Shown piece after piece: positions 1 through 64,000 of a DNA stretch of 64,000 nucleotides (its first letter is position 1; each line of letters begins with the position of its first letter). A program made the position numbers and the translations under genes. The stretch lies in assembly GCA_964464605.1 (NCBI GenBank), contig CAYXJN010000004.1, positions 248,001-312,000 of the forward strand, written 5' to 3'. The notes beneath the pieces were generated by a model. It was not told the origin of the DNA and did not search any database. It was given only the letters and a program-made list of their open reading frames with translations. Source of the stretch: an uncultured Ignavibacteriales bacterium. Lineage in GTDB: Bacteria > Zixibacteria > MSB-5A5 > GN15 > FEB-12.

Positions 1-258
1 GAAGCCTTCGACGTTCGTGTCGATTTCGCTATCTGCCTGCACTCGGTAGGTATGACAACCCGGGCACTTGACGAATTACGACTGGTTCATTCTGAGCACC
101 CGGAACATGCGCTCGCGTATTTTAATGCCGGAATTATTTTTCTGGAATCGAAGCAGCTTGATTCGGCGAAGATCTATCTCGATCAATATATCGAGAAGTT
201 TCCGAATGGCACGCATATCGAAGACGCCCGTAATATCCTCCAGGGCATGAGCAATTAG
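1..258 (+). CDS. TPR-repeat protein, C-terminal part (5' end outside window)
   Basis: Frame is open from base 1 (EAFDVRVDFAICLHSVG...) into ORF 52..258; TPR-like helices HALAYFNAGIIF...AKIYLDQYIEKFPNG. Confidence 0.75.
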   Translation, partial: EAFDVRVDFAICLHSVGMTTRALDELRLVHSEHPEHALAYFNAGIIFLESKQLDSAKIYLDQYIEKFPNGTHIEDARNILQGMSN

Positions 259-317
259 CGCCAATCCCGCTCGTACTTTTAGATAGCCCGAATACTCCGT
301 ATTGCATTATTTGGGGC

Positions 318-1043
318 ATGTCTCATACTCCTGCAACCCATCCACAGTGGCTATCACCGCTGATTGATTTTTTCTTTCCCCCTTTGTGTCCCGGGTGCGG
401 GGTGGTGGTGGCGGAGTATCCGGCCTTGTGCGTTTCCTGCGACAAGCGAATCGACCGCTTGCATGACCCTTTTTGCCTGAGCTGTTTTGGTTTTTATCGT
501 TCAGGAAGCAGCAAACGCTGCTGCGATTCACCGCTGCCGTTGTTTGCCTTTGCGACCTACAGCGCGCCGTATGACGAAATCGTCAAACAATTCAAGTTTC
601 ACGGTATTACGTTTCCCGCATCATTAGCTGCGGATGCGATCACCGAGCACTGGCAGTCAAATATCATAAAACTTGGTGCATCGGCGCTCGTTCCCGTGCC
701 GCTGCATATACGAAGGGAAAAATGGCGCGGATTTAATCAGGCGACCGTGTTTGCGACGCATTTAGCCAGACACCTTTCAATTCCAGTCGTGACTGATCTC
801 ATCGAACGGGAACAGGCAAAACGTCCGCAGGCGAAACTGACGCTTGCAAAGCGTGCTAAGAATATCGAAGGGGCGTTTCATGTCGATCGATATGACGATA
901 TGCCGAAACGGATAATCTTGGTAGATGATGTTGTCACCTCCGGCATGACGATGAAAGAAGCTGTCAAAGCCTGCACTGCAGCTGGTGTGGAAGTAACGGG
1001 ATGCATCAGCATGGCGCTGAGCGCACACGCAATACACCTATGA
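318..1043 (+). CDS. comF: ComF family protein (double zinc ribbon + phosphoribosyltransferase domain)
   Basis: FFPPLCPGC...LCVSC...FCLSC zinc ribbons, RGFNQA motif, PRT motif IILVDDVVTSG. Confidence 0.9.
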   Translation: MSHTPATHPQWLSPLIDFFFPPLCPGCGVVVAEYPALCVSCDKRIDRLHDPFCLSCFGFYRSGSSKRCCDSPLPLFAFATYSAPYDEIVKQFKFHGITFPASLAADAITEHWQSNIIKLGASALVPVPLHIRREKWRGFNQATVFATHLARHLSIPVVTDLIEREQAKRPQAKLTLAKRAKNIEGAFHVDRYDDMPKRIILVDDVVTSGMTMKEAVKACTAAGVEVTGCISMALSAHAIHL

Positions 1044-1933
1044 AACATATCGACAGTTTTTTACAGTATGTCGCCCTTGAGCGTGGACTGTCGCAGAAGA
1101 CTGTACAATCATATCAGTCAGACATCGCCGATTTCGGTAAGCGAACGGAATTGAAAGAGATTCATAAAGCCTCGCTTGCTGATTTCAATCAGTTCGTCAA
1201 AAAGCTAACGGCAAGCGGCAGCAAGCCGACGACGATTGCGCGAAAACTTTCCTCACTTCGCCATTTTTTCACATATCTCGTTGAGAGCGGTGTTATCAAA
1301 CAGAATCCGGCGAAAAGTATCGCAACGCCAAAATTGGGGCGATACCATCCAACGTATTTAACACAGCGGGAAGTCGCGGCGATTCTGGAAACGATCGATG
1401 TTGCCACACCAGCCGGTAAACGGGATCGTGCGATATTAGAAATGCTCTATGGTTCCGGTTTGCGCATATCAGAATTAATCAGCCTCAGGTTGTCTGATAT
1501 CGAATTTGAAGCCGGTTTTTTGCGGATAACCGGTAAAGGAAACAAAACGCGCTTAGTTCCGCTCGGTGAGTTTGCCAAACAAGCAGTGGAAAGTTATTTG
1601 AACGAATCGAAAGCAAATCCGACCAAACAGAAAACCCCGGTTCTGTTCGTCAACAATGACGGGAACCGGTTTTCCCGGGTCGGTATTTGGAAAATGGTGA
1701 AAAAACGGGTTGCGCAGGCAGGCATTACCAAAATTGTTACCCCCCATACCTTCCGTCATTCCTTTGCCACACATATACTTGAGGGGGGAGCCGATTTACG
1801 GATAGTGCAAGAAATGCTCGGTCATGCCGATATATCTACTACACAGGTATATACACGGATTGACCGGGATTATTTGATTGCAGAACACAAGCGATTTCAT
1901 CCTCGAGAACTGGCTCGCCGCCCACGCCGGTGA
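1040..1933 (+). CDS. xerD: Site-specific tyrosine recombinase XerD
   Basis: ATGA overlap with comF stop; RDRAILEMLYGSGLRISEL, GKGNKTRLVP, TPHTFRHSFATHIL, LGHADISTTQVYT, HKRFHPR. Confidence 0.9.
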   Translation: MKHIDSFLQYVALERGLSQKTVQSYQSDIADFGKRTELKEIHKASLADFNQFVKKLTASGSKPTTIARKLSSLRHFFTYLVESGVIKQNPAKSIATPKLGRYHPTYLTQREVAAILETIDVATPAGKRDRAILEMLYGSGLRISELISLRLSDIEFEAGFLRITGKGNKTRLVPLGEFAKQAVESYLNESKANPTKQKTPVLFVNNDGNRFSRVGIWKMVKKRVAQAGITKIVTPHTFRHSFATHILEGGADLRIVQEMLGHADISTTQVYTRIDRDYLIAEHKRFHPRELARRPRR

Positions 1934-2876
1934 GCAATCCAAGCCGCGACGGTATCAATTTGCCTGCCGTCAGCACCGGGTCAGTCTCGACTTTCATGTT
2001 AAAGGGTTTTTCCGCCACGAAGAATTAGCGATTCATTATTTCGAAACCTTTGCCGAACTGGTAGCTACCTGTCAGCGTCACGATATCGACGCTATTTTGA
2101 TCGCCGGTCATTCTGATTTCACTGACGAAATCCATCTTGTTCAATCAATCAAAGGAAATGTCTTTCTCTCCGGTATTCCGATTATCCTGTACCATCCCGA
2201 TCCCTGGGAAAGCGTCGTTGTTTCAGCGTATGAAAACGGCGTCGAAGAATTCATCTACGGAGAATGGCGCAACAAATTAGTCGAGGTGCGCATCCGCCGC
2301 TTGGTCGAACGGAGCCGCCGGGATATTTCGGTGAATCCGTCTACACGCTTGCCCGGCCCCGGCATTATCGAAACCGAAATAAATAGGCAGCTGCAGATGG
2401 GCACAACTTTCGCGGTTTGCTATGCCGATTTGGATAATTTCAAAGCGTACAACGATTACTACGGCTATATGCACGGCGATAAAGTCATCAAGCTGACCGC
2501 AAAAGTCATTAAGGATATCGTCTATGATCTCTGCCCGGAAGGGTTCGTCGGCCATGTTGCTGGAGATGATTTCGTCTACACTGTTCCCGCCGAATTGGTC
2601 AGACCGGTCTGCGAAAAGATCATAGAGACCTTCGATACGCTGATTCCGTACCGGTACGCCCGTGAAGATCGTGAACGGGGGTATATCGCTTCGAAAAACC
2701 GGAAAGGGAATCCGGAAAATTTCGGCATGCTCACTATTTCAATTGCCGTTATTACCGCTGATGGGAAGCGGTTCTCCCATGTCGGTCAGTTGTCCAAGAT
2801 GCTCGCTGATTTGAAAAAAGCCGCCAAGATGCAAGCGGGGAGTGTCTATCTGCTTGAACGCCGTAAGCCTTATTGA
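1878..2876 (+). CDS. Atypical receiver domain + GGDEF-domain (diguanylate cyclase-like) protein; start uncertain
   Basis: NPSTRLPG, YADLDNFKAYNDYYGYMHGD, GHVAGDDF; N-terminal REC-like segment IPIILY...AYENGVEEFI. Confidence 0.85.
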   Translation: MQNTSDFILENWLAAHAGEQSKPRRYQFACRQHRVSLDFHVKGFFRHEELAIHYFETFAELVATCQRHDIDAILIAGHSDFTDEIHLVQSIKGNVFLSGIPIILYHPDPWESVVVSAYENGVEEFIYGEWRNKLVEVRIRRLVERSRRDISVNPSTRLPGPGIIETEINRQLQMGTTFAVCYADLDNFKAYNDYYGYMHGDKVIKLTAKVIKDIVYDLCPEGFVGHVAGDDFVYTVPAELVRPVCEKIIETFDTLIPYRYAREDRERGYIASKNRKGNPENFGMLTISIAVITADGKRFSHVGQLSKMLADLKKAAKMQAGSVYLLERRKPY

Positions 2877-5044
2877 TGCGCCGGCAACGTTTGTAGATAC
2901 GACCTGAATTTCAACGCAGCCTCATAATCCGATTTCAACAGCAACGCACGATTAACATACCGCATCACCGAATCAGGCGGAGCTTTCGTTTCATGCAGCG
3001 CCACAGCCAAATTGAACGCAATCCGATACTGCGTTGAATCCGCAACAAACGATTGCTTAAGCCGGATTGCCGCGCTCGTATAGTTTTTACGTTCTAAATA
3101 TGAAAACCCCCAGTTTGCGGCATCTGTTGCTGAAAGCATATTGTTTCGATCTGCGGAAGTAAAAAGGGAATCGACGGCTGAAAATTGTTTCATCCCGATA
3201 AAACCGAGCGCAACAGCAGTCAGCACTTTTGGTGCATTGGGTGCGGTTGCTAAAGCATCACGATAATAGAAGACGGCGGAATCGGGTGTGTCTAACGCGT
3301 ACCAGCTACGCGCGAGATTGACTTTCAACTGCGCAATCTGTTCACTCGATTCAATTGAAGGATCGGCAAGAGCAATGGAATGGGCGAACATAACGCGTGA
3401 TGAATCGTACGACTTCCGTTGTTCAAGTATTAACCCAAGGTTATTGTATGGTTGGTAAAAGTCTGGGTTGATACGAATAGATTGCAGCAAATGCCGTTCG
3501 GCATCGGTTGATTTTCCCTGCATGAACTGAATGTAGCCGAGATTATTGTACAATGTCGCCGAGCCGGTGTAAAACCGGGCTGCTTCCAGATATTCCTGCT
3601 CGGCAGACACAAGTTCGCCGGCATTTTGGTATTTGAGGGCTTCGTTGTAATGAATCTGGAAATCATCGAAATTACTTTTCTCATGATACGGGATATTACA
3701 GACAAAGAGAACGACGATAAAAAGTAGAAGCGGTATCGCTAACGGCCTTTTTTTCTGCTTCTTTGTCACCCAGTGCCAAAGCCAAACAAGTGCAAAGGCG
3801 GCAAAAGGAATAAGTAACAGAACCAATAATAATCGGTGTCGAGCAGTTACCAAAAAGAGAACGATAGAGGGGGTATAAGCAAGCAGGGTGATATAGACCG
3901 GCGTAAGTAACTGCTTTTTCTCCCGTGTCAGATACAGACCGACAAGTGCGAGCGGCAGCAATAACCCGAACGGGAAAAAGATACCGAATGACCAGAGTAA
4001 GGCAGCATACAGATATGATTGTGTGCGCTGGTAATAAATATCTCCGTTATCGCTGTTTTCAAATCCGCTGAACAAGTACCGAATCTTTTTGAAGGTCAGC
4101 GAAACGAATGCGCCGGGATTTTCTCCAATGTATTTCCACGCTTTGCCGTTCCAGTACGCGGAAGCTTCCGATTCGGTGAGTTTGCGACCAGCTTCTTTCT
4201 CGGCTTGCGCATGCGTGACCGGTACGAATTTGTCCCACGGAACTGATTCGGTGAGTGAAATCTCCGGCATGACCATGGTGAGGCCGTTGGCATCCGGATT
4301 GTTGCCGATGTAAAAGTTCACGCCGCCTTGCGATGAAATCAGAATAAAATCATCCGTTACTACATAATTGCGAACCGTAACCGGTGTGATCGCGAGAATA
4401 GTTCCAAGAGCAAGTGCGACCGGGGAAGCAAAATTGAAATTACCTTTTTTCCCCTTCCAGAATAGCCAAAGTGCGATAAACGGCAGCACTAATAAAATAT
4501 TCGGTCGTGCCAAAGCCGAAAGACCGAGTAAAATGCCGATTACTACATACTGCGATACGGTTCCTGATTTGCCGACTAATACCAGTCGATAGATTGCCCA
4601 CAACGCAAAGAACAAGAACAGAATTTCAACCAACAGCATGCTGTCATAGAATAAAAACGTTCCATAGCAGCCGTAAATGATAACTGTGACTTTAGCAGTT
4701 GTGTCGGTAAGCACGCGTCTGGTGAGTTTGAATAGCAGCAGGCCGATACCGCCGCACACCAGCAGCTGCAATGCTTTTGTCCAAAAGACTGAACTGTCAG
4801 TTATCCAGATTAATCCGGCAAGAAAATAGGGATAGAGCGGACCGCGGAAGTATGCACCTGTTCCCCAGAAAGAATTGTTCAGAATCTCCTGCGCCCAGAG
4901 CCAATGCCACTTTTCATCAACCATCAGACTGTCGAACCCGGGATGCGCGCTTAGTTCGAGCAGATAAATAAAGCGGATAAGAACGGGCAATAAAAAGGCC
5001 GCCACTTCCCAGCGACGGCCTTTTAGAAAATCAATCAGTAACAT
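2870..5044 (-). CDS. GT-C (PMT/ArnT-like, GT39/83) membrane glycosyltransferase with C-terminal TPR repeats
   Basis: Multiple TM helices, VDEKWH, YFRGPLYPYFLA, ARPN, NFYIGNNP; TPRs LYNNLGYIQF, PYNNLGLIL. Confidence 0.8.
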   Translation of the reverse strand: MLLIDFLKGRRWEVAAFLLPVLIRFIYLLELSAHPGFDSLMVDEKWHWLWAQEILNNSFWGTGAYFRGPLYPYFLAGLIWITDSSVFWTKALQLLVCGGIGLLLFKLTRRVLTDTTAKVTVIIYGCYGTFLFYDSMLLVEILFLFFALWAIYRLVLVGKSGTVSQYVVIGILLGLSALARPNILLVLPFIALWLFWKGKKGNFNFASPVALALGTILAITPVTVRNYVVTDDFILISSQGGVNFYIGNNPDANGLTMVMPEISLTESVPWDKFVPVTHAQAEKEAGRKLTESEASAYWNGKAWKYIGENPGAFVSLTFKKIRYLFSGFENSDNGDIYYQRTQSYLYAALLWSFGIFFPFGLLLPLALVGLYLTREKKQLLTPVYITLLAYTPSIVLFLVTARHRLLLVLLLIPFAAFALVWLWHWVTKKQKKRPLAIPLLLFIVVLFVCNIPYHEKSNFDDFQIHYNEALKYQNAGELVSAEQEYLEAARFYTGSATLYNNLGYIQFMQGKSTDAERHLLQSIRINPDFYQPYNNLGLILEQRKSYDSSRVMFAHSIALADPSIESSEQIAQLKVNLARSWYALDTPDSAVFYYRDALATAPNAPKVLTAVALGFIGMKQFSAVDSLFTSADRNNMLSATDAANWGFSYLERKNYTSAAIRLKQSFVADSTQYRIAFNLAVALHETKAPPDSVMRYVNRALLLKSDYEAALKFRSYLQTLPAHQ

Positions 5045-5062
5045 ACAACCTGATAAAGCAGC

Positions 5063-7030
5063 TTATTTGCTGTGTGCGTCTTTTTTCATGCTCCACATGT
5101 ACAGCAATATGCCAACCACTGCAAAGGCAATCAATGAGACCATCGGGCCGATGGGACCCAGCACGGCATGTTCCCCTTCGTGGGCAGTGGAGTAATCTGC
5201 AAAGCTCGGCCAGAACATCATCAGGGCAACCGCGACGCCGATCAGGGCATCTCCCGCAACCAAGCCGGAGGCGAACAGAATACCGCGATCAAGGCGTGAT
5301 TTTTCCTGCGTTTCCGATTTACTCATTTTGCTTATTACCAGAGAAATCAATCCGCCGACCATGAGGGGTGTCGAAAGGGATAACGGCAGATACAAGCCGA
5401 TCGCAAAGGGAAGCGCGGGCAGACCCATCAATTCGACCATAGCCGCCACCATCACACCGATTAAAATCGGTGTCCAGGGCAGGCTGGCATTCATAACCGC
5501 TTGTACCAATGTCGCCATCACGTTGGCCTGCGGCGCCAAAAGCGGATGCGGATGTTCCGGGCTCTGCACGAATCCATAGACGTTGTTCAAATGAAATAAA
5601 AAGAAACCCATTGCTAACGCGGGGAAGATAAGTCCGATAAATTCGGTTAACTGCTGTTTCCAGGGTGTAGCGCCAAGGAGATATCCGGTTTTTAAGTCCT
5701 GCGCAATATCGCCGGACATACAAACAGCGATGCAGACGATAGCGCCAACTGTCATTGCCGACACCATCCCTTCGACTCCCTTGATGCCGAATAACAGGAA
5801 AAGCTGGCACGTCACCAAAAGCGTGGCGATAGTCATACCGGAAACCGGTGATGATGACGACCCGACAATACCGACAATTCTCGCAGCCACCACGACAAAG
5901 AAGAATCCAAACACAACCGCGCAGATAACGCCGATAAGGCCGATGTCGATACCGGGCATGAGCCAGATCGCCAGAATGGTCGCGAGTGTTCCGCCCAGCA
6001 CATACTTCATTGGGATATCTTTGTCGGTACGGACAGCTTTTACATTTCGTTCCTGTCCGACCAGTTGCTTGAATCCGTGCTTGAATGAACTAACAATGGC
6101 AGGGAGTGATTTAATGAGCGAAATAGCGCCGCCAAGCGCGAAAGCGCCGACGCCGATGTATTTGATGTATGTCCCGCGCAATTCTCCGGAACCCATCAAT
6201 GATAACGGAGTCGTTCCGGGGGGGATGATAGCATCAGGCATGAAAGAGCCAACGTAGGAAAGTAATGGTCCGATGATTAAATAGCCGAGAGTCGCACCCG
6301 CCATCATTACGCCGCAAATACGCGGGCCGATAATATAGCCGACGCCCATCAACGCAGGAGTCGCGGCAATGCCGATCGTGCCTCCCTTGAGTGTTCGGGT
6401 GAATTCATGGTTTACTTCTTCCGGCCATATCTTACCCATACCGGAACAAAGTTTGTAGACTGCACCAAGCCCTATGCCGGCGAAAACAGTTTTTCCTTTA
6501 GTGCCACCTTCATCACCGGCGAGAATTACTTCCGCGCAGGCGGTTCCTTCCGGAAAGGCGAGTTTACCGTGCTCGATATCGACGAGATATTTACGCAGCG
6601 GGATCATCATAAGAATTCCCAGCACACCACCAAAAATCGAGAACAGGAAAATATCGAATTTAGAAACCTGATATGTGTATCCGACTGCTGCTAATTGCGT
6701 TGATGCCGACCAGATAAAGAAAGCCGGAATCGTAAAAATGATACCGGCTGCTAATGATTCACCAGATGAAGCGATTGTTTGAACAATGTTATTTTCAAGA
6801 ACCGTGACCTTTTTGAAGAAGAGCGGGAGCAAGGACATCGCAATAACTGCGGCGGGAATTGAGGCGGAAACAGTCATCCCGTATTTCAAGCCCAAAACGG
6901 CGTTGGCCATACCGGCCAAGACAGCCACGACGGTACCGAAAATAATCACCTTCCAAGTGACTTCCGGGATGTTCTGGCTGGCCGGAACGACCGGGGTGTA
7001 CTTTTCCTCTTTCTTTTGGCTATCGCTCAC
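5063..7030 (-). CDS. OPT family oligopeptide transporter
   Basis: GTG start with GGAGGAG RBS; LENNIVQT, FPEGTACAEV, SPVSGMTIATL, QDLKTGYLLGATP, APQANVMA. Confidence 0.92.
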   Translation of the reverse strand: MSDSQKKEEKYTPVVPASQNIPEVTWKVIIFGTVVAVLAGMANAVLGLKYGMTVSASIPAAVIAMSLLPLFFKKVTVLENNIVQTIASSGESLAAGIIFTIPAFFIWSASTQLAAVGYTYQVSKFDIFLFSIFGGVLGILMMIPLRKYLVDIEHGKLAFPEGTACAEVILAGDEGGTKGKTVFAGIGLGAVYKLCSGMGKIWPEEVNHEFTRTLKGGTIGIAATPALMGVGYIIGPRICGVMMAGATLGYLIIGPLLSYVGSFMPDAIIPPGTTPLSLMGSGELRGTYIKYIGVGAFALGGAISLIKSLPAIVSSFKHGFKQLVGQERNVKAVRTDKDIPMKYVLGGTLATILAIWLMPGIDIGLIGVICAVVFGFFFVVVAARIVGIVGSSSSPVSGMTIATLLVTCQLFLLFGIKGVEGMVSAMTVGAIVCIAVCMSGDIAQDLKTGYLLGATPWKQQLTEFIGLIFPALAMGFFLFHLNNVYGFVQSPEHPHPLLAPQANVMATLVQAVMNASLPWTPILIGVMVAAMVELMGLPALPFAIGLYLPLSLSTPLMVGGLISLVISKMSKSETQEKSRLDRGILFASGLVAGDALIGVAVALMMFWPSFADYSTAHEGEHAVLGPIGPMVSLIAFAVVGILLYMWSMKKDAHSK

Positions 7031-7255
7031 TGAGTCTCCTCCAATGCGATTACATAGCACATTTTTGTACCGGTAAGAAACGCAGAGTCCATTGATTGTC
7101 AACCATTTAGTTGGCAAGGACGATGGAGGGCAGTTTGAAGCCGGTTACAGAGGGTGAAACGGATTTAACACTAATGTGACAATTCAGTGCCTCTTTTAGG
7201 GGAACCTTGTCTGGTAAGTTATTGTATTACAGAGAGGAGAAGATAGTTTTCTACT

Positions 7256-7271
7256 TGGCACTTTCTCTGCT
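7256..7271 (+). promoter_or_regulatory. Putative sigma-54 (-24/-12) promoter
   Basis: TGGCACTTTCTCTGCT has GG-N10-GC spacing and a TGGCAC core. Confidence 0.45.
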
Positions 7272-7322
7272 CTAATAAAAGTGAGTAAATGCCAAAAGGT
7301 GATGTCGGCCATTGATTTTGGC

Positions 7323-7351
7323 TTGACATGAGGTTTTAAACAACGTAGAAT
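7323..7351 (+). promoter_or_regulatory. Sigma-70 promoter upstream of the cohesin/T9SS-tail gene
   Basis: TTGACA-17 nt-TAGAAT. Confidence 0.7.
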
Positions 7352-7563
7352 AAAGGCACCAAGGGACGGTTCTCCTCACTATTTTCTGATTGCAAAACAT
7401 ACCGTACAATTACCAGCAGGATGGTTTCCGGCAGGTGTTAAGCTATTGTTTATTTACATATGAAACTCTCTTACGGACTTATAATAGTGGCTGACTGGCA
7501 AGGGAAACATATCGCCAAGTTAGCTCGAAACGAAAACGTTCTTGTATGAGGAGGTGGATCTTG

Positions 7564-8382
7564 ATGAAACGCCTGCACCTGTCGCTGATGGCAGCAGCCA
7601 TCTTACTGGTGCCCTCGATGCTTTTAGCAGCCGGATCCAACGGTTTCCGCGCGGCAAAGGCAACGATCCAGCCGAACAACATGGTTGTTGTTCCGCTTGA
7701 GATCACGAACGAGGCGAATCTGGTCGCAATGGATATCCCGCTTCAGTATTCTGAAGGCGTGACGTTGAAAGACGTAACGTTCGAGAATACCCGCGTGGAG
7801 TATTTCGACCTGAAAATCTTCAACAACAAAGCTGACGAACGCACGGTAGTCATCGGGCTGTTGCCGCAGATGTCTGCTGAGTTCAAACCAGGATTGGAAG
7901 CCGGAACCGGCGTTGTTGCCAATCTCGTGTTTGAAATCAACGATCCGTCAGTGACGAGCGTTACGCTCGAAGCCGTTAAGTTGGCCGAACCGGACCACAG
8001 TCTGACGTTCGTGTACAATGAAGCGGGCGAAAATGGAGTGACTCAGCGGGCCGAAGAACCGAAGTTCGAACGCACGACCATGGATTTTACCAGTGGTTCA
8101 GTCGATGCGAATGTACCGAAGGTGTTCTCGCTGAAGCAGAATTATCCGAATCCGTTCAACCCCAAGACGAAGATTTCTTTTGATGTGCCGAAAGCTTCCC
8201 GCGTTGAAGTCAGCGTGTGGAACGTTCTGGGACAGAAAGTCGAAACCCTCGTTGATGACTACAGAGATGCCGGTGTACATACGGTCGATTTCGACGGTAC
8301 CAAGTATTCTTCAGGCGTCTATTTCTACCGGATCAGCACTGCTGGTTTCAGTGAAACCAAGAAGATGATGCTGGTGAAGTAG
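7564..8382 (+). CDS. Secreted protein with cohesin-like beta-sandwich and T9SS type A / Por-secretion C-terminal tail
   Basis: GAGGAGG RBS, signal peptide; VVVPLEITN..LVAMDIPLQY...GTGVVANLVFEI cohesin-like pattern; QNYPNPFNP...VWNVLGQKV...SSGVYFYRI...KKMMLVK tail. Confidence 0.8.
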   Translation: MKRLHLSLMAAAILLVPSMLLAAGSNGFRAAKATIQPNNMVVVPLEITNEANLVAMDIPLQYSEGVTLKDVTFENTRVEYFDLKIFNNKADERTVVIGLLPQMSAEFKPGLEAGTGVVANLVFEINDPSVTSVTLEAVKLAEPDHSLTFVYNEAGENGVTQRAEEPKFERTTMDFTSGSVDANVPKVFSLKQNYPNPFNPKTKISFDVPKASRVEVSVWNVLGQKVETLVDDYRDAGVHTVDFDGTKYSSGVYFYRISTAGFSETKKMMLVK

Positions 8383-8451
8383 TCTGCTCATTTTGCCGTA
8401 GATGGTAAAGTAGCGTTTCAAAAAGATCGTTCACAAATTACAGTATTCGCC

Positions 8452-8490
8452 AACCCCGTTTCGTAACCCGAAACGGGGTTTTCTTTTTTT
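8452..8490 (+). terminator. Rho-independent terminator
   Basis: AACCCCGTTTCG-taacc-CGAAACGGGGTT followed by a T-tract. Confidence 0.85.
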
Positions 8491-8525
8491 ATCGTAACCG
8501 TCAAAAATCTTCATGCGCCTTTAGC

Positions 8526-8555
8526 TTGACTGACCTATCGTTTCCCGGTTAGACT
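8526..8555 (+). promoter_or_regulatory. Putative sigma-70 promoter of mlaEFD
   Basis: TTGACT-18 nt-TAGACT. Confidence 0.5.
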
Positions 8556-8582
8556 ATAGCTGTTCACACGAAAGGAATTCGT

Positions 8583-9365
8583 ATTATTACTGCCGCCGCC
8601 AATTGGCTCAAACGATTCGCCTTTGTCAGTCAAGACTTATTCTTTTTTGCCTGGCAGATGGTCAAACGGCTATTTACCGGTCCCTGGTATTTCAGCGAGA
8701 CAAAAGAGCAGTTGAATCTGATAGGGGTCGGTTCGGTATTTCTTGTCGGTCTGACAGGCATGTTCGCCGGGCAGGGGCTGGCGCTTGCCAATGCGAACGA
8801 GCTCGCTGATTTTGGCGCGAAAAACTATTTAGGCCGAATCATGGTCCTGTCGGTCGTGCGAGAACTTGGTCCTGTTCTGACGGGATTGATGGTCGCAGCG
8901 CGGGTTGCCTCCGGTATCACTGCCGAAATAGGGGCAATGAAGTCATCTGCGCAGCTTGATGCAATGACAGCATTCGGTATCGACCCTATCAGTAAAGTGG
9001 CTGTCCCCCGTTTATTGGCGCTTCTAATCGCCTTGCCCTGTTTAACGGTCATATGCGACTTTGTCGGGATTGTCGGCGGGTATATTATCGCCGAGTTTGT
9101 CGCGCATATGTCCACGACGATCTATTGGGCGAATGTTATCGAGAAACTCAACTTCGGTAATATTCTTATGGGAGTTATAAAGCCGCTTACTTTCTCGTTC
9201 ATCATCGCCTTCATTGCCTGTTATAAAGGATTCACCGCCCAAGGCGGTACCAAAGGAGTCGGGCGGGCCACGACCGAATCAGTTGTGCTGGCTTCAATTT
9301 GGGTTTTAGCGATTAATTTCATCATTACCAAAGTCGTCTTCTCGTACCTGAAGGGATATTTATGA
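8583..9365 (+). CDS. mlaE: MlaE/YrbE ABC permease (probable ATT start at 8583 or 8586; first ATG at 8658)
   Basis: VRELGPVLTGLMVAARVASGITAEIGAM, GVGRATT; frame stays open upstream of 8658 to an AAAGGA RBS. Confidence 0.88.
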   Translation: MITAAANWLKRFAFVSQDLFFFAWQMVKRLFTGPWYFSETKEQLNLIGVGSVFLVGLTGMFAGQGLALANANELADFGAKNYLGRIMVLSVVRELGPVLTGLMVAARVASGITAEIGAMKSSAQLDAMTAFGIDPISKVAVPRLLALLIALPCLTVICDFVGIVGGYIIAEFVAHMSTTIYWANVIEKLNFGNILMGVIKPLTFSFIIAFIACYKGFTAQGGTKGVGRATTESVVLASIWVLAINFIITKVVFSYLKGYL

Positions 9366-10144
9366 TCGAGTTTAAGAATGTCTCATTCGGATACGATCAA
9401 CGGCTGGTACTCAAGAATGTATCGTTTCGTATTGACGAGTCGGAGTCGGTGGTAGTGATGGGCTCCTCCGGATCAGGGAAATCGACGATTCTGCGCCTTA
9501 TTCTCGGACTGGAATGTCCGCAAGAAGGGGAGGTGCTGGTCGATGAGCAGGATATCTGCGTCGTGAGGGAAAAAGAGCGGCAGAATATTCGAAAAAAAAT
9601 CGGGATGGTGTTTCAGGACGGCGCATTGTTCGATTCGCTGACAGTCGGCGAAAATGTCGGCTACTACCTGATTGAAAATACGAAAATGACGTATGATCAA
9701 ATCGAAGGAAAAGTTCGGGCAATGCTCGGGTTTATCGGGCTTGATGCGGATGAAATTATTGACCGTCTGCCGGATCAACTCTCAGGCGGTATGCAGCGTC
9801 GCGTTGCAATTGCGCGGGCATTGCTCTCGACTGATCCGAAAATTATGCTGTACGATGAGCCGACCACCGGGCTCGACCCACAGTCGAGCGAGACAGTGCT
9901 GAATCTGATAACGAAGCTGCAGCAGGATAAATCGATTTCGAGTATTATCGTCACGCATGAAATTGCGGACGCTTTCGCTATCGTAAACCGGTTTATTCTT
10001 TTGCATAAAGGGGAAATAGTGTTCGACGGTACTTTGAATGAACTCCGCGACAGCACCGATGAGGTCGTGGTGGCATTTTTAGCGCCGTTTCGAGAATCGA
10101 TGGCGAATGTCGTCAACAAGCGCTTTATTACGGCATCGGCATGA
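9362..10144 (+). CDS. mlaF: MlaF/Mkl ABC ATP-binding protein
   Basis: GSSGSGKS, FQDGALFDSLTV, LSGGMQRRVAIARAL, YDEPTTGLDP. Confidence 0.92.
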   Translation: MIEFKNVSFGYDQRLVLKNVSFRIDESESVVVMGSSGSGKSTILRLILGLECPQEGEVLVDEQDICVVREKERQNIRKKIGMVFQDGALFDSLTVGENVGYYLIENTKMTYDQIEGKVRAMLGFIGLDADEIIDRLPDQLSGGMQRRVAIARALLSTDPKIMLYDEPTTGLDPQSSETVLNLITKLQQDKSISSIIVTHEIADAFAIVNRFILLHKGEIVFDGTLNELRDSTDEVVVAFLAPFRESMANVVNKRFITASA

Positions 10145-10166
10145 TGCATACTAACGGAGATACAGT

Positions 10167-11102
10167 ATGAAACGTTCTACCAACATAGGCTGGGGAAATA
10201 TCAAGGTCGGACTGCTGATCGTATTCGGTGTCGGCGTAATGTTTTGGGCATCATTGTCGGGCGGTGGAACATCACTGTTCGAGCAGAAAAAAACCTTCGT
10301 CTGCTATTTCAGCAATGTCGGCGGGATGGTCAAAGGGGCGCCGGTTTGGTTGTCCGGTGTTGAGGTTGGCAATGTCCAGTCGATTACTTTCGTGAATATA
10401 GATTCGGCTAAACAGGTGAAGTTAGTTTGCCGCGTTAAAGATGAAGTCTGGCCGCTCATGAATGAAAACACGCGGGTGCAGATAGGAACGATCGGATTTT
10501 TAGGGGATAAATATATCGAAATTATTCCCGGTATCGGCGGCACAGCTCCGCTTGCTGAAGGGGGAGAGGTTGCAGTCAAGCAAGCGCCGGATGCCTCCGC
10601 GGTATTCAGCGCAGCAGAAGGCGCGCTAAAACAGACCGGGTCAGTAGTTGATAATCTGGATTCGCTGTTAGAGCGGATGAACCGCGGAGAAGGTACATTC
10701 GGCCAGTTGGCGAAAAATGATGCCTTGTATCGTGAACTGACCGCTATGCTCACCAACCTTACGAAGCTGACGGCATCGCTCAATGCAAATCAGGAGCGTT
10801 TGTTTAGTTCTATTGAGCGTACTTCCAAATCGCTTGAGAATGTCAGCACCAAATTAGACAAGAATATGGGTACGGCGGGTCGCTTGATGAACGATCCCGC
10901 GTTATACGACAATCTTAATTCCTCGACTCAAAAACTCGATTCGCTGCTCGCTAAACTCAACGCCCCAACCGGTAATGTCGGCTTGTTAGTGAACGATTCC
11001 GCCGTGTATGTAGAAACGGTCAACCTGCTTGCCCGCTTGAACAGTCTGGTCGATGACATCCAAAAGAACCCGCGCAAGTATCTGAAGTTTTCGGTGTTTT
11101 GA
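10167..11102 (+). CDS. mlaD: MlaD/MCE family substrate-binding protein
   Basis: N-terminal TM, GAPVWLSGVEVGNV, GFLGDKYIEI, helical repeats, DIQKNPRKYL. Confidence 0.9.
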   Translation: MKRSTNIGWGNIKVGLLIVFGVGVMFWASLSGGGTSLFEQKKTFVCYFSNVGGMVKGAPVWLSGVEVGNVQSITFVNIDSAKQVKLVCRVKDEVWPLMNENTRVQIGTIGFLGDKYIEIIPGIGGTAPLAEGGEVAVKQAPDASAVFSAAEGALKQTGSVVDNLDSLLERMNRGEGTFGQLAKNDALYRELTAMLTNLTKLTASLNANQERLFSSIERTSKSLENVSTKLDKNMGTAGRLMNDPALYDNLNSSTQKLDSLLAKLNAPTGNVGLLVNDSAVYVETVNLLARLNSLVDDIQKNPRKYLKFSVF

Positions 11103-11120
11103 GTTCAGCATGAGATTGTT

Positions 11121-11912
11121 GTGATTTGCTGGCAAGCCTATATTGATGAAAGTGGAGTGCATGCGAATGCGCGATTTACTGTTGTTGCTGCCGCAATGGC
11201 TAAGCTTGACCTTTGGAATAAGGTAATTCCACAGTGGCAGGATGTTTTGAGGACGTATAAAATAGACTATTTCCATGCTACAGAAGTTAATAGACGCACA
11301 GGGCAATGTGACGGTTGGTCGCCAACATACAGAGATAATTTTGTTAAGTCGCTATTCGATGTTATAAGTGGTAAAGGTATAATATTTCACGGATATATAT
11401 TAGAAGCAGAAATATTTCATTCGACAGTATCGGAACTACAGATACACAATGTTAGTATCTATGATTATTTATTATGTAGCACAGTAAGTGATATCTCAGG
11501 AATTTGTGGTAGTATAAATACAAACGGGTGGAAATTTGATGGGCATAGACTAATAAAGGGTGAGCCACATGAAGTATCGATCTTTGTTGAAGATGGATGT
11601 GCTTTAACTACAACTCTCTATACCATTTGTAGCAGATTAGCATCGAAAGGTAAATTCCCCTTTGTGGAACGAATGAATTCTGGGAATAAAATGGTAGTAC
11701 CACTTCAAGTTGCTGATTTGCTTAGCTATGATATTTACAAAGAGTTCGAAACTAATCCGCGGACGTTTGAAAATATCAACAGATTTTCATTGAAGCGACT
11801 TGAACATGAAAATCGGCTCGTTGGGAAGGTCATGACTCGCGATTGGGTTCGAAAAGACTTGCCCAGTTTCATCCGATTTCTTCAAAAATGGGAAAACGAG
11901 TTAGAAAATTAA
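11121..11912 (+). CDS. DUF3800-like (RNase H fold) protein, AT-rich accessory gene
   Basis: AYIDESG, YFHATE and LQVADLLSY motifs; visibly more AT-rich than the flanks. Confidence 0.75.
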   Translation: MICWQAYIDESGVHANARFTVVAAAMAKLDLWNKVIPQWQDVLRTYKIDYFHATEVNRRTGQCDGWSPTYRDNFVKSLFDVISGKGIIFHGYILEAEIFHSTVSELQIHNVSIYDYLLCSTVSDISGICGSINTNGWKFDGHRLIKGEPHEVSIFVEDGCALTTTLYTICSRLASKGKFPFVERMNSGNKMVVPLQVADLLSYDIYKEFETNPRTFENINRFSLKRLEHENRLVGKVMTRDWVRKDLPSFIRFLQKWENELEN

Positions 11913-11946
11913 ATCCTAAGTCTTATTCCTTCAATAATAATGCCAC

Positions 11947-12027
11947 CTAAACCGGCATCATGGCCAGCATGAACTCAAGCAGTTTTGTCGTACCTAGTTT
12001 CCCTTTTTCGCCGACTTCCATCGGGGG
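11947..12027 (-). pseudogene. Displaced copy of the last 26 codons and stop of the DUF1998 helicase gene
   Basis: Translates PPMEVGEKGKLGTTKLLEFMLAMMPV*, identical to the C-terminus at 17688-17768, with synonymous differences only. Confidence 0.95.
11996..12024. repeat. 29-bp perfect direct repeat, copy 1 (candidate crossover/att core)
   Basis: AGTTTCCCTTTTTCGCCGACTTCCATCGG identical to 17737-17765. Confidence 0.9.
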
Positions 12028-12055
12028 GACACACCACATTCACACACGGTTTAGC

Positions 12056-14629
12056 CTACTCTCCGATTTGCAGCGTCAAAGCCATTGAGAATGTAGCTGG
12101 TGGTCCATACGTGTCCGGTACACTGCCGGCCGGGCTAACGCATCCGCCACTAAAGACGATCTCTATTGAGTGTTGGCCGGGGGCAAGCATGAGCGGTGAT
12201 CCTTCTTCATTCGGGAAATTCGGGTAACTCGTCGGCTGGCCGTCATGATTGAGGATATACATGCCGCCACCATCTAAATTGAAATAAATTCCACCTCCCC
12301 CTTCTCCGACAAAATTGAGGAATAAAGTGCCGGAAAGCGGCGTAGCATCAGCAACAGTAAAAGTAAATTGCGTTGAGGCAACTCCGACTGAACCGGCAAT
12401 ACAGGTAGCAGCTCCGTCTGCCGTTGCATCTACATTGGCATTGAATATCACATCAATCCGCCCTGGATTTGTCTGCGTAACGGTAGCGAGGCAGTTAGCG
12501 GAAGCACCGCCGCTGCCATTACCCGTTGGGCAAATGTAGAGGTCAGTAACTGACACACTCGCGCCGGTACTGCCATAGCCGAGATTGGTATGATTGTCGT
12601 TTTTTACCGTATCATCTACGATGGAATAACTTACCACGCTTGCGGTGGCATCTACCCGTCGGGTATTTAGCACAACTGAGCCGCTGCCGCCGCATCCGAA
12701 TAGCTCGCTTCGCGTGTTTTGTGCGCCTGAGTATAAACTGGAATAGGCATAATATTTCAAAATCTGCTCGTCAGTCAGTGCGTTTTCATCCAAATCGAGT
12801 TCTTCTCCGCAGACAACCACAGTGACTGTTGAATAGGCGGGTGGATTGTCGGCCGTGAGGTCAAACTTTGCGGTTGTCGAGCCGCCGGTGTTGCCGTCAC
12901 CGTTTAAGTCATACCGGGAATAGTCCAGTGCTTGTTGGTTTGCCGATGCCAATCGTGCAGGCATCAGGCCATACGCCGAGAGATAAGCCTCCAAATCATC
13001 TTCGTCGAATCTGTTCGTTTCACCTCCGACTTCAAGCAATGCTTTTCGGATAGGCGCGTTTGCCAGTCCGTGATCAAGCGATAACACCGCCTGATACGCA
13101 TTGACCGCACCGATTGTGTTGTCATAACAGTTCACAATAATTTCCTTTGCCTGATACGGAGTAAGATTGGCGTCTAAATTCATCAGGTATGCGGCTAATC
13201 CTGCTACTTGCGGGGTTGACTGCGATGTTCCCCCTTTGACCCGGAAGTTGTTCGTGCAGTCATCGTCCGGAATCACACAGGGTCCAAGTATTCCGTCGCC
13301 AACCACCATGCGAACATTGGCGCCGAGGTTTGAAAATGAAGTCCGGACGCCGTCGAGTCTGGAACAGCCGACTACGACGACATTCTGAAGCGGGGTGAAG
13401 ATATTTGTCGCGCTGGTTGTGTCGATAAACCGGAGGACATTATTGAAATCGATGCTGTCAGCATCGGAAAGATCTGCGGCGCTGATCCAATCCCATTCCG
13501 ATTCCATTAACGCAGCCATACAGAAAGGGCTGTTATAAACAGCTAAACTTCCTTCACCTGTTTCATCGCCGTCATTTCCTGCCGAGGTCGCATGCAGAAA
13601 CATCTGCTGGAATCCGTTTACCAAAGCGCGCCATTGCAGCGCATAGAGCATTCGCTCCAATGGACTGTATCGGTTAAAATAGGGGTCATTGTATCCCAAG
13701 CTGGTATTTACTATCGATCGGGTGGCACGGGGAATCGAATCTGCGGTCAATTTCAAAATTTCTCCCCACGATTCCCCGCCGGAATTCAGTGATTTTATTT
13801 CGAGTAGCGTCGTTTTTCCCGGGTGAATACCGGTGGTTCCAACGCTGTCGTACGTTGCCCCAAGGATACCCGCAACATGAAAGCCATGATTTCCTGAAGC
13901 ATTGCCATTGTGAATTGCAGTGTAGGCAACGTCGCCGGGAATTTGCAAAAACCGCTGACTTGGGATTTCGGGGCTTGGCGTCAGGCTGCCAAAATAGTCG
14001 GAAACGATAACCGACACTTTGTGCGGCGTTGCTTCAGCGAAGGTTTTCAAATTCCATGCAGCCGGCATCAGGCATTTTTTTAAATGTTCGATATTGGTTG
14101 CGGCCGGTCCGGTGGGAACAATGTTGAGCGATGCTTCATTCGCCGATTCTTCCGGGCTGGGTACCGGAGTACGACCCGGAAACGCAAAAAGAAACGCGCC
14201 GTTGTCACGAAGCCTTTGGCAAATACCGGCAATCTGTGCTGAGTCAGATGCGGCGGGGATGAGCAGAGTCACGAACAGACTGGTATCTTCCATATAACAA
14301 ATGAGCGCCTGTAGAGAATCGAGTATCGCATTCACCTTGCCGATAGTCGCGGCCGGGTCCAGTACAGCGGAAATTTTATTCGCTAACAATCCTGTCGAGT
14401 CTACGAGCATGACCGATGGGGCATTGTATGAAAAGAATTCACTGGTCGCGTGTGCGGCGTTCGCGTTTTCATCTCCGGTCAATAACACGCCCGGCTCACT
14501 CGGATTACCCGGGCCGCCCGGCTCGGTGCTCTTGTCGCCGCCACAGGCAAGAAAGAGTGAAACCAGTACCGCCAATACGCCTGCCGTTGCGAACAATTTG
14601 TAGAGAAATGTTTTGTCATCAACGCGCAT
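12056..14629 (-). CDS. S8 (subtilisin-like) serine peptidase lipoprotein, paralog A
   Basis: CAGGAG RBS; lipobox FLAC; triad VIVSD, NHGFHVAG, GTSQSTPQVAG; oxyanion SAGN; YDLNGDG Ca-binding/dockerin-like loop. Confidence 0.88.
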   Translation of the reverse strand: MRVDDKTFLYKLFATAGVLAVLVSLFLACGGDKSTEPGGPGNPSEPGVLLTGDENANAAHATSEFFSYNAPSVMLVDSTGLLANKISAVLDPAATIGKVNAILDSLQALICYMEDTSLFVTLLIPAASDSAQIAGICQRLRDNGAFLFAFPGRTPVPSPEESANEASLNIVPTGPAATNIEHLKKCLMPAAWNLKTFAEATPHKVSVIVSDYFGSLTPSPEIPSQRFLQIPGDVAYTAIHNGNASGNHGFHVAGILGATYDSVGTTGIHPGKTTLLEIKSLNSGGESWGEILKLTADSIPRATRSIVNTSLGYNDPYFNRYSPLERMLYALQWRALVNGFQQMFLHATSAGNDGDETGEGSLAVYNSPFCMAALMESEWDWISAADLSDADSIDFNNVLRFIDTTSATNIFTPLQNVVVVGCSRLDGVRTSFSNLGANVRMVVGDGILGPCVIPDDDCTNNFRVKGGTSQSTPQVAGLAAYLMNLDANLTPYQAKEIIVNCYDNTIGAVNAYQAVLSLDHGLANAPIRKALLEVGGETNRFDEDDLEAYLSAYGLMPARLASANQQALDYSRYDLNGDGNTGGSTTAKFDLTADNPPAYSTVTVVVCGEELDLDENALTDEQILKYYAYSSLYSGAQNTRSELFGCGGSGSVVLNTRRVDATASVVSYSIVDDTVKNDNHTNLGYGSTGASVSVTDLYICPTGNGSGGASANCLATVTQTNPGRIDVIFNANVDATADGAATCIAGSVGVASTQFTFTVADATPLSGTLFLNFVGEGGGGIYFNLDGGGMYILNHDGQPTSYPNFPNEEGSPLMLAPGQHSIEIVFSGGCVSPAGSVPDTYGPPATFSMALTLQIGE

Positions 14630-14824
14630 TGAGAACTCCTGCTCTTGTGAGGAAATAAACATCCAATGGAAAAATATACACAATCCGCGTGGCTATCCGC
14701 TACCCCAAAATTCTGCGGTGCGATCGAGGAAATTTACGAAGATCCCACAGCAAGCTGTGAGCGACCAGTTAAGGTGACATGGACACCGTCAAGAAAAGAA
14801 TTGCCGTGGCGACGCCACTTACAC
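14526..14824. repeat. 299-bp direct repeat, copy A (S8 signal peptide + upstream region + helicase stop)
   Basis: Aligns without gaps to 17395-17693 (offset 2869); 3 mismatches seen, first 242 bp identical. Confidence 0.95.
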
Positions 14825-14872
14825 TGCCTTCATCGCCAGCATGAGCTCAAACAGCTTCGTCGTGTCTTGTTT
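14819..14872 (-). pseudogene. Degenerate copy of the helicase 3' end between the two S8 genes
   Basis: Translates KQDTTKLFELMLAMKAV* versus true KLGTTKLLEFMLAMMPV*. Confidence 0.85.
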
Positions 14873-17498
14873 ACTTCTTGCTTTGAGTAGTTACTACCGC
14901 CGGTTTTCGGGTGGGAGTAACTGGCGCAAAGGTCAAGCCGCCGCTAATGTCAAATGTGCCGTTCCAATTGGCGCCACCCTGTATGTACAAGGTGTAATTT
15001 CCGGGTACTAACTGACCATCTTCATTGACTCCCGCTGTTTGTCCGGAGGTAAAAAAGGAATCAATAATTGCGCCGGAGGGTCCCTCGAAACCGACATAGC
15101 CATATGCTGTTTCTACCGTTAACGAAGGGTCAGTTTTAACAAAGGTGCCATTGAACTGAAGGGTGTAATAGACTGCAGCATTGACGACCGTGAACTGAAC
15201 CTCGAAATCCGCAGCGGCGTCGGCATTCATCGAACAGAAGTTGCCCTGATTGTTCGCGCTTCCGGAACCGCTAAACGTAATAGCCGTCAGCGTATCACCA
15301 TTGGAACGTACCAGTGATGTGTTCAGGCTTGCATTTGCGTCCATTGTGTTGCTGGGATCAAGCTGGCAGGTGAGGCTGGCTTCGGTGTTGCCGAAGAACG
15401 TGCCGAAATCATACGGCGGAATGTACGGGGTTGAATCTGCATCCCGAACGCGAACATTGTCGTTCGGGTCGAAGGGATTGCCGTGATCAAGTACGCTGGC
15501 AACGACATAATCGGTGCGTTTCGTAACAATCACGACTCCTTCAAAACTTCCGCCGCCACATTCCAAAATCTGGTCACGCTCGGCAGGGTTGCCGTCATAT
15601 AAGGATGAGTTGGCGTAGTATTTCAAAATCTCTTCATCGGTCAAAGAGTTTTCGTTTAGGCTGACTTCTTCACCGCAAAAAGTCGCGGTGATGGTTGTAT
15701 AAGCAGGTGGATTATCGACTGTCAGGTCGAACTTCGCTCGTGTGCTGCCGCCGGTGTAACCGTCGCCGTTTAAGTCATAGCGAGAATAATCGAGTGCCTG
15801 CGGGTTGGTGGATAAAGATCGCGCTGGCATGAGACCGAATACGGAAAGGTAGACTTCCAAGTCGGTTTCGTCGAACAACCCATCTGCTCCTCCGACATCC
15901 AACAACGCTTTGCGAATTGGAGCGTTACCGAGACCGTCATCAAGCGCAAGCACTGCCTGGTACGCGTTGACCACACCAACGCTGTTATCGTAACTATTCT
16001 TGATAATTTCTTTCGCTTGGAAGGGAGCCAGATTCGCATCCAGATTCATCAAATATGCCGCCAATCCGGCGATTTGCGGAGTCGCCTGGGATGTTCCATT
16101 CATCGTAACGAAATTGCTGCTGCAATCTCCGTCGGCAATCACACACGGCCCTAAAATTCCCTCACCGATCATCCGTACATCAGCGCCGAGATTCGAAAAT
16201 TCGGATCTTGTTCCGTTCGGTTTTGAACTGCCGACTACGAGAACATTCAAAAGCGGGGTGAAAATATTTGTCGCGCTGGTAGTGTCGATAAACTTCAGCA
16301 CGCTGTTGTAATTGATACTATCCGCGCTGTTTAGATCAGCTGCGGCAATCCAATCCCATTCCGATTCCATTTGCGCAGCCATATTGAATGGGCTGCCATA
16401 CACCGACAGACTCCCTTCATTGTTGGTTTCGTCGGCTTGATTTCCAGCTGCGGTAGCATGAAGGAACATCAGTTGAAAGCTGTTTACCAGCGCCCGCCAC
16501 TGAAGGGCGTACAACATACGCTCGAGCGGAGAGTAAAATTGGAAATTTGCGTCGTTGTACCCAAGGCTGGTATTGAGAATTGATTTTGTATTTTTGGGGA
16601 TTGAATCGGCCGTGATTTGCAGCAGTCTACCCCACTCTTCACCGCCTATGTTGAGTGAACGGAGCTCCAGTAGGCTGGTATTTCCGGGATGGATTCCGGT
16701 GGTTCCGGTCGAGTCATAGACTGCACCAAGTGCGCCGGCAACGTTGAACCCATGGTTTCCTGAAGCGCTGCCGTTGCTACTGAGCAGAACATATGCAGCG
16801 TCACCGGGGATTTGGATAAAACGCTGACTCGGAATCTCCGGGTTTGGTGTCAGGCTGCCGTAAACATCCGAAACAATCACGGGGACTTTGTGCGGTGTTG
16901 CTTCCGCATGCTCCTTTAGGTTCCATGCGGCCGGCATCAGACATTTCTTGAGATGCGAGATATTGTTGCTCGCAGGTCCTCCGGGAACAATGCTGAGAGC
17001 TGGATCAGAGGTGACGTCCTTCGAAATCATCATCGGTGTATGACCGGGAAAGGCAAAAAGAAAGAGGTCGCTTGACCGCAGCTGTTCACAAATGGCTGCG
17101 ATTTGTGCAGAGTCAGATACTGCCGGAATCAGGAGTGTCATGAACAGGCTGGTATCCTGCATATTAATAATTCGAGCCTGCAGCGAATCCAACAGCGCGT
17201 TGACCTGACTGACTGTCGCACTCGGTGACAGTATGGCGTAAATTTTGTTGGCCAGTAATCCGGTTGTATTGTCAAGAAGTACCGATGGGGCATTATAAGA
17301 AAAATAAGCAGTCGTTACGAATGCAGCATTGGCTGTGTCTGCACCGGTTAGCAGTACGCCGGGTGTTACCGGGTTACCCGGACCTTGCGGTTCAGTGCTC
17401 TTGTCGCCGCCACAGGCAAGAAAGAGTGAAACCAGTACCGCCAATACGCCTGCCGTTGCGAACAATTTGTAGAGAAATGTTTTGTCATCAACGCGCAT
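14871..17498 (-). CDS. S8 (subtilisin-like) serine peptidase lipoprotein, paralog B
   Basis: Same signal peptide as paralog A; VIVSD, NHGFNVAG, AAGN, GTSQATPQIAG; YDLNGDG loop; different C-terminal domain. Confidence 0.88.
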   Translation of the reverse strand: MRVDDKTFLYKLFATAGVLAVLVSLFLACGGDKSTEPQGPGNPVTPGVLLTGADTANAAFVTTAYFSYNAPSVLLDNTTGLLANKIYAILSPSATVSQVNALLDSLQARIINMQDTSLFMTLLIPAVSDSAQIAAICEQLRSSDLFLFAFPGHTPMMISKDVTSDPALSIVPGGPASNNISHLKKCLMPAAWNLKEHAEATPHKVPVIVSDVYGSLTPNPEIPSQRFIQIPGDAAYVLLSSNGSASGNHGFNVAGALGAVYDSTGTTGIHPGNTSLLELRSLNIGGEEWGRLLQITADSIPKNTKSILNTSLGYNDANFQFYSPLERMLYALQWRALVNSFQLMFLHATAAGNQADETNNEGSLSVYGSPFNMAAQMESEWDWIAAADLNSADSINYNSVLKFIDTTSATNIFTPLLNVLVVGSSKPNGTRSEFSNLGADVRMIGEGILGPCVIADGDCSSNFVTMNGTSQATPQIAGLAAYLMNLDANLAPFQAKEIIKNSYDNSVGVVNAYQAVLALDDGLGNAPIRKALLDVGGADGLFDETDLEVYLSVFGLMPARSLSTNPQALDYSRYDLNGDGYTGGSTRAKFDLTVDNPPAYTTITATFCGEEVSLNENSLTDEEILKYYANSSLYDGNPAERDQILECGGGSFEGVVIVTKRTDYVVASVLDHGNPFDPNDNVRVRDADSTPYIPPYDFGTFFGNTEASLTCQLDPSNTMDANASLNTSLVRSNGDTLTAITFSGSGSANNQGNFCSMNADAAADFEVQFTVVNAAVYYTLQFNGTFVKTDPSLTVETAYGYVGFEGPSGAIIDSFFTSGQTAGVNEDGQLVPGNYTLYIQGGANWNGTFDISGGLTFAPVTPTRKPAVVTTQSKK

Positions 17499-17693
17499 TG
17501 AGAACTCCTGCTCTTGTGAGGAAATAAACATCCAATGGAAAAATATACACAATCCGCGTGGCTATCCGCTACCCCAAAATTCTGCGGTGCGATCGAGGAA
17601 ATTTACGAAGATCCCACAGCAAGCTGTGAGCGACCAATTAAGGTGACATGGACACCGTGAAGAAAAGAATTGCGGTGGCGACGCCACTTACAC
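17395..17693. repeat. 299-bp direct repeat, copy B
   Basis: Matches 14526-14824. Confidence 0.95.
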
Positions 17694-19964
17694 CGGCATC
17701 ATCGCCAGCATAAACTCAAGGAGCTTGGTTGTGCCGAGTTTCCCTTTTTCGCCGACTTCCATCGGTGGACCGACACAGGAGGGACAGCCCATCACACACG
17801 GACAGGTGCGGACATGTTGCAGGCAGGCTTCAAAAAGGGATTCTGATTCTGTAAACAGTTTCCGCGACAAGCCAACTCCCCCCGGAATATTTTCATAAAT
17901 GTAGACCGTCGGTCGTTCGGTAAACGGGGCGCGAACCTGCGAAATCGAACGTAAATCCCGCTGATCGCACATCACCCAGAGGGGAGCAATAGTACCCAAA
18001 AGATTGGCCAGTCCTCTCAGGGCTCCGCCGAACTGGTCACCGGATAAATTGAGCTGGTCTTTGATATCAAGCGGGAAGGCATACCAAAATGCTTCGGTGT
18101 GCATCTCTATTTCAGGTAATGTCAATTGCCCGGAACCGACATTTTCATGCGTGTGGAATTTGATTTTCTTAAATAGTACGGTTGTGTTCGTAAGCGATAT
18201 CTCACCGTTAGCCAATATGGCATCCCCCAGTTCCCGCTGGTCATTAACAGCCAGTACTTTCAAATCCGCTTTTGTTTCGGCATCGGTGTAGTAATCGACA
18301 TTCGTTTCTTTTACGTATGCTTTTTTCCCGTCCCAATCGAGGTTTGTTACCTGGTACTGTTCGGCGCCGTGCAGATAGATAGCTTCCGGATGCAGGAAAA
18401 TCGGTGCGGAGAAATAGTCGACCTCGCCAATAACTTTGTAATCATCCGTTTCATTTAGAATAACGAAGTTCTCCGCTGAGGCAGAACGTAATGATACTCC
18501 CTGCGCAGGATATATCTCCGATGACCAGTGGAATCGTTCACCGCTTTTCCGAACGATTTTAGACTCGGCTAAAAATTCGAGTATTTCCTCGGTGCCGTTC
18601 GCTCCGTCATATTCATTTGATTCAAACGGCAATTCAAACGCGGCGCACTTGAGATGGTTGGTGCGGATAATCAGGTTGTCCGGATCGATAATGCCTGATT
18701 CCGGGGTGCGCTCGAAAATATATTTCGGTTCGGTCATCAGGAATTGATTAATCGGCGAGGAATTCGCAATCATGATGGTCAACGATGTTGTATTCCGCCG
18801 CCCGGCGCGTCCGGCCTGCTGCCAGAGTGATGCAATCGAACCGGGGTAGCCGAGTATGATACTGACATCCAATCGCCCGATATCGATACCTAATTCCAGC
18901 GCATTGGTCGAAACGACGCCGGTTATTGAACCGTTACGCAATCCTTGTTCAATACGTCGCCGTTCACCGGGCAAATAGCCGCCACGATACCCGGCGATTT
19001 CGATACCGTTGCCAAAATCCCCTTTGAGCTCCCGCTGCAAATAGGTGAGCAGGACTTCGACGTTTAGCCGGGAATGGGCGAAGACAATCGTCTGGACTTT
19101 GTTGCGCAAAAAGAGCGCCGCGAGTTTGCTTGCTTCATTGATCGCCGATTTGCGAATACCAAGCTCACGATTAACCACCGGCGGATTGTATAGCAGAAAA
19201 TGTTTTTCCCCCGACGGCGCTCCATTTTCGGTTACTGCCGCAACCGGCTGACCGATGATACGGGATGCGAGTTCATCCGGATTCGCAATCGTCGCCGAAC
19301 AGCAGATAAACTGCGGATTCGAGCCGTAAAACTGGCAGATGCGCTGCAGCCGCTTGATGACATTCGCCAAGTGGGACCCGAAGATACCGCGGTAGTGATG
19401 TACTTCATCGATCACGATGTACTTCAGATTTTCAAACAGCTTAATCCATTTGGTGTGGTGCGGCAAAATCCCGGCGTGGAGCATATCCGGATTGGTAATT
19501 ACGATATGTCCGGCGGAGCGGATCAATCTGCGCGCGGTTTGTGGAGTATCCCCATCGAAGGTGTAGGTTTTAATATCAACACCGAGCGTTTGTACTAACT
19601 CATACAACTCGCTAAGCTGATCCTGCGAAAGCGCTTTGGTGGGAAAGAGGTACAATGCGCGACTATCGGGAGATTTTAAAATCTTATCCAGTACCGGAAG
19701 ATTGTAGCAGAGTGTTTTCCCGGATGCCGTCGGGGTTACGATAACGGCATTTTTGTTTTCGTTGATCGTTTCAATCGCCGCGGCCTGATGCGTGTAAAGC
19801 TGTTTGATCCCTCGTTTTGCGAGTGCTTCGATGAGTCGTCGATCAAGAACGGCGGGGAAGGGAGCGTATTGGGGGGCTTTGGCGGAAAATGATTTCCAGC
19901 TTGAGATATTTCCCTTGTGGTCGCCGTCGGAGCGGAGGAGGTCAATAACCTGTTCGAGATTCAT
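17688..19964 (-). CDS. DEAD/DEAH-box helicase with DUF1998 (MrfA/YprA/Hrq1-like)
   Basis: TPTASGKT, PTKALSQDQ, DEVH, SATIAN, TNALELGIDIG, QQAGRAGR, C-terminal CPCVMGCPSC zinc site. Confidence 0.92.
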   Translation of the reverse strand: MNLEQVIDLLRSDGDHKGNISSWKSFSAKAPQYAPFPAVLDRRLIEALAKRGIKQLYTHQAAAIETINENKNAVIVTPTASGKTLCYNLPVLDKILKSPDSRALYLFPTKALSQDQLSELYELVQTLGVDIKTYTFDGDTPQTARRLIRSAGHIVITNPDMLHAGILPHHTKWIKLFENLKYIVIDEVHHYRGIFGSHLANVIKRLQRICQFYGSNPQFICCSATIANPDELASRIIGQPVAAVTENGAPSGEKHFLLYNPPVVNRELGIRKSAINEASKLAALFLRNKVQTIVFAHSRLNVEVLLTYLQRELKGDFGNGIEIAGYRGGYLPGERRRIEQGLRNGSITGVVSTNALELGIDIGRLDVSIILGYPGSIASLWQQAGRAGRRNTTSLTIMIANSSPINQFLMTEPKYIFERTPESGIIDPDNLIIRTNHLKCAAFELPFESNEYDGANGTEEILEFLAESKIVRKSGERFHWSSEIYPAQGVSLRSASAENFVILNETDDYKVIGEVDYFSAPIFLHPEAIYLHGAEQYQVTNLDWDGKKAYVKETNVDYYTDAETKADLKVLAVNDQRELGDAILANGEISLTNTTVLFKKIKFHTHENVGSGQLTLPEIEMHTEAFWYAFPLDIKDQLNLSGDQFGGALRGLANLLGTIAPLWVMCDQRDLRSISQVRAPFTERPTVYIYENIPGGVGLSRKLFTESESLFEACLQHVRTCPCVMGCPSCVGPPMEVGEKGKLGTTKLLEFMLAMMPV
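17737..17765. repeat. 29-bp perfect direct repeat, copy 2, inside the helicase 3' end
   Basis: Identical to 11996-12024. Confidence 0.9.
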
Positions 19965-19973
19965 GCTACACAG

Positions 19974-20516
19974 CTATGCCGCGCCGGTAAGGGTACGTTT
20001 ACAGATATCGCAGAATTTCATCCCTTTGCTGTCAATATCCAGCATGATCTGGCTGAAATAATTTACGCACCGGGGATTGCGGCATTCATTGATGTCGAAC
20101 AGATGGGCTAACTGATGGAGCGCTTCTTTATGCATGCGCGGGAATACCTTTGCTTCATCCTCAGGCAGGCCATAAAACTCCTGACGCAGCCGATAGAGCG
20201 AAACCACAGCCGTACCGGATAGTGCGTCAGAATACCCAAGAACGTAGTTTTCGTCAGGAAGGTAGAGGTCCTCTTCGCAGACGGCTATCACTTTTTCACG
20301 GCTATTCGCTTTTATTCGCTCCAGTTTAGCCAAAAGGATAACGGCGTAGTACTGGTTCCGGACGACATTGAAGGCCTCCGGCGGCATTTTCATCCCTTTC
20401 AGGATATCCACCGAGCGGGCAAAAATAGGCCCGATTTCGGATGCCAGCCGGTTGACCAGCACGAAATCAACATCACCCATCGGAACGACAACTATCTTAG
20501 ACTTCAACAAACTCAT
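19974..20516 (-). CDS. Archaemetzincin (M54)-like protein, probably catalytically inactive
   Basis: RNQYYA, DLYLPDENYVLG, AVVSLYRL, KEALHQLAHLFDINECRNPRCV, FCDIC. Confidence 0.8.
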   Translation of the reverse strand: MSLLKSKIVVVPMGDVDFVLVNRLASEIGPIFARSVDILKGMKMPPEAFNVVRNQYYAVILLAKLERIKANSREKVIAVCEEDLYLPDENYVLGYSDALSGTAVVSLYRLRQEFYGLPEDEAKVFPRMHKEALHQLAHLFDINECRNPRCVNYFSQIMLDIDSKGMKFCDICKRTLTGAA

Positions 20517-20543
20517 GCTCAAAGGTTACGGTTTTGCCGTGGG

Positions 20544-20735
20544 TTATCCGGCTGAAAAGAAACGGGACTTACTGCCGGTGGGGGAAACTTTCACTTCCAC
20601 TTTTCTGGCGCATTTCGGGCACCAGCCGACAAAGGCGGTCTCTTTTTTGTTCAAATAGATACGGGAGTACACCGAGCAACAATCAAAATGGACACCCAAA
20701 TAGGGGCGTTCTGCGGGGCGGGAACTCTCACTCAT
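20544..20735 (-). CDS. Small Cys-rich (zinc-ribbon-like) hypothetical protein
   Basis: RPYLGVHFDCCSVYSRIY...GWCPKCAR; fills the operon gap on the same strand. Confidence 0.65.
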   Translation of the reverse strand: MSESSRPAERPYLGVHFDCCSVYSRIYLNKKETAFVGWCPKCARKVEVKVSPTGSKSRFFSAG

Positions 20736-20799
20736 ACCACAGGGCAATAAACAGAATTTTGATGGGAAAAGGCAAGTACGGCGATGCCGTTTTCATGGG

Positions 20800-21459
20800 T
20801 TAGGTTTGCGTCAGAATAGCGGGAGCGTTGGAAGTACCGATACGGTCGGCGCCGGCTTCGATCATGCTTAGGCAGTCAGCCAATGTCCGAATCCCGCCCG
20901 CCGCTTTGATTTTGATATTTCCCTGTGTAACCGCTGAAACTGCTTTTACCTGTTCAACGGTAGCAGGGCCGAAAAAGCCGGTGCCGGTTTTAACAAACTC
21001 CGCGCCGCTGCTCATCACTGCTTTGGTTGCTTCGAAGATTTGTGTCGGTGTGAGAACAGAGGCTTCAATAATGACCTTCAGCAAAATCGGAGAGGGGAGA
21101 CGGCTACGGAATGCAGTTAGTTCATCTTCGACGATCGCAAATTCATCGGCGCAGAGCCGACCGATGGATGCAACCAAATCAACTTCCTGAGCACCTTCAT
21201 CGACTGCCTTCATCGCTTCACTCAGCGCGACATTGCCGCGGCTTGCTCCCAACGGAAAATTGCAGGTGGTGACGAGTTTGACGGATGAATCCCGCAGATA
21301 GGATTTGGCTATACCAATCCAAATCGGATTAACAACTGCTGAGTAGGTATTGAATGCAATCGCCTCTTCACAGAGTTTTTTGATATCAGCCTGAGTGGTC
21401 GTTGGCTTCAACGCGGAATGTTCTAAGCGAGTATGAAGAGTGGATATGATTGAAGACAT
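20800..21459 (-). CDS. deoC: Deoxyribose-phosphate aldolase
   Basis: NFPLGA, GAQEVDLV, LKVIIE, FVKTGTGF, IKAAGGIR, GADRIGTS. Confidence 0.93.
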   Translation of the reverse strand: MSSIISTLHTRLEHSALKPTTTQADIKKLCEEAIAFNTYSAVVNPIWIGIAKSYLRDSSVKLVTTCNFPLGASRGNVALSEAMKAVDEGAQEVDLVASIGRLCADEFAIVEDELTAFRSRLPSPILLKVIIEASVLTPTQIFEATKAVMSSGAEFVKTGTGFFGPATVEQVKAVSAVTQGNIKIKAAGGIRTLADCLSMIEAGADRIGTSNAPAILTQT

Positions 21460-21461
21460 GA

Positions 21462-22637
21462 TTAGCGTGAAATTTCGTTCAGAAAACTGGTGCCGGGACA
21501 TTGGTATGACACGCCGAGATATTCGGCAACGGTTGCGGCGACATCAGCAAATGTGCTTCTCGTTCCCAGATTGACGCCCGGTTTGAGTTGTTTGCCGTAG
21601 ACTAACAACGGAACATGCTCACGCGTGTGATCGGTTGAGTATTTCAAGGTCGGGTCGCAGCCGTGGTCGGCAGTGATAATCAGAATATCTTCATCCCGCA
21701 ATTTTATCAGCAGTTTAGTGACGCCGTGATCAAACTCTTCAAGTGCTTTGGCGAAATTGACTTCATCGTTTCGGTGTCCCCAATTCTGATCGAAATCGAC
21801 GAGGTTGGTAAATATCAGCGATGCTGCAGTATCCGTTGTCGTCTGTGCAATCAGTGCAGCGATTCCTTCGATGTTATTTGCTGTCTTGATTGCTTTGCTT
21901 ATCCCTTTGCCGTCGAAGAGGTCATAAATCTTCCCGATCGACAGGGGCGCCGCCCCACTCTTTTGCAAAGCGTCGAGAATAGTGGGAGATGGCGGCTGAA
22001 CGGAAAAGTCTTTTCGTCCCGATGTGCGGGTAAAATTGCCGGGTGTGCCGATGAACGGACGGGCAATCACGCGGCCGACATGGTATTTGCCTATCAACAT
22101 CTCCCGCGCGATCTGACAGATTTCATAAAGCTGTTTGAGTGGAATGATGTCATCATGCGCCGCTAACTGAAATACCGAGTCGGCTGAGGTGTACAGAATG
22201 ATTTTGCCGGTCTTGATATGCTCTTCACCGAGCCGTTCGATAATCTCCGTTCCGCTGGCAGCAACGTTGCCGATTGTTTGTATTCCGGCCGCTTTTTCGA
22301 ACTGCTCAACGATATCGCGGGGGAACCCATTCGGAAAAACGGGGAAAGGCTGCTCTAATACTACGCCTGCAATTTCCCAGTGGCCGGTAGTGGAATCTTT
22401 GCCGGGAGAACGTTCGATCATTTTCCCATAGCTTCCGCTTGGCGCTGATTCTGGGGGAACACCTGCAATCGGCGCGATATTCCCTAATCCTAATTTCTGA
22501 CAGGCGGGCATGCACAAACCACCGACTGCTTTGGCGACATTCGGAATGGTGCTGGCGCCTTGATCGTTGTAGGCGGCGGCATCGGGAAGTTCACCGATTC
22601 CGCAGGCATCGATTACAACGAGAACAACACGGCGCAT
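21462..22637 (-). CDS. deoB: Phosphopentomutase
   Basis: VIDACGIG, GKDSTTGHWE, YTSADSVFQ, RVIARPF, NLVDFD, ITADHGCDP, DHTREHVP. Confidence 0.95.
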   Translation of the reverse strand: MRRVVLVVIDACGIGELPDAAAYNDQGASTIPNVAKAVGGLCMPACQKLGLGNIAPIAGVPPESAPSGSYGKMIERSPGKDSTTGHWEIAGVVLEQPFPVFPNGFPRDIVEQFEKAAGIQTIGNVAASGTEIIERLGEEHIKTGKIILYTSADSVFQLAAHDDIIPLKQLYEICQIAREMLIGKYHVGRVIARPFIGTPGNFTRTSGRKDFSVQPPSPTILDALQKSGAAPLSIGKIYDLFDGKGISKAIKTANNIEGIAALIAQTTTDTAASLIFTNLVDFDQNWGHRNDEVNFAKALEEFDHGVTKLLIKLRDEDILIITADHGCDPTLKYSTDHTREHVPLLVYGKQLKPGVNLGTRSTFADVAATVAEYLGVSYQCPGTSFLNEISR

Positions 22638-22646
22638 GATAGGGAA

Positions 22647-23522
22647 TTATTCGGTGGGAGGTACAGCTTGCAGATTATCAGTGAGCAGGCGGACATTGAT
22701 ATCCATATTGACTGAAACGGTGTATGAGACATAGCTGTCATTCACTAATTTTTTCCGTTCGCCGGCGATAGTCCAGTGTTCCTGTTGTTTGACTAATATT
22801 CCTTCCTTCGGAGCAAAGTAGAGGGTGCCGTTAGTAGTAATATGGTCGACTCCGCTTCGTTTAACGCTGTCGGTCGGACTTTCGATTACCGGAATAATCA
22901 TGTTTCCGTTAAAGGTAATGACCGCGCAGTTGTAGATGCCTTCCTGCATAAATCCGGTTACCTGAAATGTGGTGGAGGCATCGTATTGCTTATCGCCGAC
23001 GGTAATCTTCGATGTTTGTGTCCAGTTACTCCCTTTGGAGAGTCTGTTCGGCGGAAAAACCGGTGTGCCTTGGTCGACTACGCTTTGCGTGTAGGCGCTT
23101 TGGGTGACATTTTGTTCATCGGCAAACTCGAGATTGTTGATCCGCCCGTTGGTCATCATCCAGACCGAGAGTCGTTCTTCGGTTACCGTCGAATCGACTT
23201 TGGATGAATCATCCGCATTTTGTTTAGTGACTGTCCAGGTATGTCGTTCGATCAGCTCTGCGGTGGTGTCGTTGACCATGTTCCGGCAGGTCGTTTCGAC
23301 AATCATGCGGTATTCACCGCTGCCGGAATCGATAATCGAATCCTGCATGCGAACCTGATAGTTGCGGTTAGTGATATGCTCGTAGGTCTGCGTTTTTCCG
23401 GGGGCAAAGCGGTAGCGGAGCATAAAATCCTGCTCCCCTCCGGTGCAGCCGTAAAAAGCAGCCAGAATGCCGGCGGTGAGTAGTGAGGTGAGGAAAAATT
23501 TTGTCATCTTTGGCGGTGTCAT
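22647..23522 (-). CDS. Hypothetical lipoprotein (beta-rich, LRYRF start of mature domain)
   Basis: Lipobox FYGC; same strand and tightly spaced behind the anti-sigma gene. Confidence 0.7.
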   Translation of the reverse strand: MTPPKMTKFFLTSLLTAGILAAFYGCTGGEQDFMLRYRFAPGKTQTYEHITNRNYQVRMQDSIIDSGSGEYRMIVETTCRNMVNDTTAELIERHTWTVTKQNADDSSKVDSTVTEERLSVWMMTNGRINNLEFADEQNVTQSAYTQSVVDQGTPVFPPNRLSKGSNWTQTSKITVGDKQYDASTTFQVTGFMQEGIYNCAVITFNGNMIIPVIESPTDSVKRSGVDHITTNGTLYFAPKEGILVKQQEHWTIAGERKKLVNDSYVSYTVSVNMDINVRLLTDNLQAVPPTE

Positions 23523-23528
23523 ATCCTG

Positions 23529-24086
23529 TTATATCGGTCGGCGCGGTACATCCCGCAACCCGGCCATTCGCCCCGGGCTTCCTGGTAGACTCAACTGCAG
23601 AATCGCTTCTGCCCAATGCTGCTGGTCATCCTCGGTAAAGACCGGTTCCGGAAGGGATGGTAACACATCCTGTAGCGGGGCAACAGCGAAAACTGGGCTG
23701 TTATTTTGGGTCGTTCGGGCGATACTTTGCCGGTCATCAGTGTTCAAACTGATCGCCGTAATGAATAAAAAGAGGGCAAAGGCGAATGAAACAAGCGAAC
23801 GAACAAAAATCCGTTTGTCTTCCGGTGTCGCTTTACCCGCCGGTTCTACGGTAATGCGATCGATTGTTTTGGCGCGGACAAGTGAGTCGACTTCCTGCCA
23901 ATAGTCGTCGTTAGGTATGGGGGATTTACTTTGCCCCAAAACTTCTTTCAAACGCCTGAGTTCATCGTATTCGATACGACACTCGGCACATGCAGCTATG
24001 TTCTCCTGAATCTGTGCTGCTTCGACGGGTGTGAGTTCGCCGTCGATATATGCTTCCAGGAGATTGGTGGGGTGGCGGTGGGTCAT
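23529..24086 (-). CDS. Transmembrane zf-HC2/ZAS-type anti-sigma factor
   Basis: TAGGAG RBS; LLEAYIDGEL...ENIAACAEC; one TM helix; follows the ECF sigma gene. Confidence 0.85.
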   Translation of the reverse strand: MTHRHPTNLLEAYIDGELTPVEAAQIQENIAACAECRIEYDELRRLKEVLGQSKSPIPNDDYWQEVDSLVRAKTIDRITVEPAGKATPEDKRIFVRSLVSFAFALFLFITAISLNTDDRQSIARTTQNNSPVFAVAPLQDVLPSLPEPVFTEDDQQHWAEAILQLSLPGSPGRMAGLRDVPRRPI

Positions 24087-24100
24087 AGAGCTCCTATCAG

Positions 24101-24661
24101 CTAAAGCCAATGTTTCAATAGTTTCCGAAGTTTCGCGCGGGCTATGTGCAAATTCGAACGAACCGTTGCTTCCGGGCAGTTCAGCGTCGCGGCTATTTCC
24201 GCCTTGCTGAATCCTTCCACATCATGCAAAATCGCGGTCAGCCGCTGTTTCGGCGGCAGTTGCGCAAGCGCCCGATGAATCTCCGTTAGTAATTCTTTGT
24301 TTTGGTACTCGTCCTGCGGCGTGGTGACTTTTCGTGCCAGATCAAGTTGAACATTCGGCGCCAACAGTTCGGCATCGCTGGCCGAATCATGTCCCCGTTG
24401 TTTGCGTACCAGATCAATGGCATAGTTCGTGGCGATACGCAAAATAAACGAGGAAAAATACTGTACCTCTTGTAACTCCTCCCGTCGATTGTAGACCCGA
24501 ACGAAGGTTTCCTGTACTACTTCGTCGGCATCCAGATGGTTGCCCAGAATCTGGAAGGCGACCGAGTAAATCTTCTTTCGGTATCTTTGTACCAGTTCCG
24601 CGAACGCGTCGCGGTCTCCATGTATAAAACTCTCTACGAGTTCAGTGACATCTTTGTTCAT
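24101..24661 (-). CDS. ECF (sigma-70 group 4) RNA polymerase sigma factor (ATG 24661; TTG 24688 alternative)
   Basis: AFAELVQRY, DADEVVQETF, RIATNYAID, LPPKQR, EIAATLNCPEATVRSNLHIAR. Confidence 0.92.
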   Translation of the reverse strand: MNKDVTELVESFIHGDRDAFAELVQRYRKKIYSVAFQILGNHLDADEVVQETFVRVYNRREELQEVQYFSSFILRIATNYAIDLVRKQRGHDSASDAELLAPNVQLDLARKVTTPQDEYQNKELLTEIHRALAQLPPKQRLTAILHDVEGFSKAEIAATLNCPEATVRSNLHIARAKLRKLLKHWL

Positions 24662-24690
24662 ACCCCCCGGCGTACCGGTTTTATTCAATG

Positions 24691-24716
24691 GACGAATCTC
24701 ATGGCTGGCTGTTTAA
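24691..24716 (-). promoter_or_regulatory. Putative autoregulatory ECF promoter
   Basis: Minus strand TTAAAC-16 nt-CGTC just upstream of the ECF gene. Confidence 0.55.
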
Positions 24717-24817
24717 CTTTTTTACCCTAATTTTCAATTGACCGTGTATATAAGATAGAATACTGTTCAGCCAAGAGTAAGCAAAAAACGGATTCTTTTG
24801 AAATACAAGCAATTAGC

Positions 24818-26215
24818 ATGACCAAGACGGACATCTACGCAAGCCGGTACCGCTTTTTTTCGGTCGCGGCTTTGGGGACATTCTTATCCACGTTAGACGG
24901 ATCAATCCTGTTTGTTGCCCTGCCGACTTTGGCCGAGCAGTTTCAGGTTTCGGTCGATACCGTCGCCTGGGTATCACTTTCCTATTCTCTAACATTAATC
25001 TCACTTATGCTCGTTTTCGGGGCATGGACACGGAATAAAGGCTATCAGTTTTCCTACCAGTTCGGGTTTGCGCTCTTTTTTGTCGGGTCATTGTTGAGCG
25101 GACTCAGTACCGATATTTACCAACTCATCGGTTCTCGTATTATTCAGGCCGTCGGCGGGGCGATGTTTCAGGCGATTGGCCCTGGTTTGATTACCACTGT
25201 TTTTCCCAAAGAAGAACGAGGTAAGGGAATCGGTCTGGTGGTGATGATGGTTTCAATCGGTTTCATGGTCGGCCCACCACTCGGCGGGTTTTTGCTCTCA
25301 ATAACGCATTGGTCGGCGTTGTTTTTAATCAATCTGCCGATTTGCGTGGTCGGCTATATTCTCACCCAGCGAATTTTCAAAGTATTGTCGAAACCGGATA
25401 CGCATACCAAAGTGCATATCATCGGCGGTGTCTCGCTGGGCATGGGGCTTTCATCAGCAATGGCAGCAATGACGTTCATGAATGATTACGGTATTCTTGA
25501 TTGGCGCGTGCTGGTTTTGGCGGCGGTTTCCATTATTTTTATTCTTCTTTTCATCAAATTTGAAACGAACAAGCAGACTGCTCTTATTGGCTTTTCGATT
25601 TTTAAAAACAATCAGTTTACGACTTCGTTAGTTGCCATGACCACGCAGTTTATTGCCATGGCCGGTACACAGGTGCTCATTCCGTTTTATTTACAAACGG
25701 TGCGCGGATTTCCGACTGAGAAAATGGGGTTGTTCTTAGTCATCCCGCCGGCTATGCTCTTGTTGTTCGCGCCATTGTCCGGCAGATTATCAGACAAAAT
25801 CGGTTACCGCTTTTTGACCAGTACCGGAATCATTATTTACATCGTTGGATTGACGATGCTGTTGGGTTTGACCGAAGCAACCGGGGGATGGTATATCGCG
25901 TTTTGCATGATGGTTATCGGTACTGGCGCCGGAATTTTCGGAACACCGAATGCATCGGCATTTATGGGTTCCGTCAATGACCAGCAGCGGCCGATTGCGT
26001 CGAGTATTTTGTCATCGACGCGCAATATCGGGCTTTCAAGCGGTATTGCTATTTCGACGGCCTTATTTGCCTGGCTGCAGCAGCAGTACTTGCAGATTAT
26101 GCCGCGTTCACAGGCGTTTATGGTCGCGTACGACAAAGTTATTTATGTCTCGATTATCGTTGCGCTGGTGGGGCTGCCGCTTTGTTTGATGCGGCAAAAC
26201 CGCACCGCGCTCTGA
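24818..26215 (+). CDS. MFS transporter, DHA2/EmrB-like
   Basis: FLSTLDGSILFVALP, RIIQAVGGA, ERGKGIG, GPPLGG, GRLSDKIG; many TM helices. Confidence 0.9.
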   Translation: MTKTDIYASRYRFFSVAALGTFLSTLDGSILFVALPTLAEQFQVSVDTVAWVSLSYSLTLISLMLVFGAWTRNKGYQFSYQFGFALFFVGSLLSGLSTDIYQLIGSRIIQAVGGAMFQAIGPGLITTVFPKEERGKGIGLVVMMVSIGFMVGPPLGGFLLSITHWSALFLINLPICVVGYILTQRIFKVLSKPDTHTKVHIIGGVSLGMGLSSAMAAMTFMNDYGILDWRVLVLAAVSIIFILLFIKFETNKQTALIGFSIFKNNQFTTSLVAMTTQFIAMAGTQVLIPFYLQTVRGFPTEKMGLFLVIPPAMLLLFAPLSGRLSDKIGYRFLTSTGIIIYIVGLTMLLGLTEATGGWYIAFCMMVIGTGAGIFGTPNASAFMGSVNDQQRPIASSILSSTRNIGLSSGIAISTALFAWLQQQYLQIMPRSQAFMVAYDKVIYVSIIVALVGLPLCLMRQNRTAL

Positions 26216-26271
26216 CTAAATTGCCGGTTGACTTCCGCCGATTCTCTATATATTGTAACGCCTTACGGAAT

Positions 26272-26344
<73 letters not shown>

Positions 26345-27211
26345 TTATTGTTCCGTATCAATCGAAGCTTCCTGAATCAGTTTTATCTCGGTAATCCTGT
26401 CTAAGCGGAACGTCCGTTCTTCGGCGGTCAGTTCACACCAGGCCGTTACGTACAACGAGCTTTTCAGCTCATGTATCCAGCGCGGGGCAATAACCCGTTC
26501 CGTTTCTTCTCCGACGCTATTGGTGTACTTGATTCGTACTCTTTTTTGAGCGGCGAGCGCTTCTTGTAAATCCCGTAAATTATCCGGTACTGTTGCCGTA
26601 AGTGGTGTCGGTTCGGGAAGGGGATAAATCGATGAAATTTTCCTGAATCCCTGAACCGAATCGATCGGTGGGAATTTTTCGGCGGCTAATTGAAACAACT
26701 GCCGTACTAATTGCGCATCGCTTAAGGCGCGGTGATCCTGATGCTGCGCCAGATTGAAATGGGTCATGAGAGATTGCAGCGAATACGACGGAATCCCTTT
26801 GAATAATTTTCGGCAGATATCGACGGTGTCGATCGCCACCAAATTCGGCAAAGTCAAATTGTGCCGTCTTGTTTCCCATTGCAAAAAAGACAAATCGAAT
26901 GGAACATTGTGTGCTATCAGAATCGCCGAGTCGCCGCAAAAGGAAAAGAAATCAGTGAGCGCCTGATCGGCGGTTGGGGCGTTGTAAACCATGTCGTCGG
27001 TGATGCCGTGCACGGTTGTCGCGCCTGAGGGAATAGGACGCTGCGGAAATATCAATGTTTCGAATGTTTCTATTTTGTCATCCGCCAGCGAAAAAGAAAC
27101 CCCGGCGATTTCGACCAGCCGGTTGACCGCCGCCCATAAGCCGGTCGTTTCGGTGTCGAAAGCGATAAAGCGAAGTGACCTGAGAAAATCGGTTTCAGGC
27201 GGGTTGCTCAT
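26345..27211 (-). CDS. DEDDh 3'-5' exonuclease (DnaQ-like) fused to a C-terminal WYL domain
   Basis: AFDTETTG, AHNVPFD, HRALSDA; C-term IKYTNSVGEETERVIAP...YVTAWCELTAEERTFRLDRI. Confidence 0.88.
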   Translation of the reverse strand: MSNPPETDFLRSLRFIAFDTETTGLWAAVNRLVEIAGVSFSLADDKIETFETLIFPQRPIPSGATTVHGITDDMVYNAPTADQALTDFFSFCGDSAILIAHNVPFDLSFLQWETRRHNLTLPNLVAIDTVDICRKLFKGIPSYSLQSLMTHFNLAQHQDHRALSDAQLVRQLFQLAAEKFPPIDSVQGFRKISSIYPLPEPTPLTATVPDNLRDLQEALAAQKRVRIKYTNSVGEETERVIAPRWIHELKSSLYVTAWCELTAEERTFRLDRITEIKLIQEASIDTEQ

Positions 27212-27298
27212 GGCGGAAGTATGACGTATCCTTTCGGGAAGACAAAGCGGTATTTCCTGTACCGCATAACCGAACAAAATGGATGGAGTTCACGATAG

Positions 27299-28831
27299 AT
27301 GGCTGTTAAAGAAGTTGTTCTTACCGGTAATGATCTGACCGTTGATCAGGTAGATGCGGTCTGCCGCCATGGAGCCAAAGTCAAATTATCCCCGCAGGCG
27401 AAACAGGCAGTCAAAGCAAGCCGTCAGGTAATCGAAAAGAAAGTAAAAGCAGGCGAAGCCATTTACGGCGTCACCACCGGTATTGGTGAGTTTGCGCGTG
27501 TTTCCATTTCTCCAAAGGACGGAGAAGAGCTTCAGAAACGAATTGTCTATTCTCATGCCGCATCGGTAGGTAAAATTATTCCGGAGAGTGACAGCCGCGC
27601 CTGTTTGCTTCTCCGTGCCAATATGCTTTCGAAAGGATATTCCGGCGTCCGTTTGCAGATAGTCGAAACCTTAGTTGAAATGCTCAACAAAGGCGTGCAT
27701 CCGGTGATTTATGAAAAAGGGTCGCTCGGAACATCGGGTGATTTATCACCCCTTGCCATGATGGCGGAAGTAGTGATGGGAGAAGGGAAAGCATTTTACA
27801 ATGGTAAAATAGTTTCCGGCGCATTAGCGATGAAGTCTGCCGGTATCACACCGGTTCGGCTTTCCTACAAAGAAGGACTCGGCTTAATCAACGGTACGCA
27901 GCATATGACCGGTGTCGGTGTGTTAGCCTTGTTTGATGCCGTTAACTTAACTAAGAATGCGCTTATCGCCGCCGGGATGACGATTGATTGCGTCGGTTCC
28001 AATACCTCCGGTCTTGATGCCCGTGCGCACAAAATTCGTAATCATCGTGGACAAATAACGGTCGCAGAAAATTTACGACGAATGGTTCAGGGATCACAGA
28101 CCCTTCCTGCCAATGCCGGAAAGGTGCAGGATGCCTATTCACTCCGCTGCTGCCCGCAGATTTTAGGGCCGACGCTCGATGCGCTCAAATATGCCGAACA
28201 AACGCATATCAACGAAATCAACGGTGTGTCGGATAATCCGCTCTTTTTCGCCGATGATGATATCTATATCGCGGCTGGAAACTTCCACGGTCAGCCGGTA
28301 GCGATGGTGCAGGATTTTCTGGCGATTGCCATTTCCGAAATTGCATCACTCGCCGAACGTCACACCAACCGGATGCTGAATCCCGTGCTTTCCGGTTTGC
28401 CTGATTTCTTGGTCGAAGGCAAAGGTCTCAATTCCGGTTTGATGGTTTCCCAGTACACGCAGGCGGCGCTTGTCTCCGAAAACAAAATTCTCTCACACCC
28501 CGCGGTGGTCGATTCGATTTCGGTATCGGCCGATCAGGAAGACCATGTTTGCATGGGATCGATTACAGCGATGAAGCTTACCGATGTTATCCGCAATACC
28601 GAAACGGTTGTCGCCATCCAACTGATGTGCGCGGCGCAGGCGCTCGATTTCAAACGACCCTTAAAAGCGGGTAAGGGAACAGAAGCGGCATACAAAGAGG
28701 TTCGCAGGAAACTGACGCGGTTAATTGATGACCGTCCGCTCTATCCGGATATCGAAATTGTCTCGGCGATGGTCCGTTCCGGTGAAATCGTGGCTGTAGT
28801 AGAAAAAGCGATCGGGGATATTAAGCTATAG
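27299..28831 (+). CDS. hutH: Histidine ammonia-lyase-like MIO enzyme
   Basis: IYGVTTGIG, VYSHA, GSLGTSGDL, KEGLGLING, QDAYSLRC, DNP, GNFHGQP, QEDHV. Confidence 0.8.
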   Translation: MAVKEVVLTGNDLTVDQVDAVCRHGAKVKLSPQAKQAVKASRQVIEKKVKAGEAIYGVTTGIGEFARVSISPKDGEELQKRIVYSHAASVGKIIPESDSRACLLLRANMLSKGYSGVRLQIVETLVEMLNKGVHPVIYEKGSLGTSGDLSPLAMMAEVVMGEGKAFYNGKIVSGALAMKSAGITPVRLSYKEGLGLINGTQHMTGVGVLALFDAVNLTKNALIAAGMTIDCVGSNTSGLDARAHKIRNHRGQITVAENLRRMVQGSQTLPANAGKVQDAYSLRCCPQILGPTLDALKYAEQTHINEINGVSDNPLFFADDDIYIAAGNFHGQPVAMVQDFLAIAISEIASLAERHTNRMLNPVLSGLPDFLVEGKGLNSGLMVSQYTQAALVSENKILSHPAVVDSISVSADQEDHVCMGSITAMKLTDVIRNTETVVAIQLMCAAQALDFKRPLKAGKGTEAAYKEVRRKLTRLIDDRPLYPDIEIVSAMVRSGEIVAVVEKAIGDIKL

Positions 28832-28832
28832 T

Positions 28833-30485
28833 TTAATCAGTTAGTGCGAGCATGCGTTCAAGTTCTACTTTAACCTCCGGTTTGCGGAGTAAGCGGACCT
28901 TGACCGTCGTTCGTCCGGTCTTTTTCTGCTCTTTTTCGGCGACCAAATGATTGTCCGCAAGCCGTGCGATTTGGTGCAAATGGGTGATAACCAACACCTG
29001 CGAATGTTTGGCTAATTGCTTCAGTTTCGTGCCGACGTGCACCGCCGTCATTCCGCCGATACCGGCATCGACTTCATCAAACACCAACAGACTCGGTTTG
29101 AGCGGCTGATTGCCTTGTGTCGCTAATTTTAAAGCCAACAGTACACGGGAAATTTCACCACCTGAAGCCGTCTTCACTAACGATTTCAGCGGCTCACCTG
29201 GATTCGCCGAAAACAGAAACCGCGCGCTTTCCAATCCTAACGGTCCTGCTTTGACTGTCTGTTTTCCTAACAACACACCATCGGCGGTTTCTTCGACTAC
29301 TAACTCACAGCAGAAACGGGCTTCTTCGATTGCGAGATCAGCAAGTTCCTGTTCGACTGCTTTCGCGAGCAGCTTTGCTGCCTTTGTCCGTTTCGCGGAA
29401 AGCGATAACGCTTTGTCGCTATATGCATCCGTTGCTTTCGCCATCAATGCCTCCAGTTCGGCGATTTGTTGGTCGACATCCGGATTCGTTTTTAGCTGTT
29501 CATTGATTTTATGTAATTGCTCAAGCGCCGCTTGCTCCGTGCCGCCGTATTTTTTTCGAAGCTTGTAGATTTCATCAAGACGAAGATTGATATCTTCGAT
29601 TCGTTTCGGGTCATCGAGTATCCCGCCACCATAGGATTCGATAGCGCGACGCGACTCCTCAACCGAATATACAATTTCAGAAAGTGTTTCGAGCTGGGGG
29701 TGCAGAGCGGCGTCGATTGTGGTCATCTTTTCAAGTTCTTTACGGGCGAATTTCAGCCGGTCGATTGCCGATTGCTGCTCGCCGCCAAGCAATTCTTCGA
29801 TAGCGGTGGCTGAAGTCATCAGCGTCCGCGCTGAATCGAGAATCTTGCGTTCAGTTGTCAGCGCTTCCTCTTCACCCACCTGCAAGTTCGCCTGCTCAAG
29901 TTCCTGTTTTTGAAAAAGCAAAAGCTCCCGTTCATTTTTGAGCCATTCTTTTCGCTTACGCACCGAGTTCAGTTCATTCACGAGTGCCGTCATTCGCTGG
30001 TAGCGTTCGGTGACTTCTTCGCGAAGCGGAAGCGTTTCAGCGAACATATCGAGAAAGTCCAGATGCCGCTCTTCATCCATCAACTGCTGGCCGGAGTGCT
30101 GACCCATGATTTCTGCGATCTGTGTTGTTATGGCCTTGAGCTGCGCAAGCGTCGCTTGCCTGCCGTTTACTTTAATTTTCGATGATGTATCGGTACCGAC
30201 TTCGCGGATAATCGAAAGTGTAGTGTCTTCTAACTCCGGAAACTGTGAGCGCAGTTCTTTGAGTACCGGTTTGGGGAGTTCGAAAATTGCTTCGACCGTA
30301 AGCGATGATGTCTCATGCCGAATCTGCTCTTTATCGGCACGTTCACCTAAGGCAAGGGAAAGGGCGGAGACAACAATCGATTTCCCGGCGCCGGTTTCAC
30401 CGGTCAAAACAGTAAGCCCCGGATTGAAATCGAGTGCGAGAGTATCGACAAGTGCGAAATTATTAATGCTTAGTTTTGTGAGCAT
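28833..30485 (-). CDS. recN: DNA repair protein RecN
   Basis: LTGETGAGKS, FSANPGEPLKSL, ASGGEISR, FDEVDAGIGG, ITHLHQIA. Confidence 0.95.
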   Translation of the reverse strand: MLTKLSINNFALVDTLALDFNPGLTVLTGETGAGKSIVVSALSLALGERADKEQIRHETSSLTVEAIFELPKPVLKELRSQFPELEDTTLSIIREVGTDTSSKIKVNGRQATLAQLKAITTQIAEIMGQHSGQQLMDEERHLDFLDMFAETLPLREEVTERYQRMTALVNELNSVRKRKEWLKNERELLLFQKQELEQANLQVGEEEALTTERKILDSARTLMTSATAIEELLGGEQQSAIDRLKFARKELEKMTTIDAALHPQLETLSEIVYSVEESRRAIESYGGGILDDPKRIEDINLRLDEIYKLRKKYGGTEQAALEQLHKINEQLKTNPDVDQQIAELEALMAKATDAYSDKALSLSAKRTKAAKLLAKAVEQELADLAIEEARFCCELVVEETADGVLLGKQTVKAGPLGLESARFLFSANPGEPLKSLVKTASGGEISRVLLALKLATQGNQPLKPSLLVFDEVDAGIGGMTAVHVGTKLKQLAKHSQVLVITHLHQIARLADNHLVAEKEQKKTGRTTVKVRLLRKPEVKVELERMLALTD

Positions 30486-32202
30486 AAAGCCCGAACTGTT
30501 CCATTTGCTGCAAAATTGCGTCAGCTTTTTTTTGGTCACCGGCTTCAGCGGCGGCGGCAAGTTCTTTTTGCAAACTGGCGCGTATCCGTTTCAGTTTGTC
30601 TTCGATCATTAAGGTCAAATGCCGTCGTGTTTCGACTTCGATTTGTTCCGGTTCCCATTCGGTGGCGGCCACCTGCGAAGTGAGCGATATCATGCTGTCA
30701 TCTTCAAATTGCTGGACAAGGGTAGCGGCATCGATACGTCGCTCTGTCCGGTACTGCTGAATCATCGCCGAATACAACCGGGACAAACTTTTGGAATCGA
30801 AATCATCTGGGGAGATACTTTCAAAAATCGTATCGATAAGCCCGGAGTTATGCATCAACAATGACAACAGTTCAAATTCGATTGGACGTTTTTTGACTGT
30901 TAAACTCATTTTTGACGTTCTTGCTTTTTGTGTTCCAGCTACCGGAGAAAACAATGCTTGATCGACCTCAAGGGTGCGGGCAGCTTCGGCGAAAAAAAGT
31001 GCGCGTCGGGTCGGATCGCTTATCTGCTGGCCGAGCGCGCTGAGTTCTTTAACCAGCTTTTCCTTTTCGACAATCCCGCTTTTACCTGCTTTGTATTCAG
31101 CGAGACGATAGGGAATAAATCCTAATGCTTCATTTTGTAGCTTCTCTATTGCTGCTAATCCCTGTGTACGTGCGACGGAATCCGGGTCTTCACCTTTCGG
31201 TGCGATGATTACTTTTACTTCGAGACCGGCATCGTAGAGGGAATCAACCGAACGCAATGCTGCTTTCTGTCCGGCGGAATCGGCATCGAAGAAGAGATAG
31301 ACATTATTGGCAAACCGCGCCAAAAGCCGTGCCTGTTGCGCGGTGAAGGCGGTTCCAGATGAGGCAACCACGTTTTTCATTCCAACTTGCCACAATGAAA
31401 GCAAATCGAAATATCCTTCGACAATTAACACTGAACCGGATTCGCGGATAGCATCTTTGGTCTTATTCAATCCGTACAGGACATGCCCTTTGGCGTAGAG
31501 CGGTGTTTCGGGGGAGTTCATGTATTTGATATTTTCACCCTTTTTCAGTGTCCGTCCGCCGAATGCTATCGGTTTGCCGGAGAGATTGAAAATAGGAATC
31601 ATCAATCGCTCACGGAACCGGTCGAAGATTTTACCTGCTTCACTTTTGATAGCAAGCCCCGCTTTGACTAAATCATCGGGGGAGAGGTCTTTTTTACCGG
31701 CATATTTGATAAGACCATCCCACTCTTCACCGGCCAGACCTAATGAAAACTCTTCGATTGTTTCTTCCGATATCTGCCGTTTCTCATGCAAGTAAGCTTT
31801 CAATACTTCCGGGTGCTTTTTACCGAGCAAGAGAGATTGAAAATAATCGATCGCGACTTGGTTGGCGTAACCCAAGCGGTCAAGCGATTCCCGGTGCTGG
31901 CTTTGTCCTTTGTCTTCACGGATAATGATATTCGCTTTGCCAGCCAGAAAGCGAACCGCTTCGGTAAAGCTCATCCGCTCATGTTCCATCAGAAACGTGA
32001 TAACATTTCCGCCTTTGCCGCAGCCGAAGCAGTAGAAGATTCCCTTGTCCGGTGTTACGGTGAATGACGGCGTTTTTTCGGTGTGAAACGGACAGAGCCC
32101 GATAAAATTACGGCCCCGCTTTTTGAGACGGACATAATCGCCGATTATCTGTGAGATATCGGAGGCTTCCCGTACTTGTTCAACCGTTTCCTGAGGTATC
32201 AT
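30463..32202 (-). CDS. dnaG: DNA primase
   Basis: CPFHTEKTPSF...CFGC, KYMNSPET, VEGYFD, FDADSAG, KGEDPD. Confidence 0.96.
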   Translation of the reverse strand: MIPQETVEQVREASDISQIIGDYVRLKKRGRNFIGLCPFHTEKTPSFTVTPDKGIFYCFGCGKGGNVITFLMEHERMSFTEAVRFLAGKANIIIREDKGQSQHRESLDRLGYANQVAIDYFQSLLLGKKHPEVLKAYLHEKRQISEETIEEFSLGLAGEEWDGLIKYAGKKDLSPDDLVKAGLAIKSEAGKIFDRFRERLMIPIFNLSGKPIAFGGRTLKKGENIKYMNSPETPLYAKGHVLYGLNKTKDAIRESGSVLIVEGYFDLLSLWQVGMKNVVASSGTAFTAQQARLLARFANNVYLFFDADSAGQKAALRSVDSLYDAGLEVKVIIAPKGEDPDSVARTQGLAAIEKLQNEALGFIPYRLAEYKAGKSGIVEKEKLVKELSALGQQISDPTRRALFFAEAARTLEVDQALFSPVAGTQKARTSKMSLTVKKRPIEFELLSLLMHNSGLIDTIFESISPDDFDSKSLSRLYSAMIQQYRTERRIDAATLVQQFEDDSMISLTSQVAATEWEPEQIEVETRRHLTLMIEDKLKRIRASLQKELAAAAEAGDQKKADAILQQMEQFGLYAHKTKH

Positions 32203-32203
32203 G

Positions 32204-34564
32204 CTATTCTTTCAATCGTACAATCGTTACACCCGCGCCACCTTCGTTCCAGTCGCCGAGACGGTAGGATTCCACTTCCCGGTGATTTTTCAGGTAGTCG
32301 GTCAGGGTGCGACGGAGGGTGCCGGTTCCTTTGCCATGAATAACGTATATTTGGCGCAATCCGGCAATGAGGGCCTGATCGATAAATTTGTCGAGGGCAT
32401 CGGTCGCTTCATCGGCGGTCATTCCACGCAGATGAATCTCCGGGCTTTCGATATCCGCACCCGGCCGCTCCTGTCGCTTGGCAGGGCGGGTATTGGTCGA
32501 TGTTGCACCTTCGATACGTTCCAAGTTCCGGGTTTCGGCGGTGGTGACCATATTGCCGACCCGCACCTTTGCTTTGGTTTTGCTTGGCAGCTCGGTGATT
32601 ACGCCTTCGGCGTTGATAGAAAGAATCCGGACCGCATCCCCAACTCTAAATTTGGTGTTATCGATTCGTTTCGGTTTGGCGGCTTCAGTGCGCTGGACTA
32701 ATTCCGCCTGCACCTGCTTCATTTGCTGGTGAAACGATTTCACCGAGGCCTCTTCCGCCTGTGTTGCACGGATGTTGGCAACTTCCTGTTCGATTTGTTT
32801 GCGCGTGGTTTCGATAAACTGCTGAGTGTCGATTAATGCCTGCTGTTTGACGGCGATCAGCTCCTGCTGAAGCTGTGCCATCTTCGCTTCATATTCCTGC
32901 TCATATGCAGTCGCTTTGGCGAGACGTTCAGTCAGCTGAATACGATCTTCCCGTACTTTGGCTAATTCATTTTCTAAAGCGGTTATCAACCGAGTCAAGG
33001 AACGCTCTTCGCTCCCGACCACTTTGGCCGCCGCTTCGCACACAGCTTTGGGCAGACCTAAGCGCGTTGCTATCTCGATGCCATACGATGAACCGGGCAG
33101 CCCCATGCGAAGCCGGTAGGTGGGGGAAAGGGTGTCGACATCGAATTCCATCGAGGCGTTTTCAATCTCCGGATGATCCAGTGCTAATGTCTTTAACTGT
33201 GAATAGTGGGTGGTGGCAATCACTTTTGCACCCTTTTCTATCGCATAGAGCAGGACCGACTCAGCCAGCGCGGCGCCATCTTTCGGGTCGGTTCCGGCGC
33301 CGACTTCATCGAACAGCAAAAGCGTGGTCGGGGAAGGATTTTGTAATCCACTGACGATATTGCGAACATGAGAGGAGAACGTGGAAAGAGAGAGTTCGAT
33401 TGACTGCTCATCTCCGATATCGGCGAACAGATTATCGAACATGCCGACTTCTGATTCTCTATCCGCCGCGATATGCAATCCCGAAAGCGCCATCAGCGTG
33501 GAAAGTCCGACCGTTTTTAACAGCACTGTTTTTCCGCCGGTGTTGGGGCCGGTTATCAAAATCGCCTGACGGTTGTCATCCAATGTGACACTCGCCGGAA
33601 CGACTTTTTCAATTGAACCAAAATTTAGAATCAGCAATGGATGGCGGGCATCCTTCAAGGACAGCGAAGGTGTCTGGGCTATTCGCGGGGCATTTCCTTT
33701 GATAGCGATTGAATTTAACGCACAAGCGTGTAATCTGTCGAGTGTGCCGATAACACTGCAATTTTCTGCGAGCGCATCACCGTGGCTGCTAATCTGGGTA
33801 GTAAGGGCGCGCAGAATACGGTCGATTTCGATTCGTTCATCCTGCAAAAGCGTTTGTATCCGATTATTGAATTCAACGACCTCTTTCGGTTCGATATACA
33901 ACGTAGCGCCGCTGCCGCTGCGGTCATGCAAAATCCCCATGTCGCTGCGGAAGGAATCGGAAGGGACCGTCATGACATACCGTTCATTGCGCTGGGTGAC
34001 AATATCATCAGCGATTCCGGTTTTTTTGCCGGATGCGAGCATCGCTTCTAATTTGGAAACGACCCGCCTGCGACCCTCGGCGATTTCCATTCGGGTAGAT
34101 TTGAGTTTCGGTGAAGCGGAGTCTCGTACTTCACCGTGCTCATCGATTGTGCGGCTGATTTCTTTTTGCAGTTCCGGAAACACACGGAGATCGTTCAAGT
34201 GTGTGTCGATAGTTTGAAATTTCTGCCGATGTTCCGGCGCATACTCTTTCAGTCCGCGTGAGTTTACTAACAGCTCTAAGATTTTGAGTATTTCTTTCGG
34301 GTCAAGATGGGTTCCTTCAACTGTCGCCCGTTCTAAAGTCGGGCGGCAATCATCCTCCATACGATAGAGTGGGAAAGGGTCGCCGAATTGGACAATATCC
34401 TTCATTTCGGAAACTTCCCGCAGATGCTCCTCGATCTGGATTCGATTGACGAACGGTGCGATGCCCGAAACTTTCTCCCGGCCATAGGGGGTCAGGCAGT
34501 TACCGGCAATGGCGGCTACTACTTTGGCAAATTCGAGCGTTGAAAGGGTATGCTGGTCTATCAT
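32204..34564 (-). CDS. mutS2: Endonuclease MutS2 (ribosome collision factor type, with Smr domain)
   Basis: ITGPNTGGKT, DIGDEQSIE..LSTFSSH, DEVGAGTDP, Smr IHLRG...IHGKGTG. Confidence 0.95.
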   Translation of the reverse strand: MIDQHTLSTLEFAKVVAAIAGNCLTPYGREKVSGIAPFVNRIQIEEHLREVSEMKDIVQFGDPFPLYRMEDDCRPTLERATVEGTHLDPKEILKILELLVNSRGLKEYAPEHRQKFQTIDTHLNDLRVFPELQKEISRTIDEHGEVRDSASPKLKSTRMEIAEGRRRVVSKLEAMLASGKKTGIADDIVTQRNERYVMTVPSDSFRSDMGILHDRSGSGATLYIEPKEVVEFNNRIQTLLQDERIEIDRILRALTTQISSHGDALAENCSVIGTLDRLHACALNSIAIKGNAPRIAQTPSLSLKDARHPLLILNFGSIEKVVPASVTLDDNRQAILITGPNTGGKTVLLKTVGLSTLMALSGLHIAADRESEVGMFDNLFADIGDEQSIELSLSTFSSHVRNIVSGLQNPSPTTLLLFDEVGAGTDPKDGAALAESVLLYAIEKGAKVIATTHYSQLKTLALDHPEIENASMEFDVDTLSPTYRLRMGLPGSSYGIEIATRLGLPKAVCEAAAKVVGSEERSLTRLITALENELAKVREDRIQLTERLAKATAYEQEYEAKMAQLQQELIAVKQQALIDTQQFIETTRKQIEQEVANIRATQAEEASVKSFHQQMKQVQAELVQRTEAAKPKRIDNTKFRVGDAVRILSINAEGVITELPSKTKAKVRVGNMVTTAETRNLERIEGATSTNTRPAKRQERPGADIESPEIHLRGMTADEATDALDKFIDQALIAGLRQIYVIHGKGTGTLRRTLTDYLKNHREVESYRLGDWNEGGAGVTIVRLKE

Positions 34565-34570
34565 TTAAAT

Positions 34571-34594
34571 AAAAACGGCCGACTGAGTCGGCCG
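34571..34594 (-). terminator. Intra-operon terminator-like hairpin between cvpA and mutS2
   Basis: Minus strand CGGCCGAC-tca-GTCGGCCG followed by TTTTTATTT. Confidence 0.65.
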
Positions 34595-34630
34595 GTAATA
34601 TACGTTGTAGGAGAGGACAAAAGAATCTCT

Positions 34631-35272
34631 TTAGGATTTATCATCCTCGGTCGGGGCAAAGAACCGGTTCATCATGTTGAGTGCCCGGAAAACTTCTTCT
34701 CTGTCCTCAGCTTCGATTTTTTCTCCCCCGGGAGCGGTTTTTGGAGCTTCAACCAGCGCTTCTTCGATTTTGGTCATGAAAGCAGGGGAGTTTGGGTGAA
34801 TAACTGAGGTGCCGTCGTACAGCATCGGTACCGTACGGGCGACTACCGGCCCGAAAAAGGACTTTTCGAATGAGGCAAAAAATGAATCCGGCAAGGGGAG
34901 CAAAAAGACGAGGAAGGTCAGATAGCCGACCCCAAGCCAGCCCCGCAGAAAGCCGATCAGCGCGCCGCCCATTTGATCCTGTTTCCCCAGTTGTTTGATA
35001 TTGGCGACCTTGTAAAATACAAATCCCGCCAGCTTGAACGTGGCGTAGGAGAGGGTTAAAAGAACCAAAAAGGCTAAAAAGGCCGAAACAAGCGGGGAGC
35101 CTCCCAATTGGCCGAACATCCAGCCGGAAATCTTGTCGATGTAGACTACAGAAGTGAGCATTGAGGCGAAAAAGAGCAAAAAAGCCATCGTTTCCCGCAC
35201 CAGACCTTTTTTGGCGCCGATAATGACCGAGGTCAGCACCAAGAGAATAAGAATAATATCAACCCAATTCAC
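34631..35272 (-). CDS. cvpA: CvpA family membrane protein
   Basis: MNWVDIILI..GAKKGLVRE, DQMGGALIGFLRG; GTG start with AGGAGG RBS. Confidence 0.88.
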   Translation of the reverse strand: MNWVDIILILLVLTSVIIGAKKGLVRETMAFLLFFASMLTSVVYIDKISGWMFGQLGGSPLVSAFLAFLVLLTLSYATFKLAGFVFYKVANIKQLGKQDQMGGALIGFLRGWLGVGYLTFLVFLLPLPDSFFASFEKSFFGPVVARTVPMLYDGTSVIHPNSPAFMTKIEEALVEAPKTAPGGEKIEAEDREEVFRALNMMNRFFAPTEDDKS

Positions 35273-35336
35273 CGGATATCCTCCTGTGAGTGTGTGAACG
35301 TTCGTTGTTAGCGAAAAAGGGTAGAGAAGTTTTTAG

Positions 35337-35792
35337 CTATTTGGCAAGCATTTCGTTGGCCAGTTTGTTGACCAGCTTGCCGTCCGCCCGACCTTTGGTT
35401 TTGGGGGCGACTATTTTCATGACAAGGCCGAGTTTCTGCGGGGAGTCGGCGCCGGATTCGGCGATCGCATCAGCGATGATTTTCTTGAGTTCATCTTCGG
35501 TTAATTGCTGAGGGAGATAGCCGGTGATAATGTTCAGCGCGAACGTCTCTTTTGCTACCAGATCGAAGCGGTTGCCGTTAGTGAATTGCTCGATAGAGTC
35601 CCGCACTTTTTTCGCGCTTGAGTTAAGCACGCCGACAATTTCTTCGTCAGGAAGCTCGGTTGTGGCACCACCTTTGTCGATTTGCTTGTATTTAATATCT
35701 GATTTGAGGCCCCGAAGAACGGTTACTTTGTCTTTGTCACCGCCCTTGAGGGCCTCTTTCAGATCAGAGTCTATTCGCTGAAGTAAAGACAT
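35337..35792 (-). CDS. yqeY: GatB/YqeY domain protein
   Basis: DLKEALK, DSIEQF..GNRFDL, YLPQQL, KGRADGK. Confidence 0.92.
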   Translation of the reverse strand: MSLLQRIDSDLKEALKGGDKDKVTVLRGLKSDIKYKQIDKGGATTELPDEEIVGVLNSSAKKVRDSIEQFTNGNRFDLVAKETFALNIITGYLPQQLTEDELKKIIADAIAESGADSPQKLGLVMKIVAPKTKGRADGKLVNKLANEMLAK

Positions 35793-35799
35793 GACTGTC

Positions 35800-35997
35800 T
35801 TATTCCTCCCGCATAGCAGTCATACGACGATTTTTCCGGCGAGCCGCAGCAAGCTTGCGCTTTTTGGCTTCGGACGGTTTTTCGTAGTGCTGATGTTTTT
35901 TGATGTCGCTCAAAATACCAGTCTTTTCGCAGAATTTATTGAAACGGCGAAGGGCTTTTTCGAAGGACTCGTCATCTCGTACTTTAACACCTGTCAA
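35800..35997 (-). CDS. rpsU: 30S ribosomal protein S21 (TTG start)
   Basis: [10 protein letters not shown]...HYEKPS; GGAGGTG RBS. Confidence 0.97.
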
Positions 35998-36053
35998 TCG
36001 GGAAACACCTCCTTACAACAGGGCAATAGGTTACCATTCGTATTTAGCTTCTA

Positions 36054-36082
36054 AATATCGGCGGATTGTTAGAAATTGTCAA
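36054..36082 (-). promoter_or_regulatory. Sigma-70 promoter of the rpsU operon
   Basis: Minus strand TTGACA-17 nt-GATATT. Confidence 0.6.
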
Positions 36083-36170
36083 GCACGGACTAACTAATAG
36101 ATGGTCAATAACTTATAGTACGTGATCCGGCGGCACGCTCATATAGATCAGCGAATTATCCATCTAAAGG

Positions 36171-38000
36171 CTATTCTTCACTGCTCGTTAACAGGAACAG
36201 TCTCTTTTTCTCGGCAAAGTATTCCCGGCAAAAATCGAGATGGGCTTCTTTTTCGTTTTGCGCTACCATTTTTTGTCTTCGAGTAACATGAAAGGAAGCG
36301 GTCGCAGTTGTACTGTCGGATTGGCGAAGCCAGGCAGCAAAATAACCGATACCCGGATTTCCAAATAGTGTTGAGTCGGCAGCAACACCGGTAATTCCAC
36401 GAAGCGTGATGTGTGCCTGTCTGTTGATGGATGCTTCGTAGTGGATCGGTAAGGTGTCATTAGCCCGCTCAAGAGCCTCGCTTGTAACGACAACAAAGAG
36501 GGCGTGCGGTAGGTAGCGTTTTGCTTGCGTAGTAATAACCCATTGATTGATATCAGCCAATGCTCCAATGGTTATCTCGCGTGAGCTTTCTTTGACTAAC
36601 GCATAACTACGCAACGGTACTTGTGGAAATTCCTTATAGATGATTTGATTTATTCGCTCATCAGAGGCCATATAGAATCGATTTAATTGAGCACGTCGAT
36701 ATTCGGCCAATATATCCCCCCGTAAGGTCAAAAGAACCCGAACGGAGCTAAGGGAGTCGATGTGTCCGTCAAGTTCAACGGAGAGTTCGGGCAGAGTATC
36801 ATTCAGCGGGATGGGCAGCATTCGTGGGTTCTCTTTGTCTAAGATTACTGCCAGGTGTCCTACGATGGAGCCGGGGTAGTCTTCGAAAGGGTGATATGGG
36901 GCGGTCATATCAAAAAAATGGTTTTGCAGTGAGTCCTCGTAGTAGCACATTATGTGATCGTACCGTTGCAGATGGATAACATCAAACGGAAGTGGCGGGG
37001 TTGTGGAAACTATCGCCGGATGTACCGGTATGCCGAAAGAATGCGCTAAGGCGCAAATCAAGTATGCCCGGTCTTTGCAGTCTCCGTATCCTCGTGTCAA
37101 CACAGATGAAGGTGAGGCTACTTTATAATCATGCCGTGCAGGAAAATCGGGCATGTAGCGAATATTTGTCTGAATCCAGTTATAAAGCGCACGAAGTTGT
37201 GACTCTTTGTCGAGCAGGGCTGTCACGCTGTCGCGTAGCGGAAACGCTGTCAGCTCGTCATCTGTTGGAATACGTGGATTTAAATCGGTAAACCAGTTCG
37301 TTAGCGCTTGGGGCGAGGTTGTACTTTTCAGTTTTTCCGAGACCCGAATTTCGAGTGCGATATAGGCGAGTGCGTCATTGAATTGAAACAGCGGAAGCGT
37401 AGGTTGATGACTTTGCCCGGCGAAGCGATACATTTCCTTTCGGGCATTCCCAATTTCTTTCGCGATCGGAATGGAATCAAACGGAAACGCCATATGCGGA
37501 ATAACCGTAACATTTGGGTGATGGTTAATAGTGAGGGTAACTTCTGAAATTGAATCTTCATTCGGAATGACGATTATCGGCGCCACAGCTATCTCGTCAT
37601 ACGTACTCGACCATTTTATTCTGTAGATATCACCGGCTTTTGGTTTGCCGGGAAATATGAAAGTGTTCCGTTTACTATCAGCGCTAAACAAATCATTCTC
37701 TATTACGATTGGTTGGGAATGAATGGTATCACGTAACGGCTTGCCATTCTTTGTGGCCTTGTAATGACTCATGGGGGCATATTGCAGACCGTCTATTTGT
37801 ACGAAATAGTCAGTTGTCCCGTTGTTGTCGAGCCAGATTTTGGTTTCATCGTGCCGTACCGTTACTTTGTGCTTTCCAGCTGCTTTTGGCTCTATATTCA
37901 CCGAGATATCAGATCGCCAATGCGAGCGAGGAGCAGCGAATGCAATCCCACAGCTTATCATAACAACGTTAAAAAACAAGCAGACAATACGGGTGTTCAT
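36171..38000 (-). CDS. DUF3857 / transglutaminase-like secreted protein with intact Cys-His-Asp triad
   Basis: Signal peptide; LYNWIQTNIRY, GYGDCKD, YDHIMCY, FFDMT. Confidence 0.8.
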   Translation of the reverse strand: MNTRIVCLFFNVVMISCGIAFAAPRSHWRSDISVNIEPKAAGKHKVTVRHDETKIWLDNNGTTDYFVQIDGLQYAPMSHYKATKNGKPLRDTIHSQPIVIENDLFSADSKRNTFIFPGKPKAGDIYRIKWSSTYDEIAVAPIIVIPNEDSISEVTLTINHHPNVTVIPHMAFPFDSIPIAKEIGNARKEMYRFAGQSHQPTLPLFQFNDALAYIALEIRVSEKLKSTTSPQALTNWFTDLNPRIPTDDELTAFPLRDSVTALLDKESQLRALYNWIQTNIRYMPDFPARHDYKVASPSSVLTRGYGDCKDRAYLICALAHSFGIPVHPAIVSTTPPLPFDVIHLQRYDHIMCYYEDSLQNHFFDMTAPYHPFEDYPGSIVGHLAVILDKENPRMLPIPLNDTLPELSVELDGHIDSLSSVRVLLTLRGDILAEYRRAQLNRFYMASDERINQIIYKEFPQVPLRSYALVKESSREITIGALADINQWVITTQAKRYLPHALFVVVTSEALERANDTLPIHYEASINRQAHITLRGITGVAADSTLFGNPGIGYFAAWLRQSDSTTATASFHVTRRQKMVAQNEKEAHLDFCREYFAEKKRLFLLTSSEE

Positions 38001-38004
38001 TTTG

Positions 38005-40074
38005 TTATGGTTGTTTTGTGAAAACTAAAGGAGGAATAGCGGATTTCCCGTTTCTTCCCAATAGCGTCAGCAGTTCAGGGTATTTTTCTTTTGGCTGTGT
38101 CGTTTGCTTGAGCGAAACGATCTGCTGAACCTGTACCCCGTCAGGCGTCGTCGACCAGTGATTGGTCACGGTTCCCAGTGAGGTTTCAGTTGTTTCCGAG
38201 TCGGGCAAGTCGGATAGCACCCATCCTGATGGAACCGCAAACGTTATGGTGCGCGTATACGTTACATTTTGATATATGACAACATCGTTGATGCGCTGTG
38301 TTGTTTCTCCGAGCAGCGTGTCATTCGTAAGCGGAAACATATCAGCCGTTTGAATAATCAGTTCTGACGGCGTTTGCGTTACCGCGTTGTGGAACGTGAT
38401 GTCAGATTCGGTAATAAACGGTTCATGATATATCGTATCGTTCGTCATGCGAATGGAATCAATCGAAAAAGCAAGGCCTCGGTATTTTATGCGAGTGCGC
38501 AGGCTGTCGATCTTTTCGTTCGGATGCAACTTCTTAAGCTGATAGCGGGTTAGGTAACCATCGCTGCCCGATATACTCGCTTTGTGGTGCATACGTAAAT
38601 CTCCGGCCTCCTCTACAGCGACAAAGAAGCTGTCGACATGAGTGGAACCGCTCTCGCTGTTTGCCGGTATGTTCCAGAGCCGTTTTTCAGCGTCTTTAGT
38701 GATGATTAAAGCATCTTGATTCTGGTATTGCGGCGGTATGAGTGGTGGGAGAAGGTGTGGATAAGCCGGAAAGAGTGTCAGATACTGAGTATCTAATTTT
38801 ACGCGCAGCGCCGGAAGGGCAAGTTGAGTATAACTGACATATTCAGGGTCAAAATATCCGGAATAGGCATCATGAGCCAACAGGTAATCAACGGTGAATC
38901 CCGCATGAATAAGCATCGCACGGGCAAGCGCCGTAACATCATAGGCGTTCCCTTTTTTCAATCGTAGTATCTTTGTGATATCAGCTTCGTATTGTCTGTT
39001 CGACATTTCAATCGTGCCGGAAATATAGGAAAGGATGCGGTTAACTTTGATAAGAGGTGAATCGGTAGGGCGGATAAGTGAGTCAACCAGCTTTTCCATT
39101 GTCCTTGAACGATTCCCGGACTTTTTAAGGTTAGATCGCCGGAAATCTCTGGCCAATGTATCCCATGATTGCCCTTGATTAACTGCTGGTCCTCCCATTT
39201 TCATGTATGTTACCTGTAGATTGAGTTGTTTTCGCACTGACCGATAATTTGGAGCGAATGGTTCAGCTCGAAACGCGGGAACATCGTTTGCACTGTAGGA
39301 TATGATCGTCCGATGTTCGGCTGTATCAGTCGTAACGTGCAGGGGAATGCTCTCGTTTGGTCCAAGCTGTCGCACGTTCACTTTCCACCATTCGGGATAC
39401 AGGTAGGTCACTTGTATTTGCCTGATTGGAATGAATAATTGTAAATTTATCGTTTCATTCAGTGGCCGAATATATTGCTGAGTCAACTCGTCTTGGTAAG
39501 CGATAGTAATAATGGTACCCGGAACAACTCGGGGAAATGCAAAATAGTAATCGGTGACTCCGTTGGTCGTTCTTTTTTTCATTTCAGAAGCAGTGTAGAG
39601 TTCTGCTTCACCGTTAGGATACTCGATTTGGAAATATCCTTTTTTCAGCTTAACAGGGAAGTCAAAAGTAGTTAGTTCGGTAAGTTCCGGTTTCAATATT
39701 AAATAGGTGTTTTTAACAATTACTGTGTATTGCCAGTTTTGGTTCCAATCTCCTAGTTTGAATTTATAGTCCGGCTTGGGCCAACGTGCTTTTGAACCGG
39801 AATGTTCAATAGAAACATCCACTGAGAGAATAACAGCAGGATATTCTTTGTAGCGTTCCATATAACTGGCAATGTCAGATGAGGATCTGGTGTTAACAGG
39901 TTCTGTTGGAATAGTCAATGATAACAAACGGTCGGCGAGGCTTGTCTCTGCAGTAACAAGTAGTATGATGCCAATGAGTAAACCCAGCTTTTTTACCAAA
40001 GCAGGTTGGCTTTTCAATATGATTTTGTCTTCCTGCACAATGAGAATAAAAACGGTTCCGTAACCAATAGTCAA
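38005..40074 (-). CDS. DUF3857 / transglutaminase-like protein lacking the catalytic Cys (start uncertain)
   Basis: FAFPRVVPGTIITIAY, VPAFRAEPFAP, ILRLKKGNAYDV; DUF3858-like C-terminus. Confidence 0.7.
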   Translation of the reverse strand: MTIGYGTVFILIVQEDKIILKSQPALVKKLGLLIGIILLVTAETSLADRLLSLTIPTEPVNTRSSSDIASYMERYKEYPAVILSVDVSIEHSGSKARWPKPDYKFKLGDWNQNWQYTVIVKNTYLILKPELTELTTFDFPVKLKKGYFQIEYPNGEAELYTASEMKKRTTNGVTDYYFAFPRVVPGTIITIAYQDELTQQYIRPLNETINLQLFIPIRQIQVTYLYPEWWKVNVRQLGPNESIPLHVTTDTAEHRTIISYSANDVPAFRAEPFAPNYRSVRKQLNLQVTYMKMGGPAVNQGQSWDTLARDFRRSNLKKSGNRSRTMEKLVDSLIRPTDSPLIKVNRILSYISGTIEMSNRQYEADITKILRLKKGNAYDVTALARAMLIHAGFTVDYLLAHDAYSGYFDPEYVSYTQLALPALRVKLDTQYLTLFPAYPHLLPPLIPPQYQNQDALIITKDAEKRLWNIPANSESGSTHVDSFFVAVEEAGDLRMHHKASISGSDGYLTRYQLKKLHPNEKIDSLRTRIKYRGLAFSIDSIRMTNDTIYHEPFITESDITFHNAVTQTPSELIIQTADMFPLTNDTLLGETTQRINDVVIYQNVTYTRTITFAVPSGWVLSDLPDSETTETSLGTVTNHWSTTPDGVQVQQIVSLKQTTQPKEKYPELLTLLGRNGKSAIPPLVFTKQP

Positions 40075-40092
40075 GTACGGGTGGCAGCTAAC

Positions 40093-40124
40093 AAAAAAAG
40101 CCGGTCATTGCTGACCGGCCTTTT
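40093..40124. terminator. Rho-independent terminator after the M16 pair (possibly bidirectional)
   Basis: A7-GCCGGTCA-ttgc-TGACCGGC-cTTTT. Confidence 0.8.
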
Positions 40125-40144
40125 GAAAGCAAGCTTGGCTTGTA

Positions 40145-42286
40145 TTATTCCGTCGGTTTATCGAATGAGCCGGCTGGTACCGGCGCATTAATCAACACTT
40201 CAGTATAGGCGATATTCGCATACTTCTGACCGTTCAACATCTGTGAACGAGCCATCGGCAGCTTGACGCCGCTGACCGCTTTGAAATCACTCATCGTTTC
40301 CGTAATCGTTCCCGGACCAAACGGTGTTTCGTCGTAGAAAGCATTACTCACGAGTGAAGAGGTCGTGCTGTTGAATCCGAGGCGGCAAAGCTGCTTACCG
40401 GCGAGATCAACAATCGCGACATACTCAACGGCGGTGCCGTTAACGTCACCGGAACCGTCATACACGGCCTGGTAGAACGGCTTGTCGGATGCGGCGAAGA
40501 TTTTCACGATGTCATGTTTGTCATCCTTATCACCGTCAGCGAAATCTTCCTCCGTCATCGGTACCAAGCCCATCGTTTGCTGATCGGTCTTCCAACCGGC
40601 AGCACCGTTGCGAATCTGATACATCTTACGACCCATGATTGTCATAACCTGGCGTTCCTGATTCGGAAGCACTTCGATGCTTTCGAAAGTGATCGGGAAA
40701 TCACCCTGTGGGGTAGAGATGGTAAAGGTACCTTTTTCGCTTACGGATTTAATCTTCTGGAAATTGGCCAAGCCGCCATGAGCTTTGATACCTTTGGCGA
40801 GCAGGTCTTTTCCTTTTTTCAGCGTTTCATCGTTGATGGTCAGCGTCTGAATCTCTTCCGCCGCTGGGATCGTAATATCGATAGGAGTTACCGCACCTAA
40901 GCCGAGCTGGTCGAGCGGCATTTCAAAATCGCTTCCTTTACCGACAACAAGAACGCGGAGCGCATCTGGACGAAGGTTCTTTTTGGCCGCGGCGACAACG
41001 TCGGCAGCCGTCACTTTTTCTACATTCTCTTTTTCCTTCTGGAGGAAATCTTCAGGGAGGTTGTAGAAATCATACGTCATCATGCGGTTGATAACTTCAC
41101 CTTTGGAGTCGAAGTTAAACACGAACGAGTTCAAGTAGCCGTCCTTACCGAGCACCATTTCTTCCGCTGTCGGTGGGTTGGTCTGCATGCCTTCGATCTG
41201 CTTAATCAGTTCTTTGACCGTTTTGGCAGTCGTTTCTGATTTGGTAGAAGCGAAGTTGTAGAAGACACCCGGATACTTGATGTTCGCGGTATAGACGCCG
41301 AACACAGCGTATGCAAGGCCTTCTTTTGAGCGCACGTTCGAGAACAAGCGGCTGGCGAATGAACCGCCGAGAATATTGTTCATCACGATCAAAGCGGGAT
41401 AATCCGGAGCAGTCTGCCAACCGCCGATATGACCGACGTAAATGTTGGACTGATTGACGTCGTTCTTTTCCGCGTAAAATACCTGCTTGTCGAAATTGTA
41501 GGTAACTTCCGGAAGCGGCGGGACGGGAATATTTCCTTTCGCCCAGTCGCCGAAGTATTTTTTGACCTTTTCGATCATCGCCGCATTTTCAAAATCCCCC
41601 CAGACCGCCAACTGGATGTTTTCCGGATGGAGATACTGTTTATGAAATGCCATCAGATCTTCACGGGTGACCGAGTTGATCGAGTTGTATTCCATATGGC
41701 GGGCATAGACGGATTTTTCACCATAGATGACTTTATTGAATTCACGGCCGCCGACATCCTGCGGGTCATCATTACGGCGTGAAATCGCCGAGCGTAACTG
41801 TACTTTTTCGAGTTCAATCTTATCCTGATCGAACACCGGGCGGCGGAGCACTTCGGCCAGGACTTCGAGGCCGAGATCAGCATATTCGCTGAGTACGTTC
41901 ACCGATGCGCTTCCGGAAGTGCGGCCGATTCCAGTTTCAACGGAACCACCGACCGCTTCCAAAGCAGCGTCGATTTCATCGCCGGTCCATTTGGATGTTC
42001 CGCCGGTACGGAGCAGATCGCCGGTCATTTCGGCCAAGCCGACTTTGTCTTCGGGATCAAGATAACCGCCGCAGTTGATGCGAACGGAGGCGTTGAATAC
42101 CGGCAGGCTTTTATCCTGCAGCAAATAAAGACGGATGCCGTTATCGAGCGTAACTTTCTCGACTTTCGGTATAGTAAGCGGATTCAAGGGCGGGTATTTG
42201 AGTTTATCTACCGCCTGAGCAAACAGCGCGTTCGTTGCCAGTGCAAGCGTAAGCGCCGCAAACAGAATGGTGCGAATTGTTTTCAT
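40145..42286 (-). CDS. M16 (insulinase/pitrilysin) peptidase, non-catalytic subunit with C-terminal extension
   Basis: TLDNGIRLYL, GLAEMTGDLL in place of HxxEH, NNILGGSFASRLF..VRSKEGLAY. Confidence 0.88.
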   Translation of the reverse strand: MKTIRTILFAALTLALATNALFAQAVDKLKYPPLNPLTIPKVEKVTLDNGIRLYLLQDKSLPVFNASVRINCGGYLDPEDKVGLAEMTGDLLRTGGTSKWTGDEIDAALEAVGGSVETGIGRTSGSASVNVLSEYADLGLEVLAEVLRRPVFDQDKIELEKVQLRSAISRRNDDPQDVGGREFNKVIYGEKSVYARHMEYNSINSVTREDLMAFHKQYLHPENIQLAVWGDFENAAMIEKVKKYFGDWAKGNIPVPPLPEVTYNFDKQVFYAEKNDVNQSNIYVGHIGGWQTAPDYPALIVMNNILGGSFASRLFSNVRSKEGLAYAVFGVYTANIKYPGVFYNFASTKSETTAKTVKELIKQIEGMQTNPPTAEEMVLGKDGYLNSFVFNFDSKGEVINRMMTYDFYNLPEDFLQKEKENVEKVTAADVVAAAKKNLRPDALRVLVVGKGSDFEMPLDQLGLGAVTPIDITIPAAEEIQTLTINDETLKKGKDLLAKGIKAHGGLANFQKIKSVSEKGTFTISTPQGDFPITFESIEVLPNQERQVMTIMGRKMYQIRNGAAGWKTDQQTMGLVPMTEEDFADGDKDDKHDIVKIFAASDKPFYQAVYDGSGDVNGTAVEYVAIVDLAGKQLCRLGFNSTTSSLVSNAFYDETPFGPGTITETMSDFKAVSGVKLPMARSQMLNGQKYANIAYTEVLINAPVPAGSFDKPTE

Positions 42287-42307
42287 GATATTCTGTTTAC
42301 TCCTTCC

Positions 42308-43816
42308 TTAGCTTTGCACGGTTTTAAGTACGCCGACAACACGATTGGTGGGGACCAAATACTGCTTGGCCACACGCTGTATATCTTCGGCAGTGACTTT
42401 GTTAATGCGATCATATTTGCGGAACATTTCGCGCCAATTTCCCCAGAGCGTCTGGTATGAGCAGAGCTGAAGGGCAAGGCCGGTGTTGCTGTCCATTTCA
42501 CCAATGAACTGTGCTTTGGCGCGGGCTTTAATTTTTTCTACCTCTTCCGCCGGCAGCAGTTCATTGCGAAGTTTTTCGACTTCGGCGAAAATCTGCGCTT
42601 CACACTCTTCGTTGGTGTGATTGGTAGCAGGAAAAGCATAGGCCGCAATCATCGTAGGATATTTTTCACCCGGGAAATCAGGAAAAGCACCGACTTGCGA
42701 GGCAATTTTCTTTTCCTTTACCAAATTCTTGTACAACAGGGAAGTACGTCCGGAACCGAGGTAATCGATCAAGGCGTACAGTGCCGGCATATCGGGATGG
42801 GTCGCATCCGGAACGTGCCAGCCTACCAGGTACAACGGCTGTGACGGATCTTCAATTGTTACGCGGCGTTCTCCGGCTTGCTGCGGCTCAATGGTAGCGA
42901 TCCGTTCCGGTGCAGGGCGGTAGGGGATACGTCCCCAATATTTTTCCGCGAGTTTAATGACTTCAGCTGTCTTTACATCGCCGACAATAGCGATGACTAA
43001 GTTCGACGGACCGTAATACTTCTTGAAAAACACATCCGCTTCAGCGCGTGAGTAATACTGAATATCGGTCATGTGGCCGATTCCGGAAACGCCATATGGG
43101 TGCGCTTTGTACGCGGCAGACAAAAATTCTTCAACCAGTTTGCCGACCGGATTCGATTCGGTACGCATGCGGCGTTCTTCCGCGACAACATCCCGTTCCT
43201 TGTACATTTCACGAAGGACCGGATTCAGGAAGCGTTCTGATTCAAGCGCCATCCAGAGTTCAACGCGGTTGGAGGGAAGTGAGAAGAAGTAGACGGTCGC
43301 ATCGTTAGAGGTAAAGGCATTCAGGCCGACGCCACCTTCACGTTCAATGACACCACCGAATTCATTCGGCTTAACCAGTTCGTAGGAGGTTTCCCGTGCT
43401 TTTTCGTATGATTCAGTTAATGCTTTCACTTTGGCTGAATCGGAAAAGCGGCCTTTGTTCCGTTCGGCGCGAAGCTGCATAAAAATGGAATCTTCCACTT
43501 TGATGGCGGCGATTTCTTTTTTGATGTCTTTGGTGCCGAGGGTGGTAGTGCCCTTGAATGCCATATGTTCAAACATATGGGCGATACCGGTGTACCCCTT
43601 CGGGTCATCAACGGAACCGACATTTGCCCAGGTCGTAAACGAGACGACCGGTGCATCATGCCGTTCCAATACTAAAACGGTCAGACCGTTTTTTAGTTTG
43701 TGCTCGGTTACCGACTTTTCAAGCGTCGAGAAATCGAAACTTGAAACAGCGGTAGCCGAAAGCAGAGCCAGAGCGGTGACAATGGATGTCAACCGTCCGA
43801 TGGTGCTGCGTTTCAT
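42308..43816 (-). CDS. M16 peptidase, catalytic subunit
   Basis: AGGAGG RBS; signal peptide; GIAHMFEHMAFKGT, NAFTS, EERRMR, HPY. Confidence 0.92.
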   Translation of the reverse strand: MKRSTIGRLTSIVTALALLSATAVSSFDFSTLEKSVTEHKLKNGLTVLVLERHDAPVVSFTTWANVGSVDDPKGYTGIAHMFEHMAFKGTTTLGTKDIKKEIAAIKVEDSIFMQLRAERNKGRFSDSAKVKALTESYEKARETSYELVKPNEFGGVIEREGGVGLNAFTSNDATVYFFSLPSNRVELWMALESERFLNPVLREMYKERDVVAEERRMRTESNPVGKLVEEFLSAAYKAHPYGVSGIGHMTDIQYYSRAEADVFFKKYYGPSNLVIAIVGDVKTAEVIKLAEKYWGRIPYRPAPERIATIEPQQAGERRVTIEDPSQPLYLVGWHVPDATHPDMPALYALIDYLGSGRTSLLYKNLVKEKKIASQVGAFPDFPGEKYPTMIAAYAFPATNHTNEECEAQIFAEVEKLRNELLPAEEVEKIKARAKAQFIGEMDSNTGLALQLCSYQTLWGNWREMFRKYDRINKVTAEDIQRVAKQYLVPTNRVVGVLKTVQS

Positions 43817-43973
43817 TCTGTTCCTCCTAAACGGAATTATATGGTTGGTATGTATCATTTGCATGTAATGGGGTGAATAAATCGTGACTGGGCGAGTAAG
43901 TCAAGCGAGACGCAAGCCGAACGGCCGCAATACCTTAGGCGGTGAGGTGCCGGATAAACAGACTACTCCACTG

Positions 43974-44003
43974 CTAAATACGATATGACGCAGAAATTGT
44001 TTC
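43974..44003 (-). promoter_or_regulatory. Putative ECF promoter of the M16 operon
   Basis: Minus strand GAAAC-16 nt-CGTATTTAG. Confidence 0.55.
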
Positions 44004-44050
44004 GAAAAATCGAGTGCTGAAAATGAAATTGCCAAATACGACGCGTTCGT

Positions 44051-46618
44051 TTAGTTCCACCAGCTGATGAGCTTCGGGCGGAAAGGATGAGGAAGCAGAT
44101 TATTTTTCGGGATAATGCGGGCTGCTATACCGAACCGGCCGGATTCATCGCAGCCGACTTCAGTTTCGAATGTGTAGGTTCCCGGTGCGTGGCCGTTTTG
44201 ATATGAGGCTAAATGCGTCGTGATTGGTTTCGGCTGACGAATTTGTTCCTGTGAGTCGAGTTTACCGGCGACGATTTCGACCTGCACATCTTCCGGCCTG
44301 ATTTCACCGAGGTTGACATCAATATGTACCGGAATTTTCTGTCCGACCGTTAATGTCGCATCGACTTCCGGAAAGCGAATATCGGTAATTGCCAGCTGAC
44401 GCCAGCTTTCGCTCATCCGTTCCAGCCAGTTAGTCAGTTCTTTCGTTTGTGCGTACTGGTTTTCCTGCATCAGCTTGGCGCTGGTTAACGCGGAGACATA
44501 AAATTGTTCGGCGTAATTGCGCAGCATGTTTTGAGATGAAAAATGAATTCCCGCCATGCTGATAGCGGCTTTCATTCTTCCGATCCATGCTTCCGGAATA
44601 TCAAGGTTGTTGCGCTGATAGAAGAGCGGGATAATTTCTTTCTCGAGCGTATCATACAATGATTCACCGTCGAATCTATCCTGCACTTCCAAATTGCCGT
44701 ATTCTTCACCGTTACCGATACGGAAACCGGTCATGTCGTCATATCCCTCCACCCACCACCCGTCGAGCACGGAGAAATTCAATGCGCCATTAAGCGCGGC
44801 TTTCATGCCTGAGGTACCCGAGGCTTCCAGCGGACGGCGCGGATTGTTGAGCCAGACGTCGCAGCCCTGAACTAAATAGCGCGCGATGTTGATGTCGTAA
44901 TCTTCCAAGAAGACAATCTTCATCCGGAAACGATCCTGCTGGCAGAAGGAATAGATCTGTTTGATGATATCTTTGCCCGGTGTGTCAAGCGGGTGTGCCT
45001 TACCGGCAATCAAAATCTGTACCGGCTTATCGGCATGCGACAAAATCCGGTGTAAGCGGTCGGGATCACTAAAGAGCAAATTACCACGCTTGTATGTCGC
45101 AAAGCGGCGGGCGAAACCGATAGTCAACACACGCGGGTCGAGCAGTTGATCCGCTTTCGCGATTTCCGATGCGCCCTGGCCGCGACGTTCAAGCCGTGAT
45201 TTTAACAGTTTGCGTGAGAAGAATACCAGCCGTTCACGGCGGCGATTGTGAATCCGCCAAAGTTCTCCATCGGGAATAGAGGACATTTTGTCCCATACTT
45301 CCTGCGGCTTATCGCTTTGCCAATAGCTTTGTCCAAGATACGATTCAAACAACTCATTCATATCATGGCTGACCCATGTCGGTACATGCACACCGTTGGT
45401 TATTGCCTTGATAGGAACCTCTTCTCGCGGCAAATTCGGCCAGATATTTTGCCACATCTCCCGTGACACTTTGCCATGCAGTTGCGAAACGCCGTTGGCA
45501 TAGGCAGAGGTGCGTAAGGCAGCGACGGTCATACCAAACTGTTCGTTGCTGTCGTCGGGGAAAACCCGGCCGATGCGCAAAAACTCTTCCCAGCTGATTC
45601 CGAGCTGTTCGATATACGTGCCGAGATATCGCTGCAAAAGAGCGGCATCGAAACCTTCATTACCGGCTGGCACTGGGGTATGCGTGGTAAAAATGGTTGT
45701 CGACCAGATAAATTGCAGCGCTTCTTTGAATGAAAGATTTTGTTCCTGCGTCAGTGTGCGAATCCGCTCCAAGGTCAAAAACCAGGAGTGTCCTTCGTTG
45801 ATATGATAAATCGACGGGCGAATACCGAGCGCTTTCAGCGCCCGTGCGCCGCCGATACCGAGCACGATTTCCTGTCGGGCGCGCATATCTTTGTCGCCGC
45901 CGTAGAGCACTGATGAAATTTCACGAAACTTCGATGAATTTTCCGGAATGTTGGTATCCAACAAATAAAGCGGAACAACACCGACATTCACTTTCCAGAT
46001 TTGTATCAACACTGGAGCGCCATCCATTTCGACTTGTACGCGGATGGGAACGCCGGATTCATCTTTGACGATTTCAACCGGCATCTGATACCAGTCATTT
46101 TCTTCGTACCGTTCCTGCTGCCAGCCGTCTGATGAGAGTGTCTGGCGGAAATAGCCGTAACGGTACATAAGACCGACGGCGACCATCGGAATACCGAGAT
46201 CGGAACCGGCTTTTAAAGTATCGCCGGAAAGAACGCCAAGACCGCCTGAGTAGACAGGCAGTCCGGTATCGAGGCCGTATTCCATGGAGAAATAGGCAAC
46301 CGTGCTATCGAACAGATGCGGATAATTATTCTCAAACCATTTTTTGCTGCGAAGATATTGCTGGTAATCATTGTAGACACGGTCAAGATGAGCGATAAAG
46401 CTTTCATCTTCCGTCGCCTGACGTAACCGTTCCTGTGGGATTTGCGAGAGCATCGCCACCGGATTCTGGTGGCAGCGTTCCCAGGTATCGGCATCAAGTC
46501 TGATAAACAGGCGTACCAATTCCCAATTCCAGGAATACCATAAGTTATGGGCTAACTCCTGAAGCTTGAGTATTCGATCCGGCAGTTTAGGCAGGACTAA
46601 AAATTGCTTTACCCGCAT
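44051..46618 (-). CDS. glgP: Alpha-glucan (glycogen/maltodextrin) phosphorylase
   Basis: YFSMEYGL, YSGGLGVLSGD, INEGH, FTTHTPVPAG, ARRFATYKR, EASGTSGMKA. Confidence 0.96.
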   Translation of the reverse strand: MRVKQFLVLPKLPDRILKLQELAHNLWYSWNWELVRLFIRLDADTWERCHQNPVAMLSQIPQERLRQATEDESFIAHLDRVYNDYQQYLRSKKWFENNYPHLFDSTVAYFSMEYGLDTGLPVYSGGLGVLSGDTLKAGSDLGIPMVAVGLMYRYGYFRQTLSSDGWQQERYEENDWYQMPVEIVKDESGVPIRVQVEMDGAPVLIQIWKVNVGVVPLYLLDTNIPENSSKFREISSVLYGGDKDMRARQEIVLGIGGARALKALGIRPSIYHINEGHSWFLTLERIRTLTQEQNLSFKEALQFIWSTTIFTTHTPVPAGNEGFDAALLQRYLGTYIEQLGISWEEFLRIGRVFPDDSNEQFGMTVAALRTSAYANGVSQLHGKVSREMWQNIWPNLPREEVPIKAITNGVHVPTWVSHDMNELFESYLGQSYWQSDKPQEVWDKMSSIPDGELWRIHNRRRERLVFFSRKLLKSRLERRGQGASEIAKADQLLDPRVLTIGFARRFATYKRGNLLFSDPDRLHRILSHADKPVQILIAGKAHPLDTPGKDIIKQIYSFCQQDRFRMKIVFLEDYDINIARYLVQGCDVWLNNPRRPLEASGTSGMKAALNGALNFSVLDGWWVEGYDDMTGFRIGNGEEYGNLEVQDRFDGESLYDTLEKEIIPLFYQRNNLDIPEAWIGRMKAAISMAGIHFSSQNMLRNYAEQFYVSALTSAKLMQENQYAQTKELTNWLERMSESWRQLAITDIRFPEVDATLTVGQKIPVHIDVNLGEIRPEDVQVEIVAGKLDSQEQIRQPKPITTHLASYQNGHAPGTYTFETEVGCDESGRFGIAARIIPKNNLLPHPFRPKLISWWN

Positions 46619-46838
46619 ATCCGCTTACTTCCCTGTAAATGCATACTTACACATGGTACACATCAGTATCGCCCATTTCAAGCATAACTATACTCATTTC
46701 TTGCTGTCGGTTGTTTCACTATGGGACAGGGGATAAAAACAGTCGGAAATAGTTGTTGAGCAGGGCAAAGAATGCGACATATTGTCGTAATGCTCTCAAC
46801 GGCTGGCCAAAGTAGCCGATACAAATGCGGAGACAACT

Positions 46839-47999
46839 ATGCAAAGAAAGATTAAGCGAATAGGTGTATTGACAGGCGGCGGCGACTGCCCCGGCCTGAA
46901 TGCGGTTATCCGGGCAGTGGTCAAAACCGCGTACAATGAATACGGCATTGAAACGATCGGCTTCATGGACGGCTATGAAGGCTTGGTCGAAGGGAGATAC
47001 CGTGATTTACACGTTCGTGAAATTTCCGGTCTGTTGTCGCAGGGAGGGACAGTTCTCGGTACGTCCAATCGTGCCGATCCGTTCCGGTATCCGTCACTTG
47101 ACGGTGACAACTGGGTCTATCAGGACCGTTCCGAACAATGCCTGCGTCATTTCGAATCATTAGGGCTTGATGCGCTCATAGCAATCGGCGGTGACGGTAC
47201 GATGGCTGCTTCATCCGGCCTGGCCAAAAAAGGAATTCCGATTGTCGGCGTTCCCAAAACGATTGATAATGACTTAGACGGGACCGATGTCACCTTTGGT
47301 TTTGATTCGGCTTTAAGCGTTGCGACCGAAGCCATCGATAGAATTCACACCACCGCGCAATCGCATCACCGGGTAATGATTATCGAAGTAATGGGACGTT
47401 ACGCCGGATGGCTCGCTTTGTATTCCGGAATGGCGGCGGGTGGAGATATAATTCTGATACCGGAAATCCCGTATGATATCGATGCTATTTGCAATCAGGT
47501 AAAAAAACGGAGTTCGGTCGGTAAAAATTTCTCGATCGTTATCGTCGGCGAAGGAGCCAAACCGTTCGGCGGGCAGTTGGTTGTCGCGCGGAAAGTGAAA
47601 AACTCCCCCGATGCTATAAGGCTCGGCGGTATTTCGCATCAGGTTGCCGCACAGATTGAAGGAATCACCAATATCGAATGTCGTGTGACTATTCTCGGTC
47701 ACTTATTGCGCGGCGGTTCTCCGACCGCGTTCGATAGAATTTTAGCTACTCGTTTCGGCGTTGAAGCGGTTCATCGCGTCGTGAACGGGGAAACCAATCG
47801 CATGGTTTCTTTGCGCGGGACAAATATCACGACCGTGCCGATAGCCGATGTCGCCGGGAAAACACGCTTAGTTACGCCGGATCATCCGGTCGTCAAAGCT
47901 GCTCTTTCGTTAGGTGTTTGTTTGGGTAATCCGCCGGAAATCGGCCTGGAAGAGTATTACGAAACAGCCAACGCCCAAGAACAGATTGCTGTTCAGTAA
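46839..47999 (+). CDS. pfkA: 6-phosphofructokinase
   Basis: TGGGDCPGLN, GGTVLGTS, IGGDGT, PKTIDND, EVMGR, LGHLLRGG. Confidence 0.93.
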   Translation: MQRKIKRIGVLTGGGDCPGLNAVIRAVVKTAYNEYGIETIGFMDGYEGLVEGRYRDLHVREISGLLSQGGTVLGTSNRADPFRYPSLDGDNWVYQDRSEQCLRHFESLGLDALIAIGGDGTMAASSGLAKKGIPIVGVPKTIDNDLDGTDVTFGFDSALSVATEAIDRIHTTAQSHHRVMIIEVMGRYAGWLALYSGMAAGGDIILIPEIPYDIDAICNQVKKRSSVGKNFSIVIVGEGAKPFGGQLVVARKVKNSPDAIRLGGISHQVAAQIEGITNIECRVTILGHLLRGGSPTAFDRILATRFGVEAVHRVVNGETNRMVSLRGTNITTVPIADVAGKTRLVTPDHPVVKAALSLGVCLGNPPEIGLEEYYETANAQEQIAVQ

Positions 48000-48026
48000 T
48001 CATAATACTTCGTATCTTCTGCCCGC

Positions 48027-49412
48027 ATGATATCCTTGTCCTTTCATGGCGCCGCCCAAACGGTCACCGGCTCGAAATATCTTTTGCAGGTCAATGCTGA
48101 ATCAGTATTAGTCGACTGCGGGATGTTTCAAGGGAAGAAAGAGTTGCGCCTGCTAAACTGGGAGCCGTTCAAGTTTCCGGTCAAAGCACTATCCGCTGTT
48201 GTTGTCACCCACACGCATATCGATCATATCGGCTGTCTGCCTAAGCTGGCGAAAGAAGGATACGAAGGGCCGGTCTACTGTACGCCGCCGACTATCGATT
48301 TTGCAAAAATTCTGCTGCTTGATACGGCGATGCTGCAGGAAGAAGACGCCGAATTTCGCAATAAGCGGCGGTTATCCTCGCATCCGGTCGCGCTGCCGCT
48401 GTTTACTACTGAAGATGTTGAGGACTTAGACGACCAATACAAGCCGGTGCAGTTCGGAGAATGGGTGACCATTAGCCCGGCTATCCGGTTCCGGTATCAT
48501 GTGGCAGGGCATATTCTGGGCGCAGCATCGGTTGAGTTTGTGTTGAACGACGGGAAGAAAGAAGTAACACTCCTTTTTTCCGGCGATGTCGGTCGCTACG
48601 GCAGTATTCTCACCGTCGATCCGGAAACACCGCCCGGAACACAATACTTAGTGTGTGAATCGACCTATGGGGATAAACGTCACCCTGATGAAGATACCGC
48701 CAGCAGTTTCGCGCAAATTATTACCGATGTCGTGAAACAGAAGCGAATTCTGCTGATTCCCGCCTTTGCCGTAGGCCGAACGCAGCAGATAACCTATTTG
48801 CTGAACCGGTTGATGAAAGAAAAACTCTGTCCGCAAATAGATATTCATGTCGACTCACCAATGGCGGTCGCAGCGAGTGAAATTTACCGCAAGTATCCGC
48901 AGTATCATCGCGTCGATCCGGTAACGATCGGCGGCGAGGAATGCTGCTTGTACGGGCCGCACGTATTCTTTCATAAAACCCGGCAGTCATCAAAGGAACT
49001 CAACGATCTTGAAGGGCCGGCAGTGATTGTTTCGGCCAGCGGAATGATGAACGGCGGACGAATTTTGCATCATCTGCTCAATCGACTCAACCGGCGGGAG
49101 ACGACACTGGCATTAGTCGGATTCATGTCAGAAGGAACGCTCGGCCGGAAGATCGAAGAAGGTGAACCGACTGTCTACATTCACAAGCAGCCGGTCGATG
49201 TTCGGGCGCAGGTGGTTAAGCTAACGGGTCTGTCCGGTCATGCCGATTATACTGAATTATTACGCTGGCTCGACCCAATTTCCAAACCGCCGGTGCAAAC
49301 GTTTATCACGCACGGCGAACTGACGCAGTCGAACGGCATGGCGCTGCATCTCAAGCAGGAGCGAAACTGGAAATCACTCGTTCCCGAGATGCACCAAACA
49401 GTGCACTTGTAA
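48027..49412 (+). CDS. MBL-fold beta-CASP ribonuclease (YSH1/TTHA0252-like)
   Basis: VTGSKY, DCGMFQG, THTHIDHIG, AGHILG, FSGD, ESTYG, PAFAVGR, SGHAD. Confidence 0.92.
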   Translation: MISLSFHGAAQTVTGSKYLLQVNAESVLVDCGMFQGKKELRLLNWEPFKFPVKALSAVVVTHTHIDHIGCLPKLAKEGYEGPVYCTPPTIDFAKILLLDTAMLQEEDAEFRNKRRLSSHPVALPLFTTEDVEDLDDQYKPVQFGEWVTISPAIRFRYHVAGHILGAASVEFVLNDGKKEVTLLFSGDVGRYGSILTVDPETPPGTQYLVCESTYGDKRHPDEDTASSFAQIITDVVKQKRILLIPAFAVGRTQQITYLLNRLMKEKLCPQIDIHVDSPMAVAASEIYRKYPQYHRVDPVTIGGEECCLYGPHVFFHKTRQSSKELNDLEGPAVIVSASGMMNGGRILHHLLNRLNRRETTLALVGFMSEGTLGRKIEEGEPTVYIHKQPVDVRAQVVKLTGLSGHADYTELLRWLDPISKPPVQTFITHGELTQSNGMALHLKQERNWKSLVPEMHQTVHL

Positions 49413-49424
49413 GCAAGGAAGGTT

Positions 49425-50318
49425 ATGAAAACGGTAAAGATAACGAAAGCGGATGAACGTCGGATGATCAACGCCCTCAAGCGGTCGCCGGCGTACCGGG
49501 TTGCATATAATGATCTTGATTTCCTCGGTGAAAAAGTCCAGCGCCCGATTCGTTTGCAGCTGGAATTGCTGAAGCCGGAAACGATATTCAAGCATCAGGA
49601 AATCATATCGACGATCGTCGTGTTTGGGGGAACGCGTGTTCCGGAAGCGACAAAAGCCAAAGCGACGGTTAAAGATTTGCAGTCGCAATTACGGCGCCAG
49701 CCACGCAGCGTCGCGCTAAAAAAACAACTGCAAATAGCCAAAGCAATCGTAAATAAATCACACTATTACGAAGAAGCGCGAAGATTCGCCCAGCTTGTTT
49801 CAACCGAAAAGCGCCCCCCGCATGGTCACAAGTACTTTATTGTCACCGGTGGTGGGCCGGGAATTATGGAAGCGGCCAACCGGGGTGCGTGGGAAGTGGG
49901 CGCAAAATCAATCGGGCTGAACATTACGCTGCCGATGGAGCAGGAGCCGAACGCCTATATCACGCCGGAGTTGTGTATCCAGTTTCATTATTTCGCCATC
50001 CGCAAGATGCACTTTCTGCTTCGCGCCAAGGCATTAGTCGCGTTTCCGGGTGGATTCGGTACACTCGACGAGCTTTTTGAGGCGCTGACGCTCGCGCAGA
50101 CCAGAAAAGTCAAACGGCTGCCGATCGTTTTGTTCGGTGAAAAATACTGGAAACGGGTCATTGATTTCGATTATCTGGTTTCGGAAGGCACGATTGACGA
50201 AAAAGATTTAGACTTGTTCGTGTATTGTGATCATGCCGAAGACGCCTGGAAACATATCAAAGATTTCTACAAGGGGATGAAAAAAGACCGGAAGCAAAAA
50301 CCGGCGCCGACGGCGTAG
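49425..50318 (+). CDS. LOG family (TIGR00730) nucleotide monophosphate nucleosidase-like protein
   Basis: TGGGPGIMEAANRGA, FAIRKMHF, FPGGFGTLDELFE. Confidence 0.92.
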   Translation: MKTVKITKADERRMINALKRSPAYRVAYNDLDFLGEKVQRPIRLQLELLKPETIFKHQEIISTIVVFGGTRVPEATKAKATVKDLQSQLRRQPRSVALKKQLQIAKAIVNKSHYYEEARRFAQLVSTEKRPPHGHKYFIVTGGGPGIMEAANRGAWEVGAKSIGLNITLPMEQEPNAYITPELCIQFHYFAIRKMHFLLRAKALVAFPGGFGTLDELFEALTLAQTRKVKRLPIVLFGEKYWKRVIDFDYLVSEGTIDEKDLDLFVYCDHAEDAWKHIKDFYKGMKKDRKQKPAPTA

Positions 50319-50359
50319 GCCTTGCTTTCTCTGGTTCGTTGTCGCATATTTAGTTCGTT

Positions 50360-51820
50360 ATGACTAAAAGTGGCGGCGGATTTCGATTACACTTCAGCGA
50401 TCTCTATGAAACGCAAGGGACAGTTGATAGGATTCCGTTCTTTATATGGGGCGTCATACTTTTTTTCATTAAACCAGGAATCAATCTACTACTTCTGCAG
50501 AGCGGAGGGAAGCCTGCTTCGTTGCGGGAAGCAATGTCGCCTGCGCTTTTCCCCACTATAACGTTTTCATTTTCAAAGCTAAGTAGTATTCCCTTTTCGC
50601 AATTATTAGCTATCGCGGTTGTCACCATTTTGTTTATCTGGGTAGGGGTGGCGCTTTGTGTGAAACGATTGAAATCGATTGGCGCACCTATATTTTTGGT
50701 GACGTTATTCTTCGTTCCTTTTTTGAATTATTTGTTTTTTATCATCCTCAGTGTATGGCCGGCTAAGTATCAAGATGAACAAGGCCAGGAGGTATTCAGA
50801 CAATCTTGGCTTGCTCGCTTTGTTCCTAATAATCGCTTAGCTGCTGCGGTACTGTCTGTCCTTCTCTGTGTTGGTGTCGTCATTGGTCTTACTTTAGCCT
50901 CTATATATCAATTGCAGTCATATGGCTTGGGGCTTTTTATCGGCGTTCCGTTCATTGCCGGTTTTTTAGCTGTCATGTTGTGGTCAGTGCATGAAGAAAA
51001 AACCTTTGGTGAATGCTTAGGTATGGCCGCTGTCGTGACCTTTGCCTTCGTTGTAATCATCTTTCTCAGTTCAGTAGAAGGAGCGGTCTGCATTATCATG
51101 GCTGCACCAATCGGCTTTTTCATTGCAGTCGCCGGTGCGTTGCTTGGGTATTTTCTCCAACGGGAATCCTGGGATAACCGACCGCCCAACCAGAACCGGA
51201 AAGAGGTCTTGTTTCTTGTTTTGCCGTTGTTTGTGGGATTTTCTATGTATGCTGACTCGACCCAGAATACATATCCCCAATATTCAGTAACTACTGCTAT
51301 TGAAATCAACGCTCCGCCGGAAGTGGTGTGGGACAATGTTATCGCCTTTCCTGAATTGCCGCCACCGACATCGTTGTTGTTTCGTTCCGGAATAGCCTAT
51401 CCGATAGGCGCAAGAATCGACGGTGAAGGGGTTGGTGCGATTCGTTATTGCACTTTTTCGACCGGTTCGTTTGTCGAACCAATTGAGGTCTGGGATCCGC
51501 CGCGACTGCTTAAATTTGCGGTTATCAGTAATCCACCTGCTTTAAAAGAACTTTCATTATACGATAGTATTCATCCACCGCATGTTGAAAACTTCTTTGT
51601 GTCTGAACAAGGGCAGTTTCTGCTTGTTCCGTTGGAAAATGGAAGAACACGGATTGAAGGGACAACCTGGTATCATAATCGAATTTCTCCGGACTGGTAT
51701 TGGAAGCTTTATTCAGACGCGATCATACATAAGATACATACAAGCGTACTGGAACATATAAAGCGATTGTCTGAGACCGAGGCTACTTCTTCAAAAATCC
51801 CCGTTTCTGCAGAAAACTAA
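50360..51820 (+). CDS. Membrane protein with DUF805-like N-terminus and SRPBCC-like C-terminal domain
   Basis: CVKRLKSIG..LFFVPFLN; EGAVCIIMAAP; IEINAPPEVVW...RYCTFSTGSFVEPI. Confidence 0.75.
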   Translation: MTKSGGGFRLHFSDLYETQGTVDRIPFFIWGVILFFIKPGINLLLLQSGGKPASLREAMSPALFPTITFSFSKLSSIPFSQLLAIAVVTILFIWVGVALCVKRLKSIGAPIFLVTLFFVPFLNYLFFIILSVWPAKYQDEQGQEVFRQSWLARFVPNNRLAAAVLSVLLCVGVVIGLTLASIYQLQSYGLGLFIGVPFIAGFLAVMLWSVHEEKTFGECLGMAAVVTFAFVVIIFLSSVEGAVCIIMAAPIGFFIAVAGALLGYFLQRESWDNRPPNQNRKEVLFLVLPLFVGFSMYADSTQNTYPQYSVTTAIEINAPPEVVWDNVIAFPELPPPTSLLFRSGIAYPIGARIDGEGVGAIRYCTFSTGSFVEPIEVWDPPRLLKFAVISNPPALKELSLYDSIHPPHVENFFVSEQGQFLLVPLENGRTRIEGTTWYHNRISPDWYWKLYSDAIIHKIHTSVLEHIKRLSETEATSSKIPVSAEN

Positions 51821-52559
51821 GCAGTTCCGGTCTTAGCGCTTCATGCGCTGTACTCGCCATACGACGTGCAGAATGTTCACGCCATGAGTATTGTCCGGAA
51901 AAATTAGGATATCGTTCTTTTTGTACTTCCCGTCCTTTTAAATACCCAATCGCTTCGAGCGTGTCATCATATTGTGCCAAAGCGGCTTGGTTCAGGTTAG
52001 TATCGTATTTCTCCCGAAAATAAAGCGCTTCCATCGGTAGGCGCGGTTTCTGTTTGTTCTGCGCTTTCGGATACCCAAGTGACATTCCCATGACCGGATA
52101 CACCAACTCCGGCAAATTGAGCAACTGGCACACTTCTTCTGCATGCACACGAATCCCACCCACCATCACACCGCCGATGCCTAATGCCTGCGCTGCTTCA
52201 AGAGCGCGCCCGGCAACTAAGGCCGTGTCGATAGTCGCGACGACAAACTTATCCGTGTATTCGGCGAGTGGCTGATATCCGCGTTCATCGGCAATTGCTT
52301 TGACCCGGTATAAGTCCGCGCAAAATACTAAAAAGAGAGAAGAGGCTGCTACATGCGATTGGTTGTCGCACAATTCTGCGAGTTTCTCTTTCGTTTGCTG
52401 ATTGCGAATCCCGATGATCGAATACGTTTGCAAATTTGAGGAGGTCGGCGAGCGTTGTGCCGTAGTGATAATCGTTCGTTCATCTGTATCTGAAATCTGC
52501 TGTTCGATAAATGAACGCACCGACACATGGCTGTTGAGAAACGCAATCAGGTCATTCAT
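51783..52559 (-). CDS. NfsA/Frp-type nitroreductase (NADPH-dependent flavin oxidoreductase)
   Basis: HVSVRSF, SPTSSNLQ, FCADLYR, GGVMVGGIR, GMSLGYP, KPRLP. Confidence 0.9.
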   Translation of the reverse strand: MNDLIAFLNSHVSVRSFIEQQISDTDERTIITTAQRSPTSSNLQTYSIIGIRNQQTKEKLAELCDNQSHVAASSLFLVFCADLYRVKAIADERGYQPLAEYTDKFVVATIDTALVAGRALEAAQALGIGGVMVGGIRVHAEEVCQLLNLPELVYPVMGMSLGYPKAQNKQKPRLPMEALYFREKYDTNLNQAALAQYDDTLEAIGYLKGREVQKERYPNFSGQYSWREHSARRMASTAHEALRPELLSFLQKRGFLKK

Positions 52560-52577
52560 GGACATCCTTTCGCAAAT

Positions 52578-52604
52578 AAAAAGGGCGGGTCAAACGACCC
52601 GCCC
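52578..52604 (-). terminator. Rho-independent terminator after the metalloprotease gene
   Basis: GGGCGGGTC-4 nt-GACCCGCCC with a T-tract on the minus strand. Confidence 0.8.
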
Positions 52605-52642
52605 AAATAATGGCGTTCTGAAAATCGAGTCAACGTGCCATT

Positions 52643-55330
52643 TTACATGCCGGCGGAACGGTAGTTCCGCTGGGCATCGGTAGTGGCGTTGATCTGGCGC
52701 ACGACTTCACGGAAGTGCGCGCGGGACATGCCGTCGATATCCGGTGAAGCAGCCGCAGTCTGAGCGGCGGACTTCAGCAGATTCAGATCATTTGCAGCAA
52801 GCGTGACCGCATCGGACGGATACGTGCCCGGCTGGCTCAAATAGATATTGGACAGATAGTTCAAGTGTACTAACTGCAATTGGCGACGGAATCCGTTAAC
52901 ATTGGCCGGAGTAATCGCTTCAGTCCAGATAGCCTTGCGAACATCGCTGAACATATCGAATAGTGTGTAGACCGCTTCACCGGTCTGATAGCGCTGGACA
53001 TTGCTGACCAGACGGCCGGTGGTGAGCGGGCTGTACAGACGGTTCAATGCGCTGTTCTGAATGCTCAGCGCCATCTGCATGAACGGATAATCAACCTGTG
53101 GAACATCATAGACTGACCATTGGAAGTCGGGGAAACGTTCCGGCTGCAGTTTGTTGAGCACATCGGCCGGAAGGCTGAACGCATTCGCGGCGAAGATATT
53201 GGTCTTGAGGAACTCCATGGCGCGACGCTGATCGGCTGCCGGGACCGGGGTCATCGGCAGAGTGCCAGCCTTATCGCCAACGTGGAGTCGGTTGTGGTGG
53301 ATGCCACCGATCCATTTTGATGAGTAGACAACAGCTTCAGAGTATGAGCGCCAGCCGGTGCTGAATGCGCGAAACACTTCCTGATAGCCGTCACCGTTCT
53401 GTTCGAAACGGTTCAATGAATTGCGCCAGAGTTCCTTGGTCAGACCGAGCTTGTGTTCGGCATAGCGAATCGGGTCATTACCCAAATCGAACAGGTTACA
53501 CAGCGGGTCGATACCTTTTGTGCCGTTACCAAAATTGTCTTCATCGGTGCCGTACACGACACCGGCTTCGGCAGCTTTCGCGGCAAGCGTGCGCAACTGC
53601 GGAAGTTCATCCTGTGGAGTCTTCGCGCCGTAGTCGCGGTAGGCATATTCGATGACCCAGTTGTCGTACGGACCGGGGGTGGAGCAATAGAACTCACCCT
53701 GTGCTTTACCCTTACCGGCAATGTTTGGCGGGGCATAGTCCATACAGGTACCGATTGTGCCATTCACGGTCGTAAAGGAACGGTCGTTGATCTGGTCGAG
53801 TGAATGAATCGTAGAGGCTTTGAAGTTGTGGCGGAACCCGAGGGTGTGGCCGACTTCGTGCGCTACCAATTCAACGATGTAGGCGTTGACATATTCACGG
53901 GTCAGAGAATCTTTGTTGGCAAAGTCTCCGGTCGAGCTCAAAATATAGGAGAGACCGAACGCCGCTTCACGCGCACCTTCATCGCCGTAGTTGCAGAAGC
54001 GATCATTGTGCGGCAAGCCAATTACCATCTCTTCTTTTTCTTCGATGCGACCATCATGGGAGACCGGTGAAATGAAGTATTCCATGTTGTTGAACATGTA
54101 CCGGATAAAGTCAGCCGAGATGCGAATGTCGGCGTCATAAATCTGTCCGGTGAACGGATTGGCGCGGCTCGGGCCAACGGCGTAACCGCCACCAGGCATT
54201 AAGATCCAGCGAACGGTGTTATAGCGAACATCGGCCGGGTCCCAGCTCGCGGTGTCCGGCATCTGCTGCGCGATAATCGCATTCTTGAATCCGGCTTTTT
54301 CGAATGCAGGCTGCCAGTATTCGATACCACGCTTGACCGCTTCACGATATTCAACCGGAACGGTGTTTTCAACCCAGTAGATAATCGGTTCAACCGGTTC
54401 GGAAACGGCGGCTGACGGATCTTTCTTCTTTAAGTTCCAGCGTTCGACGTAACGAACATACGGACTGGTCTGATCAAGTGTGCTGTAGTCTTCGTAAATC
54501 GTTAGGAAATGGCCGACGCGGTCGTCCGCTATACGCGGGACATAATCGGTTTTCGGCAATCCGGACAACGAGTAATGGTAGGTGTGGAAGAAACTGTACG
54601 GATTCTGCATCGTCGGCGCATCAATCGGCTGTGAGGTGCGATAGTGCAGTTTGACCGTTACTTCACTGTTTTCCGGAAATGATTTGATTTTTTCGAAATA
54701 GCTGTTCTTGGAATCGAACGAAACGCCGGTTTTGGCGCCCTGATTCAAAAAGAATGCGCTGTTTTCGGCGTCACGGATAAACAAGTCACCCATATCGACT
54801 AAGATCGCCTTGGTGGAATCATCAGCCGGTTTGGATTTGACTTCCAAAGAGGCGAACAAGTGATCGGAGATACCACTGGCGACGGCGCGGCGAAGTTCGC
54901 TTGTGCTGTCGGCGCGGAAACGAAGGTTCTTTTCCATCATCATGACTTTCTTTCCGACTTGCTTGAAGTAGAAGGGGAAAGAGTTGGTCAAGGTACCGTT
55001 ATCGAAGAATGCGCCTTCCGCTTGTGAACGGGTTTCGTTGCACAAATAGATCGGGCCCATCTGATCGGGACGGATTGCCATCAACACCGTGTTGTCGGTC
55101 GTGTCATGGTAGAAGGTAAAAAAGCCTTCGATTTTGGTACGGTCCTTCACCATTTCGGAGAAAGACTTTTCCTTGGAATCTTTGGCGGGTGCCGGTTTGT
55201 CCTGTTTTTTCTTTTCATCTTTCTGGCCGGGCTCGCGGTAACCCGGGCTCTTCATGCCGGGACCTGCAGCAAGGGCAGAAAGACTAAACGCAAACAGGAG
55301 TGTCAACGCGATAAGCATTGATCGCTTCAT
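52643..55330 (-). CDS. Secreted zinc-dependent metalloprotease (EcxA/DUF4953-DUF5117-type metzincin)
   Basis: GAGGA RBS, signal peptide; ADDRVGHF, DVRYN, NPFTGQI, HEVGHTLGFRHNF, Met-turn CMDY, GPYD. Confidence 0.9.
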   Translation of the reverse strand: MKRSMLIALTLLFAFSLSALAAGPGMKSPGYREPGQKDEKKKQDKPAPAKDSKEKSFSEMVKDRTKIEGFFTFYHDTTDNTVLMAIRPDQMGPIYLCNETRSQAEGAFFDNGTLTNSFPFYFKQVGKKVMMMEKNLRFRADSTSELRRAVASGISDHLFASLEVKSKPADDSTKAILVDMGDLFIRDAENSAFFLNQGAKTGVSFDSKNSYFEKIKSFPENSEVTVKLHYRTSQPIDAPTMQNPYSFFHTYHYSLSGLPKTDYVPRIADDRVGHFLTIYEDYSTLDQTSPYVRYVERWNLKKKDPSAAVSEPVEPIIYWVENTVPVEYREAVKRGIEYWQPAFEKAGFKNAIIAQQMPDTASWDPADVRYNTVRWILMPGGGYAVGPSRANPFTGQIYDADIRISADFIRYMFNNMEYFISPVSHDGRIEEKEEMVIGLPHNDRFCNYGDEGAREAAFGLSYILSSTGDFANKDSLTREYVNAYIVELVAHEVGHTLGFRHNFKASTIHSLDQINDRSFTTVNGTIGTCMDYAPPNIAGKGKAQGEFYCSTPGPYDNWVIEYAYRDYGAKTPQDELPQLRTLAAKAAEAGVVYGTDEDNFGNGTKGIDPLCNLFDLGNDPIRYAEHKLGLTKELWRNSLNRFEQNGDGYQEVFRAFSTGWRSYSEAVVYSSKWIGGIHHNRLHVGDKAGTLPMTPVPAADQRRAMEFLKTNIFAANAFSLPADVLNKLQPERFPDFQWSVYDVPQVDYPFMQMALSIQNSALNRLYSPLTTGRLVSNVQRYQTGEAVYTLFDMFSDVRKAIWTEAITPANVNGFRRQLQLVHLNYLSNIYLSQPGTYPSDAVTLAANDLNLLKSAAQTAAASPDIDGMSRAHFREVVRQINATTDAQRNYRSAGM

Positions 55331-55396
55331 TGAGACATCCTCTCTTTCTATATTGCGATGAGTCTGTTGTGCTTTGAAGTTACGCATGGGGACGTA

Positions 55397-55427
55397 CTAC
55401 ATACGGATTCGGATAGACTTTTGTTGC
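55397..55427 (-). promoter_or_regulatory. Putative ECF promoter of the metalloprotease gene
   Basis: Minus strand GCAAC-17 nt-CGTATGTAG. Confidence 0.5.
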
Positions 55428-55555
55428 ATAGTTTTAGGCCGCCGATATAGCTAAATTTCAAGGGGGAGTCAAGCGCGTTAACAATTTAAGCCGGTAAGGG
55501 TTGAGCGCAGTGAGTCTTTCGACTATCTTAAAGCAGGCATAAAGGAGTTGTGTAC

Positions 55556-56029
55556 ATGGCATATTGGCTGTTTAAATCCGAGCCGGACTGTTTTTCTATT
55601 GACCATCTGAAGAATGCGTCAAAGAGTATCGCGCCGTGGGACGGTGTTCGTAACTATGCGGCCCGCAATTACCTACGCGACCAAGTGAAAGTAGGGGACC
55701 AAGTCTTTTTTCATCACTCCAGCGTCGATCCGCCCGGTATTGCCGGAATTTGTGAAGTTGTAAAAGCAGGCTACCCCGACCACACGGCGCAGGACCCTAA
55801 GTCCGAGCATTTTGATCCAAAGTCGACCAAAGAGAATCCGATCTGGTACATGGTCGATGTCCGATTTGTCAGAAAATTTACGGAGTTAATCCCACTTGCC
55901 CGGCTCAAAGAAACGCCGGGGCTTGAGAAGATGCTGGTTAACCAAAAGGGAAGCAGGCTTTCGATTCAGCCGGTCACACCGCAGGAATGGAAAGTCGTGC
56001 TCAAACTCGCCGGGGAAAAACAGGCATAG
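55556..56029 (+). CDS. EVE domain protein
   Basis: YWLFKSEP, WDGVRNYAARN, FFHHS, RLSIQPV; AAGGAG RBS. Confidence 0.93.
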   Translation: MAYWLFKSEPDCFSIDHLKNASKSIAPWDGVRNYAARNYLRDQVKVGDQVFFHHSSVDPPGIAGICEVVKAGYPDHTAQDPKSEHFDPKSTKENPIWYMVDVRFVRKFTELIPLARLKETPGLEKMLVNQKGSRLSIQPVTPQEWKVVLKLAGEKQA

Positions 56030-56034
56030 CCTGT

Positions 56035-56631
56035 TTATTTCTTATCCGGTCTTGCAAGAACACCGGCATCCCGCATGAGATGCTTGAGCAAGAGTATTTG
56101 TCCGTAATGTCCGGAAAAATGTTCAAGCACATGATATAGCGTCCAATTGATCGAGTATTGCCGGTCGCGAATCGGATGTTTGTAGATACCATCGATTTCG
56201 CTATCAGTCCATGTTTGCAGGATTTGGTGCGTCACTGTTCGAGCGTTGTCGAGCATCACGATATATTCCTGAACTGTTTTTCCTCTGATCGATTCAGGGT
56301 GACTGGCTCCTTCTTTGGCCGGAAGGCCGTCATCATCCATGCGAATACCGATAATTTCTATGCTTATCCGGTCGGCATCTTCTTCGACAACAATTCGCCT
56401 GCAGGCGATATGTAACCACCAGACTTCAACAACAGCTAAATGTGCTAATAGCATTCCGATAGTGTTCATGCCACTGGTTGGCTGCCATTCCAGATGCTTT
56501 ACTTCAAGTTCGGCAATATCCTTTTTCAGAAGTTTCAGTTGGTCATCGAGCATAGCGGCGTATAAACCGAGTTTTGCCTGTGAGGTTGGGTTGTAAGTTG
56601 GCCGTGACGGTAAATCGAGTATTTCATTCAT
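56035..56631 (-). CDS. DinB/DUF664 family protein
   Basis: NTIGMLLAHLAVVE, WTLYHVLEHFSGHYGQ. Confidence 0.85.
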   Translation of the reverse strand: MNEILDLPSRPTYNPTSQAKLGLYAAMLDDQLKLLKKDIAELEVKHLEWQPTSGMNTIGMLLAHLAVVEVWWLHIACRRIVVEEDADRISIEIIGIRMDDDGLPAKEGASHPESIRGKTVQEYIVMLDNARTVTHQILQTWTDSEIDGIYKHPIRDRQYSINWTLYHVLEHFSGHYGQILLLKHLMRDAGVLARPDKK

Positions 56632-56776
56632 CGCGTTATCTTTCCCGTTTTTGTGTGAATAGTAACGGAAAAGTAAAACAGTTCCTGTTACCGGTCAAAC
56701 GGTTTCAGGTTTTCAAGTAACCGGAATAAGGGTCTTGACTTGTGACGGTTAAGCACCGAGATTTCGGATTCTATTT

Positions 56777-56850
56777 GCCGAGGTAGCTCAGTTGGTTAGA
56801 GCACCAGATTGTGGATCTGGGGGTCGGCGGTTCGAGCCCGCCCCTCGGTA
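56777..56850 (+). tRNA. tRNA-His(GTG), no encoded G-1 or CCA
   Basis: GCCGAGG/CCTCGGT acceptor, anticodon arm CCAGA-TTGTGGA-TCTGG, T-loop TTCGAGC, discriminator A. Confidence 0.95.
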
Positions 56851-56859
56851 TGTTTATCG

Positions 56860-57414
56860 TTAAAACGCCACTGCTGATATGCCGACTTGCAGCTGCGTAT
56901 GATCGAACTCATCAACACCGAACTCCGTTTTACCAAAGGAAAAACTACCGTACACCTGAACGTGCCGGGTAAATTCATATCCGCCGCCGACCAGTATGCC
57001 GATTCCGGCGTCATTTGATTCGTATTCCTCTTCCAATGAGGTGAAATCCTGAAGTCCGAGTCCGACGTTGATAAACGCGCTGCGCCCTATCGGGCCGAAA
57101 TAGTGATACCATGATGCGCCGGTGAATCCCTGTGCGACGGCGATATCTTCGAATTCTCCTTCGAACTGATACAATACACCGTCACGCAGAAACACGATCA
57201 TGTTCTGATTGTCCCAAGCATATCCGATAAGCAAATTAATGCCGAGGCCGGTGTTGCTTTCATCGAAATCAGTATCTTTCTGTTCTATGGTTGCGACTGG
57301 CGCTAATCCGAGACCGCCGCCCATAACGAAACCTCTCCGTTGTCCGTCAAATCCCCAGCTTGCAGTTGAGCAAACAGCGAGAAGCAACAGAGTGATACTT
57401 ACTATGCGTTTCAT
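56860..57414 (-). CDS. Outer-membrane beta-barrel protein
   Basis: Signal peptide, Gly/aromatic alternating strands, C-terminal F; GGAGGAG RBS. Confidence 0.8.
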   Translation of the reverse strand: MKRIVSITLLLLAVCSTASWGFDGQRRGFVMGGGLGLAPVATIEQKDTDFDESNTGLGINLLIGYAWDNQNMIVFLRDGVLYQFEGEFEDIAVAQGFTGASWYHYFGPIGRSAFINVGLGLQDFTSLEEEYESNDAGIGILVGGGYEFTRHVQVYGSFSFGKTEFGVDEFDHTQLQVGISAVAF

Positions 57415-57554
57415 GGTATTCTCCTCCAGCAATTAGATGCAAAGCGACATTACAAACTTCACAGTCTATTGAACAATCGAAGGACTATTCTCGCCCAAAA
57501 AAAATGATGGTAATTATTCTGATGATTTGTATGAACAACAGGCGGATAGCGAAA

Positions 57555-58865
57555 CTACCGTGCGATTCGTGCAACGAAACGTAAGGTACGTTCACGCGTT
57601 ATGCGGCGAATTGAGCGGGCAATGTCACCGACATTCCGATTGCCGTTCGTAGACAGCCAGTTGATTACTCTATCGAATAATGACGGTCTGAAATTACGAA
57701 TCGGTGACAAACGAGTGTGTGCGCCAATAGCGAACCGATGTCCGCGCCATTCGATCGTACGCTTGAAGAAAGGGATGATCCAGATACCGAACATGATACA
57801 CTCTTTCAGTGGCGTCAGTAGGTAGCTGTACCAGGGTAAATCCGATGCCATGACTCTACCCGTTAAAACGCTGAAGAGAGTTTGCGTGAAAATTGTCGCA
57901 ACGAGAAAAGAGGTGGTCAATTCATTCGGTTGTATCAAAAATAACAGCGCTGACAAAATGATAGGGTGTGAGAACACTTCAGCAACATAATCCCGCAGGC
58001 TGAAATTACGACGCATCAGTCCCCAGCGAATGTGGTGGTTGGCAAAACGGCCAGGCGGCCAGGTTTCGTTGATGCTGTCAATTATCCAAGGGGAAATCTT
58101 TACTACCAATCCAAGTTTCTTGATTGAAAGGCCGAGCATATGGTCTTCGGCGAGTACATTAGCAAATCGCTCGAAACCGCCGAGCTGGTGTAAGGTAGCT
58201 TTACGGAACAGCATCGATTTGCCGATGCTGATTGAAACGCCGAATAATTTCTTAACCGCGAAAATCGATCCGGCGACGAACGTATTCAAATGTACATTCT
58301 CGAGCATCGCGCCGAATCCTTTAGCGCCGATGCCGCGAATCGATGACGTTACCAGGCCGACGTTCGGTGAACCCATTTCGGTCATCATGGCGCGCAGGTA
58401 TTCAGGTCGAACCCGAACGTTGCTGTCACTGATAACTAAATACTCATGTTCTGCATGTACGACGATATTGGCAAGGTTGTTGATCTTCGGGTTTAAGCCG
58501 ATTCGACGGTCAGAGACAATTACCTGTGCCGGAATATGCGGGTATCGGCGGCAGAGGGAATCGACAATCGGAATGACCTGGTCGCTGCTTTCGGCAACGC
58601 CGAAGAGCAACTGATATTCCGGATAATCTAATTGAAAAAAGGATTCGAGATTTTTTTCGATCTGGTCATCAAGCCCTTTTAACGGCTTGAGTACCGTTAT
58701 CGGCGGCAAGTATGCAGCGGAAGCGGCGCCTTTTGGTTTGCGGGTTTGTTTCCACAGCTGAAACAACGAAATGAAGCTGTAGAACAATCCGAACAGGATC
58801 GCGCCTGAAAACAGTATGAGTATTGCGGAATTCATGGCCATATTCTTTCTCTTTATAACGGCCAT
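57555..58865 (-). CDS. Ceramide glucosyltransferase-like / HpnI glycosyltransferase (GT21)
   Basis: TVLKPLKGLD, GLNPKINNL, VISDSNV, LAEDHMLG, HHIRW, IEWRG. Confidence 0.88.
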   Translation of the reverse strand: MAVIKRKNMAMNSAILILFSGAILFGLFYSFISLFQLWKQTRKPKGAASAAYLPPITVLKPLKGLDDQIEKNLESFFQLDYPEYQLLFGVAESSDQVIPIVDSLCRRYPHIPAQVIVSDRRIGLNPKINNLANIVVHAEHEYLVISDSNVRVRPEYLRAMMTEMGSPNVGLVTSSIRGIGAKGFGAMLENVHLNTFVAGSIFAVKKLFGVSISIGKSMLFRKATLHQLGGFERFANVLAEDHMLGLSIKKLGLVVKISPWIIDSINETWPPGRFANHHIRWGLMRRNFSLRDYVAEVFSHPIILSALLFLIQPNELTTSFLVATIFTQTLFSVLTGRVMASDLPWYSYLLTPLKECIMFGIWIIPFFKRTIEWRGHRFAIGAHTRLSPIRNFRPSLFDRVINWLSTNGNRNVGDIARSIRRITRERTLRFVARIAR

Positions 58866-58930
58866 AACAACAACAAAGATTATTAGTTGTTAACGAGATG
58901 CTCGTTAGGGAATTGTTAGACGGAAAGTGT

Positions 58931-60214
58931 TTAGTCTGAAAGCAGTTGGCGGTTTTGAATGTAGGTGCGATAAAACTCGCCACTCGGTTTTATGTTCCGA
59001 TGCAGCCCGTTTGAAAAGTCGACGGCAATCAATCCGAATTTCGCCGAGGTACCGATCAGCCATTCGTAATTGTCTAAGAAGCTCCAGTGGTAATAGCCGG
59101 TAATCGGCCGTCCTTCGGCAATCAGTTTTTGTACCGTTCCTAAATGCAGCTGCAAGTAGCGAATTCGCTGGGTGTCATCGGCAACGGCGATGCCGTTTTC
59201 TGTAACAATCAACGGTTTGCCGGTCGGAGCGAGCCACTTACAGACTTTCTCCAACCCGCGCGGATAAATTTCCCAGCCTAAATCCGAGACTCCTTTTTTC
59301 GGGTTAGCCTTGAAAAAGAAATCGAAGGGACGTCGGACATTGAAACGAAAACGGACACGCATCCGGTAGTAATAGTTTATCCCCCAGAAATCGATTTTGT
59401 CATCGAGTGAAATCGGGGAGTCATACCGGATCAAAAAAGGAAATCGAAACTGAAGGCGATTTGATTTGAATGCTTGCGGCAACATCATGTTGTAAAAATA
59501 ATGGACTTTCCGTTTCGCCGCCTCATCCATGACGTTTCCTTTTCTGTCCACGCGAAAAGAAATGAAGTTGTGGGCAATACCGATATTGGTATTCGGGTAT
59601 TTGCTTTTGATATAATCATACGCTTCCCGGTGCGCCATCAGCATGTTGTGCAAAGCCTGCATTAGATGGTCTAAATTCTTTTCTCCGGGCGGAAATTTTG
59701 CATCTCCGTATCCGGCCAATAACCATACGAGCGGTTCATTGATTGTTACGATATAGGGGACACGATCAAGCAGACGGTTGGTGACTAATTCGACATACTT
59801 CATGAACTGCCCAACGGAACTCGGCCGGTGCCAGGGAGTTCGTTCGATGAACCAGTGGGGATGAGTAAAATGATGCAGCGTGACCATCGGCGTAATACCC
59901 AAAGCCAAAAGCCGGTCGATCATATGGCTGTATTGATCGAGTGCCGCCTGATTGATTACTCCCGGCTCCGGTTCGATGCGTGCCCACTCGATAGAAAAGC
60001 GGTAGCTGTTTACGCCGAGCTGCGGGAGCATTGAGAAATCGGATTCCCAACGTTTCCAGTGATCGGCTGCAGCGCCGACTGAATAATCATGTCCGTTATC
60101 TTTGTTGCGGTCTAACCGGGACCAAACGGCATGATCGTTTTCAATATCCCCTTCGATTTGGTACGAGGAGGTAGCAACGCCCCACAGGAAATTGTGTTCG
60201 CCATTTTCAGTCAT
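58931..60214 (-). CDS. Glycoside hydrolase family 1 (beta-glucosidase-like)
   Basis: FLWGVATSSYQIEG, YRFSIEWARI, TINEP, GINYY, VTENG, WSFLDNYEW. Confidence 0.93.
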   Translation of the reverse strand: MTENGEHNFLWGVATSSYQIEGDIENDHAVWSRLDRNKDNGHDYSVGAAADHWKRWESDFSMLPQLGVNSYRFSIEWARIEPEPGVINQAALDQYSHMIDRLLALGITPMVTLHHFTHPHWFIERTPWHRPSSVGQFMKYVELVTNRLLDRVPYIVTINEPLVWLLAGYGDAKFPPGEKNLDHLMQALHNMLMAHREAYDYIKSKYPNTNIGIAHNFISFRVDRKGNVMDEAAKRKVHYFYNMMLPQAFKSNRLQFRFPFLIRYDSPISLDDKIDFWGINYYYRMRVRFRFNVRRPFDFFFKANPKKGVSDLGWEIYPRGLEKVCKWLAPTGKPLIVTENGIAVADDTQRIRYLQLHLGTVQKLIAEGRPITGYYHWSFLDNYEWLIGTSAKFGLIAVDFSNGLHRNIKPSGEFYRTYIQNRQLLSD

Positions 60215-60317
60215 AGTGAAAAGTAAAATGAGTCGACAAAACGGTCAACCAAAGAGATTTTGCACAGTTGAAGTGCTGGTTGACTTCCGCTGGTAACTGT
60301 CTATCTTGTCGCCACCT

Positions 60318-61841
60318 ATGCTGCCAATTCGATTGCTTGTTATCTGTTGTATTATCGTCATCGCCGGTGTCTCGCATGCCCAGCGAGCAATTGAGCCGGT
60401 ACAAAAAATTACCGACTTTCGTCCGGTTGGCCAGCTTCGACTCTGGACATTTATTCAGCGGGATACGGTAATCGGTCGTTTGACTTCGACCATCAAAGAT
60501 ACGGATACAAAAGGGGACTCATCGGCGGTTGTCATCGCGCAGACCCTGACTTTAGACTACACCAAAATCGGCCAGACACTGCAATTGACCACGTCCGGCG
60601 AGCGGTTCCTTTCCGAACGGGGAACATATCTCGGTGATGAGTTAACTATTACTATTAATGGAGAGCTCGGCCACCTTAATCTTGAGCGTAAGGGGTCGGA
60701 AGTTACTGGTGAGCAATTACACGCAGGCGGGGAAGAGGCAATCACCCGTTCCGTGGGCGTCAACCAGCAAGCATTCGATGCTGATTTTTACGACCAACTT
60801 GAAATCTATTTAGCGCTACGCGGAATGAAAGTCGGAGATGGATTTACCGACACGCTTTTCTCTCCGCAGATTCAGCTGCCGACAATCGTGGAAATGCGTG
60901 TCGAAGAATTCAAGCCGATGCGGATTTACAACCAGTTGATCGAATCGACATTTGTTATTCAGATGACTCAACCACAGCGGGGAACGCTGTTGTTTACGCC
61001 GGACAGGCGGTTGATAAAAATCGATATCCCTGATTTGAAACGAAAAGTGTATCTGGATCAAGTGAGCGGTGCGAAAGCCGAACTGAAAGATACTACCGGA
61101 GCAGCACCCCAAATTCCCAAGCTGCCGGAAATACCGCTACGGGTAAGACTTTTGGCGACGTTACCGCATGCTATCACTTACTCACTATTTGCGCTTGTTG
61201 CGATGCTGTTGTTCGTGACTTCGCATATTCGCAAAGGGTTTGTCTGGATCGCTGCACTAACCGGGATTGCCGCTTTTATTCCGCTGCATTATCTGCAAAC
61301 ACCGGTTCAGGGTTGGATTGTCGAGTCGATTTTCATTCCGCAATTGAAAGCGGGCGGTTCTCCGTTCTTTTGGGCAGTGTTGCCGGCGGTTGTTGTCGGA
61401 TTCATGCAGGAGATAGTCAAATTTGGCGCGCTTTCGATGTTTACTTCGACTCGTAAGTCACGACCGTATGTTTTTGCGGTTATCGGTGCTGCTATAGGGG
61501 CAGGGTTCGGATTGGTCGAAGCAATCATGATGACCGCCAGCTTCGGTGTCATGCCGCTTTTCACCGCGTCGCTGTCTGAACGTGGATTTCTTATCTTGTT
61601 TCACGCCGCTGCCGGAGCATTGGTCGGCAGGGGACTATCGCAGGATCGCCAATCGGCCGTTATTGCATTGGTCATTACAACTTTGATTAACAGCCTGTTG
61701 CGCTATCTGCCGGTCTTTGCGCAAGCGAAGATGGCGGATGTTACCCTGCTCTATATTATCTACGGTCTAATTGTCTTGGTGCTCGTTGCAATTACCTGGA
61801 TACAGTCGAAAAAACCGCTTCATTCCCCTGACAAGCTCTAA
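60318..61841 (+). CDS. YhfC/PrsW-family intramembrane glutamic protease with a large exported N-terminal domain
   Basis: Signal peptide; C-terminal TM bundle with QEIVK, GAGFGLVEA, ERGFLILFH. Confidence 0.7.
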   Translation: MLPIRLLVICCIIVIAGVSHAQRAIEPVQKITDFRPVGQLRLWTFIQRDTVIGRLTSTIKDTDTKGDSSAVVIAQTLTLDYTKIGQTLQLTTSGERFLSERGTYLGDELTITINGELGHLNLERKGSEVTGEQLHAGGEEAITRSVGVNQQAFDADFYDQLEIYLALRGMKVGDGFTDTLFSPQIQLPTIVEMRVEEFKPMRIYNQLIESTFVIQMTQPQRGTLLFTPDRRLIKIDIPDLKRKVYLDQVSGAKAELKDTTGAAPQIPKLPEIPLRVRLLATLPHAITYSLFALVAMLLFVTSHIRKGFVWIAALTGIAAFIPLHYLQTPVQGWIVESIFIPQLKAGGSPFFWAVLPAVVVGFMQEIVKFGALSMFTSTRKSRPYVFAVIGAAIGAGFGLVEAIMMTASFGVMPLFTASLSERGFLILFHAAAGALVGRGLSQDRQSAVIALVITTLINSLLRYLPVFAQAKMADVTLLYIIYGLIVLVLVAITWIQSKKPLHSPDKL

Positions 61842-61876
61842 AAAAGAAACAAAAAAACTGCCGATAATAATAGAAC

Positions 61877-63139
61877 ATGCACATCTGTTTATTCGAAGAT
61901 AACAAATACCGGGATTTTAATCCGATTGCTCTGACCCGTCCGGTCTATTTGTTGCGTAATGGAATTTTGCCGTTGTATCAGCGTATCAACCGTTGGTTCG
62001 CACCGGATACGCTTTCCTTCGCCATGCGTAATGACATCGCTCCCTTGATTGCCGAAACATTTCCTGCCATACCGGTGAATATCATCAAGCATGGCGGGCA
62101 GCCGGTATTGTTTCTCAACGGGCGTTTACGAAATCCCGGCAATCTGCAGTCACTATTGAAAGAAACAAAGTTTGTTACGGTGCTGAAATCCGAGGTCAGT
62201 ACTGTCGGTGTCTGGTTTCCAAGCGGAGTCATTACCGATTTACCACCGGTAACTACTCCTGATACCTACTCTGCATATGTCGATGCGCATAAAGATTCTG
62301 TTCTCGAAGTTGAAACGACGGCGACGTTGTACAATTATCTGTGGGATTTCGTGAATGATATCGATGCGGAAATCATCGCTGATTTTACGCATTTGAAACC
62401 ATCCACCGGTAAAGGAAATGCCACAATTCACCCCGGTGCATATATCCTGAATGAATCGCAGGTTCATCTTTCTGATGGCGTAGTGATTTTTCCGGCTTCA
62501 GTCATCGATGCCACCAAAGGGCCGGTCTATATCGGCAACAATGTTCGTATCGAATCACACGCCGCGATTGTCGGTCCCTGTTATATCGGTGACGACACAA
62601 TTGTACTGGCGGGCAAAATTGTCGGGTCATCGATCGGTCCGGTCTGCCGGGTCGGTGGTGAAGTAGAGGAGTCGATCTTCTTCGGCTATGTGAATAAATA
62701 CCATGCCGGATTTATCGGACATTCGGTTGTCGGCGCGTGGGTGAACTTCGGCGCAATGACAACAAATTCTGATTTGAAGAATAATTATTCCGCTATTCGT
62801 GTTTCGGTGAATGGCTCGATGGTCGACACCGGTTCAATCAAAGTCGGTTCCTTTATCGGCGACCATACAAAGTTTGGCATCGGCACGCTTTTGAATACCG
62901 GCATTTCAATCGGTATCGCCTGTAATCTGTTTGGCGGCGTTTTGGTGACCGACAAAGAAATCAAATCATTCAGTTGGGGTCCGGTGAAAGACTGGAAACG
63001 GTATGATATCGAAAAGGCAATCGAAACCGCCGCACTGACAATGGGGCGCCGGAAGCGGACACTCAGTGAACGGGAAAGCAATATCCTTCGTGCAATTTTC
63101 AACAAAACCGAATCCGAAACCGGCGTGTTGACTTGGTGA
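61877..63139 (+). CDS. GlmU-related putative sugar nucleotidyltransferase with hexapeptide repeats
   Basis: ICLFED..PIALTRPVYLLRNG, GGEVEES, NKYHAGFIGHS, TNSDLKNNY, GDHTKFGI. Confidence 0.85.
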   Translation: MHICLFEDNKYRDFNPIALTRPVYLLRNGILPLYQRINRWFAPDTLSFAMRNDIAPLIAETFPAIPVNIIKHGGQPVLFLNGRLRNPGNLQSLLKETKFVTVLKSEVSTVGVWFPSGVITDLPPVTTPDTYSAYVDAHKDSVLEVETTATLYNYLWDFVNDIDAEIIADFTHLKPSTGKGNATIHPGAYILNESQVHLSDGVVIFPASVIDATKGPVYIGNNVRIESHAAIVGPCYIGDDTIVLAGKIVGSSIGPVCRVGGEVEESIFFGYVNKYHAGFIGHSVVGAWVNFGAMTTNSDLKNNYSAIRVSVNGSMVDTGSIKVGSFIGDHTKFGIGTLLNTGISIGIACNLFGGVLVTDKEIKSFSWGPVKDWKRYDIEKAIETAALTMGRRKRTLSERESNILRAIFNKTESETGVLTW

Positions 63140-63181
63140 TACGCAAACCAATATCTTTCGGTATGACACCACGAGATTCAA

Positions 63182-64000
63182 ATGCCTGAACTTCGCAAAG
63201 ACCCGATTACCGGGCGGTGGGTTATTATTGCAACCGAGCGGGGAAGACGTCCCTCTTCGTATAGCTCAGTATCCAAACGAATGCATGCTTCCATGTGTCC
63301 GTTTTGTCCCGGTCAGGAAAACCAGACTCCGCCGGAAACATTAGCCTATCGCGGAAACGGCTCTCACCCGAATCAACCCGGTTGGACATTACGCGTTATT
63401 TCAAACAAATATCCAGCCTTGCGCGTGGAAGGGACACTTAATCGTTCGCCACACGGTTTGTATGACATGATGACCGGTATCGGCGCGCATGAGGTGATAA
63501 TTGAAACACCGGATCATGCGCATGATATTGTCGATATGTCGGATACGGCGGTGCGGGATATTTTCTTCGCCTACCGTGACCGGATGATCGATTTGGAAAA
63601 AGACAGCCGTTTCAAATACATTCTTATTTTCAAAAATCATGGGGAAGCAGCCGGTGCTTCGCTTGAACATTCCCACAGCCAGCTTATCGCTACTCCGATT
63701 ATTCCAAAGTTAGTATTGGAAGAACTCGACGGCTCCAAGAAATATTATGATTTCAAAGAGCGGTGTGTTTTCTGCGACATAATTCGTCAGGAGTTGACCT
63801 CCCGCGAACGGATGGTGCGGGATTATGATTCCTTCATCGGTATTCAACCGTATGCGCCACGCTTTCCGTTTGAAACTTGGATTTTGCCGAAAGAGCATCA
63901 GTCCAGTTTTCTGGAAATGAGTGATGGTGATTATCTGACCTTGGCCAGATGTTTCAAAGATGTTCTGGCTCGTTTGAAAGTCGCGCTCAACGACCCGCCT
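63182..64000 (+). CDS. galT: Galactose-1-phosphate uridylyltransferase, runs off the window (absent from the ORF track)
   Basis: Read directly: MPELRKDPITGRWVIIATERGRRP, CPFCPG, NKYPAL, HEVIIETP, FKNHG..AGASLEHSHSQ. Confidence 0.93.
   Translation, partial: MPELRKDPITGRWVIIATERGRRPSSYSSVSKRMHASMCPFCPGQENQTPPETLAYRGNGSHPNQPGWTLRVISNKYPALRVEGTLNRSPHGLYDMMTGIGAHEVIIETPDHAHDIVDMSDTAVRDIFFAYRDRMIDLEKDSRFKYILIFKNHGEAAGASLEHSHSQLIATPIIPKLVLEELDGSKKYYDFKERCVFCDIIRQELTSRERMVRDYDSFIGIQPYAPRFPFETWILPKEHQSSFLEMSDGDYLTLARCFKDVLARLKVALNDPP

Follow-up and report, generated by a model that had tools for sequence, protein, structure and literature searches.

The 64-kb stretch of DNA analysed here (hereafter the window), from a poorly studied uncultured phylum, carries a helicase gene whose 3′ end occurs three times around two protease genes. 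The question raised by this locus is how the end of a housekeeping-type gene can come to flank unrelated cargo at a site that holds no recombinase. We propose, with a probability of roughly 0.55, that the array is a small, recombinase-free genomic islet that owes both its formation and its movement to ordinary recombination with the helicase gene as anchor; its helicase-tail borders look like the footprint of gene import by such recombination rather than like a new kind of mobile element.

The helicase gene and the array behind it

The intact gene (17688-19964, minus strand, 758 aa) encodes an SF2 helicase of the YprA/MrfA type, with Pfam matches to DEAD (7e-36), Helicase_C, WHD_HRQ1 and, at residues 653-731, MZB/DUF1998, the last complete over profile positions 2-80 of 80. 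An SF2 core followed by a C-terminal, Zn-binding MZB/DUF1998 domain is how the cited part of a preprint describes this family (bioRxiv 2025.09.15.676423), and both are found here. An ortholog is present in 40 of 40 relatives as well as in the window's own genome, and the last 110 aa were detected in 132 of the 160 genomes of the order; the helicase is a core gene of that order. Its upstream neighbour is an M54 peptidase gene.

Read along the minus strand, on which every feature of the array lies, the helicase is followed by unit 1, unit 2 and, past the second protease, a third helicase tail; in each 2,869-bp unit (n = 2), a helicase 3′ end is followed by a 189-nt leader and the gene of an S8 lipoprotein protease. 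A repeat search located the tail three times, at 17683-17768, 14814-14899 (65% identity, ungapped) and 11942-12027 (87%), with tail-to-tail distances of 2869 and 2872 nt, together with five more repeat pairs at offsets of 2863-2869 nt. The repeated segment of tail 1, the working 3′ end, comprises the last ~38 codons, the stop codon and 5 nt (17683-17801); it can be aligned to the middle copy and, with gaps, to the distal one, which is thereby extended to 12049-11942 (against helicase 17801-17683). Leader 1 (17499-17687) runs from the helicase stop codon to the ATG of the first protease and contains an AGGAG ribosome-binding site, and sequence comparison identifies 14630-14818 as the second copy of this spacer, leader 2. 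Both leaders are embedded in a 299-nt near-identical repeat made up of the last 2 helicase codons, the leader and the first 34 S8 codons, whose copies at 17395-17693 and 14526-14824 differ by three mismatches and share a perfect run of 242 nt. All elements reported in an earlier reading of the same DNA from its letters (the sequence-only reading), including this repeat, were recovered where it had placed them.

When the unit was compared by blastn with the whole 2.8-Mb genome, the tail pair scored E = 6e-23, above chance, and no further copy of tail or leader was found; a self-blastn of the genome returned 41 pairs of short direct repeats 0.3-20 kb apart, among which the helicase tails are the only copies of a gene end. 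In a search for DNA of close relatives, a degenerate pattern for the last 8 helicase codons matched 5 loci that tblastn showed to be without helicase or S8, and these were set aside as chance matches. Rfam gave no credible family over 11500-18200, leader 1 included, and a sigma-70 scan of the coding strand turned up no promoter for the leaders. At tails 1 and 2 the stop codon is succeeded by a 13-nt palindrome, inside which, 5 nt past the stop, the homology between tails 1 and 3 breaks off.

The cargo consists of two lipoprotein-type subtilases, S8-B (14871-17498, 875 aa from its ATG; Peptidase_S8 5.5e-21), whose last ~11 codons run into the decayed tail 2, and S8-A (12056-14629, 857 aa; Peptidase_S8). 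Their PF00082 scores of 73.3 and 75.6 bits exceed the cut-off of 21.8, and D211, H249, N353 and S470 (S8-B numbering) are invariant in an alignment of 12 sequences; judged from the GNHG and GTS motifs, D211, H249 and S470 would be the catalytic residues and N353 the oxyanion residue. Both proteins start MRVDDK...LFLAC, a lipoprotein-like signal peptide with a putative lipobox, and they are probably expressed from their identical leaders as membrane-anchored subtilases with differing C-terminal modules. The bodies are 70-73% identical, with saturated synonymous sites (pS 0.72) and dN/dS of ~0.1, and have diverged anciently; the C-terminal ~200 aa are unrelated (25%), and the first 30 codons have a dS of 0. 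Such old bodies combined with an identical leader and signal peptide indicate recent gene conversion or crossover, and a sharply bounded 299-nt tract with 3 mismatches, set against the saturated bodies, is the pattern of tandem duplication with gene conversion. Close homologs among 5.8 billion proteins amount to two, P0002 and P0013, encoded on contigs of 2,854 and 1,717 bp; both are mosaics of A-type and B-type modules, so that the S8 family recombines. The GC content of the S8 genes is native-like, and searches of genome contigs with S8-B, of metagenome contigs with the S8 alignment and of viral contigs gave no match. Pfam likewise returned no match for the variable C-terminal modules; a protein atlas places both in an unnamed cluster (0.88-0.90), an observation that serves as a lead only.

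A perfect repeat of 242 nt is longer than the k-mers usually employed in assembly, and it could have been mis-resolved, or two strains could have been joined, such that each chromosome really holds a single S8 gene. Pairing the repeats the other way yields the helicase followed by S8-A plus a closed 2,869-nt loop with S8-B, which would possibly be a separate molecule or belong to another strain, and the source appears to be MAG-like, with its 18 contigs. We nevertheless consider an artefact highly improbable. The junction of S8-B, decayed tail and leader is unique and has three variants of its own, so that a leader follows S8-B in real molecules, and a strain switch at the 29 nt shared by tails 1 and 3 (described below) would, we reason, be unlikely with usual k-mers; furthermore, completeness and contamination of the genome are rated at 100% and 0%, the synteny between helicase and mlaD is the conserved one, and analogous orphan tails occur in independent assemblies.

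The two additional helicase ends

Tail 2 (14802-14904), between the proteases, is heavily decayed: 15 of 27 codons differ nonsynonymously from the working tail, stop codons interrupt the helicase frame, and gapped alignment reveals several indels, among them a 15-nt insertion, with identity climbing from 42% to 97% in the direction of the leader. Tail 3 falls into two parts. Its 3′ part (11942-12024) is pristine, with 26 codons and a stop that specify the peptide of tail 1. The initial one of these codons straddles 12025-12027, and codons are counted from 12027; 11 of the 27 codons differ from tail 1, all 11 synonymously, with 0 nonsynonymous differences and 0 indels, a pattern that has P ~8e-8 under equal-rate substitution. 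The 5′ part (12025-12049) is an old, decayed, helicase-derived stub that carries a frameshift and, in gapped alignment with helicase 17801-17766, four indels (+1, -3, -6 and -3 nt) in ~25 nt. The longest perfect block between tails 1 and 3 measures 29 nt (17737-17765 = 11996-12024), exactly the core that the sequence-only reading had pointed out. Among the first 10 codons only 1 differs, among the 17 that follow 10 do (Fisher p = 0.018), and the block is the likely crossover site.

Because tails 1 and 3 differ synonymously only, we infer that they derive from two helicase alleles, each of them under selection as it evolved, which in turn would imply at least one recombination between lineages with a crossover inside the tail. 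The presence of a four-indel stub beside an intact tail further suggests that tail 3 is chimeric, with an old stub and an allele that was functional until recently apparently joined at the 29-nt block. The divergence of the tails thereby upholds the earlier idea that DNA bearing a replacement tail recombined at the 3′ end of the helicase, with the displaced tail ending up at the opposite border. The companion idea, that repeated entry stacked protease variants, is not supported: stepwise accretion predicts that the distal tail is the oldest pseudogene, whereas the distal tail is pristine and the middle one far more decayed, which contradicts simple stacking beside the helicase. The second unit could equally well stem from unequal crossing-over in which flanking tails, or the leaders, paired with each other.

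On the reading that we favour, DNA from a related lineage would bring a helicase 3′ end, with whatever follows it, and pair with the resident helicase; the far-side join would fall at or just ahead of the resident tail, and the incoming tail would complete the helicase while the resident one would be displaced downstream as an orphan. Cargo with helicase sequence on its left and a tail stub on its right could then be copied by a plain double crossover into any helicase-bearing relative. At the present locus, the two-protease block would have pre-existed, with its decayed middle tail and old distal stub, and would have joined the present distal tail when a crossover took place within the identical 29 nt. 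The second unit would be earlier, resulting from a second displacement or from the unequal crossing-over mentioned above, and the 299-nt leader and signal-peptide segment would later have been homogenised by gene conversion, or may itself have been the crossover site. The first duplication of the tail would need an illegitimate or Campbell-type event. It should be noted that a decayed stub makes a poor homology arm and that crossover within 29 identical nt is rare, both of which speak against this course of events.

A purely local history would dispense with import altogether and consist of an old in-place duplication of the S8 gene, followed by divergence, with the leader kept identical by gene conversion. 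S8-A and S8-B are indeed mutual closest full-length relatives within their own genome, and the same family occurs in tandem at other loci, with five matches on one contig in one genome (G069) and two adjacent copies in another (G022). The saturated dS and low dN/dS of the bodies are in line with such a history, and the decayed middle tail fits an old internal junction; P0002 shares the C-terminal end of S8-B, the part that in the array reads into the tail, which suggests that the junction of S8-B and tail 2 is old. One duplication, however, produces two tails and not three, and a distal pseudo-tail of great age would be expected to show the same decay as the middle one, not differences that are all synonymous and free of indels. 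Moreover, this S8 is not found behind the helicase in 28 relatives of other genera, and unrelated cargo elsewhere shows the same tail-flanked anatomy. We find a history confined to this genome very doubtful, and continue to favour import anchored in the helicase gene.

The locus in related genomes

Beyond tail 3, in the flank outside the array, lies a weak DUF3800-like ORF (11121-11912, plus strand; Pfam DUF3800 4.6e-4, at the cut-off), which is convergent on the tail and situated in DNA of low GC content (0.444 for 10001-12000 versus ~0.50 elsewhere); tblastn found it absent from this position in 28 of 28 relatives. The conserved far flank, mlaE, mlaF and mlaD (8658-11102, plus strand, assigned by Pfam; mlaD at 10167-11102), is convergent on the helicase. 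The earlier layout needs one correction here, in that the DUF3800-like ORF separates the distal tail from mlaD. The convergent helicase/mla neighbourhood recurs in 16 of the 28 relatives, with gaps ranging from 19 nt to 8.1 kb and the shortest (19-95 nt) in three of them. The sequence-only reading had proposed comparing this interval across relatives for varying numbers of cassettes and for other cargo; other tail-flanked cargo was encountered in three genomes (G032, G028 and G218), but the window's S8 genes stood behind the helicase in 0 of the 28 relatives, all from other genera.

These three genomes belong to other families of the phylum and present parallels to the array. In G032, hicA/hicB are located between the helicase and a remnant of its end, whose 34-codon core shows 12 synonymous and 0 nonsynonymous differences and is preceded by a decayed stub. 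In G028 a copper ATPase gene follows the helicase and is succeeded by a decayed remnant, and G218 has a gene for a 1365-aa T9SS/PKD surface protein and then, on the adjoining contig, a remnant with 9 synonymous and 4 nonsynonymous differences; both are older cases. A further older case (G072) carries an orphan 43-codon tail beside mlaD, without the helicase. The remnants measure ~82, 108, 110 and 120-135 nt across lineages, so that there is no fixed cut site. The search for each locus's own tail was valid for 26 of the 28 loci (all but L038 and L039). In total, five or six lineages with orphan tails were counted among 217 genomes with a helicase tail, a recurrence that is suggestive; the controls, made with the N-terminal 110 aa of the helicase and with the last 110 aa encoded by a metalloenzyme gene nearby, were both confounded by paralogs and provide no base rate. 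One more genome (G208) has a second helicase end of 256 nt on another contig, which is ambiguous, may reflect a strain mixture and was not counted as a firm case. Contig breaks in or just past the helicase tail were seen in several MAGs, in about the number expected from a rough estimate based on contig counts.

The array itself contains no recombinase, each unit holding only a leader and one S8 ORF, with no decayed integration or transfer genes. Among 88 ORFs (101 listed ORFs less 18 left out, plus 5 from L054 and L056) behind the helicase in 25 relatives, an IS200-like gene in locus L053 of G033 is the only exception to the absence of integrases, resolvases and transposases, so that the description of the array as recombinase-free applies equally to the site in these relatives. 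Five tyrosine recombinases are encoded in the genome, one of them, a Xer-like gene at 1001-1933, inside the window at a distance of ~10 kb. The genome also has a ComF-like competence gene, which alone is no proof of natural transformation.

Such recombinases could, conceivably, serve a dedicated cassette system, in which circular molecules of tail, leader and S8 gene would be inserted, excised and stacked one by one at a defined core in the helicase 3′ end by an enzyme supplied in trans, either Xer-type or the integrase of another element, in the manner of CIMEs, IMEX elements or integron cassettes. Direct repeats with the target-gene 3′ end do flank each unit, the 29-nt core is perfect, the homology of tails 1 and 3 ends within the post-stop palindrome, the length of the unit is close to that of the 2,854-bp contig carrying P0002, and the site recurs in several families. 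Yet the 25 scanned relatives contain no integrase-bearing element at the site, the remnants differ in length from lineage to lineage, the sequence past the stop codon is not conserved among relatives, and the cargo is a single gene without decayed mobility genes. The core of tail 2 is decayed, so that it cannot have served the putative second entry in recent times, and the order of decay is opposite to that of stepwise accretion. Of the 7 inverted-repeat pairs in 9000-24000 none marks a unit border as attC sites would, the 13-nt palindrome after the stop codon being the only such feature. Judged by GC skew, which shows no switch in the 64-kb window, nothing suggests a dif site of the kind that the Xer/dif-exploiting IMEX elements use near the chromosome terminus. 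A dedicated system of this kind seems to us quite unlikely.

Homologous recombination may also be imagined in a bolder role, which we hold to be unlikely, with the last ~100 nt of the helicase gene acting as a phylum-wide portable homology arm. RecA would then pop tail-bracketed genes out as circular cassettes, to be passed on and re-inserted, and in this genus the shared promoter and signal-peptide leader would offer a second handle, allowing lipoprotein protease variants with swappable C-terminal modules to be stacked, swapped and co-expressed. If true, this would represent a homologous-recombination counterpart of the integron.

If the favoured reading of import holds, a duplicated gene end of only ~100 nt would suffice for adjacent genes to pass from one related genome to another with no mobile-element enzyme involved. 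Imports of this kind could then be recognised by a simple, searchable signature, an orphan gene end that differs from its working counterpart synonymously only. Should the array be merely an old duplication or an assembly slip, it would be ordinary.

Comparison with known systems

The sequence-only reading knew of no described system like this one, which was too strong a statement, as the C-terminal displacement arrays of Rhs, CDI and T6SS loci and the accretion of CIMEs are close analogues. Several other systems share single traits with the array. Integron cassettes resemble it as single-gene units that enter at one site, where newcomers shift the older ones backwards, but there is no intI, attI or attC here, the neighbours being the helicase and M54 peptidase genes on one side and the DUF3800-like ORF and mlaD on the other, and each unit has its own leader and ribosome-binding site. 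The tandem paralog arrays of G069 and G022, with gene conversion, likewise line up S8 paralogs head to tail, higher identity being confined to local stretches, yet their spacers are 35-60 nt long and include neither helicase tail nor duplicated leader. In the minimal mobile elements of Neisseria, alternative genes between conserved flanks are exchanged by transformation and homologous recombination without mobility genes of their own, and the elements are not known to leave a duplicated gene end; the variable interval between helicase and mlaD fits this description, whereas one homology arm here is a duplicated tail.

CIMEs are described, in the cited part of PMC5704250, as decayed ICEs or IMEs that stack in tandem at the 3′ end of a target gene, which is left intact, accretion being due to the site-specific integrase of the incoming element. 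The array shares with them the 3′ end of the target gene in direct repeats on both sides, with its three regularly spaced tails, but differs in the absence of a cognate integrase-bearing element at the site (88 ORFs, 25 relatives) and of decayed mobility genes in the units, and in repeats of varying length. Tycheposons, as far as they are covered in the cited part of bioRxiv 10.1101/2020.12.28.424599, resemble the array in that they integrate repeatedly at the 3′ end of a single gene, where partial copies of it record earlier events, and in carrying niche-adaptive cargo. Their own tyrosine or serine recombinase, the replication genes that they often carry, their tRNA targets and their size of 10-20 kb do not apply to it.

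The arrays of Rhs, CDI and T6SS loci, as portrayed in the cited part of Kirchberger et al. (2017, PMC5361080), arise when homology in the conserved upstream portion of a gene provides the anchor for incoming DNA and the resident 3′ end is pushed downstream and retained as an orphan; the arrays grow and are later transferred between strains as blocks by homologous recombination, and that account names no known integrase and proposes homology-facilitated illegitimate recombination as the route. Tails 2 and 3 match this picture, being orphan 3′ fragments with a conserved upstream piece, downstream of an intact gene. Unlike the toxin tips that the same source describes, which vary, are paired with immunity genes and experience conflict-driven selection, helicase tails 1 and 3 encode identical peptides and restore a housekeeping-type helicase instead of a new tip, and the genes carried along are unrelated ones (protease, hicAB, copper ATPase or surface protein). 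We suggest, as the best reading of the locus, a homology-anchored displacement of the gene's 3′ end combined with import, akin to the orphan arrays of Rhs and T6SS loci; if this holds true, the logic of C-terminal displacement would extend beyond toxin loci to a housekeeping-type gene and ordinary accessory cargo.

Layers of different age in the array

The tandem protease/helicase-tail feature on the minus strand is real and neatly readable. The intact helicase gene (19964–17688; 758 aa, with DEAD, Helicase_C, WHD_HRQ1 and a complete MZB/DUF1998 domain) is followed by a 189-nt leader, the protease gene S8-B (17498–14871), a degenerate copy of the helicase 3′ end (middle tail, ~14904–14802), a second copy of the leader, the protease gene S8-A (14629–12056) and a third helicase 3′ end (distal tail, 12049–11942). 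Past the distal tail, a weak DUF3800-like ORF and then mlaD/F/E lie on the plus strand, convergent on the array. The repeat unit measures 2,869 nt. This layout had been proposed in the sequence-only reading and was borne out with every element located; we also recovered its 299-bp repeat (17395–17693 and 14526–14824; three mismatches, perfect run of 242 nt) and 29-bp core (17737–17765 and 11996–12024). Misassembly across the 242-nt perfect repeat would be a less likely explanation of the arrangement, and in one variant of it the S8-B unit would be a separate 2.87-kb molecule. No further copy of the helicase tail or leader was found in the rest of the genome (2.8 Mb, 18 contigs). On the other side of the helicase, an M54 (archaemetzincin-like) peptidase gene (19974–20522) ends 10 nt from the helicase start, and the two genes are also adjacent in one relative (G074, locus L100).

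Judged by divergence, the protease bodies are the oldest layer of the array and the leader with the first 30 codons the youngest. Synonymous sites between the S8-A and S8-B bodies are saturated (pS 0.72) and dN/dS is ~0.1, which indicates that both genes have been kept by selection, and expression, lipidation and protease activity are predicted for both products. Their last ~200 residues are unrelated (25% identity); neither C-terminal module matched a Pfam family, and the two may share a fold. Each module (12056–12730 and 14871–15590) has a score of 0.88–0.90 with one and the same unnamed 191-aa cluster of the protein atlas. The leader and first 30 codons, spanning promoter region, ribosome-binding site and signal peptide, show zero differences between copies; the near-identical tract has an abrupt edge on the gene side and declines gradually from 97% to 42% identity on the tail side. 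The leader identity reflects recent gene conversion or crossover at the leader.

The helicase tails are intermediate in age, younger than the protease bodies and older than the leader identity. Between the working tail (the 3′ end of the intact helicase) and the distal tail there are no indels, the 26 residues and stop that they encode are identical, and the 11 of 27 codons that differ do so synonymously in every case; as synonymous changes make up only 23% of the possible single substitutions here, the probability of such an outcome is ~8e-8. This synonymous-only difference indicates that these two tails derive from two helicase alleles, and hence at least one between-lineage recombination with a crossover within the tail. 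Just upstream of the 29-nt perfect block, the distal tail continues as a stub disrupted by four indels and a frameshift. The meeting of a pristine end and a decayed stub at this block shows the distal tail to be a chimera of an old decayed stub travelling with S8-A and a helicase end that was selected as a genuine gene end until recently. The middle tail has 15 of 27 codons changed nonsynonymously, its helicase frame contains stops, it carries an insertion of 15 nt, and it is read into by the last ~11 codons of S8-B; this junction is old, because the C-terminal end of S8-B is common to P0002, a database homolog.

Proteases and helicase tails in other genomes

The S8 family is patchy, with matches in 15 of 160 genomes of the order (E ≤ 1e-60), and often forms tandem arrays at other loci, including two adjacent copies in G022, with short spacers and without helicase tails. 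One paralog run (L076, G069:C11:50000–69000) has five matches on one contig, with stretches of 75–81% identity near the 5′ ends and spacers of ~35–60 nt. Among 5.8 billion proteins, S8-A and S8-B have two close homologs: P0013, which is A-type throughout, and P0002, which joins an A-like body (86–87% to S8-A) to a B-type C-terminal module (68% to S8-B), a mosaic indicating that S8 modules recombine. The contig carrying P0002, at 2,854 bp, is nearly as long as the array unit, a hint of repeat-bounded units in that organism as well.

The relatives compared belong to other genera, the nearest helicase being 78% identical. In 16 of 28 the helicase is convergent on mlaD, as in the window, across a gap of 19, 82 or 95 nt up to 8.1 kb whose content varies from genus to genus; in none of the 28 does the window's S8 lie behind it. 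To look for orphan tails, each relative locus was queried with the tail of the helicase it carries (valid for 26 of 28 loci) and the order with the window's tail (matches in 132 of 160 genomes); a search of a phylum sample gave matches in 217 of 257. In the own-tail and order searches, G032 and G028 each had an orphan tail downstream of the helicase. In G032, a hicA/hicB pair separates the helicase from a remnant whose 34-codon core shows 12 synonymous and no nonsynonymous differences; with a decayed stub ahead of this core, the locus repeats the anatomy of the window in another family. At this locus (L056, G032:C28, 310–1213) the hicA toxin gene (352–567) and a probable hicB (568–912) lie on the minus strand, and the orphan tail (1073–1204) is followed by a Swt1-like HEPN gene (1246–2043). 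In G028 a copper P-type ATPase lies behind the helicase, followed by a decayed tail remnant, and its congener G025 likewise carries the ATPase there. The G028 ATPase (L054, C14, 414–2744) is in two ORFs with a break at ~1340, an apparent frameshift or assembly error.

In the phylum sample, G218 has behind its helicase a PKD/FG-GAP protein of 1365 aa that carries a T9SS sorting domain, and then an orphan tail (L093, 1160–1241); the tail is on a separate contig (C60), whose start shares 55 identical nt with the end of the helicase contig (L094, C20). A second helicase-end copy in G208 is ambiguous. G072 has lost the helicase, neither end of which was found; an orphan tail of 43 codons remains next to mlaD. 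In this single-contig genome (L099, G072:C1) the tail (8208–8336) directly follows mlaD, and a haem-binding-domain gene points towards it. Orphan remnants vary between lineages from ~82 to 135 nt, and the post-stop sequence of the helicase is not conserved among relatives.

Probable displacement without a dedicated enzyme

No integrase or resolvase was present among 88 ORFs in the helicase-downstream regions of 25 relatives, which included one IS200-like gene; the ORFs (46 + 42) were those listed (101) less 18 that were short or clearly flanking, plus five from L054/L056. The array itself carries no Rfam family, attC-like repeat, compositional anomaly or GC-skew switch. Its genome encodes five tyrosine recombinases, the nearest to the array being Xer-like (window 1001–1933). 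A ComF-like gene with a double zinc ribbon and a phosphoribosyltransferase domain overlaps the start of this 310-aa recombinase (318–1933 together). Outside the window, an intergenic repeat of ~55 nt occurs three times on contig C8 (144129–144179, 151202–151259 and 159029–159086; 84–88% identity, spaced 7–8 kb), each after a same-strand gene run; they are not tRNAs, as aragorn found none. On contig C2, 65-nt direct repeats (2520–2584 and 3158–3222; 92% identity) flank one 192-aa ORF, and a 206-nt pair (130453–130658 and 131028–131233; 93%) lies in a stretch without an ORF of at least 100 aa.

Homology-anchored displacement without a dedicated enzyme is the simplest account fitting everything, and the most likely one. 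DNA from a relative would pair via the helicase gene and the far join would land at or before the resident tail, so that the helicase is completed by the incoming tail and the resident tail is retained as an orphan. From there, simple double crossover could copy cargo lying between helicase sequence and tail stub into further relatives, and a right-hand exchange in the conserved block at the tail start would yield a chimeric distal tail, as in the window and G032. Since the middle tail is old and the distal tail pristine, the two-protease block would have been assembled before it met its present distal tail. The observation behind the sequence-only reading stands, and its interpretation is supported in part; the order of decay argues against simple one-by-one stacking beside the helicase, to which it runs opposite. 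The second unit could stem either from an earlier displacement or from unequal crossing-over between tails or leaders.

Relation to known systems

The array lacks intI and attC and is thus not an integron. CIME accretion (PMC5704250) and tycheposon stacking (bioRxiv 2020.12.28.424599) resemble it; however, both rest on site-specific recombinases, no sign of which was found at the array. In a non-exhaustive full-text literature search, none of the matches listed concerned, by title, insertion at the end of a DUF1998 helicase gene. The closest described process is C-terminal displacement, the route by which orphan arrays arise at effector loci of the Rhs, CDI and T6SS kinds; it is proposed to proceed by homology-facilitated illegitimate recombination, the blocks later being passed on through homologous recombination (PMC5361080). 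Compared with those loci, the displaced end of the array is invariant and its payload consists of ordinary accessory genes.
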